Both the position numbers and the translations under genes were made by a program. From an uncultured Thiosulfatimonas sp. (GTDB lineage: Bacteria > Pseudomonadota > Gammaproteobacteria > Thiomicrospirales > Thiomicrospiraceae): a stretch of DNA of 24,000 bases. Shown in pieces: positions 1-24,000 of the stretch (the first letter of the stretch is position 1; each line of letters opens with the position of its first letter). The DNA is taken from the NCBI GenBank assembly GCA_964547865.1, contig CAZJPO010000001.1:14749-38748 (forward strand). Reading direction: 5' to 3'. The notes under the pieces are model-generated. The model ran no database searches. It had not been told where the DNA came from and was given only the letters and a program-made list of their open reading frames with translations.

Positions 1-1
1 G

Positions 2-1180
2 CGTTTTATCAACGTCGTCGCCCGTGCATTGGTGGCAATCGGTGAAAAACCAAACTACACCAACATCCTCCAATACGTCACGGATATTGAACCTCTGTTT
101 AGACGCTTTGCTGAACACTGGCTACCTCTCAATGCAAATACAGACTGGCAATCAGACGTTCAAGTGTATGAGGAGGAAGCAACGGCTCAGTACAAGAAAA
201 ACCCTCGGTTTGCCAAACATCAATCACCACGGACTGAAGCTTTACGCAATTACATTGAAAAGCTTGAAACCAATGATCCCGTGCTGCTTGGTTTGCTTGG
301 TGCATTGCGCTACGACCAAGAATTCTATTCCAAGCTGGTTGCCAGCCTTATCCCATTACTTGAAAAAGTTACTACTGGGAAAATCGGAAAACTTCTTGCA
401 CCTGAATACGATGATTTAAGTGATGAACGCCCGATATTCGACTGGACACAAATCATTCGTTCCAAAGCGGTTATTTATATCGGCTTAGATGCGCTTCAGG
501 ATTTGGAGATTGCCTCAGTTGTGGGTAATTCCATGTTCTCTGATCTGGTTAGCACCAGTGGGATGATTTACAAGCATGGCTATGAAGCCGGCATGATTGA
601 AGGCCGTGAAGGTTTACTACCTAAAATTTACCTCCACGCAGACGAACTCAACGAACTCATTGGTGAAGAGTTTTTACCAATGGTCAACAAGGCGGCTGGA
701 TCAGGTGTCATCTTGACCGGCTACACCCAATCTCGTTCTGACCTTGAAGCAGCTTATGGCGATAAAGCTAAAGCTCAAGTCATTGAAGATAACTTCAACA
801 ACCTCATCATGATGCGCGTCAGAAACAAGCACACTGCTGAACTACTGACCGATCAACTTCCTGAAGTTGAAACCACCACAGTCATGCAGGTATCGGGGGC
901 GACAGATTCCTCAAATCTCGATTCCGAACAGGATTTTACCTCCAACACCCAAGACCGTATCTCGGTCAATCAGTCCGTCATGCTGGAGCCTAGTGCTCTG
1001 ATGTCATTACCCAAAGGGCAAGCCTTCATGCTGGTCAACGGCGGACACCTTTACAAAGTGCGAATTCCATTACCAGAAGACGACAACATTCCAATTCCCG
1101 AAACCCTAAGAGAGATGACTGAAGAAATGGATCGAACCTACAGTACCGGCGAAAAATGGTGGTCAGGAGCAGGGTTATGA
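2..1180 (+). CDS. traD: Type IV coupling protein TraD, C-terminal part (5' end lies upstream of the window)
   Basis: The frame is open from nt 2 with no stop, so the ORF continues off the left edge. It contains a hydrophobic-DE Walker-B-like stretch (IYLHADELNE). Its TGA stop overlaps the next gene's start (ATGA at 1177-1180). It sits immediately upstream of the PFL_4697-type membrane gene, as in MPF_G ICEs. Confidence 0.75.
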   Translation, partial: RFINVVARALVAIGEKPNYTNILQYVTDIEPLFRRFAEHWLPLNANTDWQSDVQVYEEEATAQYKKNPRFAKHQSPRTEALRNYIEKLETNDPVLLGLLGALRYDQEFYSKLVASLIPLLEKVTTGKIGKLLAPEYDDLSDERPIFDWTQIIRSKAVIYIGLDALQDLEIASVVGNSMFSDLVSTSGMIYKHGYEAGMIEGREGLLPKIYLHADELNELIGEEFLPMVNKAAGSGVILTGYTQSRSDLEAAYGDKAKAQVIEDNFNNLIMMRVRNKHTAELLTDQLPEVETTTVMQVSGATDSSNLDSEQDFTSNTQDRISVNQSVMLEPSALMSLPKGQAFMLVNGGHLYKVRIPLPEDDNIPIPETLREMTEEMDRTYSTGEKWWSGAGL

Positions 1181-1923
1181 GTGAAACAAAAACAAACTCC
1201 CAATCAAATGCACATCCAGCTGAAAAGAGAGGAGTTATCTCCCACACATTCGGATTTATTTTCAGGATATTTGGCGTTCTGATCTTTGCGGCATTTATTT
1301 CCGTATTGGTTGAGTGGGTTGGTATGGCCACATGGTTTTCTGATGACTATCAGGGATATGAACACGCTCAGGAGATGTTCCAAACCGAACTGGGATACCT
1401 CAATGTCTCGGTAAAAGAAGGGGGCATGGATACGATCGCAGCGGCCAATGCCAATCATTATATTAACAATGCCATTCAATACGTTTTCTTTGACTCAGGA
1501 CTTGTTCAATGGCTTCACAACTCCAGAACACCCATGCCAACGGATAATGATGTTGTAGCGACCTTAAAACAATTTCAAGGTGCTATTCATGATTACATCA
1601 TGGCCATGATCTACACCCTTATGACATTCACTGTCCGGGTAACGATCCTCACGCTCTCTATACCTATTTTCTTTATTTTCGCGCTAGTGGCTTTTGTAGA
1701 TGGCTTGGTGCAAAGGGATATTCGCCGATTCACTGGTGGCCACGAATCGAGTTTTGTGTACCACATTGCCAAAGGATTTGCGGTGCCACTGGTTGTTATG
1801 GCTTGGATTTTTTACCTCGCAATGCCGGTCAGTATCAATCCGAATTGGGTTATCACACCGTTTGCAGCGATGTTCGCTTTCGCCATATTCATTGCCACAA
1901 GCAAGTTTAAGAAATACCTGTAA
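1177..1923 (+). CDS. ICE inner-membrane protein, PFL_4697 (TIGR03747)-like
   Basis: I prefer the ATG at 1177 over 1156 because AGGAG at 1165-1169 lies 7 nt upstream and there is an ATGA overlap with the traD stop. It has several hydrophobic helices. Size and position after traD match the recalled MPF_G order. Confidence 0.75.
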   Translation: MSETKTNSQSNAHPAEKRGVISHTFGFIFRIFGVLIFAAFISVLVEWVGMATWFSDDYQGYEHAQEMFQTELGYLNVSVKEGGMDTIAAANANHYINNAIQYVFFDSGLVQWLHNSRTPMPTDNDVVATLKQFQGAIHDYIMAMIYTLMTFTVRVTILTLSIPIFFIFALVAFVDGLVQRDIRRFTGGHESSFVYHIAKGFAVPLVVMAWIFYLAMPVSINPNWVITPFAAMFAFAIFIATSKFKKYL

Positions 1924-2027
1924 AGAGATAAGTCTTTTATACCTTTTTTAGGTCAATCATTTGTGACCCATTAAGAAACTAATTTCACAGACAAATAAAT
2001 TACAGTCTGAATCGACAAGGAGATTTT

Positions 2028-2342
2028 ATGAAACACATTGCGACTACATTTTTGCTGACACTGGGAATAGGATTTTCTTCAGTTGCATCTGCGGATGTCT
2101 GGGCTGAAAGAGAGGCTTTATCCAAAGTGGAATCAGAAATAAAAGCAATCGAGTCTCTGGTGAATGATGCTTCCAAAATTGCGGTTGAGGATACTCGAAT
2201 TCAATTTGAATACGATGCCTTAATCCGTGATTTAAGAATGATTCGCCAAGGTATTAAAGACCATCTGGCTCAACCTATTAATCCTGTCATACCATCCAGA
2301 ATTGAGCCGGTTCGCGCTGATTACACTGGAGTGAATAAGTAA
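2028..2342 (+). CDS. Small secreted ICE protein, probably RAQPRD family (TIGR01690-like)
   Basis: AAGGAG at 2017-2022 precedes the start. N-terminal signal peptide (…SSVASA/DV). C-terminal EPVRADYTG resembles the RAQPRD motif. It is the first gene of the pilus/core block. Confidence 0.6.
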   Translation: MKHIATTFLLTLGIGFSSVASADVWAEREALSKVESEIKAIESLVNDASKIAVEDTRIQFEYDALIRDLRMIRQGIKDHLAQPINPVIPSRIEPVRADYTGVNK

Positions 2343-2575
2343 TGGCTTGGGAAGATGATTTTAACACCGGTGCCGGTGGCTTTATCACTGCTGACCAAGC
2401 TTTATTTGCATTTCAGGCAATAGGCGCAACCCTTATTCTTTTGTGGGCAGCATGGATTTTTGTTAGTTCCTATTACAGCTGGGGAGACGGTTCTATCAGT
2501 GGATCCAAAATGCTGTTTCTATGGGCTAGGACGGTTTTCCTCATGATGGTTTTGCTATGGCTATTTACAAACTAA
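2342..2575 (+). CDS. Small ICE membrane protein, PFL_4701 (TIGR03758)-like
   Basis: TAATG stop/start overlap with the upstream gene. 77 aa with two hydrophobic helices. Syntenic position. Confidence 0.65.
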   Translation: MAWEDDFNTGAGGFITADQALFAFQAIGATLILLWAAWIFVSSYYSWGDGSISGSKMLFLWARTVFLMMVLLWLFTN

Positions 2576-2598
2576 CTCATAACTAAGGAGATTATTTA

Positions 2599-2946
2599 AT
2601 GAGTTTAATTAAGAAAGTAAGCGGTGCCGCTTTAACCCTTTCAGCACTTTTCGCTTCAAGTGTTCAAGCAGCCCTTCCAACAACTGCGGATCCAACAAAC
2701 GCGGCCGCTGATGGCAATTACATTGACCTGTTAAAAGGCTATGCGTTCGACATCGGTATTGTCGTTGGTTTAGTCATTGGTACGATCGCTTTCATCGTTG
2801 TTGCCAACAACATGATCGGTACTTACAAAGAAATCGGGGATGGCAAAAAGACATGGGGAGACATGGGGATGCACGGTGCAATGGGTGTTCTATTGCTAGT
2901 GTTTGTTGTCTATTTATTAACCGAAGCCGCAGCGGTAATTTTCTAA
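2599..2946 (+). CDS. ICE membrane protein, PFL_4702 (TIGR03745)-like; candidate pilin-like subunit
   Basis: AAGGAG lies upstream. Signal peptide (…SSVQA/AL) followed by two C-terminal TM helices. 115 aa. Syntenic position. Confidence 0.7.
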   Translation: MSLIKKVSGAALTLSALFASSVQAALPTTADPTNAAADGNYIDLLKGYAFDIGIVVGLVIGTIAFIVVANNMIGTYKEIGDGKKTWGDMGMHGAMGVLLLVFVVYLLTEAAAVIF

Positions 2947-2952
2947 AAAATT

Positions 2953-3369
2953 ATGCCTGATATTGAAGGAATGAAAGGTCGGGAGATTAATTACATTCCC
3001 GACCGTTTAATTGCTGATCCGGTTGTATTTCGCGGAATGACCGATACCGAAGTGGTAACGATAGTTGTCATTGGAATCATTTTCTGGGTTCCAGTTTCAA
3101 TCATCCTGTTATTGCCATTTGGGTACGGTTTATTCGGCGTTGGAGTAGGTGTCGGTATGGCAATACTGACCCTGCTTTTTGCTGGTAAGCGACTTACTAA
3201 CCTAAAGCGCAAGCAACCTGACGGGCTTCATGTTGTCTTTTTCAAAAGATGGTTGCAGAAAAAGGGCTTTGGCTCTTACGGATTTATTGACCAATCTCAA
3301 AAATGGGATGTCAGACGTTCAAAGCCGGTTTCAGTAGTAAAAATAGTCCAAGAAGATGAAGACAGCTAG
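2953..3369 (+). CDS. Conjugative transfer region membrane protein (TIGR03750-like)
   Basis: 138 aa with two adjacent TM helices and a basic tail. Syntenic position. The start is uncertain (alternative ATG at 2971). Confidence 0.65.
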   Translation: MPDIEGMKGREINYIPDRLIADPVVFRGMTDTEVVTIVVIGIIFWVPVSIILLLPFGYGLFGVGVGVGMAILTLLFAGKRLTNLKRKQPDGLHVVFFKRWLQKKGFGSYGFIDQSQKWDVRRSKPVSVVKIVQEDEDS

Positions 3370-3382
3370 AGGTTGATAACCA

Positions 3383-4039
3383 ATGTCAAAAGTAAAACGT
3401 GCCCTTGATAGCAAAGATTCGCACATCAAAACACTCAGAATAGTGATCGCTATTCTTACCCTAATTATTGCTTATTCGCAGTGGGGGTGGTCTCAAGCTC
3501 CCAAAAATATCACTGTGGATATTCCGCCAGACTTACGTTCTGGCTCTTCTCGTTTGATCGGGGAAAAGCATCCATACAACGTGTATAGCTATGGGCTTTA
3601 CATCTGGCAACAAATTAACAGCTGGCCGGTATCTGGTGAAGAAGATTACAAAAAAAATATTGAACGCCTGTCCTGCTACATCACACCTAAATTCAAAGCA
3701 GAGCTTTTGCAAGACTACGATGACAAAGGCCGACGTGCAGAGCTGAAAAGAACACGATACATCCAAGAAATGCACGGTCGAGGCTACCAGCCAGAGAGAG
3801 TTTTCATTGAATCTAAGGATTCATGGGTCGCTTACTACGACATTGGTATTAAAGAGTCTTACCGTGGACAAAAGATTAAAGACATCTACGCTCGTTATCC
3901 ATTACGGATTGTAAGAATGGATGCAAATCCAGAGTGTAACCCTTGGGCATTGGCCATTGATGGTATTTATGAAAAACCAAAACGTATCGAAGTGCGTGAG
4001 ACAGAAATGGAAGCTACGACAGGAGAAGTGCAACAATGA
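3383..4039 (+). CDS. ICE protein, PFL_4703 (TIGR03746)-like, N-terminal membrane anchor
   Basis: GAGG lies 8 nt upstream. Single N-terminal TM helix. ATGA overlap with the next gene at 4036-4039. Confidence 0.7.
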   Translation: MSKVKRALDSKDSHIKTLRIVIAILTLIIAYSQWGWSQAPKNITVDIPPDLRSGSSRLIGEKHPYNVYSYGLYIWQQINSWPVSGEEDYKKNIERLSCYITPKFKAELLQDYDDKGRRAELKRTRYIQEMHGRGYQPERVFIESKDSWVAYYDIGIKESYRGQKIKDIYARYPLRIVRMDANPECNPWALAIDGIYEKPKRIEVRETEMEATTGEVQQ

Positions 4040-4962
4040 TGAAATTTAAACTATCTGCCCTAATTGGGGCATTGCTTCTGTCTTCTGCTGTTCAAGCGAC
4101 TGAGTACATCGAATACAGCAACAAACCAGTCACCATTCAACTGCATGAAGGCGAAGAACGCACGATTCAGTTTGGAGACCATGTTGCCGTTGGTGTTACC
4201 CCTAAACAAGAAGCACAGGGGCTATTCAGAGTCCAAAGTGCTCAAGGCGCACTGCATATCCTTCCTCGTAAAACATTCGAGCGTGAACGTATTCAAGTGA
4301 AACGCTTGGGTGATGGAAAAATCGTTCTTATTGATTTGGTATCTATTGAAGCCAATAAAAAAGATGAAACACCACTAGAAGACATCAGAATCTATGTTGG
4401 AAATGAAGCCAAAGAGCTTCCAAAAGACATAGAAGCTGCCAATGAAGAAGCATCGGGGGAAACCAATGCTACCCAGAAGGAAGTCGAGCCGATCACACCA
4501 ATCACCTTGACTCGCCACCTCGCTCAAAAACTTTATGCTCCCGAAAGACTGCACAAGGTAATGCCGGGGATTAGTGAAGTTTCGCTAAACGAAGTGCTTC
4601 ATAAAGATGTTCGTGCCTTTAAAGGTATTAATCGAGCCAAGACCACTGTAAAACCAATATTGGCCTACCGCTCTGGAAATCTTTATGCAACCGCTCTTCT
4701 GGTAAGCAATACAGGCAACACAACCGTTCAGCTTAATTACTTGGACATCAACCTTCCTTTTACCCATGCAACCTATCAGCACCACAAGTTGACTCCAAAG
4801 GGGCAGGCAGGAGATAGAACGGTTCTTTACGTTATCAATGAGCGCCCTTTAAGTGAAACACTTGTACCTTGGACGTACTACTCTGAACTGGAAGTGCAAA
4901 AGGCTAAGGAAGCTCAACAATCGAAAAAGAAAGCCAGTCATGACGCTTCAGGGGAGTTTTAA
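4036..4962 (+). CDS. Secreted ICE protein, PFL_4704 (TIGR03749)-like
   Basis: Signal peptide (…SSAVQA/TE). 308 aa. Translationally coupled on both sides. Syntenic position. Confidence 0.7.
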   Translation: MMKFKLSALIGALLLSSAVQATEYIEYSNKPVTIQLHEGEERTIQFGDHVAVGVTPKQEAQGLFRVQSAQGALHILPRKTFERERIQVKRLGDGKIVLIDLVSIEANKKDETPLEDIRIYVGNEAKELPKDIEAANEEASGETNATQKEVEPITPITLTRHLAQKLYAPERLHKVMPGISEVSLNEVLHKDVRAFKGINRAKTTVKPILAYRSGNLYATALLVSNTGNTTVQLNYLDINLPFTHATYQHHKLTPKGQAGDRTVLYVINERPLSETLVPWTYYSELEVQKAKEAQQSKKKASHDASGEF

Positions 4963-6453
4963 ATGAAGGGCAATAAACTTATCAAAATCCTAGCGATTGT
5001 CTTTGTGGCCATTGTCTTGATTGCTCTGATGATTAATGGAAAGAGTAAGAATAAGGAACTGGTGCAAGCGCAAAATGCACCTGCCTTAGATGATAACGGT
5101 TTGGCATTAGCCCCTGTCTCCGACGATGAACTTGCCAAAGAGTTTGGGGTCGATGTGGATTCTCCAGAAGAAACCATGAGAACGCTAACAACTGAACTGC
5201 AAGCTGTTAAGCGTGAGAACGACCTGATTCAGCAAGAAAACGAGCGTCTGCGTCAAGAAGCTGAAAAGCTTCTCAACATGGAAAAAAACATCACTTCACG
5301 AGTCGATAGCAAAGTGCGTAATGCGGAAACCGTGGTGGAAAATCAAGCAAAACGCTTAGAGCGTCAATCGCAAGAATCCGATACCCTGCTGCGAAGACTA
5401 GAGCAACGCCTCAAAGATTTAGAGCTTAGTCGAAACGAACCAGCAACGACTGCCCAAACAACACCTGAAGGCTATGACATTGGTATGGCAGGCATTCCCG
5501 ATGGATTGGGTTATACCGATGGGGGAATGAGTGGTACAGGCGTAATCTGGAAGCAACCACTTGATGCAGTTAAAGATGAAAAGTCTGGAGAACTTTCCTT
5601 GCCAGATTTTTCCTTGCCGGATTTAGGCGTACAAGCTCCCGGTATTCCTGAAGGTGAAGAGTTGCGTCGTGGTAAAAAGAAAGACGAACCTACCAAGATT
5701 AAAGCTTACACCATTCCTGAAAACGCAACACTGTTTGGTTCTACCAGTATGACCGCTCTTTTGGGTCGCATTCCTGTGGACGGTCAAATATCGGATCCAT
5801 ACCCATTTAAGATTATTGTCGGCCCTGAAAACCTTTCATCAAACGGCATCAACATTCCCAACGTGGAAGGCATCACTATGTCGGGTGTTGCGAAAGGTGA
5901 CTGGACGCTATCTTGTGTTTCTGGAGAAATTCACAGTATGACCTTTACCTTCTCTGACGGCTCAATTTCAACTTATCCTGAGCCAAAAGAGGGCGGTACA
6001 GCAAGAAGAGAAACAATTGCATGGTTCTCTGACGAATACGGTGTGCCTTGTGTGACTGGTAAGCGAATTACCAACGCTCCATCCTACCTTGCAACTCGAA
6101 TTGGATTGGGCGCGTTGTCCGCCTATGCCAATGTTCAAGCACAGCAAGAATATACCAACACCACGACTTCAGGGCCATACGGTACGAGCACATCTAGCAC
6201 ACTTACAGGTGACGCGGGCAATGCAGCCAAGAACCAAGCAATTGTTGGGGGCACAGAAGAGGTGATGGATTGGGTAGAAAAACGTCAGCAGCAGAGCTTT
6301 GATGCGATTTACGTTGAACCCGGCACTAAGTTGCATCTACACATGATTCAACAGGTAGCGATTGATTACCCGATTAATGGATCTGGTCGCAAGGTACAAC
6401 ACAGCGAATTCACTAACTTCCAAAGCAACAATATGCACCGTGGATTGGACTAA
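4963..6453 (+). CDS. ICE protein, PFL_4705 (TIGR03752)-like (TM anchor, coiled coil, C-terminal beta-rich domain)
   Basis: The start directly abuts the upstream TAA. N-terminal TM helix, a heptad-like E/Q/R/L-rich segment, and a G/T/S-rich C-terminus. Syntenic position. Confidence 0.7.
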   Translation: MKGNKLIKILAIVFVAIVLIALMINGKSKNKELVQAQNAPALDDNGLALAPVSDDELAKEFGVDVDSPEETMRTLTTELQAVKRENDLIQQENERLRQEAEKLLNMEKNITSRVDSKVRNAETVVENQAKRLERQSQESDTLLRRLEQRLKDLELSRNEPATTAQTTPEGYDIGMAGIPDGLGYTDGGMSGTGVIWKQPLDAVKDEKSGELSLPDFSLPDLGVQAPGIPEGEELRRGKKKDEPTKIKAYTIPENATLFGSTSMTALLGRIPVDGQISDPYPFKIIVGPENLSSNGINIPNVEGITMSGVAKGDWTLSCVSGEIHSMTFTFSDGSISTYPEPKEGGTARRETIAWFSDEYGVPCVTGKRITNAPSYLATRIGLGALSAYANVQAQQEYTNTTTSGPYGTSTSSTLTGDAGNAAKNQAIVGGTEEVMDWVEKRQQQSFDAIYVEPGTKLHLHMIQQVAIDYPINGSGRKVQHSEFTNFQSNNMHRGLD

Positions 6454-6459
6454 GGAAAC

Positions 6460-6735
6460 TGAAGTCAACAACCCACCCCTAAAGGGGCAGGCTTGAAAAA
6501 GCCTAGTTGACCAGAGGGCGACTTCGGTCGCAGCAGAGTGTAATAGGTCGTTAAGACTTACCTTGAGGTGCTTCCTTAGCCTCAAGCTCTAAAAGGCGTT
6601 GAGAATGCTGGCATAGGGTAAGTGCCGAATCTTGATGTCGCACCCTTGGGTGGAGCCGGTTACATTCAATCTCGAAGGGAGATGGCTTTTAAAGCCACGT
6701 TACAAGACCCGTAAGGGTGTTTATTTGGAGTAACA
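6460..6735 (+). ncRNA. Candidate omega RNA (guide plus scaffold) of IscB; ends not determined
   Basis: 282 nt with no credible ORF lie directly 5' of iscB on the same strand. Stem-loops: 6476-6487 (C4/G4), 6489-6504 (6 bp, GAAA loop), 6518-6531 (5 bp, UUCG loop), 6562-6586 (7 bp), 6641-6652, 6683-6697, 6707-6718 (GUAA loop). Confidence 0.6.
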
Positions 6736-8106
6736 ATGTCTGTATTAGTGCTGGATAAAAACAAGAAACCGTTGATGCCTTGTTCTGAGAAAAGAGCACG
6801 ATTGCTGTTATCTCGTGGACGAGCAGTGGTTCATCTCCTTTATCCATTCACCATCCGGATTAAAGATTTGAAGCAATCAGACTGTTTGTTGCAATCGGTG
6901 CATTTAAAGCTAGATCCAGGTTCTAAAACCACGGGATTAGCTTTAGTTCTAAGTTCTGATATTGAATTAAAAACTTTATTTTTAGCCAATATCGAACACA
7001 AAGGTTTTGCAATCTCTGAGAGTTTAACTCAACGCAGAGCATTTAGACGACGCAGAAGAAACAAGCTTTGGCATCGTAAAGCACGATTTGATAATCGGGT
7101 TAAGCCTAAAGGTTGGCTACCGCCCTCTTTAAGACACAGAGTGGATACGACATTGGCGTGGGTTAAAAAGCTATCTCGACTTGTACCTGTTACTGATATT
7201 GGGTTTGAGCGAGTTAAGTTTGATATGCAGAAGATGGCTAACGGTGATATTAGTGGTGTTGAGTATCAGCAAGGCACTTTATTTGGGTATGAGGTTAAAG
7301 AGTACCTTTTGGAAAAACATCGCCACACCTGTGCTTATTGCAGTGGGTTGAGCGGTGATAACCGCTTAGAGGTAGAACATACTCACCCCAAGTCGAAAGG
7401 TGGAGGCAATAGCGTTAAGAACTTGGTACTCGCTTGCAGAAGTTGCAATGAGTCAAAAGACAATCTGTTATTGGTGGATTGGAAAAATAGGTTGGGTAAC
7501 AGCAAGTTAGATACCGCCCGTAAATCAGGCGTTGAGAAAGTCCTTAAAGGCAAATGGTCTGGTTTAAAAGATGCCGCATCGGTTAACGCCACTCGTAATG
7601 AGTTGCTAAAACAACTGTTAATGTTTGCAGGTGAGCACTTATCCGTTTACACAGGTACAGGTGCTATGACTAAGTTTAACCGCAAACAGCAAGGGATTCC
7701 TAAAGACCACTGCTTAGATGCGTTATGTGTGGGTGAAGTATCAAAACCAATCACTCAATGGCAACAGCCTGTATTGCGCATTAAATGCACGGGCAGAGGT
7801 ATTTATAAAAGAACTCGCTTGGACAAGTACGGTTTTCCAAGAGGTTACTTGATGCGTCAAAAAGCAGTTTATGGGTTTCAAACGGGTGACATGGTTAAAG
7901 CGAATGTCACTAACGGAAAGAAAGCTGGATTGCATGTTGGGCGTGTAGCGATTAGAGCTACTGGCAGTTTTAACATTCAAACCACAACAGGTTTGGTACA
8001 AGGGATTAGTCATAATTATTGCACATTAATTCAGCGTGGCAGTGGTTATGGCTTTGGTTTTACAAAGATAGCAACCAACTATGGAGAAGAGAGAAAGGCC
8101 GCTTAA
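6736..8106 (+). CDS. iscB: IscB, OMEGA-class RNA-guided DNA endonuclease (split RuvC with inserted HNH)
   Basis: GGAG lies 5 nt upstream. PLMP motif at aa 12-15 (nt 6769-6780). RuvC-I LDPGSKTTG (D60, nt 6913-6915). Arg-rich bridge helix RRAFRRRRRNKLWHRKARF. RuvC-II GFERV (E158). HNH CAYC...EVEHTHPKSKGG...NLVLACRSCNESK (nt about 7330-7455). RuvC-III KDHCLDALC (H325, D328). All catalytic positions appear intact. Confidence 0.88.
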   Translation: MSVLVLDKNKKPLMPCSEKRARLLLSRGRAVVHLLYPFTIRIKDLKQSDCLLQSVHLKLDPGSKTTGLALVLSSDIELKTLFLANIEHKGFAISESLTQRRAFRRRRRNKLWHRKARFDNRVKPKGWLPPSLRHRVDTTLAWVKKLSRLVPVTDIGFERVKFDMQKMANGDISGVEYQQGTLFGYEVKEYLLEKHRHTCAYCSGLSGDNRLEVEHTHPKSKGGGNSVKNLVLACRSCNESKDNLLLVDWKNRLGNSKLDTARKSGVEKVLKGKWSGLKDAASVNATRNELLKQLLMFAGEHLSVYTGTGAMTKFNRKQQGIPKDHCLDALCVGEVSKPITQWQQPVLRIKCTGRGIYKRTRLDKYGFPRGYLMRQKAVYGFQTGDMVKANVTNGKKAGLHVGRVAIRATGSFNIQTTTGLVQGISHNYCTLIQRGSGYGFGFTKIATNYGEERKAA

Positions 8107-8156
8107 AAGCAGGTGCTATCCCTCCCCAATCTAAAGGATGGGGGCTCTCGCACGAA

Positions 8157-8570
8157 ATGATGAAAAAGACTTTATTTACAGGGTTACTGGCCATCAGCAT
8201 GGTCAGCGTATTAGGGGGATGCTCTTCAAAAGGCGACGTAATCCCACAGCCAGAACAAACAATGAATGATGTGTACTACAAGGCAATGGGAGGTTTTGGT
8301 GAAGCCAAGCTCATGGATCAGCGAAGTGTACTTCGTCGCTCAATGGTTGAATCCGATACGGATTACAGCAATTACGTGAGAACGGAATCTTCTCAACTGC
8401 AATCAAAGTTCTCTTTGCTGCCTAACCCAACAATGTTTATGTTTGTTGCACCACACTTGAGCACGGCTGATGGTGTACCAGTACCGGGCTATTTAACAGA
8501 ATTTAAGCTCTACACAAAAGACCACTATGCCCTACCGGGTGAAGTCAACCTTGATGTTGTAGGAGAATAG
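8157..8570 (+). CDS. Conjugative transfer region lipoprotein (TIGR03751-like)
   Basis: Starting at MMKKTLF gives a classic lipoprotein signal with lipobox LGGC (Cys22). The longer track ORF from 8019 would overlap the iscB 3' end. Syntenic position just before traC. Confidence 0.75.
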   Translation: MMKKTLFTGLLAISMVSVLGGCSSKGDVIPQPEQTMNDVYYKAMGGFGEAKLMDQRSVLRRSMVESDTDYSNYVRTESSQLQSKFSLLPNPTMFMFVAPHLSTADGVPVPGYLTEFKLYTKDHYALPGEVNLDVVGE

Positions 8571-8573
8571 CAA

Positions 8574-11513
8574 ATGGGTTTCCTTGACTTATTTGGCGGC
8601 AAAAAAATCGAAGCTGAAGAATCCAAAACGGAAGAAAAAAAACCTTCAGCACCTGAAGAGAAAAAACCTCTAAAGGATATTGAAGTAAAACGGATGTACG
8701 GCCAACCTAGCTCGTTCATTGACAAGCTTCCTTGGTATGAATACTTGCCTGAAGAGCAAACCATTCTTTTAGATGATGGTTTGTCGGTTGGTGCTGTATT
8801 TGAAGTGCTTCCTTTGCCAACCGAAGGACGATCAGAAGATTGGCTTGCGGATCAGCGCGACCAGATTGAAATGGCAATTAGCGATGCCTTTGATGAAGAG
8901 CCCAATTCACCTTGGATTATTCAGCAGTACACCTTTGATGATAACCAGCTGAAGAAGTTCATTGATAACTTACGCGCCTACCCTGACGATCACTGCCGCG
9001 ATAGCCAATACACTCAACAATGGCTTAATACGATGGAAAAGCACCTATACGGCATTTCAAAAGAAGGTGGTTTATTCATTGATGAAGAGGTGCTTGGAGG
9101 TATCCCTTGGGGCGGCAAGATGATTCGCACGATTGTCGTCGTCTATCGTCGGCTGCCAAAGGGTTGGAAACACCCTCAAGATTTAACGCCGTCAGAAGAT
9201 TTGAATGATGTGTGCGATAAATTCAAGAACGGTTTGCGTGAATGCAATATCAAATTAACTCGCTTGGGTGGTAAAGATTTCTACGAGTGGATGTTGATGT
9301 GGTTTAACCCAAACCCAGAAATGACACAAGGAAACAAAAAAGAGTTTCTAGAGTTAGCCTCCTATCCGGGTGATGAAGACCTGCCCTATGGAGATGATTT
9401 TTCTGAATCTCTATTCTTTTCCCTACCTGAATCCGATTCTGAGAAACAGGCTTGGATTTTTGATGATGTCTATCACCAGTGCATTCGCGTGAATAAACTG
9501 CGCCGTTCGCCAAAAATTGGCGCAATCACGGGTGAATCAAGCACCGGGGAAAAGGTTTCATCCTTAATGGATAAGATGCCTCCGGGAACTGTGTTTGTCT
9601 CGACTCTAATTGTCACACCTCAATCCGACGTGGAAATGCAGATTGACCGCATTGCACAAAAGTCTCGTGGTGAATCGACAGAGGCCACTTATGCTCGAAG
9701 AGACTGTGAAACAGCCAAAGAGATCATGTCATACCGCAAGAAGCTGTATCGCTCAACAATGGCGGTCTATATTCGCGCCAAGAGCGTAAAAGAACTCAAG
9801 CAGATGAACAACCAAGTTTGTGCGCTACTGACCTCTATTCAGCTACAACCTTACAAGACTGAAGATGATCCAGTCGGATTAAACTCTTACATTCTAAACC
9901 TGCCAATGGTTTATGAACCCAAAATGGATTTGAGTTTCAAAACATCCAGACCTATCTGGCTACAACACATGGCCAATATTTCGCCAATGTTCGGGCGCAA
10001 TCGCGGTACCGGTAATCCCGGCATGATTATGTTTAATCGTGGGGGAGAACCAATTACCGTTGACCCATTCTGCAAGGCTGACCGTCAAAAAAACGCACAC
10101 GGTGTTCTGCTTGGCCCTACAGGTGCAGGTAAATCTGCAACCTTGAACTACTGGTCGGCTCAAATTATGGCTATTCACCGCCCCCGCATGATTATTGTTG
10201 AAGCAGGTAACTCGTTTGGCTTGCTGGCAGAGCACTTTAGAGCCAACGGCTTAACCGTGAAAAGCGTTCAAATTAAACCCGGTGCAGGTGTTTCTTTAGC
10301 CCCGTTTCAGGATGTGCATCAACTGGTCGATTCTCAGGATGGACACAGAATTTCCGAAACAGATTTAATGCACTCCATTATTCATGTTATGAAAAAAGAG
10401 GGGATCTCAGAACACTTCGATACTTTAAGCGAAGAAGAGCAAACCCGTCTGCGCGAAAAGGCTACTATCACTTACTTATCAAAGCACAACCTCGATGCAG
10501 ACGAAGAAGAGGATGAAAACGACGATCTGGAAGACGATCAACGTGACATTCTTGGTGAAGCTGAAATTATCGCAACCCTAATGATTACTGGGGGTGAAAA
10601 GGAAGAGGTTAAACGACTGCTACGCTCAGACCGTCGAATGATTCGAGATGCAATTCTTATTGGAGCCAAGAAAGCTGTCAAAGAAGGCCGCACCACGCTG
10701 ACTGAAGACGTTGCATTTGGATTTAGTCAGATTTCGCACGATGAATCATATCCTGAGAAGAGTCGGGAAAGAGCCTTTGAAATGGGTGAATCCATCCGAA
10801 TGTACACAGACGGATTTGAAGGTGAACTGTTTAACAATGCTGCTGACGCATGGCCAGACGTTGACGTTACCATTGTGGACTTAGCAACGCTTGCAAAAGA
10901 GGGTTATCAAGCACAGCTTGCACTGGCTTACACCTCAATCATGCAGAACACCAATGCCTTGGCTGAAAAATACCAAAACTCAGGTCGTCAAATCGTCATG
11001 CTGACAGATGAGGCTCACTTGATTACGGTCAACCCTTTGCTATCCGCTTTCTCGGTCAAAATCGTCAAGATGTGGCGTAAATTGAACGCTTGGTACTGGT
11101 TGGCCACACAGAACTTGGAGGATTTCCCGAACGAATCCAAGAAAATCCTCAATATGTGTGAATGGCTCATAGCCTTGGTTGCACCTACTGAAGAAGTCGA
11201 GCAGCTAGCCAACTTCCGAAATGTATCTGAAGAACAGAAACGCTTAATGGTTTCAGCCAAAAAAGAGCAGCACAAGTATGTCGAAGGCACCATTCTGGCA
11301 GACAAAATCGAAACACTGTTCAGAAACGTACCACCATCACTCTACCTCTCTCTGGCCGGTACTGAAGGTTACGAAAAAGCCCAACGTGCAGAGTTGATGA
11401 AAAAGTACGGCATTACCAATTTGGAAGCTGCTGAATATGTGGCTGCACAGATTGACCATGCACGTGGCATTTCACCTAAGCCACCAGAACCTACAACGAG
11501 AAAAAGCGCATGA
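8574..11513 (+). CDS. traC: Conjugative transfer ATPase TraC (VirB4-like; PFL_4706 / TIGR03744-like)
   Basis: 979 aa. Walker A GPTGAGKS at nt 10113-10136. Walker-B-like IVMLTDEAH. ATGA overlap with the next gene. Confidence 0.88.
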   Translation: MGFLDLFGGKKIEAEESKTEEKKPSAPEEKKPLKDIEVKRMYGQPSSFIDKLPWYEYLPEEQTILLDDGLSVGAVFEVLPLPTEGRSEDWLADQRDQIEMAISDAFDEEPNSPWIIQQYTFDDNQLKKFIDNLRAYPDDHCRDSQYTQQWLNTMEKHLYGISKEGGLFIDEEVLGGIPWGGKMIRTIVVVYRRLPKGWKHPQDLTPSEDLNDVCDKFKNGLRECNIKLTRLGGKDFYEWMLMWFNPNPEMTQGNKKEFLELASYPGDEDLPYGDDFSESLFFSLPESDSEKQAWIFDDVYHQCIRVNKLRRSPKIGAITGESSTGEKVSSLMDKMPPGTVFVSTLIVTPQSDVEMQIDRIAQKSRGESTEATYARRDCETAKEIMSYRKKLYRSTMAVYIRAKSVKELKQMNNQVCALLTSIQLQPYKTEDDPVGLNSYILNLPMVYEPKMDLSFKTSRPIWLQHMANISPMFGRNRGTGNPGMIMFNRGGEPITVDPFCKADRQKNAHGVLLGPTGAGKSATLNYWSAQIMAIHRPRMIIVEAGNSFGLLAEHFRANGLTVKSVQIKPGAGVSLAPFQDVHQLVDSQDGHRISETDLMHSIIHVMKKEGISEHFDTLSEEEQTRLREKATITYLSKHNLDADEEEDENDDLEDDQRDILGEAEIIATLMITGGEKEEVKRLLRSDRRMIRDAILIGAKKAVKEGRTTLTEDVAFGFSQISHDESYPEKSRERAFEMGESIRMYTDGFEGELFNNAADAWPDVDVTIVDLATLAKEGYQAQLALAYTSIMQNTNALAEKYQNSGRQIVMLTDEAHLITVNPLLSAFSVKIVKMWRKLNAWYWLATQNLEDFPNESKKILNMCEWLIALVAPTEEVEQLANFRNVSEEQKRLMVSAKKEQHKYVEGTILADKIETLFRNVPPSLYLSLAGTEGYEKAQRAELMKKYGITNLEAAEYVAAQIDHARGISPKPPEPTTRKSA

Positions 11514-11965
11514 GAAAGTTAATGTTAGCGACCGCACTTCTTTCTCTGGCAAGCCCTGTCATGGCTGAAGAGAAGATCACCGATTTAAAGGTGTGGTTTG
11601 ACTCACAAAAAGCCCCTGTAAGCATTGATTATCAATTTTCGGATCAAACGACAATCAATCTGTATGACTATGCGGAGCACAAAGCCGCTGACAAGGCTTT
11701 AAACGACAACCTAAACATTGCCTACGGAAAAGATTTAAAAACCAATGAAGCAATGGCTAAAGAAGCCTTTCAGAGTTTTATCAACTCATCAGGCTATGAG
11801 GCTGTCCAGAAGAAGTATCAGGCTTTTGCTCATACCATTGAAACCTCTGAGAAATACCAGATTACCAAGGCTCCAACGGTTGTTATCAATGACAAATACA
11901 AAGTTGTCGGGGTGAATTCCATTTCGGAAGCCGTGAGAATCTTCAATTTGAAGGTGAACCCATGA
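11510..11965 (+). CDS. Periplasmic ICE protein, PFL_4709 (TIGR03757)-like
   Basis: Signal peptide (…SPVMA/EE). 151 aa. Coupled by ATGA overlaps on both sides. Syntenic position. Confidence 0.65.
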   Translation: MRKLMLATALLSLASPVMAEEKITDLKVWFDSQKAPVSIDYQFSDQTTINLYDYAEHKAADKALNDNLNIAYGKDLKTNEAMAKEAFQSFINSSGYEAVQKKYQAFAHTIETSEKYQITKAPTVVINDKYKVVGVNSISEAVRIFNLKVNP

Positions 11966-12951
11966 AAAAGGTACTACTCTCTCTATCAATATTGGCCGCC
12001 TGCACGAATGCTCAGGCAGAAGAAATTAATACCGTCGATGTTGTCAATAGAACGGTATCTGCAATGCTCAGTTGTGCCGATTATAAAGTTGTTGGACTTT
12101 GTTTTTGGTTGAAGTGTGGATGGACAGGGTGTTCAATCAGAACTTCACCAAAGATCAGTCATTACCTTCCTGACATTACTGTTCAAACCTATCGTGATGC
12201 TGAAGAACCACCTTGGAAGGAAACAGGAATCATGATGCAAGTTGCACAGTCGGATCATGATGGCTCTTTGATCTCTGCGATTCTTTCCACTATGGGTTCA
12301 GGTCTTGACGAGCTTGGGGGCGGGGGTGGCTCAGAAAATAAAGCTGCATCGCATTCCAATATGACTTTCACACTAACTGATTCTTATGGAAATCCAGCAA
12401 TTGCCGCTTATTCTGCACTGTCTGGCACAGGGTTTACGTGTAAGAGCAAGCTAACACCAATGTACCCATATTACATTTCCAATTTGGATACGGTTGCATG
12501 GCGTTTTGGCATTCCTGAAATGGTCTATCCACAGTCACTAAATCCATTTGGTTATTTACTTGGATCCAATAGTTATAACTGGGGTGGCTACTACCCTCGT
12601 ATTGGCCATGTCACAAATCACGATCTATTCAAGGAATCAGGATTGATTGCCTTTAGAAGTGCCCATTTCGTTTCCCGTACAGGGCAACCTCACGTTTACA
12701 AAACAATCAATCAAAGTAGATCGACGGGGTTTTGGCCACCGGGTCCAGTGACCACCACATCAGGTAAATGGCAAATGATTTCCCCTAAAAGAGAGGGAAG
12801 TTGTAGCACGTTACCAAGAAATATGTCCATTAGTGCGAGCGACGGCAAAAGTTCATACCGCAGCAATGATGGGAATCACGTCTGGAATCTATGGCGGAAA
12901 TATACTTGCTGCCAAAAAAAAGGTTCATGGATTGGCGACGTGAACTTCTAA
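11962..12951 (+). CDS. Periplasmic TraU-like ICE protein, PFL_4710 (TIGR03756)-like
   Basis: Signal peptide (…TNAQA/EE). Cys-rich N-terminal segment (CADYKVVGLCFWLKCGWTGC), typical of TraU-like proteins. 329 aa. Confidence 0.7.
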   Translation: MKKVLLSLSILAACTNAQAEEINTVDVVNRTVSAMLSCADYKVVGLCFWLKCGWTGCSIRTSPKISHYLPDITVQTYRDAEEPPWKETGIMMQVAQSDHDGSLISAILSTMGSGLDELGGGGGSENKAASHSNMTFTLTDSYGNPAIAAYSALSGTGFTCKSKLTPMYPYYISNLDTVAWRFGIPEMVYPQSLNPFGYLLGSNSYNWGGYYPRIGHVTNHDLFKESGLIAFRSAHFVSRTGQPHVYKTINQSRSTGFWPPGPVTTTSGKWQMISPKREGSCSTLPRNMSISASDGKSSYRSNDGNHVWNLWRKYTCCQKKGSWIGDVNF

Positions 12952-12969
12952 ATCGAATTGGAGAAATAA

Positions 12970-14310
12970 ATGAAGAAAAAATATTTAGCACTGGCCATTT
13001 CTATTCTGGTTAGCACCCAAGCTCAGGCAGAAGTTGAATCTCCACGCATGGCTACAGTTTACGGCTATGAAATAGGTGGAAGCACACTTCCATCTCAATT
13101 CACTCGTTATAACAATGCCGGAGCACTTGGACTAGGGGTTTCGTGGGATATGAATATTGGCTGCGGTACCTTTGATCCAAAAATCTCTGTATCCAATCAG
13201 CTAAACGGAATCACTGACGGCTTTAAATCTATGATGGGTAATATCGTCAATAGTGCAACCAGCGCAGTTGCATCATTGCCTGCACTGATTATCCAACGTG
13301 CTAATCCCGGTCTTTACGATCTGCTTCAGCAAGGTGTATTGCAAGGAAAACTCGATACCGATTTTGCTGAAACAAGCTGTGAAGATATGCAAAAAATCAT
13401 GATGGGAGAAACTGGGCTTCCTTGGGAACAAGCGAAAGCAGGTACCAAACAACAAGTTTGGGCACAATCTCAAAGCAGTTCTGGTGGCGATGCGGTCAAA
13501 GCGAAACAAGCCGTGGATAGCGCGAATGTCGGTAACGATGGTCGAGACTGGGTTTGTGGCCAAAAACGTGGTGGCACCGGTCAACAGAAGGTCAACACGA
13601 TTTATGATGTCGTGGTTGCTGGCTACAACATCTATCATCAACGAACAGATATTTGTGACAACGGCTCACCTACAGCGACTCAAAGACAAGATTCGGATCT
13701 TTACAAATACTGGACAACTGCGGATGCCGCAGGTGACTGGGTGACAGAAGTTGTGGGTGAAGTTAAGCTTCAAACCTGTGAAGGCTGCACCAAAATCGAA
13801 ACAGTACCCGGCCTATCACTCGAAGTTAAACACGAGAAAATTGCTAATGACATCCAAACTGAATTGGAATCAATTGTAAACGGTGCAACTCAAATGACTT
13901 GGCAGAACCTCAATAGAGTTTCTGCACCGCCTACGGTAGTGGTAACACCGGCACTCATCAATAGTATTCGTAAACGCACTCCGGGCGGACAAACGCGCCT
14001 GATTGAGGATATTTCTCGTGAAATTGCCTACGCAAGACTTGCTGAACAATCAAGATTAGCAATCCGTATGTTGCGTACCGGCCAAAAAGAACCAAACGTC
14101 GAGACTTTCCCTAATGCTTCAGAGCAAGTGGATAAGGTTGTCAACGTATTGCGTGAGAACATGGTTCTCATCAAAGAAGCGGCCTCTGATGTTAAGCCTA
14201 TTTCATCGAACACGATTAACAAAGTTCTGATTGATGAAGAGGACAATATGCAGAACGCTCGCCCAGTATTTAAGCCTGTTACAAAAACCAAAGATTTGGA
14301 GATCAAATAA
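12970..14310 (+). CDS. Periplasmic ICE protein, PFL_4711 (TIGR03755)-like
   Basis: GGAGA lies upstream. Signal peptide (…STQAQA/EV). 446 aa. Syntenic position. Confidence 0.7.
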   Translation: MKKKYLALAISILVSTQAQAEVESPRMATVYGYEIGGSTLPSQFTRYNNAGALGLGVSWDMNIGCGTFDPKISVSNQLNGITDGFKSMMGNIVNSATSAVASLPALIIQRANPGLYDLLQQGVLQGKLDTDFAETSCEDMQKIMMGETGLPWEQAKAGTKQQVWAQSQSSSGGDAVKAKQAVDSANVGNDGRDWVCGQKRGGTGQQKVNTIYDVVVAGYNIYHQRTDICDNGSPTATQRQDSDLYKYWTTADAAGDWVTEVVGEVKLQTCEGCTKIETVPGLSLEVKHEKIANDIQTELESIVNGATQMTWQNLNRVSAPPTVVVTPALINSIRKRTPGGQTRLIEDISREIAYARLAEQSRLAIRMLRTGQKEPNVETFPNASEQVDKVVNVLRENMVLIKEAASDVKPISSNTINKVLIDEEDNMQNARPVFKPVTKTKDLEIK

Positions 14311-14672
14311 TGTTCTCCCGAAAGATTCTTACTTACCTAGTTTTATCTTTGATTTTTGTGTTTATGGTTTCAACACTAATTACGGTGCTGGGAACCAAAG
14401 ACCTGAGTAATGTTTCTAAAATTGGCGAAACCGATTTTAGAACGACATTCTTGCCATATCGACTGGCCTTTTATGCAATTGTTTTGGCTGCTTGGAAGCC
14501 GATTGCACGTTTGCTCGCTAGACCAAGAATGCCTCGTGAAGACAGAACACCTGAAATAAACCAAAAGTGGGATGAATTAACACAGCTTCTGGTGAAGGGT
14601 TGGTGGAAAGTGGCATTATTCTTTGCTGTTTTTGAATTGCTTGCCATTCAGCAATTGGAGTTCTTGTCGTGA
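14310..14672 (+). CDS. Small ICE membrane protein (three predicted TM helices)
   Basis: TAATG overlap upstream and GTGA overlap downstream. Hydrophobic helices. No family recognised. Confidence 0.6.
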   Translation: MFSRKILTYLVLSLIFVFMVSTLITVLGTKDLSNVSKIGETDFRTTFLPYRLAFYAIVLAAWKPIARLLARPRMPREDRTPEINQKWDELTQLLVKGWWKVALFFAVFELLAIQQLEFLS

Positions 14673-16252
14673 TTGCCAATACGTTTCTTGATATTTACAC
14701 AATCATATTCTCTTGGCAGGTTTACGGGGCAATCTGGGATACCCTAAACGGTACGGGCTTGGCCTATATTCCTTTTATCGTTGCGATTATCAGCTCACTA
14801 CAACAGTCTTATGACCAATCGCCTAGTCGAATTGTTTCCACATTGGAATTCAATTTACTTGGGATGATTCTTGTTCTTATGTTGGTCGTCATTCCCTATG
14901 ACAATAACAATATCAGCCTGTCAGAAGTGAAATATTCCATTGCTTCTACATCCTGCCAAAACCCTGAGCAACTTGGCGACGGCGATAACACTGGAGAAAC
15001 CGCTGACGATGTTTTTGCTGATATGGCTGGGGGCGCACCAGTAAAAATTCCAATTGCATGGGCTTTAGTGGATTACTTCTCCAGTGCCATTACCTTCTCT
15101 GCAATTAAAGCAATGGGGTGCTCAAACGACTACAACGACGTTCTGGTTAAAGTCGGTAATGTTTCTATCGACGACCCAGCCATGCTTGGCCGTTTAAATG
15201 AGTTTAACAAGCGTTGTTATCGTCCCGCTCTTAAAGATTTAGAAGAGAATGGTATGCCAGCAGGTGCTGATAGAGACACTTTAAAACCTTGGGATGATCC
15301 AAGCTTTATTGGCTCAAACGTATTCTTGAACACCCCTGGTAGATTCTTTAATTCTGAAACCGCATACGTCCATCAAGCTCAAAGGTATGGTTTCACCTAT
15401 GACCCAACTCCGGGTTCTCTCGATGAAAAACATGACGAAGATACCTTTGGGGCGACAGTATCCTGTGCTGATCTCTGGAATGATCCAAATCACGGTTTAC
15501 GAAAAGACTTATTGGAATCCATCCAAGACACCAGTGAGGGCGATGACGCTTGGGATGACTGGGATGACTATGGAAGTGATCTTTATGGATCTAACATTGC
15601 CACCAATGCTGACAAAGAAGATTCGTTTATAAAAACTATTTTGGATGCAAATGCTGGTGGCTACAACGCTGTTGATGACATCGACATTACCAGTAGTAAC
15701 GGATCAGTGGATAAAAACATCGGACAAAAAATGCTAGATGGTGTTACTGATATTGTTGTTGGAGGAGCAGCAGCTATTTCAAATCTAGGTAATTTTTCAG
15801 AAATGTGGATGATGAAGAAAGCAATGAAGACTGCATTACCAATGCTCGTTTCTATGGCTCAGGCTTTGATTGTTATCCTTGCCCCTCTAGCAATGGTTTG
15901 GGGTATGTACAAGATGCAGAACTTTGTAATATTGGCTTTGGCGTACTTCGGTTTAGAATTTTTAAATGCTGTCTTAGGCATGGGGTTCTTCTTTGAAAAT
16001 AGAATTGTTGAGATGTCGAATGCAGCGATATTTGAAGGACCATTGGCTTCATTGGTGGTGTTTATAGTAAGTATTCTTCAAGTCATTGTATTGCCAATAA
16101 TTTGGTTATCGCTAATTGGAGCTACAGGAGCATCTGCCCTCCAGAGAATGGGAGGAAGTGTTACAGGTGGTCAAAAAGGTCAATTTGGAGGAAACCCTAA
16201 AGAAGCTTCCGATAATGTAAAAAGCGCAGGCCGCGAACCGGGTGGAAAATAG
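14669..16252 (+). CDS. traG: TraG-like polytopic membrane mating-pair protein (TraG N-terminal-domain type)
   Basis: GTG start overlaps the upstream stop. N-terminal TM helices, a large acidic periplasmic loop, C-terminal TM cluster and a Gly-rich tail. It is the last gene of the MPF_G block, as recalled for this family. Confidence 0.65.
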   Translation: MIANTFLDIYTIIFSWQVYGAIWDTLNGTGLAYIPFIVAIISSLQQSYDQSPSRIVSTLEFNLLGMILVLMLVVIPYDNNNISLSEVKYSIASTSCQNPEQLGDGDNTGETADDVFADMAGGAPVKIPIAWALVDYFSSAITFSAIKAMGCSNDYNDVLVKVGNVSIDDPAMLGRLNEFNKRCYRPALKDLEENGMPAGADRDTLKPWDDPSFIGSNVFLNTPGRFFNSETAYVHQAQRYGFTYDPTPGSLDEKHDEDTFGATVSCADLWNDPNHGLRKDLLESIQDTSEGDDAWDDWDDYGSDLYGSNIATNADKEDSFIKTILDANAGGYNAVDDIDITSSNGSVDKNIGQKMLDGVTDIVVGGAAAISNLGNFSEMWMMKKAMKTALPMLVSMAQALIVILAPLAMVWGMYKMQNFVILALAYFGLEFLNAVLGMGFFFENRIVEMSNAAIFEGPLASLVVFIVSILQVIVLPIIWLSLIGATGASALQRMGGSVTGGQKGQFGGNPKEASDNVKSAGREPGGK

Positions 16253-16288
16253 TTTTTTAAAAGCACCCAAAATTTTGCTTACATAACA

Positions 16289-16304
16289 GTAGCCTATGGG
16301 CTAC
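16289..16304. promoter_or_regulatory. Perfect inverted repeat GTAGCC-TATG-GGCTAC; candidate toxin-antitoxin (TA) operator
   Basis: 6-bp arms with a 4-nt spacer, immediately 5' of the preferred toxin start. TACAAT (16302-16307) overlaps the right arm as a possible -10. Confidence 0.35.
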
Positions 16305-16313
16305 AATGTACAA

Positions 16314-16634
16314 ATGAAATACAAAGTTCTCACTTCTACCCACTTTGATAAATGGCTTTTAAAGCAGAAAGATCGTCAAGCTGTAAGAGCCATTGCAATG
16401 CGAATTGCTAGAGCCGAACAGGGGAATTTTGGTGATTCCGAACCAGTTGGTGAAGGTGTCAGTGAGATGCGTATTTTCATAGGCAAGGGCTATCGAGTTT
16501 ACTATGCCGTTCAAGGCGACACAGTTGTTCTGCTCTTAAACGGCGGTATCAAAAGTAATAAAAAACAGCAACAAGAAGACATCTCGAAAGCAAAGCAGAT
16601 CCTAAAAGAGATCGGGGGAACCAATTATGACTGA
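16314..16634 (+). CDS. Type II toxin, RelE/ParE superfamily, HigB / Gp49-like addiction module killer protein (TIGR02683-like)
   Basis: FDKWL...GNFGDSEPVGEGVSEMRIFIGKGYRVYY...LLLNGGIKS..QQEDISKAK matches the recalled family signature. Alternative start at 16296. 8-nt overlap with the antitoxin. Confidence 0.8.
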   Translation: MKYKVLTSTHFDKWLLKQKDRQAVRAIAMRIARAEQGNFGDSEPVGEGVSEMRIFIGKGYRVYYAVQGDTVVLLLNGGIKSNKKQQQEDISKAKQILKEIGGTNYD

Positions 16635-16908
16635 AAAAACCAAACCATTTAATCCGTTTGATTACTTTGAAACACAAGAAGAAATCAACGCTTACTTGGA
16701 GGAATGTTTTAAAGATGAAGACCCGAATGTATTCGTCAATGCACTGGGGCACTTGGCGAAACATCACGGAATATCTGAGGTGTCAAAAGCCACTGGCTTA
16801 AACCGTGAAAGTCTTTACAAAACCTTCAGCGGTAAAGTCCAGCCTAAATGGGATACTATCGCAAGAGTCATGCGTGCATTGCACGTCGATCTAACTGTGG
16901 CTGCTTAA
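16627..16908 (+). CDS. Cognate HTH antitoxin (HI1420 / TIGR02684-like addiction module antidote protein)
   Basis: FNPFDYFETQEEINAYLEE...ATGLNRESLYKTFSG...PKWDTIARVMRALHVDL matches the recalled family pattern. It is the downstream partner in toxin-first (HigBA-like) order. Confidence 0.8.
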   Translation: MTEKTKPFNPFDYFETQEEINAYLEECFKDEDPNVFVNALGHLAKHHGISEVSKATGLNRESLYKTFSGKVQPKWDTIARVMRALHVDLTVAA

Positions 16909-17402
16909 AAATACCGGTCATTAATCCCACCATCGCCATGTTCTCCATGCAATGGATCTATTCGCCCCATAGGGGCTGTAAAAGAATGATTTCGACTATC
17001 ATCATTCGCTTCTTTAAATGTCTTATTGTCACCATCAAAAACCCGAACGAATACTTTAAAAACGCCAACAACAAGGTAAATAGCCAGAAAAACGACAAAC
17101 CCATAAATACGGGCTATCCAATTCTTTGAATGGATCATCTTCTTCAAAGAAGTTTCACTGTTATCTCTAGTAACCAGCAAAATCGTCAAACTGGAGAACA
17201 ATGAGATGAACAAGTATAAATTTGAAGTTGAACTGAAAAACTCAAATTCTCCGTATCTGGCCAAGCTGATAAAAGGCTCAACCACCACTAAACCAATACC
17301 AAACCACGCCAGTCCGCGCAACCATGATTTTCCCTTGTCACGAAAACCGTCAGGACCAACAATTGACCCTCTAATTGCTTTAGCTTTTTCCATTAGACTC
17401 AT
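16905..17402 (-). CDS. Hypothetical membrane protein (about 3 TM helices)
   Basis: GGAG lies 5 nt upstream of the ATG. Three hydrophobic helices. The stop codon overlaps the antitoxin stop convergently (TTAA at 16905-16908). No family recognised. Confidence 0.6.
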   Translation of the reverse strand: MSLMEKAKAIRGSIVGPDGFRDKGKSWLRGLAWFGIGLVVVEPFISLARYGEFEFFSSTSNLYLFISLFSSLTILLVTRDNSETSLKKMIHSKNWIARIYGFVVFLAIYLVVGVFKVFVRVFDGDNKTFKEANDDSRNHSFTAPMGRIDPLHGEHGDGGINDRYF

Positions 17403-17445
17403 GGCTACTCCGCTTAATTCTTAGGCAATGCCTTTAATTCTTTCT

Positions 17446-17497
17446 AGTCTAGTGTTTCTGACAGTTTTGCTCAAGTTTATCCACAATTTTTGTGGAT
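17446..17497 (-). promoter_or_regulatory. Candidate sigma70 promoter for the 165-aa membrane gene, plus an 8-bp perfect palindrome
   Basis: On the minus strand: TTGAGC (17474-17469), 17 nt, TAGACT (17451-17446). Palindrome ATCCACAA-TTT-TTGTGGAT at 17479-17497 lies just upstream of the -35. Confidence 0.35.
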
Positions 17498-17506
17498 TAT
17501 TTAGAT

Positions 17507-17546
17507 CAAAAAAAAGGCCGCAAACATCAAACTGATATTGGCGGCC
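17507..17546 (-). terminator. Rho-independent terminator ending the four-gene minus-strand operon
   Basis: On the minus strand: AGGCCGC...GCGGCCT stem (17514-17520 / 17540-17546; 19-nt loop) followed by T8 (the plus-strand A-run 17507-17514), about 70 nt after the stop of the 69-aa gene. Confidence 0.7.
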
Positions 17547-17617
17547 TAAACTTACTTACTACTACCTTCGGAGGAAATCAATCGAAGATGTTCGTATCTT
17601 CACACAAGCTTCAATAC

Positions 17618-17827
17618 TTACAACCCCTCAATTTCATCTAAATTCAAAAGTTCGGGATTAATCTTAGAGAGCTTCTCTTTTTTTACTCGATAGGTAGCTG
17701 CTAACTTTCCGAACTGCAAAACATTTACCAGCACAGTAGTTTTGGCCACTTTAACAACCTTTCCCCTTTGCAACCCGCGATTGCTATCGTATTCAACCCA
17801 ATCATCAACCTTTAGATCATCGGCCAT
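17618..17827 (-). CDS. Small SH3/KOW/Tudor-like protein (69 aa), function unknown
   Basis: 11-nt overlap with the upstream gene. LKVDDWVEYDSNRGLQRGKVVKV resembles small beta-barrel (Hva1-Tudor/KOW-like) proteins. This resemblance is from memory only. Confidence 0.55.
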   Translation of the reverse strand: MADDLKVDDWVEYDSNRGLQRGKVVKVAKTTVLVNVLQFGKLAATYRVKKEKLSKINPELLNLDEIEGL

Positions 17828-18317
17828 TCTTTAACTCCATTTTTATTGCTCTCGCGCCTTCAACATAATTAGCAACCATTTGATAAAGTGATTTTGGGCT
17901 TTCTGGAACTGAGACTGTTTTTGTTTCTTTCCCAGTAATCACCATCAAATCGCGTACTTTATACCCGGCACTTTTCACAGCTAAACACGCTGACAAGCCT
18001 TGAATAACATCCGATTCCAAAACAGGGCCATTTCTGGACTTATACTCTACAACCGTCACTTTTCCGTTCTTGCTATAGATTGCATCTGGTTTTCCAAGCA
18101 CTCGATACTCTTGATTGAAAAAGGGTTTAGTATCCACCCCCTCATCAATCCAAACGAGCTTTCCCAATTCATCAAGCTCTTCACGCCCAGTTGTTTTTTT
18201 GCCTTCTCTTCTCGAATTAAGATAGAAAGCCAGAATTGCAACAGCGGCAATGAAGACAACCCAAATATCGGTAAAGTCTTTGAAAAAACCTACTAATCCT
18301 GAAAATAAATCCCACAT
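17817..18317 (-). CDS. Membrane-anchored PD-(D/E)xK (Cas4/RecB-like) nuclease-fold protein
   Basis: I prefer the ATG at 18317 (AGGTGG then 5 nt) over the track GTG at 18326, which lies inside the Shine-Dalgarno sequence. One N-terminal TM helix. Motif LGKPD(x12)EYK (D78, E91, K93 in my numbering), followed by a Q-containing helix (DVIQGLSA). Confidence 0.6.
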   Translation of the reverse strand: MWDLFSGLVGFFKDFTDIWVVFIAAVAILAFYLNSRREGKKTTGREELDELGKLVWIDEGVDTKPFFNQEYRVLGKPDAIYSKNGKVTVVEYKSRNGPVLESDVIQGLSACLAVKSAGYKVRDLMVITGKETKTVSVPESPKSLYQMVANYVEGARAIKMELKNGR

Positions 18318-18342
18318 TGGAACCACCTTTCTCTTTAATTCT

Positions 18343-18753
18343 CTAATACTTCGTCAAACTTACAACACAGTCCACAATGGAACGAGCCAAACCATCTAGG
18401 AGCTTGTTTTTGCGGCACAGGCTGACCAGAAAAGGAGAGGTTACGTAATAGACAGACACCATCCATTTTCCAAACCGGTTAGGCATCAAAACCCGATCTC
18501 TAAAAGAGCGCAGTTGATTTGTTCTTGGATCATCAATTCCATATAGGTGGGATGCAATAAAGCAACGCTTGTCTTGTTGTCCATTAATAAGAGCGTCGTT
18601 GAACGCTTCGTGTTTTTGGGATCCTTTTTCCAGTGCAGCTTTACGCTGCTCTGAAACCTCGACCCCGTTGTATTTATCCTCAAGCAGCTTAGGATTTCGT
18701 GCATACAAGCCAACATCTGAAGCAGAGATCCAATCTGTTTTTTTATTTTTCAT
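18343..18753 (-). CDS. Hypothetical protein with CFI-box-like C-terminal region (CFIASHLYG...LRSFRDRVL...VYYVTSP)
   Basis: ATGA overlap with the upstream gene, and AAGGA as Shine-Dalgarno. The C-terminal motif resembles the recalled CFIATAAYG...LR.FRD..L...YY..SP module. The N-terminus (WISASDVGLYARNP) resembles the first motif of Cas4/YqaJ-type nucleases. Confidence 0.5.
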   Translation of the reverse strand: MKNKKTDWISASDVGLYARNPKLLEDKYNGVEVSEQRKAALEKGSQKHEAFNDALINGQQDKRCFIASHLYGIDDPRTNQLRSFRDRVLMPNRFGKWMVSVYYVTSPFLVSLCRKNKLLDGLARSIVDCVVSLTKY

Positions 18754-20150
18754 ATTTCATCCTTCATATTGGCCAAGAGAAAAGCGTCAATGCTTACGCC
18801 TTCATGATCGTCTCGATAGACTTGTACTGGCCGGTCTTCACCACCGTGGCAAAAATACACTAAACTCTCTAATCCGTCACGGAAACTACTTAAATCCGTC
18901 ACACATCTGCTTAGTGAACTTCTAATCGTTTTATCAATACGGGCAGAGTAGTCGTCATTCAACATTGGATTTGCAGCAATATTAATCATTACCAAGCCGT
19001 TATCCTTCAGTCTCGATTTCACAAGATGAAAAAACTCGGTCGTTGCGGTGTGCGCCGGAACCATCACTCCAGAACTAAAGAGATCAATCACTATGACATC
19101 TACCAACTTTTCTCTGGCTAGCAAGTAGGCTCTCGCATCTTCACTAACAGCGTCACCGAACACTTTGTGGCCAAGGAAATGATTTTCAGCCACTGACAAA
19201 AGTTTTTCGTCAATATCGACATAAGTGAATTTATGCTTATGCAACTCTTCGTCAGTCGATAACGTGAATCCACCGGCACCAAGCACGAGCACCTCTGATG
19301 ACTCCATTTTCTTGAGGGCTGCTCTCATTGTTTCCACGTATGGCCAAGCTCCATTTTTATCATCCGTATAGGATGCAAACTGGTCATTAACCAACATTGC
19401 CTTTCCTCCAGCTTCATTTCCGTATTGGATTATTTTGATATTAGCGTAGGGTGTGGTTACTTGAAATAGCTCACGTTCGACTGCAACATTAAGAACAGCC
19501 GCAATACTGAGGAAGGTCACGGACATTGCAACCCCGATCCAATGACTTCGATTTCTAATCTCTATGGCTAGAAGAAGAGATAAAAACAGGACTGTACTAT
19601 TTAGCAGAATAGAGCTACCTACACCGAATAAAGTCAGAAAGACAAGCGCGGTAATCAGGCCGCCAAAGACATTGCCAAGCGTTGATAATGCGGTTAGATT
19701 TCCCGTTGCTTCGCTTTTGCTTGTTTCAGATTTTGCAGTATGCAGAAGCAGAGGTACCGTTTGGGCAAGAATAAAAACCAATGGAGCCAGAATAAGGCAA
19801 CTAAATACAAACAAATGAAACAGCGGGTGGCCAATAACTGGCATTCCGTTTGTTAAACTATCCAGAACGGAAAATAAGACATCCACAACCGGGTAGCTGA
19901 GACCAATACCAAAGATCCCAATCGCTATAACGAGATTTCTCACCAGAATATCGCGGTAACTTCCCGTTTGTGATTTGCCTCCCCTCCAATAACCAAGAGC
20001 CAAAGCCGCCAAAAAGGTACTGATAACGATGCTTGTGACTAAGATTGAAGACCCAACATAGCCAGTGACCTGTCGTATGGCCAGCATCTGTAGAGCAGCG
20101 GAAGCTAACCCTTCAAGCAAGAGTATTGCAGCAACAAGATTTCGATTCAT
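18750..20150 (-). CDS. Polytopic membrane domain fused to a spermidine synthase-like (class I SAM-dependent / aminopropyltransferase fold) domain
   Basis: The first ~215 aa hold about 7 hydrophobic helices. The C-terminal half has VLVLGAGGF (GxGxG), YVDIDEKLL and DVIVIDLF, typical of PABS/SpeE-like folds. Proteins of this architecture are, as I recall, usually annotated as fused MFS/spermidine synthase. Confidence 0.7.
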   Translation of the reverse strand: MNRNLVAAILLLEGLASAALQMLAIRQVTGYVGSSILVTSIVISTFLAALALGYWRGGKSQTGSYRDILVRNLVIAIGIFGIGLSYPVVDVLFSVLDSLTNGMPVIGHPLFHLFVFSCLILAPLVFILAQTVPLLLHTAKSETSKSEATGNLTALSTLGNVFGGLITALVFLTLFGVGSSILLNSTVLFLSLLLAIEIRNRSHWIGVAMSVTFLSIAAVLNVAVERELFQVTTPYANIKIIQYGNEAGGKAMLVNDQFASYTDDKNGAWPYVETMRAALKKMESSEVLVLGAGGFTLSTDEELHKHKFTYVDIDEKLLSVAENHFLGHKVFGDAVSEDARAYLLAREKLVDVIVIDLFSSGVMVPAHTATTEFFHLVKSRLKDNGLVMINIAANPMLNDDYSARIDKTIRSSLSRCVTDLSSFRDGLESLVYFCHGGEDRPVQVYRDDHEGVSIDAFLLANMKDEI

Positions 20151-20530
20151 TAATTTCAGCCGTTGAAAAATTGAAGCAGATTGTATTCCTTTCTGGACTT
20201 ATTAATAACAAACAAAAGGTCGCAGACTTGTGACCTAATGAAATTCACTTGATTCTTGATTTGATTACGTTTTTGTAATAAATTAATGCTATTCCATTTA
20301 GTTTCTTGTCTGATGATTTTTTTCATCAGCTTGAATGACCAGCCCAGAGCCAATTCCTAGCTGGTCGCATCTGCGGATGTTTGGCTCATCAACTACCTCC
20401 GGGTTCAACGCCCAATCTCTTGGCTTCACGCCTTTTAAACTTCATAAACTTCACACACCACAACTTTTTCAAAGTTGCGTTTTGCTGTGCTCGTTTATTT
20501 ATTTACTACTCCAATTTAAAGGAAACTATC

Positions 20531-21061
20531 ATGGAAAATACTACTCTAGCTGGAAATGTTGGAAATGTTCGCTCGAACAACGTAAACACTTCAAACGGAC
20601 AAAAGTTCGTTCTCAATTTCTCTTTGGCTGTTAAAACCAAAAAGAAAGACACTCAAGGAAAAACAATCACCAAATGGTATGAATGTGCATTGTGGGGCAA
20701 TTACGCTCAAACAATGTCTCAGTACATCCAGAAAGGTTCTTCTGTCACTGTAATCGGTACCACTGATGCGGAAATCTACACTCCTCAAGGTGGACAACCG
20801 CAGATCAAGCACACTTGCGATGTTGACAACCTTTTCTTGGCCAGCTCTGGTAATGGTAACAACCAAAATCAGAACAACGCCAACTTCCAAGGAAACCAAA
20901 ACCAAAATGGCAATGGTCAATTCCAACAAAATCAGCAGCAAGGTAATTTCCAACAACAAGGAAACTACCAGCAGCAGAATAATCAAGGTTTTCAACAAAA
21001 CCAAAACCAGCAACAAAATCAGAATTTTGGAATGAACCAAGACGACGATTTACCGTATTAA
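20531..21061 (+). CDS. ssb: Single-stranded DNA-binding protein with an N/Q-rich linker
   Basis: AAGGAAA lies upstream of the ATG at 20531. OB-fold-like N-terminus (LAGNVGN...KWYECALWGN...KGSSVTVIG). Acidic tip DDDLPY resembles the canonical DDDIPF. The upstream extension to 20381 lacks coding character. Confidence 0.85.
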   Translation: MENTTLAGNVGNVRSNNVNTSNGQKFVLNFSLAVKTKKKDTQGKTITKWYECALWGNYAQTMSQYIQKGSSVTVIGTTDAEIYTPQGGQPQIKHTCDVDNLFLASSGNGNNQNQNNANFQGNQNQNGNGQFQQNQQQGNFQQQGNYQQQNNQGFQQNQNQQQNQNFGMNQDDDLPY

Positions 21062-21090
21062 CGGTCGCTAATCAACTCACCTCGTTAAGA

Positions 21091-21124
21091 ACAGAACTGA
21101 ATTTATTCAGTTCTGTTTTTTTTT
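21091..21124 (+). terminator. Rho-independent terminator after ssb
   Basis: Perfect 11-bp stem ACAGAACTGAA / TTCAGTTCTGT (21091-21101 / 21106-21116), TTTA loop, then T8 (21117-21124). Confidence 0.85.
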
Positions 21125-21151
21125 GCTTATTTACTACTGAAGGAGCTAATC

Positions 21152-22114
21152 ATGGCTTATCAAAACAACCAACGTGCGCCGATGCCGGCTGTCGTTAAAC
21201 AAACCATCAGTTCAGCAGCTGCCAGATTTGAGAATTCCATTCTGGAGTTTGATAAAGAGCAGATCTACGCAATTGATGCCCTAAGCAAAAACAGCTATTC
21301 GCTGAAGATTGCTCAACAAAACCCGGCATCTCTGAAAATGGCACTCTTTAATTTGGCTGCCGTTGGATTGAGTCTCAACCCGGTGACAAAGTTTGCCTAT
21401 CTGATTCCACGTCGGATTGGTAATGAACAGAGAATTATTCTCGACATTAGCTATCAAGGCTTCATCGAGATTGCTATCAATGCTGGAGCCATAAAATCTT
21501 GCTCAGTCACGCTCGTTAGAGAAGGCGATTTGAGTTCAGGATTTCAATGGATCGACAACTACACCCCCCCAAAGAATCCACCTAATCCTTTTATCAAGGA
21601 CAAAGGTGCGATTGTTGGTGGTTACTGTCAAGCGCGTATGCCTGACAACTCATTCTTGTTGTTTCCTATGACAATCGAAGAGGTTTACAAGCGTCGTGAT
21701 TCTTCCGAAATGGTGAAGAAAAACGGTGTTTCAGGACCTTGGTTAGATTGGGAAGAAGAAATGATTAAGAAAACAATCGTGCGTTCCGCAGCGAAATGGT
21801 GGCCAAACAATGGCTCAACTAATTTGGCAGAAGCGCAGCGAACACTTAACGAAGATGCTGGAGAAGGATTGTCTGAGGAAGATCGTAACATTGTTCACGA
21901 TGTTCCAGTGCAACTGCCACCACCACCGGCGGCCAATGATTTGCCTCAGCAAATCGTTGACTATGTTGCCAAAGCAGTTAATCGAGCAGAACAGGTTTCT
22001 GCTTGGTCAGCCGCTGAAGAACACTTCACAAGCAAGTATTCGGATTTAAACCTACGCTCCTATGCGCTTTCAGAGCTTAAAGCACGAAAAGACGCAATGA
22101 AGCAATCAGCCTAA
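21152..22114 (+). CDS. recT: RecT-family single-strand annealing recombinase
   Basis: GAAGGAG lies upstream. NPASLKMALFNLAAVGLSLNP...AYLIPRR...ILDISYQGFIEIAINAGAI...REGD matches the recalled RecT core pattern. It lies between ssb and a YqaJ-type exonuclease. Confidence 0.8.
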   Translation: MAYQNNQRAPMPAVVKQTISSAAARFENSILEFDKEQIYAIDALSKNSYSLKIAQQNPASLKMALFNLAAVGLSLNPVTKFAYLIPRRIGNEQRIILDISYQGFIEIAINAGAIKSCSVTLVREGDLSSGFQWIDNYTPPKNPPNPFIKDKGAIVGGYCQARMPDNSFLLFPMTIEEVYKRRDSSEMVKKNGVSGPWLDWEEEMIKKTIVRSAAKWWPNNGSTNLAEAQRTLNEDAGEGLSEEDRNIVHDVPVQLPPPPAANDLPQQIVDYVAKAVNRAEQVSAWSAAEEHFTSKYSDLNLRSYALSELKARKDAMKQSA

Positions 22115-22127
22115 AAGGGAAACACTC

Positions 22128-22538
22128 ATGACTTTTGTTATGGATCACGAAGCGGGCTATAAAGGCCGCTACGAATACCACCAAGAAAACGAAGATGACT
22201 ACTATGGCACTTGCACTTTCACGACTAATGAAATGGTGGGTGCATTAAAAGAAATTCTTAAAGATTTACCATTTACACCAATTTTGGTACAGGGCGAATA
22301 CGACGGGATTCCTAAGACACCAACTTTGTGCTTTTCACTAGAAGAAGTGAAAAATGCAGTGGTTGAGTTAAACGAGGACAACGATAAGGTTCATCAACAA
22401 TTCCCTAACTTTAAAGATGAAATAGTTGCTTGCGATTCCATTGAGGAAATTCAAAGCCATTCAGCTTTAAAAGAGTGGGATTACGAATCTCTCATTCGTT
22501 TCTTTGAGCTAAAAACATCAAATAGAGTTATTTTTTAA
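22128..22538 (+). CDS. Highly acidic hypothetical protein (136 aa)
   Basis: AAGGGAAA lies upstream. By my count 27 D/E against 12 K/R. No family recognised. It is embedded between recT and the exonuclease. Confidence 0.6.
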   Translation: MTFVMDHEAGYKGRYEYHQENEDDYYGTCTFTTNEMVGALKEILKDLPFTPILVQGEYDGIPKTPTLCFSLEEVKNAVVELNEDNDKVHQQFPNFKDEIVACDSIEEIQSHSALKEWDYESLIRFFELKTSNRVIF

Positions 22539-22634
22539 CTTATTTTTTTAAACACCACCCAGACGGGAAATACACACCCGTCGGGTCAGTGTATTTCCTT
22601 GATGGGTTCACTACTACATCTCTGGAGATACACA

Positions 22635-23660
22635 ATGACAACTACTACAAACAACCAGTTAAAGACAACAACCATTATCAACGTAACGCAAGGAACGGAT
22701 GAATGGCTGCAATGGCGTTCAAAGGGAATTTCCGCTACGGATATTCCAATTATTATGGGTTTAAGCCCATATAAAACGCCATATCGTCTTTGGTTAGAAA
22801 AGACCGGTCGAGCAAACGCTGACGACCTGTCAAACAATCCTAACGTGCAACGCGGAAACCGATTGGAACCAAAAGCACGATCTTACTGGGAGGATAAGGA
22901 TTCGGAAATTTTACTTCCAATCTGCGCCCAATATGATCCTGCCCCTATGCTCAGAGCATCGCTTGATGGTTTGAGCATGGAAGGAAAACCTTACGAGCTA
23001 AAAGCACCTCATGAATCCACTTTCTCTGAAATAGAGGAAAAGGGTACCGATGCTGACGCTTATAAACTTTACGAACTTCAAGTCAAAACTCAATGTGTTG
23101 TTGTCGGCTCTGATTCTGGAAAGCTTTGCTTCTACATGGAAGACGAAAGAACGATGGAATTTGAGATTGAACTTCAACCAGAGGACTTGGATAACATCGT
23201 CACTGCGGCAATTGAGTTTTGGAATCTTATTGAAACCGATACTCCACCAGCTCTTGACCCGGAAAAAGACTTTTATATTCCCCAATCTGGAGAAGATGAG
23301 TTCCGTTGGCAAAGTTATTCAGAATTGTTTTCTGAAAATAAAGCCAAAATTGACGCACTGAAAGCCCAAATTGCTCCACTCGAAAATGCTCAAAAAGAGC
23401 TTCAAGAAGCAATGATTCAAATGATGGGAGATTTTCAAAATGCTGATTATGGCGGTTTGAAAGTCACTCGATTTGAACGTAAAGGCACCATTGACTATTC
23501 AAAGTTCATTAAAACTTTGGAGGTGGATGAACAAACGCTAGAAGGCTACCGCAAGAAGTCCAGCTGGCAATCAAGAGTTACTTTGTCTGAAAAAGATAAG
23601 GTGATTAATGAAGAAGTAATTGGTAATGAGTCTTCACCTACTCAAGCCGGTTATTTCTAA
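22635..23660 (+). CDS. YqaJ-type (lambda Exo-like, PD-(D/E)xK) recombination exonuclease with a C-terminal extension
   Basis: I prefer the ATG at 22635 (GGAGA 6 nt upstream) over the track TTG at 22599. GTDEWLQWRSKGISATDIPIIMGLSPYKTPYRLWLEKTG is the typical YqaJ N-terminal signature. SLDG...YELK fits the catalytic core. Confidence 0.8.
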   Translation: MTTTTNNQLKTTTIINVTQGTDEWLQWRSKGISATDIPIIMGLSPYKTPYRLWLEKTGRANADDLSNNPNVQRGNRLEPKARSYWEDKDSEILLPICAQYDPAPMLRASLDGLSMEGKPYELKAPHESTFSEIEEKGTDADAYKLYELQVKTQCVVVGSDSGKLCFYMEDERTMEFEIELQPEDLDNIVTAAIEFWNLIETDTPPALDPEKDFYIPQSGEDEFRWQSYSELFSENKAKIDALKAQIAPLENAQKELQEAMIQMMGDFQNADYGGLKVTRFERKGTIDYSKFIKTLEVDEQTLEGYRKKSSWQSRVTLSEKDKVINEEVIGNESSPTQAGYF

Positions 23661-23841
23661 AAATTAGAGGGAGTAGAGGCTCTCTAAAAAGACTGGCATA
23701 GTGCCAGAAAAGGAAACGGCACCTTTCGATGCCGCTCAGTACGGAGTAATTAAGGGTGTCCTCTACAACAATCCTTATATTACTTGCTCTTTTATTGTAT
23801 TCACCTGCTGCTTTTTAAGCAAGTGAACTAATCGAGTAAGT

Positions 23842-23876
23842 GGTGGCCTAGTTTTCTAGGCTACCCTCCTTTTATT
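23842..23876 (+). terminator. Candidate rho-independent terminator about 180 nt downstream of the exonuclease gene
   Basis: 10-bp stem (23842-23851 / 23856-23865, one G-U pair) with a TTTT loop, followed by the T-rich CTCCTTTTATT. Confidence 0.45.
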
Positions 23877-24000
23877 CACTGATATTTTGTTTGTGTTTTT
23901 TCCTGTGAATGACCACAAACAAGCTATTAACAGAAATTGGTTTTATTGTTACTTGCTTTGCCAAGTATCAATAAATGGCGGCACAGAGACTAATCAGCCG

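What the first reader, a model, noticed from the sequence alone, without database searches (positions are those of the whole stretch)
6454..8156. Intact IscB RNA-guided nuclease cassette wedged inside the conserved MPF_G conjugation operon
Seen in sequence: every other junction in the T4SS block is an overlap (ATGA, TAATG, GTGA) or a gap of a few to about 25 nt. Between the PFL_4705-like gene (stop at 6453) and the lipoprotein gene (start at 8157) there is a 1.7 kb interruption. It carries a 456-aa ORF with the full IscB layout: PLMP, RuvC-I D60, Arg-rich bridge helix, RuvC-II E158, a Cys4 HNH, and RuvC-III H325/D328. No catalytic residue is degraded, no flanking ORF is disrupted, and the cassette is co-oriented with the operon. 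No Y1 TnpA is present. Established knowledge: IscB elements derive from IS200/IS605, which transpose through ssDNA, and OMEGA nucleases are thought to bias retention or homing by cutting the empty site. Inference: an ICE is transferred as ssDNA, which is an ideal substrate, and its T4SS junctions are conserved among relatives. The nuclease could therefore cut IscB-free sibling ICEs or the excised donor joint, acting as a drive or competitor-exclusion device carried by a conjugative element. A functional link between IscB and ICE transfer has not been described to my knowledge.
Basis: partly seen in the sequence, partly recalled or inferred. Interest (0 to 1): 0.85.

Follow-up and report, generated by a model that had tools for sequence, protein, structure and literature searches.

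The report
IscB transposon inserted in ICE operon
A complete but otherwise ordinary IscB guide-RNA nuclease transposon (1,696 bp) has recently landed between two conjugation genes of an integrative conjugative element, and nearly identical elements without it still carry the exact site its guide RNA would recognise.

Summary
Window 6464-8159 is a 1,696-bp non-autonomous IS200/IS605-family (ISC) element. It carries a covariation-supported omega RNA (HEARO; scaffold 6464-~6718) and an intact 456-aa IscB (6736-8106; NCBIfam equivalog 373 bits; all catalytic residues present). It has a terminal hairpin and no tnpA.

Ten natural empty alleles in sibling ICEs (88-99.4% identical) fix the boundaries to the base. 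There is no target-site duplication. The insertion lies between the lipoprotein gene's ribosome-binding site and its ATG. The 16 nt upstream of the scaffold, the presumed guide, match every empty allele 16/16. They are followed there by ATGA(A), the reverse complement of the TTCAT motif measured for GstIscB.

So the sequence requirements for cutting IscB-free sibling ICEs are met. But any such element matches its own empty site by construction. Retention homing by IscB, a TnpB gene drive on plasmids, and "non-restorative homing" are already published. The occupied allele is the minority: 5 contigs from two sources against 10 empty. None of 79 related IscB loci lies in a T4SS.

Verdict: a new member of a known kind. 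The drive idea is plausible, untested and not conceptually new.

The parts
6448..6463 (+). Presumed omega RNA guide (GACTAAGGAAACTGAA). It is ICE flank, not part of the element. It spans the TAA stop of the TIGR03752 gene (6451-6453) and the displaced ribosome-binding site of the lipoprotein gene (AAGGAA, 6452-6457). The 16-nt length is assumed; the true 5' end is unknown.
   Evidence: It lies immediately 5' of HEARO model position 1. Across 49 related loci, columns upstream of the scaffold carry about 0.1 bit and the scaffold 2.0 bits. It matches all 10 empty alleles 16/16. The only perfect match in the window is itself.
6464..8159 (+). The whole mobile element: 1,696 bp, a non-autonomous IS200/IS605-family (ISC) IscB element with no target-site duplication.
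   Evidence: blastn breakpoints are 6463|8160 against all 10 empty-site contigs, L015 and L096-L104. Shifting either boundary by 1 nt fails to regenerate the empty sequence. Related elements are 1,600-1,753 bp.
6464..6718 (+). Omega RNA scaffold. It comprises the Rfam HEARO region (6464-6686) and two further hairpins (6683-6697 and 6707-6718). In the IS200/IS605 convention this is the RE side of the element.
   Evidence: Rfam RF02033 scores 80.9 bits (gathering 83), E 3e-16, full model 1-211. RNAalifold on 45 sequences predicts 66 pairs, 54 of them with compensatory changes. Meers et al. place the IscB omega RNA at the RE.
6727..6730 (+). GGAG ribosome-binding site of iscB, 5 nt before the ATG.
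   Evidence: Read directly from the sequence. A purine-rich block is conserved at this position in the alignment.
6736..8106 (+). iscB ORF, 456 aa. It has a PLMP/RRXRR N-terminus, RuvC I/II/III, a Cys4 HNH insert and a conserved beta-rich C-terminal domain.
   Evidence: The AF2 model (pLDDT 72.8) best matches IscB-omega RNA-DNA complexes 8csz, 9liq, 9k30 and 7xht.
8107..8159 (+). iscB-distal terminus (LE in the IS200/IS605 convention). It holds a conserved box GCTATCCCTC, an imperfect hairpin at about 8124-8143, and the terminal CTCTCGCACGAAATG.
   Evidence: It is conserved in 40 related elements that have a 3' extension. In 29 sequences, 10 of the 11 hairpin pairs show compensatory changes. 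The left end has a similar CCCC-TAAA-GGGG hairpin at 6476-6487.
8160..8164 (+). Target/TAM motif ATGAA. It is flank, and it is the original start codon of the lipoprotein gene plus AA. On the opposite strand it reads TTCAT.
   Evidence: ATGA abuts the terminus in 67 of the 80 sequences examined, with ATGAA in 46. GATGA is invariant in 29/29. Nine empty alleles read ATGAA and L015 reads ATGAG. The wild-type GstIscB TAM is TTCAT.
4963..6453 (+). Upstream flanking ICE gene (TIGR03752 / PFL_4705 family). Its transcription presumably supplies the omega RNA with its guide.
   Evidence: NCBIfam TIGR03752 at 459.8 bits. No + strand promoter-like or terminator-like site lies between 5900 and 6736.
8160..8570 (+). 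Downstream flanking ICE gene (TIGR03751 conjugal transfer lipoprotein). In the occupied allele an extra in-frame ATG (8157-8159) from the element precedes it, and its native ribosome-binding site now lies 1.7 kb upstream.
   Evidence: NCBIfam TIGR03751 at 100.8 bits. The identical 136-aa protein is found at the empty sites.

Best explanation
This is a canonical, apparently functional, non-autonomous IS200/IS605-family (ISC) element consisting of an omega RNA, iscB and two hairpin ends. A Y1 TnpA supplied in trans by some host presumably inserted it recently, on single-stranded DNA, immediately next to a TTCAT motif. That motif reads ATGAA on the iscB strand, and here it is the start codon of the ICE's TIGR03751 lipoprotein gene.

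The element has no promoter of its own in the leader and its guide lies outside the element. The omega RNA is therefore most likely made by read-through from the T4SS operon (inferred). The IscB-omega RNA complex would then recognise GACTAAGGAAACTGAA followed by ATGA, a sequence that exists only where the element is absent. The occupied copy is protected because GTCAA follows the protospacer there.

The expected function is the published one. The nuclease cuts the empty site (a donor joint after excision, or a homologous copy lacking the element), and the break is repaired from an occupied copy, which keeps or copies the element. Its location in an ICE is incidental to the element's biology. 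It follows from the clade's habit of inserting at RBS|ATGA gene starts inside co-oriented operons.

Shown here: the element's identity, exact ends, RNA structure, intact catalytic residues, insertion polymorphism, and guide/TAM match to natural empty alleles. Inferred: transcription by read-through, nuclease activity, and homing.
For: - IscB identity.
- Omega RNA: HEARO, E 3e-16; 54 of 66 pairs compensatory.
- Exact ends and no duplication: from ten empty alleles at 88-99.4% identity, all with breakpoints 6463|8160.
- Clade-wide termini and flank motif: ATGA in 67 of 80 sequences examined; sharp left boundary; terminal hairpin covaries, GATGA invariant.
- TAM agreement with experiment: (GstIscB TTCAT, omega RNA at the RE, tnpA near only ~1.5% of iscB genes, iscB co-oriented with the upstream gene).
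- No tnpA in the window.
- No + strand promoter or terminator upstream of the scaffold.
- Absent from all related ICEs.
Against: - No expression or cleavage data exist.
- The Rfam score is 2 bits below gathering, although clade covariation compensates for that.
- The guide length and its 5' end are assumed.
- No second copy of this element and no tnpA were found, so its source and current mobility are unknown. The closest IscB is 76% identical.
- The insertion moves the lipoprotein gene's ribosome-binding site 1.7 kb away, which could impair the T4SS and make this a mildly deleterious, transient insertion.
Confidence: 0.85

Rival explanations
1. ICE-level gene drive or competitor exclusion. 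When an IscB-positive ICE and an IscB-free sibling meet in one cell after conjugation, IscB cuts the sibling's empty site. The sibling is then either converted by recombination (non-restorative homing) or lost, so the cassette spreads with, and favours, its carrier ICE.
For: - All 10 natural sibling empty alleles carry the perfect protospacer and an ATGA TAM, and no resistant variants are seen.
- The cassette is co-oriented with the T4SS operon and has no promoter or terminator between them, so expression may coincide with transfer.
- The ICE carries SSB, RecT and YqaJ, which could assist break repair.
- TnpB does this on plasmids experimentally, and the concept is recognised in a review.
Against: - The occupied allele is the minority: 5 contigs from one BioSample series plus one run, against 10 empty contigs from 10 other assemblies.
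- None of 79 related IscB loci is in a T4SS, so nothing suggests adaptation to ICEs.
- ICEs are usually single-copy and integrated, so encounters between the two alleles are rare compared with multicopy plasmids (general knowledge).
- The guide-to-empty-site match follows from the element's architecture and is not specific evidence.
- There are no activity data.
Confidence: 0.25
2. A neutral or mildly harmful passenger that is effectively stranded. The element is intact in sequence, but without a cognate TnpA and without meeting empty alleles it does nothing of consequence. It may reduce lipoprotein expression and be lost in time.
For: - No tnpA is in the window or next to relatives.
- The insertion is rare and restricted in where it was sampled.
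- The lipoprotein ribosome-binding site is displaced.
- This exact element is seen at only one site in the databases searched.
Against: - Every functional part is intact: ten of eleven catalytic and zinc positions are invariant, E158 is conserved in 120 of 121 sequences, and the RNA fits all helices and both termini.
- The protein is identical in the four contigs that hold the full ORF, and a fifth assembly carries the same left junction.
- This reading concerns fitness consequences. It does not contradict the mechanism in the best explanation.
Confidence: 0.3
3. A domesticated or core component of the ICE, such as a T4SS accessory nuclease, a regulator or a defence gene, and not a transposon.
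For: It is co-oriented, disrupts no ORF, and is flanked tightly by transfer genes.
Against: - It is absent from 19 of 19 related ICE junctions, including copies 99% identical.
- It has complete IS605-type ends and a flank-derived guide.
- Relatives sit in unrelated contexts.
Confidence: 0.02
4. An assembly chimera, or a non-IscB HNH protein (phage or group II intron type).
For: The window comes from a metagenome. One contig (L105) ends 51 nt inside the element.
Against: - The full insert with both junctions is identical in four independent assemblies, and a fifth (L105) has the identical left junction.
- The ORF passes the IscB equivalog at more than twice the cutoff, with RuvC I-III present.
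- The structural best hits are IscB complexes.
Confidence: 0.01

Closest known systems
GstIscB element of Geobacillus stearothermophilus (ISGst family; Meers et al., bioRxiv 10.1101/2023.03.14.532601, later Nature 2023)
   Same: Both are non-autonomous IS605-family elements with the omega RNA upstream of iscB, abutting the RE, and a guide taken from the flank. The TAM is TTCAT 5' of the LE, which is ATGAA after the iscB 3' end and matches this element. tnpA is absent in cis, and iscB is co-oriented with the upstream gene.
   Different: This copy comes from an unrelated gammaproteobacterial lineage. It sits inside an ICE T4SS operon, exactly between a ribosome-binding site and a start codon. 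Its activity is untested here.
OgeuIscB / TbaIscB, IscB-omega RNA-DNA complexes with solved structures (PDB 7xht, 7utn, 8csz, 9k30)
   Same: They share the domain order and catalytic residues. They are the best sequence matches (E 1e-36 to 1e-26) and the best fold matches (E 1e-19 to 1e-14). Both have a HEARO-type omega RNA.
   Different: Structure-based sequence identity is only about 17-22%. The window protein is 456 aa against 496 aa for OgeuIscB. The OgeuIscB TAM is NWRRNA (abstract of PMC12660989), whereas the motif inferred here is ATGA.
HEARO RNA (Rfam RF02033)
   Same: There is a full-length match over model positions 1-211 at E 3e-16, and all helices are supported by covariation in this clade.
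   Different: The score of 80.9 is just below the gathering score of 83. The clade's scaffold extends about 30 nt further, through two extra hairpins. Meers et al. also noted that the Rfam model lacks downstream elements.
TnpB/IS605 gene drive in plasmids (Mears et al. 2025, PMC11870625) and 'transposon non-restorative homing' (review PMC13565253)
   Different: That work used TnpB, not IscB, and multicopy plasmids, not a normally single-copy integrating ICE. It is experimentally shown there and only inferred here.

Membership tests
IscB (OMEGA RNA-guided endonuclease) | N-terminal PLMP/RRXRR region with a split RuvC (I, II, III) interrupted by an HNH domain. | tested here: met
   NCBIfam NF040563 equivalog at 373.5 bits against a cutoff of 175, covering residues 3-333. 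Pfam RRXRR at 226 bits and HNH at 40.5 bits.
IscB (OMEGA RNA-guided endonuclease) | Catalytic and zinc-binding residues intact. | tested here: met
   D60, E158, H215, N238, H325, D328, C199, C202, C234 and C237 are all present. All are invariant in 120 homologues except E158, which is conserved in 120 of 121 aligned sequences. They align with the corresponding residues of solved IscBs.
IscB (OMEGA RNA-guided endonuclease) | A C-terminal (TAM-interacting) domain is present. | tested here: met
   Homologues named IscB align over 100% of the query. Residues 334-456 hold many invariant positions. A beta-rich domain is predicted with pLDDT 80-90, and IscB complexes are the top full-length fold hits. 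A domain-level superposition was not inspected.
IscB (OMEGA RNA-guided endonuclease) | A cognate omega RNA (HEARO) lies immediately upstream on the same strand. | tested here: met
   RF02033 matches 6464-6686 at E 3e-16. 54 of 66 pairs show compensatory changes in 45 sequences.
IscB (OMEGA RNA-guided endonuclease) | RNA-guided, TAM-dependent dsDNA cleavage. | not testable with these tools
   This needs a cell-free or plasmid-interference assay.
IS200/IS605-family (ISC) insertion sequence | Precise insertion without target-site duplication or terminal inverted repeats. | tested here: met
   Comparing occupied and empty alleles gives unique boundaries at 6464 and 8159 with no duplicated bases.
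IS200/IS605-family (ISC) insertion sequence | Subterminal imperfect hairpins at both ends. | tested here: met
   The left CCCC-TAAA-GGGG hairpin lies within P1. The right hairpin covaries in 10 of 11 pairs.
IS200/IS605-family (ISC) insertion sequence | Insertion next to a fixed short target motif that doubles as the nuclease TAM. | tested here: met
   ATGA (TCAT on the other strand) abuts the terminus in 67 of the 80 sequences examined. It is present in all 10 empty alleles. It equals the GstIscB TAM TTCAT.
IS200/IS605-family (ISC) insertion sequence | A Y1 HUH transposase TnpA is encoded in the element (autonomous members only). | tested here: not met
   There is none in the window, so the element is non-autonomous, as about 98.5% of iscB loci are.
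Gene drive / non-restorative homing on a conjugative element | The nuclease target (guide match plus TAM) is present in natural element-free homologues and absent from the carrier. | tested here: met
   The match is 16/16 plus ATGA in L015 and L096-L104. In the carrier the protospacer is followed by GTCAA.
Gene drive / non-restorative homing on a conjugative element | The occupied allele is over-represented among sibling ICEs, as expected after a sweep. | tested here: not met
   There are 5 occupied contigs (one BioSample series plus one SRA run) against 10 empty contigs from 10 other assemblies. Sampling is opportunistic, so this is weak evidence.
Gene drive / non-restorative homing on a conjugative element | Biased conversion or loss of the empty allele when both alleles share a cell. 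| not testable with these tools
   This needs conjugation or competition experiments.
Core MPF_G T4SS component | Present at this position in related ICEs. | tested here: not met
   It is absent from 9 distant relatives (L005-L013) and 10 close siblings.

The most novel reading that the evidence does not exclude
This IscB clade may be a specialised parasite of gene starts. Its TAM/target ATGA is typically a host gene's start codon plus A, so the element slots between the ribosome-binding site and the ATG of a co-oriented gene.

Three consequences would follow:
1. The flank-derived guide can only be transcribed by read-through from the host operon.
2. In many copies the IscB stop codon overlaps the host ATG (ATGA coupling), which would restore translation of the displaced gene.
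3. In this ICE, nuclease and guide would be produced together with the T4SS, in transfer-competent cells. That would make it a conjugation-coupled homing drive against the many sibling ICEs that still carry the perfect target.
Probability: 0.15. Interest if true: 0.6.

Novelty: new member of a known kind. Interest (0 to 1): 0.35.

Why it matters
As an object it is ordinary. IscB/omega RNA elements, their flank-derived guides, their TTCAT/ATGAA motif, their lack of tnpA and their retention-homing role are all published.

Its value is as a clean natural test case. One ICE family has both an occupied allele and many empty alleles, up to 99.4% identical, that retain the exact protospacer and TAM. 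The nuclease also sits inside the transfer operon. That makes it straightforward to test whether IscB, not only TnpB, can drive an insertion through a population of conjugative elements, and whether guide production depends on host-operon read-through.

The side observation is that this clade inserts between the ribosome-binding site and the start codon, often fusing its stop codon to the host ATG. That would give a mechanistic reason for the orientation bias already reported for IscB elements.

Tried and rejected
- **Rfam at gathering threshold** found nothing. The E-value mode showed HEARO at 80.9 bits against a cutoff of 83.
- **Plasmid database (blastn)** had no close copy, only an ORF-deleted relative and distant iscB genes.
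- **The reference-genome scan** with the upstream protein gave ICE relatives at 32-60% amino-acid identity. These show absence of IscB but are too distant to fix the ends.
- **Right-end ambiguity.** I first left a 3-nt ambiguity open (element ending at 8156 or 8159, with the ICE originally having ATGATG). It was rejected once near-identical empty alleles showed a single ATG.
- **Terminus classification.** My first regex missed elements whose stop codon lies in or across the ATGA, and took the first of two ATGAs. It was redone. Thirteen of the 80 sequences examined remain unclassified.
- **Literature.** The Weinberg 2010 Genome Biology paper does not mention HEARO, and the 2009 Nature paper is not held. 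My recollection that HEARO was reported to insert next to ATGA/GTGA therefore stays unverified and is not used.
- **Rejected readings.** A core T4SS gene, a domesticated nuclease, a phage or intron HNH protein and an assembly chimera were all considered and rejected (see rivals).
- **Off-targets.** Two 3-mismatch guide matches in the window (4902, 19790) were not pursued.
- **Not attempted:** oriT and transferred-strand assignment, host identification, and dN/dS.
Full report

Yes. The window encodes a run of co-oriented ICE transfer genes: TIGR03749, TIGR03752, the TIGR03751 lipoprotein, the TIGR03744 traC_PFL_4706 ATPase and TIGR03756, all above NCBIfam cutoffs. Pfam adds TraG-D_C, DtrJ-like, RAQPRD, TraU and TraG_N on identical or sibling contigs.

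The TIGR03752 gene stops at 6453 and the lipoprotein gene starts at 8157/8160. Between them lies a 456-aa ORF at 6736-8106. The other junctions are overlaps or short gaps, except for 104 nt at 1923-2028.

**2. What is the ORF?**

It is IscB. It passes the NCBIfam equivalog NF040563 (RNA-guided endonuclease IscB) at 373.5 bits against a cutoff of 175. Pfam finds RRXRR at 226 bits plus HNH. Its best matches among solved structures are IscB-omega RNA-DNA complexes, both by sequence (TbaIscB and OgeuIscB, E 1e-36 to 1e-26) and by fold (an AF2 model of pLDDT 72.8 against 8csz, 9liq, 9k30 and 7xht, E 1e-19 to 1e-14).

Ten of the eleven positions are invariant in 120 homologues, and E158 is conserved in 120 of 121 aligned sequences. 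The C-terminal third, which the profile does not cover, is conserved with many invariant positions.

**3. The leader is an omega RNA.**

Rfam's HEARO model, the IscB omega RNA, matches 6464-6686 over its full length at E 3e-16 and 80.9 bits, 2 bits under gathering. That is why the default scan was empty.

I aligned the leader with 44 related leaders. RNAalifold predicts 66 pairs, and 54 of them retain pairing through changes on both sides. The window fits every helix, including two hairpins beyond the Rfam model that reach about 6718.

**4. Exact ends and empty sites.**

Nine distant ICE relatives in reference genomes lack IscB and join the two genes directly.

I then looked up the lipoprotein as it would be called at an empty site, and a 98%-identical version of the upstream protein. 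That gave ten contigs from ten assemblies with the junction empty, 88-99.4% identical to the window.

- Empty alleles read ...GGATTGGACTAAGGAAACTGAA|ATGA...
- The window reads ...GGACTAAGGAAACTGAA[GTCAAC...CGCACGAAATG]ATGAAAAAG...

blastn breakpoints are always 6463|8160. The element is therefore 6464-8159, 1,696 bp, with no duplication. Its first base is HEARO position 1.

The occupied allele occurs on five contigs: four assemblies of one BioSample series and one SRA run. Four of them hold the whole insert with an identical protein, and the fifth (L105) ends 51 nt inside it.

**5. It has the anatomy of an IS200/IS605-family (ISC) element.**

I fetched 80 loci with related IscBs at 50-76% identity; 79 could be analysed alongside the window.

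- Conservation begins abruptly at the G of GTCAAC: about 0.1 bit in the 25 upstream columns, then 2.0 bits.
- The far end is a conserved box, a hairpin with compensatory changes in 10 of 11 pairs, and ...CGCGCAAA..TG.
- ATGA follows immediately in 67 of the 80 sequences examined. The fifth base is A in 46, C in 9, G in 8 and T in 4.

Meers et al. report that the IscB omega RNA abuts the RE, that the GstIscB TAM is TTCAT written 5' of the LE, that tnpA lies near only ~1.5% of iscB genes, and that iscB tends to match the orientation of the upstream gene. TTCAT is the reverse complement of ATGAA, which is exactly the window's flank.

No Y1 transposase is in the window. Among the related loci there is one, 2.5 kb from its IscB.

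**6. Mechanism.**

The 16 nt before the scaffold (6448-6463, GACTAAGGAAACTGAA) are the presumed guide.

- In the occupied allele this sequence is followed by GTCAA, so the carrier is not a target.
- In all ten empty alleles it is matched 16/16, and the preceding 20 nt are identical too. It is followed by ATGAA in nine and ATGAG in one.

No + strand promoter-like or terminator-like site separates the upstream gene from the scaffold. The guide-bearing RNA would therefore have to come from operon read-through, which is an inference.

The expected function is the published one: cut the empty site and let recombination restore or copy the element.

**7. The drive/exclusion hypothesis.**

Its sequence prerequisites are met, and the ICE also carries SSB, RecT and YqaJ. 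Four points limit it:

- A guide that matches the empty site is built into every such element.
- The occupied allele is the minority.
- None of the 79 related IscB loci lies in a T4SS.
- ICEs are normally single-copy (general knowledge).

The concept is not new either. A TnpB gene drive on plasmids has been shown experimentally, and a 2026 review lists "transposon non-restorative homing" with coinfecting plasmids as targets. I found no paper describing IscB on an ICE, but one search of an open-access library is not proof of absence.

**8. Seen in passing.**

I reconstructed the empty sites of 39 related elements with both ends defined:

- The flank ATG opens an ORF of at least 60 codons in 26 of 35. 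In a wider set the figure is 37 of 57, against 35% for other ATGA sites in the same loci.
- A Shine-Dalgarno-like motif lies 4-16 nt before the junction in 22 of 47 distinct flanks, against 13.5% at random positions (p = 4e-8).
- A co-oriented ORF ends within 60 nt upstream in 24 of 39.

In 27 of the 80 sequences examined, the IscB stop codon is the TGA of the flank ATGA or is formed across the junction. So this clade habitually sits between a gene's ribosome-binding site and its ATG. That explains why it looks "wedged" into the operon without breaking an ORF. In the window it moves the lipoprotein gene's AAGGAA 1.7 kb away from its ATG. The effect on expression is unknown.

**9. Verdict.**

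The identification as IscB is correct. The functional speculation is plausible, unproven and not conceptually novel. This is a new member of a known kind. Its main use is as a natural occupied/empty allele pair for testing IscB homing on a conjugative element.

Noticed in passing
L016-L095 (related IscB loci); window 6448-6463 and 8160-8164: Elements of this IscB clade usually sit between a Shine-Dalgarno-like motif and an ATGA that opens an ORF, downstream of a co-oriented gene. The SD-like motif occurs in 22/47 flanks against 13.5% at random positions (p = 4e-8). The flank ATG opens an ORF of at least 60 codons in 26/35 reconstructed sites. An upstream co-oriented ORF ends within 60 nt in 24/39. 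This may explain the reported orientation bias of IscB elements.
   Followed up: partly
L016-L095, iscB 3' ends (e.g. L031, L035, L049 with ...GCAAACTGA|TGAA; L051, L054, L080 with ...ATGA): There are three 3' architectures. In 40 elements, including the window's, a hairpin extension follows the stop codon. In 14 the stop is formed by the element's last TG plus the flank's A. In 13 the stop is the TGA of the flank ATGA. In the last two classes the IscB stop overlaps the host gene's start codon, like an ATGA translational-coupling junction.
   Followed up: partly
L014 4002-4568 (Thiomicrorhabdus aquaedulcis plasmid pTmrp1, NZ_AP018723.1 ~91586-92152): This is an ORF-deleted derivative of a related element, about 75% identical, with element positions 293-1474 missing. 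It keeps the whole omega RNA, the last ~65 codons and the terminal hairpin, and is again followed by ATGAA. It sits on a mobilizable plasmid and is not annotated as an IS.
   Followed up: partly
window 20381-23660: The ICE carries an SSB (20381-21061), a RecT (21152-22114) and a YqaJ-type exonuclease (22599-23660). This is a single-strand-annealing recombination module that could in principle assist repair of IscB-made breaks.
   Followed up: no
window 16296-16634: A Gp49-like (PF05973) small protein lies directly after the T4SS block, in a family that I recall includes HigB-type toxins. No partner gene was examined.
   Followed up: no
L105 (ENA ERZ23488011 scaffold_582), end of contig = window 6514: One assembly from the same BioSample series breaks 51 nt inside the element. 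This could reflect mixed occupied and empty alleles, extra copies of the element, or just low coverage.
   Followed up: no
window 8157-8162: In the occupied allele the element's terminal ATG is in frame with the lipoprotein's own ATG, so gene callers report a 137-aa protein (MMKK...) where empty alleles give 136 aa (MKK...). The nearest purine-rich stretch (GGATGGGGG, 8136-8144) ends 12 nt upstream of the first ATG, which is poor spacing for a ribosome-binding site.
   Followed up: partly
L017 4905-5309: This is the only Y1 (HUH) TnpA found in any fetched locus. It lies about 2.5 kb downstream of a 70%-identical IscB element and on the same strand. It is not adjacent, so it may belong to a separate IS200-type element.
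   Followed up: no

Follow-up and report, generated by a model that had tools for sequence, protein, structure and literature searches.

The hairpin-rich leader of iscB as a predicted omega RNA (HEARO) scaffold at one end of an ISC2-type element in a conjugative transfer operon

The leader lying between an intact-looking iscB gene and its upstream neighbor raises the question of whether it encodes the omega RNA of the adjacent nuclease and, if so, where this RNA begins and ends, where its guide lies and which DNA it would address. An earlier annotation of the locus made from its letters (the original prediction) had read the interval 6460-6735 as a hairpin-dense candidate omega RNA. All coordinates given here refer to the complete stretch of DNA analyzed, which is 24,000 nucleotides long and referred to as the window. 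As described originally, the leader measures 282 nt, spanning the distance from the upstream stop codon TAA (6451-6453) to the iscB start codon ATG at 6736. All seven hairpins proposed for it can be read from the sequence at their given positions, as can the GGAG ribosome-binding site at 6727-6730, and the sole ORF in the gap is indeed an antisense frame of 82 amino acids (6337-6585, minus strand). The genes and signals framing the leader are as follows:

4963-6453, plus strand: upstream gene of a TIGR03752-family conjugative element (named after its homologues)
6727-6730, plus strand: ribosome-binding site GGAG of iscB, 5 nt ahead of its ATG (read from the sequence)
6736-8106, plus strand: iscB, encoding a predicted RNA-guided endonuclease of 456 aa (Pfam, solved-structure matches, homologue names)
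8160-8570, plus strand: conjugation lipoprotein gene

The 456-aa ORF is predicted to encode an intact IscB. Pfam domains RRXRR (3.6e-67) and HNH (3e-10) were detected, and the protein follows the IscB layout, having KPLMPC as its N-terminal motif, RRXRR as its arginine-rich region and a RuvC domain split by an HNH insert. Solved IscB structures matched the protein at 1e-36 to 1e-26, with phmmer aligning residues 1-333 to these chains and leaving the C-terminal part unmatched. In the alignment with a solved IscB chain, D60 is located in GIDPG, H215 in the HNH motif, and H325 and D328 in HxLDA; these residues as well as E158 are invariant in a family alignment of 27 members. Thousands of homologues exist, the best being 76% identical, and NCBI lists many of them as 'RNA-guided endonuclease IscB'. 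Furthermore, relatives possess purine-rich sites at the same place as the GGAG motif.

A covariance-model search, proposed as a check by the original prediction, returned a match to the Rfam family RF02033 (HEARO) over its full length (model positions 1-211 of 211) at plus-strand 6464-6686, with 80.9 bits and E=3.9e-16 in E-value mode on the sub-region, taking in both helix P1 and the pseudoknot. The omega RNA of IscB was formerly called HEARO (Meers et al., bioRxiv 10.1101/2023.03.14.532601; PMC13565253). Scanning of the whole window at gathering thresholds yielded zero Rfam matches, because the score of 80.9 bits falls 2.1 bits under the curated cut-off of 83, so that a default Rfam scan misses HEARO at this place. 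Automated annotation pipelines would name the iscB gene and overlook its RNA. At the homologous place, 11 of the 14 related iscB loci tested contain HEARO above the Rfam cut-off (84.8-120.9 bits); the closest relatives of the window score 84.8-90.1 bits, and remoter ones reach up to 120.9. No HEARO match at Rfam curated thresholds was obtained for L081, the insertion-free locus introduced below. The shortfall in score appears to reflect a divergent clade near the threshold, with all parts of the RNA present. What would lie about 2 bits below the Rfam cut-off is a complete, apparently active unit of IscB and omega RNA.

The fold of the leader was evaluated against shuffled sequences and against relatives. 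Its minimum free energy amounts to -97.8 kcal/mol as compared to -83.4 +/- 5.1 for dinucleotide shuffles (z = -2.84), and 0 of 200 shuffles fold as well. For the comparison, 79 loci encoding IscB relatives with 52-75% protein identity were fetched, nearly all of which feature the motif pair GTCAAC...TGACCAG about 270-310 nt ahead of the start codon. The alignment comprised 71 sequences, namely the upstream regions of 70 related iscB loci and window positions 6464-6735. Only loci having the motif pair were taken (71/80), and the near-invariance of helix P1 is therefore partly circular, the loci having been chosen by the P1 motif pair. RNAalifold predicted 63 pairs, 49 of them with compensatory changes. 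When the HEARO pseudoknot and one small hairpin are added to this structure, 96.8% of cells are paired across the 71 sequences, versus 28-49% in slid controls, in which partners were moved by 1-3 columns. Both sides change in 55/69 pairs, and the observed values were attained in 0/500 shuffles. The pseudoknot is paired in 98.2% with compensatory changes in three of its four pairs. Six of the seven hairpins listed originally map onto helices that covary across the 71 sequences, as the folding and covariation check suggested for them has revealed. The seventh, the UUCG hairpin, matches a helix of the Rfam model and was left out of the pair count since MAFFT aligned this variable hairpin poorly.

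Two hairpins located 3' of the Rfam model also covary, the second one with a near-invariant GUAA loop, and the scaffold is accordingly taken to extend to about 6718. RF02033 lacks downstream structural elements according to Meers et al. (bioRxiv 10.1101/2023.03.14.532601). The scaffold and its parts are listed below:

6464-6718, plus strand: omega RNA (HEARO) scaffold, as predicted from the RF02033 match, RNAalifold and pair counts
6464-6470 with 6505-6511, plus strand: P1 helix
6474-6479 with 6484-6489, plus strand: helix of the CCCC-TAAA-GGGG region (originally noted as hairpin 6476-6487)
6489-6504, plus strand: GAAA hairpin AGGCTT-GAAA-AAGCCT
6514-6517 with 6670-6673, plus strand: pseudoknot
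6518-6531, plus strand: UUCG hairpin GCGAC-TTCG-GTCGC
6536-6548 with 6655-6667, plus strand: long-range helix
6562-6569 with 6579-6586, plus strand: helix of the CTTGAGG/CCTCAAG region (originally noted as hairpin 6562-6586)
6595-6604 with 6630-6639, plus strand: helix
6610-6613 with 6623-6626, plus strand: helix
6641-6644 with 6649-6652, plus strand: helix
6683-6688 with 6692-6697, plus strand: first 3' hairpin (6683-6697)
6707-6710 with 6715-6718, plus strand: second 3' hairpin ACCC-GTAA-GGGT (6707-6718), with the GUAA loop

The scaffold thus delimited ends at about 6718 directly 5' of the iscB ATG at 6736, on the shared plus strand. With high confidence, though on sequence grounds, window positions 6464-6718 (plus strand) are assigned to the scaffold of an IscB omega RNA of the HEARO kind, forming part of an ISC2-type element.

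The extent of this element was deduced from a relative that lacks it. For the 496-aa protein encoded upstream, one database protein with 98% identity was found, the contig of which (ENA ERZ21831251 ctg12442l, metagenome; locus L081) has a transfer operon that is the same as that of the window, with about 90% nucleotide identity, but lacks the iscB insertion. The two flanks of the window are 90.5% and 88.3% identical to those of L081, and the junction is unambiguous. The empty site of L081 reads ...GGACTAAGGAAACTGAA/ATGAGAAAGACTTTATTTACAGGG (in its shorter form ...GGAAACTGAA/ATGAGAAAG; slashes denote the junction), and the occupied site in the window reads ...GGACTAAGGAAACTGAA(6463)/GTCAAC...CGCACGAAATG(8159)/ATGAAAAAGACTTTATTTACAGGG, the element ending with GAAATG. 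Since the bases flanking each junction differ, the boundaries cannot be shifted. Moreover, no bases were repeated on insertion at N/ATGA, as the comparison of the window with L081 indicates zero target-site duplication. The insertion separates the ATG of the conjugation lipoprotein gene from its ribosome-binding site, and the last three bases of the element, ATG (8157-8159), represent a second in-frame start codon ahead of that gene. The following features result:

6464-8159, plus strand: whole non-autonomous IscB element (ISC2-type, IS200/IS605 superfamily), 1,696 bp, from the alignment with L081
8107-8159, plus strand: iscB-distal end, 53 bp (the left end in TnpA convention, read on the opposite strand), conserved in relatives, with the boundary 8159/8160 taken from the empty site
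8160-8163, plus strand: ATGA target site (TAM), also the lipoprotein start codon, from relatives and the L081 empty site

The start of the original interval needs one correction, as the conserved RNA begins at 6464 and not at 6460. The antisense 82-aa ORF, considered as a candidate gene, was rejected: it spans the insertion junction 6463/6464 and is therefore a chimera made by the insertion, impossible at the empty site. A megablast search of positions 6300-8300 against plasmids was also tried and provided a single partial match, which represents an internally deleted copy and not a full relative.

The distal end holds a GCTATCCCT box, a hairpin (CCCCA 8124-8128 with TGGGG 8139-8143) and a TCTCGC box. 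The stem of this hairpin shows compensatory changes in relatives, where it appears as CCCCG/CGGGG, CCCGG/CCGGG, CACCGGG/CCCGGTG and CCTCGG/CCGAGG. Subterminal hairpins, in place of terminal inverted repeats, are present at both ends, the near end contributing 6474-6489 and 6489-6504. The predicted omega RNA gene is at once one end of the 1,696-bp transposon, and the far end (8107-8159) as well as ATGA (8160-8163) form part of the same system. Ends of the IS200/IS605 type are known to bear subterminal hairpins bound by TnpA (PMC4810608), and the structured region starts exactly at the element end, which would also be expected if the hairpins worked at the DNA level only, namely as subterminal single-stranded DNA hairpins for TnpA with no functional RNA being made. 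This explanation is regarded as very improbable: one or two terminal hairpins suffice for TnpA, whereas the structure here extends over about 255 nt, contains long-range helices separated by 120 nt as well as a pseudoknot with compensatory changes, and matches an RNA family whose guiding of IscB has been demonstrated experimentally. Roles in DNA and RNA are not exclusive, and the first hairpins probably serve both.

For the omega RNA, the guide is expected next to the scaffold. Over 69 loci, the information content does not exceed 0.35 bit between positions -24 and -1 and rises to about 2 bits from +1, the G of GTCAAC. Since the scaffold begins at the first base of the element and is preceded by locus-specific sequence, the left flank is taken as the guide:

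about 6448-6463, plus strand: inferred guide GACTAAGGAAACTGAA, directly 5' of the first scaffold base, in host flank and outside the mobile element

The length of 16 nt is the published guide length (PMC12660989), applied here to the window. Within the guide segment lie the stop codon TAA (6451-6453) with which the TIGR03752 gene ends and the ribosome-binding site native to the lipoprotein gene, and 24/24 flank bases are identical between the window and L081. That the guide lies 5' of the scaffold had been anticipated in the original prediction; its location, mostly outside the interval proposed there and not in the conserved leader, had not. The omega RNA reading as such has held up, given the full-length HEARO match, the position 5' of iscB, the covarying fold and the switch in conservation at the first scaffold base.

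On the target side, ATGA directly follows the distal end in 64/64 parsed loci, and ATGAA does so in 46/64. From these insertion sites, the TAM of this IscB is inferred to be ATGA(A). Published motifs are in line with this assignment: for proteobacterial ISC2 elements, an N/ATGA target, a 5' GT(CA) terminus and no duplication were described (PMC4810608); GstIscB has the TAM TTCAT, the reverse complement of ATGAA, and cleavage of the donor joint has been described (Meers et al., bioRxiv 10.1101/2023.03.14.532601); and both ATGAAA and ATGAGA fit NWRRNA, the TAM published for OgeuIscB (PMC12660989). Once the element is absent, the left flank joins ATGA, so that the empty site consists of the guide match followed by ATGA. 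By analogy, this agrees with the arrangement published for IscB homing. A second copy of the element or a guide match within 2 mismatches was searched for in the 24-kb window, and none was found. As a case study, the locus illustrates how one comparison with an insertion-free relative gives base-exact boundaries, guide, TAM and natural target.

The genomic surroundings bear on the transcription of the RNA. Genes near the TIGR03752 gene include DUF2895, DUF3438 and TraC, and the transfer operon in which the insertion lies belongs to an integrative conjugative element. No plus-strand promoter- or terminator-like site was called at 5800-6464 or within the RNA gene, scan counts being equal to or lower than those in shuffles. 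IscB omega RNAs depend on transcription begun outside the element (Meers et al., bioRxiv 10.1101/2023.03.14.532601). Based on this statement, the same-strand upstream genes and the missing promoter- or terminator-like sites at 5800-6464, read-through from the transfer operon is the likely source of omega RNA transcription.

Transcription together with iscB is also presumed when the region is understood as a cis-acting 5' leader of the iscB mRNA that affects translation or stability, or as a set of intrinsic terminators or repeats, in either case without guide function; moreover, the structure reaches the ribosome-binding site. Such an explanation is hardly credible. The stems lack T-tracts, no plus-strand terminator-like site was called, no second copy exists in the window, and homology to HEARO was found. 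It would also leave unexplained that conservation stops at the transposon end and that the flank plus ATGA equals the empty site.

For the omega RNA reading, the following course of events is proposed. Read-through RNA would carry the last approximately 16 flank nucleotides (GACTAAGGAAACTGAA) as guide, joined to the scaffold, and the scaffold would be bound by IscB. The complex would recognize double-stranded DNA in which a guide match is followed 3' by ATGA(A), with cleavage by HNH and RuvC. The only such site would be the empty site, arising after excision by a TnpA supplied from elsewhere or occurring in a copy of the conjugative element that lacks the insertion. Repair off an occupied copy would then restore or spread the element. 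The occupied site would be immune, because GTCAAC follows the guide match there and ATGA is 1.7 kb off. As judged from the sequence features described, it is probable that this homing mechanism operates at the locus today. The element would then be an RNA-guided homing element riding in a conjugative transfer operon, placed behind the ribosome-binding site of a gene and ahead of its start codon.

Among the window ORFs of at least 110 aa scanned against Pfam (24-kb window), no Y1 TnpA (Y1_Tnp) was present; present mobility would therefore rest on an unseen transposase. It is thus conceivable, albeit unlikely, that a genuine pair of omega RNA and IscB resides in an element that is now stranded, i.e., a passenger of the conjugative element with no cognate TnpA and without active homing. 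Such an element would never excise, and its complex would be devoid of a natural target unless an insertion-free conjugative element entered the cell. Besides the missing Y1 transposase, the single-copy state of the element within the window would be expected in that case, and so would the published rarity of linkage, a tnpA accompanying only about 1.5% of iscB genes (Meers et al., bioRxiv 10.1101/2023.03.14.532601). By analogy with this published figure, the absence of a nearby Y1 transposase would be typical for iscB. Recent or continuing selection is, in contrast, suggested by the full-length iscB ORF with all catalytic residues and by the intactness of every RNA helix; furthermore, the transposase search covered only 24 kb of the host, and L081 is a natural allele that lacks the insertion and offers a perfect target. 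Stranding and the main reading of the locus, an omega RNA gene within an ISC2-type element, are not mutually exclusive.

Comparison with known systems places the homing element proposed here among described ones. The locus is a further member of the known omega RNA kind and no new kind of system. Apart from the Rfam score cut-off, all defining features of an IscB omega RNA and an ISC2-type element that could be tested are present. The locus stands out by its place within a conjugative transfer operon, by the insertion point separating a ribosome-binding site from a start codon, and by a natural empty site being at hand. As in OgeuIscB/HEARO (RF02033; PDB 7UTN, 7XHT), the RNA gene immediately precedes iscB, shares its strand and has a 5' guide, whereas the two covarying 3' hairpins are additional to RF02033. 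The elements ISC2-1_MS and ISC2-2_MS of Marinobacter sp. ELB17 and ISC2-1_HM of Halomonas (Kapitonov et al. 2016) are likewise non-autonomous, encode IscB only, and share the 5' GT(CA) terminus, insertion at N/ATGA and the lack of a duplication (PMC4810608). Copies from Marinobacter ELB17 and Halomonas/Vreelandella (L063, L074 and others) were included in the relatives used here; the IscB of the window is, however, just 56-57% identical to the ELB17 copies at the protein level, and in contrast to the ISC2 elements of Kapitonov et al. 2016, an integrative conjugative element carries the window copy in its transfer operon.

The IscB element ISGst5 of Geobacillus stearothermophilus (Meers et al. 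2023) corresponds to the window element in that the transposon end delimits its omega RNA, which is encoded ahead of iscB, its guide derives from the flank, the donor joint (empty site) is the target, and its orientation is that of the upstream host gene. Its TAM, TTCAT, adjoins the far end and is the reverse complement of the ATGAA of the window. The two differ in host phylum and in that ISGst5 was tested experimentally, the window element being read from its sequence. Regarding more distant systems, the TnpB omega RNA (reRNA) and the Cas9 tracrRNA:crRNA also comprise a structured scaffold bound by a RuvC-family nuclease; a variable guide adjoins the scaffold, and a short DNA motif adjoins the target. 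In TnpB, however, the RNA is located at the 3' end of the gene and its guide is 3', the TAM being 5', and the guides of Cas9 originate from a CRISPR array, whereas the window has only one guide, fixed by where the element inserted.

The position of the insertion at a start codon leads to a tentative generalization, which at present appears somewhat less likely to be right than wrong: in the ATGA-targeting IscB clade, the target may usually be the start codon of a host gene, with elements placed between the ribosome-binding site and the ATG on the same strand. No mention of a link to start codons was found in PMC4810608 or in the preprint of Meers et al., the two papers compared. If true, such placement would secure host-driven transcription of the omega RNA, provide a guide from the 5' leader of the host gene and keep the host ORF intact, and it would account both for the transcription of promoterless guide RNAs and for the tolerance of such insertions. 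On a conjugative element, the IscB complex would, if this holds, act as a gene drive, cutting insertion-free copies that share a cell with it (e.g., L081, which offers a perfect target).

Several observations were made on the sequence context of ATGA in the relatives. Empty sites were reconstructed for 55 of them, and in 40 the TAM ATG opens an ORF of at least 80 codons. Without reconstruction, an ORF of at least 80 codons starts at the TAM ATG in 45/63 cases; for the remaining ATGA sites of these flanks, the share is 31%. At 26/55 reconstructed empty sites, a motif resembling a ribosome-binding site occurs 5-16 nt upstream, the corresponding share at control positions being 12%. In 11 loci, the stop codon of iscB is the TGA of that ATGA, resulting in an overlapping stop/start arrangement.

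The IscB element of the window resides within a conjugative element: positions 1-16252 represent the transfer region of integrative conjugative elements of the TIGR0375x type, with genes encoding DUF2895, DUF3438, TIGR03752, a lipoprotein, TraC, a TraU-like protein and TraG_N. A metagenomic contig (L081; ENA ERZ21831251 ctg12442l) harbors this operon as well, approximately 90% identical but lacking the IscB element. Furthermore, three recombination genes are located on the conjugative element of the window:

20381-21061, SSB
21152-22114, RecT recombinase
22599-23660, YqaJ-type exonuclease

Speculatively, this SSB/RecT/YqaJ module (20381-23660) could aid copy-repair after a cut by IscB.

Regarding the insertion point, the ATGA motif adjoining the element was very often observed to be the start codon of a host gene on the same strand, both in the window (8160-8163, the lipoprotein gene) and in the right flanks of the loci harboring iscB relatives (L002-L080). 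An open reading frame of at least 80 codons opens at the ATG of the motif in 45 of 63 loci, versus 31% at other ATGA sites of these flanks. Such a frame was present in 40 of 55 reconstructed empty sites, and a ribosome-binding-site-like motif was located 5-16 nt upstream of the ATG in 26 of 55, versus 12% at control positions. As judged from their sequences, the N-termini of frames opened at ATGA look genuine, featuring e.g., signal peptides or the AccA-like start MNQNYLDFEQ. In the window, the native ribosome-binding site of the lipoprotein gene (AAGGAAAC) is cut off from the gene by the insertion.

In 11 relatives (L008, L009, L027, L033, L042, L060, L068, L071, L075, L076 and L078), the iscB frame continues across the end of the transposon and terminates at the TGA within the ATGA motif, so that the iscB stop codon overlaps the ATG of the host gene. 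This classic stop/start arrangement suggests that iscB and the host gene are translationally coupled in these relatives. In the window, 53 nt lie between the iscB stop codon and ATGA. Here, a short palindrome (CCGCTTAAAAGCAG, 8099-8112) overlaps the iscB stop codon. The equivalent place in relatives is likewise palindromic and differs in sequence (e.g., CTGCC-TAAC-GGCAG in L002, CTGTGGC-ATAA-GCCACAG in L005), suggesting that the far end of the transposon has a second conserved hairpin.

Moreover, partial copies were detected at two loci:

L001 4958-5523, copy of this type of element with an internal deletion, Thiomicrorhabdus aquaedulcis plasmid pTmrp1 (NZ_AP018723.1, about 70736-71301)
L003 3550-3719, truncated second omega RNA (first ~170 nt), Thiomicrospira microaerophila (NZ_JYNN01000002.1)

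The deleted copy, unannotated and located immediately before a DUF4400 gene in the transfer region of the conjugative plasmid, retains a complete omega RNA (74% identity to that of the window), the far end and ATGA, with iscB reduced to its last 67 codons. In T. microaerophila, the complete element is directly adjoined at its 5' end by the truncated omega RNA; hence, the complete copy has a stretch from inside an omega RNA (...AAAAGGCGTTGAGA) as its 'guide'. A simple nested insertion was ruled out at this locus, since its right flank does not match the remainder of the truncated omega RNA.

Finally, the Halomonas casei and H. colorata loci (L041, L044) are 1,761-bp contigs running from GTCAAT to exactly ...CTGATGA. 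The assemblies thus break at the ends of the element, as expected for a multi-copy repeat; the contig names give high coverage (cov 515-639).

Follow-up and report, generated by a model that had tools for sequence, protein, structure and literature searches.

Among described nucleases, the iron-staple members of the Cas4/RecB family (SSO0001, Pcal_0546, type I-C Cas4, MGME1 and AddB/AdnAB) stand closest to the gene pair reported here, g2-g3, with which they share the same RecB-like core fold. Common to both are a motif I His (known from solved Cas4 structures to bind metal), a motif II Asp, a motif III ExK and the Gln of QhXXY, and one N-terminal plus three C-terminal cysteines with a similar Cys-to-His spacing occur in the iron-staple nucleases and in most g2-g3 relatives. 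In contrast to these enzymes, the g2-g3 domain is split over two polypeptides, each with a predicted membrane anchor, g3 has Ala for the Tyr of QhXXY, and the version in the window lacks all four cysteines. Solo Cas4 proteins (viral Cas4, Methanosarcina Solo-Cas4 and the Argonaute-associated ACE1, which is among the best structural matches of g3) resemble g2-g3 in lying outside CRISPR loci and often on mobile elements, but they are single soluble polypeptides, whereas g2-g3 comes as two proteins with predicted membrane tethers and is specific to conjugative elements.

Conjugative plasmids are also known to carry genes for envelope-localised products near the end of the transfer operon or beside traG, such as the nuclease gene nuc of pKM101/R64 and the exclusion genes traS/eex, and in this they resemble g2-g3. 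Nuc is a periplasmic PLD-family enzyme, Eex and TraS are small non-enzymatic membrane proteins, and we know of no sequence or fold relationship between any of them and g2-g3. The gene upstream of the pair, g1, has the architecture and the invariant residues of chromosomal members of the fused MFS/spermidine synthase family (NF037959), for which a literature search found no characterised function. What sets the g1 clade (at least 44% identity) apart from that family at large is its specific coupling to the split nuclease on conjugative elements.

Operon structure and element context

The stretch of DNA analysed as a whole, 24,000 nucleotides from an uncultured Thiosulfatimonas sp., is referred to here as the window. 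Its backbone is that of an MPF_G (PFGI-1/ICEclc-class) conjugative element, with TraD, TIGR03747, 03745, 03750, 03746, 03749, 03752, 03751, the traC_PFL_4706 ATPase, 03756 and 03755 all above their cutoffs. ORF scans of the window place the operon where the original prediction had it, between traG and ssb and adjoining a HigBA-type toxin-antitoxin (TA) pair; these scans found no cas genes, and no repeat array was found in the window.

The same prediction described one tightly coupled minus-strand operon of four genes, and every signal it named is present (Table 1). The g1 and g2 ORFs share an ATGA overlap at 18753-18750, the g2 stop codon (TAG, 18345-18343) is followed by a 25-nt gap and an AGGTGG restart before the g3 ATG at 18317, and the g3 and g4 ORFs overlap by 11 nt at 17817-17827. 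The ORF lister gave an alternative g3 start, GTG at 18326, a codon that falls within the Shine-Dalgarno sequence. The terminator hairpin and T-run (about 17547-17507) fold at -19.7 kcal/mol (z = -4.5), with 0 of 200 shuffles folding equally well, and were overlooked by a simple consensus scan because of an internal mismatch. On the minus strand of the intergenic region upstream of g1 (20151..20527), a consensus scan found no sigma-70 consensus site; single-strand structure of the region is modest (z = -2.0 and -2.7). Comparison with L005, a 90%-identical relative, indicated purifying selection on all four genes, with dN/dS of 0.078, 0.048, 0.095 and 0.038 for g1 to g4, respectively.

Table 1. 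Features of the g1-g4 operon and its flank, in window coordinates
Feature	Position	Strand	Description
g1	18750..20150	-	466 aa; polytopic membrane protein, C-terminal spermidine-synthase-like (SpeE-fold) domain
g2	18343..18753	-	136 aa; residues 1-60 Cas4 N-terminal module, 64-130 CFI-box-CTERM anchor (predicted)
Shine-Dalgarno AGGTGG	18323..18328	-	5 nt before g3 ATG 18317; read from sequence
g3	17817..18317	-	166 aa from ATG; N-terminal TM helix, then Cas4/RecB nuclease core
g4	17618..17827	-	69 aa; small protein without family match
Intrinsic terminator	17507..17547	-	hairpin then T8; closes operon
Intergenic g1/ssb, divergent	20151..20527	.	presumed promoters for both
ssb, recT, small ORF, YqaJ/lambda-exonuclease gene	20528..23660	+	conserved neighbours of g1-g3

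The domain assignments made earlier for the four proteins were judged correct. Searches here gave NF037959 for g1, NF041770 for g2, a Cas4-like PD-(D/E)xK domain for g3, and no family match for g4. It was also borne out that the locus matches no named system, since PADLOC gave only a Rossmann-only mad2 match and sub-threshold Cas4 matches. Across the five proteins scanned from the operon region, g2 and g4 had no match, g3 matched only generic Cas4 or DruK nuclease models, and g1 matched mad2 only (1e-8, covering residues 271-396, the Rossmann fold). In MADS, mad2 is a DNA N6-methyltransferase and MAD6, MAD7 and MAD8 are mandatory (bioRxiv 10.1101/2023.03.30.534895). MADS was rejected for this locus, as the five proteins gave no other MADS matches, MAD6-8 are absent and the mad2 match is confined to the Rossmann fold.

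The g1 protein scored 112.5 bits against NF037959 (cutoff 40; E 2e-32) and matched Pfam Spermine_synth at 4e-9. Its AF2 model (pLDDT 93.7) has helices at residues 3-228 and a SpeE fold after them, with Thermus SpeE 1uir/3anx as best Foldseek matches (4e-8). Among 119 homologues D312, D338, D356, G291 and G293 are invariant or nearly so, and g1 keeps the ribose-binding, adenine-binding and catalytic Asp. SpeE binds the aminopropyl amine of dcSAM through the acidic residue of its GGG(D/E)G motif; g1 reads GAGGF at this motif and lacks the acidic residue. A true SpeE was rejected on this loss and on the scores (TIGR00417, 37.7 bits versus 249.55; PRK00811, 45.1 versus 260). We infer that g1 is a polytopic membrane enzyme whose nucleotide pocket, of the SAM/dcSAM type, is intact, though the dcSAM-selecting acidic residue is missing. 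AF2 suggests six TM helices with a cytoplasmic domain, whereas seven TM helices with a periplasmic domain would suit the positive-inside counts and an invariant pair of Cys residues.

A predicted nuclease split between g2 and g3

Following its N-terminal TM helix, g3 carries the motif II Asp, the motif III ExK and the Gln of QhXXY. Across 133 sequences, D81, E94, K96 and Q109 are each either invariant or conserved to at least 90%. The nuclease motif proposed earlier (D78/E91/K93, equivalent to D81/E94/K96 when numbered from the GTG) is a conserved one; the Tyr position of QhXXY is an invariant Ala. The AF2 model (pLDDT 93.6) has Foldseek matches to MGME1, type I-C Cas4, ACE1, AdnAB and SSO0001. 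With motifs II and III in the core fold, g3 has the core of a Cas4/RecB-family PD-(D/E)xK nuclease. A CRISPR-associated Cas4 (TIGR00372) was rejected, given a score of 26.8 bits versus a cutoff of 65 and a window with neither cas genes nor an array.

Matches of g3 to PADLOC Cas4 (1e-7) cover the profile only from position 35, 51 or 62, depending on the model. The Cas4 N-terminal helices and the motif I His are missing from g3, and the G-x3-H of motif I is supplied on the separate g2, whose residues 1-60 hold the iron-staple Cys position and G44/H48. This G-x3-H is invariant in all 120 g2-family sequences, and the Cys is kept in more than 90% of them. In the window, g2 reads YARNPK at the iron-staple position, without the Cys, and g3 also lacks the C-terminal Cys triad. 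Matches of g2 alone to Cas4 are weak (E 0.025 to 7e-4), and the recurring matches of g2 sequences to 5027 PADLOC models are to PD-(D/E)xK families only. Residues 64-130 of g2 matched NF041770 CFI-box-CTERM (70 bits, cutoff 40; 1e-19). A classical C-terminal TM helix takes the place of this CFI-box in L112, a locus that carries the pair without g1, and the CFI-box is predicted to be a membrane anchor.

The two proteins cover the Cas4 profile in a complementary manner. In locus L010, g3 alone matched TIGR00372 over positions 65-179 (34.9 bits) and g2 alone over 2-50 (12.5 bits), and a g2N+g3C chimera matched over 2-179 with 47.6 bits. In L013 g3 alone scored 44.5 bits and the chimera 53.9 bits, the latter covering positions 2-178. 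A sequence search of the PDB with the chimera profile found no Cas4.

One Cys in g2 plus CxxCx5C in g3 was found in all distant pairs examined except L029, which has Tyr for the g2 Cys and retains the g3 triad; the triad is retained by 124 of 128 g3-family representatives. The Cys-to-His spacing is 28 residues in g2, and 30 residues in SSO0001 and Pcal_0546 (PMC4176176). The window, L005 and L019 have lost both the g2 Cys and the g3 triad. This co-loss in the window's subclade amounts to a single evolutionary event.

Judged by complementary HMM coverage and the Cys pattern, g2 and g3 encode what at the sequence level are two halves of one Cas4/RecB-family PD-(D/E)xK nuclease, instead of a nuclease effector and a separate CFI-box adaptor as had been supposed. 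Because nuclease motifs and cysteines are divided between the two proteins, g2 and g3 would jointly form the active site and, in the ancestral state, the Fe-S cluster. Searches of 326 g3 clusters and 120 g2 clusters found no fused form. The nuclease is predicted to exist only where the two anchored halves come together, on the cytoplasmic side of the inner membrane. A split, membrane-tethered Cas4-type nuclease, taken together with its context and proposed role, is the best overall explanation of the locus, and we consider it reasonably probable.

Distribution of the pair, the trio and the quartet

The gene neighbourhood across genomes supports the pair and the trio as co-occurring units and not the quartet, which is conserved only in the window's own subclade. 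The four genes are thus not the conserved unit that had been proposed: g4 is limited to that subclade, the trio g1-g3 to one element family, and the g2-g3 pair is the widespread core. No match to g4 was found in Pfam, NCBIfam, PADLOC or PHROG, and its homologues occur only in L001-L007 and L019. This is the subclade without Fe-S ligands, in which all four cysteines are gone; g4, added there, may replace the iron staple.

Related MPF_G elements carry the trio at 36-49% identity beside ssb-recT-exo, in most loci with the flank present divergent from an ssb-recT-yqaJ block. It was seen in seven genome-derived loci, of which six came from the genome-contig scan and the seventh is L015, as well as in three plasmid genera and on one chromosome. 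Within one family of MPF_G conjugative elements, the trio is an accessory module of long standing. Among 39 metagenomic loci chosen by g1 identity of at least 44%, g2 and g3 lie directly downstream of g1 in 34, and three more end at contig ends. The g1 protein appears to be a clade-specific third partner, its gene being translationally coupled to g2.

Could these genes form no joint system at all, with g2 and g3 adjacent but unrelated, or left over from a broken Cas4 gene, and g1 simply making polyamines? Individual g2-to-Cas4 matches are weak, g1 homologues are widespread housekeeping genes, and L024/L025 keep g1 without g2-g3. Against this stand a strict gene order with overlapping or coupled ORFs in 34/39 loci and also across beta- and gammaproteobacterial plasmids, low dN/dS (0.05-0.10), the invariant motif I His, the complementary HMM coverage and an independent anchor swap in L112. 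The conservation data have already largely refuted this reading, which we regard as very improbable.

Among conjugative plasmids and ICEs the g2-g3 pair is widespread, and it seems not to have been described before. Without g1, it is found on dozens of other conjugative plasmids near traG, ssb, mobI, ArdC or orphan methylases: between traG and ssb on Aeromonas MOBH plasmids, after traG on Comamonadaceae MPF_F plasmids, adjoining Dam and Dcm in Thioalkalivibrio, and adjoining ArdC in L112. In Xanthomonas a g2-like ORF lies about 2 kb from mobI, and the adjacent ORF is not g3-like. Every case examined in detail had a conjugative-element or plasmid setting. Neither pair nor trio was found in 50,697 phage records or in IMG/VR viral contigs, there were no PHROG matches, and the phage and viral collections yielded only one weak g1 relative and one CFI-box-only match. 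A generic anti-phage defence role is not indicated by this pattern.

The original prediction saw in the operon a self-contained, exchangeable anti-phage or anti-plasmid cargo system in an ICE hotspot, in which a sensor or enzyme would work with a nuclease effector and with adaptors. The traG-ssb interval does gather cargo (TA, type I RM, IS, RND efflux and metabolism genes vary around the trio), the effector is nuclease-like, the neighbours in L044 are a WYL/WCX regulator, a DUF3584 gene and a Metallophos gene, and the lack of a match to known systems leaves room for novelty. However, the trio has diverged to a similar degree as the backbone genes and stays beside ssb-recT-exo, which does not fit freely exchangeable cargo; the setting is that of conjugative elements or plasmids in all cases examined in detail, and pair and trio were not found in the phage collections; the quartet is not conserved; and most g1-type enzymes are chromosomal housekeeping genes. 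We find this version doubtful.

Possible roles at the inner membrane

The split nuclease may serve in defence or exclusion at the membrane. The tethered enzyme would cut DNA reaching the inner membrane on entry, from competing conjugative elements or phages, and its confinement to the membrane would spare the chromosome. It counts against such a role that the relaxase caps the 5' end of incoming conjugative DNA, which a 5'-3' exonuclease could not attack. We put forward exclusion or defence during DNA entry as a tentative proposal for g2-g3. A bolder form, which we think unlikely as it stands, makes the pair a new class of immunity or exclusion device built on an obligate heterodimeric Cas4-type nuclease. 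Since the active site would form only on pairing of two membrane-anchored halves, only DNA crossing the inner membrane would be cut, the targets being competitor plasmids, ICEs or pilus-dependent phages. The g1 of the marine clade would contribute a step, by a small molecule or a modification, through which the nuclease is gated or self is marked.

The nuclease might instead act with the SSB, RecT and lambda-Exo-like gene products on the element's own DNA, trimming or resecting it at the membrane during transfer or establishment. The divergent placement of the trio next to ssb-recT-yqaJ in most loci with the flank present agrees with this, as do the adjoining ssb in Aeromonas plasmids, the establishment-type neighbours (ArdC, orphan Dam/Dcm, mobI) and the nearest structural relatives, MGME1, AdnAB and Cas4, which process ssDNA ends and flaps. 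Yet the block already has its own exonuclease (YqaJ), the pair has no recT or exo nearby in pALIDE201, pTK9001 and L112, cargo and not ssb-recT flanks the trio in L057 and L044, and membrane tethering has no evident purpose in recombination. Processing of own DNA is a somewhat unlikely alternative in our estimate.

An anti-defence function, in which the element-borne Cas4 homologue disturbs host CRISPR adaptation or another nuclease pathway soon after entry, as proposed for viral solo Cas4, seems improbable. The neighbours of the pair (ssb, ArdC, orphan methylases, mobI) do belong to the kinds of gene expected in leading or establishment regions, a circumstantial adjacency; anti-defence genes are enriched in leading regions (PMC11541004), and a phage-encoded Cas4-like protein is reported to be linked to altered spacer acquisition (PMC4283603). 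This function does not account for the membrane anchoring of both halves, and the window shows neither cas1/cas2 mimicry nor a CRISPR array.

Public annotation keeps these genes apart, as a 'CFI-box-CTERM domain-containing protein', a 'PD-(D/E)XK nuclease family protein' and a 'fused MFS/spermidine synthase'. Reading g2-g3 as a split, membrane-tethered nuclease of the Cas4 family offers a concrete biochemical model, open to testing, of two genes that dozens of conjugative plasmids and ICEs carry, including clinical Aeromonas plasmids and, as judged from a g2-like ORF, plasmids of plant-pathogenic Xanthomonas. It also places CFI-box domains and the uncharacterised fused MFS/spermidine-synthase family in a functional context for the first time. 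An active site and Fe-S 'staple' shared by two polypeptides would be unusual in the Cas4/RecB family, and a composite active site suggests that the nuclease may be controlled through its assembly at the membrane. If its role is in exclusion, defence or establishment, the pair would bear on the competition and spread of conjugative elements and of the resistance genes they carry.

The four-gene operon

The four minus-strand ORFs of the original prediction are real by both the ORF listing and reading of the sequence, and encode a SpeE-like membrane enzyme (g1), a CFI-box protein (g2), a Cas4-like nuclease half (g3) and a 69-aa protein (g4). The coupling signals described with them also stood: the ATGA overlap at 18753-18750 was read directly in the sequence, and the 25-nt gap ahead of g3, with AGGTGG five nt before its ATG, and the 11-nt g3/g4 overlap are both present. 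The terminator claimed downstream was matched in stability by 0 of 200 shuffles (z = -4.5). An alternative GTG start for g3 at 18326, from a mechanical ORF list, falls within the Shine-Dalgarno sequence, and gene callers also chose the ATG in identical metagenomic contigs. Against L005, a 90%-identical relative, dN/dS was 0.078 for g1, 0.048 for g2, 0.095 for g3 and 0.038 for g4, showing that all four are functional coding genes. The genes form an operon with translational coupling. The g1-ssb intergenic region, tested for ssDNA-promoter-like structure, gave z-scores of only -2.0 and -2.7. The window gave no match in Rfam or in a tRNA scan, and no near-identical DNA was found in plasmids.

Coordinates and settings of the operon, of other features of the window and of related loci
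Feature	Location	Strand	Details
g1	20150-18750	-	466 aa
g1 C416 / C434	about 18905-18903 / 18851-18849	-	SpeE-like domain
g2	18753-18343	-	136 aa
g3	18317-17817	-	166 aa counted from ATG
g4	17827-17618	-	69 aa
Terminator	~17547-17507	-	fold -19.7 kcal/mol
IscB gene	6736-8106	+	456-aa RNA-guided endonuclease, NF040563, 7e-112
HigB/HigA-like TA pair	16296-16908	+	upstrm_HI1419 / dnstrm_HI1420 families, directly after traG
Membrane protein	16905-17402	-	165 aa, polytopic, just downstream of operon terminator
SSB	20528-21061	+	long Q/N-rich low-complexity linker ahead of acidic tip (DDDLPY)
g1-type gene	L016 7825-9207		38% identity, without g2 or g3
g1-type gene	L017 3959-5341		38% identity, without g2 or g3
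g1-type gene	L018		35% identity, after TraG_N and RepA_C in MPF_G element, no g2/g3
Pair with g2 Cys->Tyr	L029 11400-12327		partner g3 keeps CxxCx5C
Trio, closest complete	L109, Vibrio tubiashii p123, record 59.8-84 kb		WYL regulator, full BREX-1, RecB-like/TrlF ATPase pair
Pair without g1	Aeromonas MOBH plasmids		between traG and ssb
Pair without g1	Comamonadaceae MPF_F plasmids		after traF-traH-traG, with M48 protease, Fic/VbhA, zeta toxin
Pair without g1	L107 6974-8224, Thioalkalivibrio pTK9001		g2-DUF4326-g3-Dam-Dcm (DUF4326 inserted; orphan Dam, Dcm)
Pair without g1, remote variant	L112 4013-4770 (also L113)		run of many small ORFs adjoining ArdC, CsrA
g2-like ORF	Xanthomonas MOBH plasmids		~2 kb from mobI; neighbouring ORF not g3-like

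By its profile matches, g1 is a member of the uncharacterised NF037959 family ('fused MFS/spermidine synthase'; 112.5 bits, cutoff 40) and not of SpeE, as it falls below every true SpeE equivalog model. An AF2 model (pLDDT 93.7, pTM 0.87) has helices at residues 3-228 followed by a SpeE fold, with Thermus SpeE 1uir/3anx the best Foldseek matches (4e-8). Across 119 homologues G291, G293, D312, D356 and R340 are invariant and D338 nearly so, D312 being the ribose-binding position and D356 that of the catalytic Asp, and the SpeE-like domain looks catalytically competent. What the domain lacks is the GGG(D/E)G acidic residue that contacts the aminopropyl group of dcSAM. Topology can be read in two ways. 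The AF2 model has one unbroken helix at 145-195, which argues for 6 TM segments with the domain in the cytoplasm. The distribution of positive charges (positive-inside counts) agrees instead with 7 TM segments and a periplasmic domain, as does the pair Cys416/Cys434, which would suit a metal site or a disulfide; it is kept in 118 of 119 homologues, with a single Tyr exception at each position.

The sole PADLOC match of g1 was mad2, limited to the Rossmann fold. In MADS, mad2 is a DNA N6-methyltransferase and MAD6-8 are mandatory (bioRxiv 10.1101/2023.03.30.534895). Membership in MADS was rejected on both the extent of this match and the absence of MAD6-8. PHROGs gave no match for any of g1-g4, and g4 was also without a match in Pfam, NCBIfam or PADLOC.

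A Cas4-like nuclease in two predicted halves

By sequence and predicted fold, g2 and g3 are shown to be two halves of one putative Cas4-family catalytic domain. Residues 64-130 of g2 are a CFI-box-CTERM domain (70 bits, cutoff 40), and its N-terminus (WISASDVGLYARNPKLL...EKGSQKHE) looks like the opening helices of Cas4. The g3 protein starts with a TM helix and is without these opening helices; its Cas4 matches are sub-threshold, and the various models are matched only from position 35, 51 or 62 onward. At L010, a trio locus, g3 alone matched positions 65-179 of the Cas4 profile TIGR00372 (34.9 bits) and g2 alone positions 2-50 (12.5 bits), whereas an artificial g2N+g3C chimera matched positions 2-179 with 47.6 bits, so the scores add. 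The trio locus L013 behaved likewise, rising from 44.5 to 53.9 bits in the chimera, and the window's own chimera had a smaller gain, from 29.2 to 32.4 bits on PDLC01250.

Other searches pointed to the same fold. When 120 g2 proteins were scanned singly against 5027 PADLOC models, only PD-(D/E)xK nuclease families recurred, namely the DruK N-terminus (27 members) and Cas4 (22). AF2 models g3 (pLDDT 93.6) as one long helix at the N-terminus, residues 4-41, and then a PD-(D/E)xK core, and the best PDB fold matches of this model were MGME1, type I-C Cas4, ACE1, Cas4-Cas1, AdnAB and SSO0001, over alignments of just 100-137 columns to targets of ~190-880 residues. A sequence profile of the chimeras found no Cas4 in the PDB, whereas this fold search did reach Cas4 relatives. 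An exhaustive search returned 326 g3-type clusters (173 at E <= 1e-10), and no fused g2-g3 protein occurred among these or the 120 g2-type clusters. Nearly all full-length g3-type clusters were ~160-200 aa and all g2-type proteins ~135-145 aa, and matches longer than this owed their length to additional TM segments or to a C-terminal fusion with an unrelated domain.

In Cas4, the Fe-S cluster is held by one N-terminal and three C-terminal cysteines, and the metal-site His lies ~30 residues past the N-terminal Cys, as in SSO0001 (Cys32, His62) and Pcal_0546 (Cys64, His94) (PMC4176176). Distant relatives have a g2 Cys (FCPH and similar) 28 residues ahead of an invariant His, with L029 as the exception, and CxxCx5C closes g3 in all of them. 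The triad is kept in 124 of 128 full-length g3 representatives, G-x3-H in all 120 g2 proteins and the g2 Cys in >90%. The metal site would thus be composite, with His from g2 and Asp, Glu and Lys from g3; the ancestral Fe-S staple would also have been composite, and neither protein should be active on its own. L029 was the only locus seen in which the g2 Cys is replaced while the g3 cysteines remain.

A single subclade (g1 identity >=64%), made up of the window, L005 and L019, has neither the g2 Cys nor the g3 triad. Such a cluster-less derivative is plausible because Cas4 Cys-to-Ala mutants can stay active (PMC4176176). Co-occurrence of the full quartet was borne out in part, as g1-g2-g3 recur in order while g4 is restricted to this subclade; g4 may substitute for the staple, a suggestion drawn from one evolutionary event.

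Both nuclease halves bear predicted membrane anchors. In a remote pair (L112/L113) the g2 analogue is 84 aa long and consists of the same Cas4 N-module and, directly after it, a classical C-terminal TM helix, with no CFI-box. This replacement speaks for a membrane-anchoring role of the CFI-box in g2. Positive residues after the g3 TM helix place the nuclease core, by prediction, in the cytoplasm. Together, g2 and g3 would form a single nuclease on the cytoplasmic side of the inner membrane, and tethering would confine it to DNA reaching the membrane.

The catalytic core probably works like that of Cas4/RecB iron-staple nucleases. In contrast to CRISPR-associated Cas4, g2-g3 score below cutoff, are not a single polypeptide and have no cas genes or array, and the Cys ligands of Cas4 are absent from the window's proteins. 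Literature searches brought up no paper on CFI-box proteins, on the fused MFS/spermidine synthase family or on Cas4-like nucleases of conjugative elements that are split or tethered to the membrane, and a survey of leading regions (PMC11541004) makes no mention of such a nuclease.

Distribution in conjugative elements and proposed role

The window belongs to an MPF_G (PFGI-1/ICEclc-class) conjugative element with TraD and the TIGR0374x-0375x set, and Pfam found TraG_N on a contig identical to it. The g1-g2-g3 trio, in the same order and with overlapping ORFs, recurred at L005, L008-L015 and L019, in hosts that include Marinobacter, the Alkalimarinus alittae chromosome, and Oceanospirillaceae and Thiotrichaceae MAGs. 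Trio identities to the window (g1 45-49%, g2 35-45%, g3 42-46%) and those of backbone genes (recT 35-40%, yqaJ 43-46%, TIGR03755 48%, TraU 42%, TraG_N 30-36%) show that the two diverge to a similar degree. In a metagenome scan, g2 and g3 lay directly downstream in 34 of 39 loci with g1 identity >=44%; contig ends cut three more, one of which also has an IS21 between g1 and g2, and g1 stood alone in the remaining two (L024/L025). Neither g2 nor g3 was found in any of 41 loci with g1 identity <=40%.

These distant g1 homologues are mostly among housekeeping genes (ETF, SHMT, RNase R, FtsH, TldD). Protein look-up also brought up two g1-only homologues within conjugation gene clusters: that of L016/L017, in a Dot/Icm-like transfer operon (DotI-DotH-TrbI ... 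coupling protein) between TrbI and the coupling protein, and that of L018; the TrbI-side contig is also L063 among the 41 distant loci. That g1 is a conjugation gene as a general rule was rejected, with two distant homologues in T4SS contexts and most at <=40% identity among housekeeping genes. As a side note, the g1 enzyme family has been recruited by conjugative elements more than once.

The trio also occurs on plasmids, namely V. tubiashii p123 with the window's layout, Microbulbifer THAF38 and five Marinobacter plasmids, and the g2-g3 pair is found without g1 on others. Matches of g2 type covered 72 plasmid records, a minority over the CFI-box only, and matches of g3 type 27 at tblastn sensitivity. 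Among 50,697 phage records there was no g3 and one CFI-box-only match to g2, and IMG/VR held a single weak g1 relative. Pair and trio are linked to conjugative elements. Our tentative preference is that g2-g3 act on incoming DNA, excluding rival elements or phages or defending against them. A caveat for exclusion is that the relaxase caps the 5' end of conjugative DNA as it enters.

The trio is usually divergent from ssb-recT-yqaJ-AAA_5-DUF3150-VWA, and processing of the element's own DNA by g2-g3 together with SSB/RecT/Exo is a possible, somewhat less favoured role. Variable cargo (TA, IS, type I RM, RND efflux) fills the flank towards traG and at times lies on both trio flanks, as at L057 (fatty-acid metabolism) and L044 (WYL regulator, DUF3584). 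The cargo-type anti-phage system of the original prediction is doubtful, given that the trio genes diverge much as the backbone does. The WYL regulator, BREX-1 system and RecB-like/TrlF ATPase pair of p123 are separate cargo, ~20 kb from its trio. An anti-defence role of the operon in the recipient seems improbable and ranks last, behind cargo anti-phage defence, own-DNA processing and, in first place, action on incoming DNA.

Other features of the window were noted in passing. The HigB/HigA-like pair is present in identical contigs and not in distant relatives, and is therefore genuine variable cargo. The 165-aa membrane protein has only a weak KwaA-like match (E 0.006), is not conserved in L005, and lies in the post-traG position that entry-exclusion genes occupy in other elements. 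The IscB gene interrupts the T4SS operon, with the TIGR03752 gene on one side and the TIGR03751 gene on the other, as would be expected of an IS200/605-type insertion into the transfer region; across the whole window no omega RNA or other Rfam RNA scored above threshold.

The biological role of g2-g3, for which we favour action on incoming DNA, is only proposed; the architecture itself is surprising, and the gene pair that carries it is fairly widespread.
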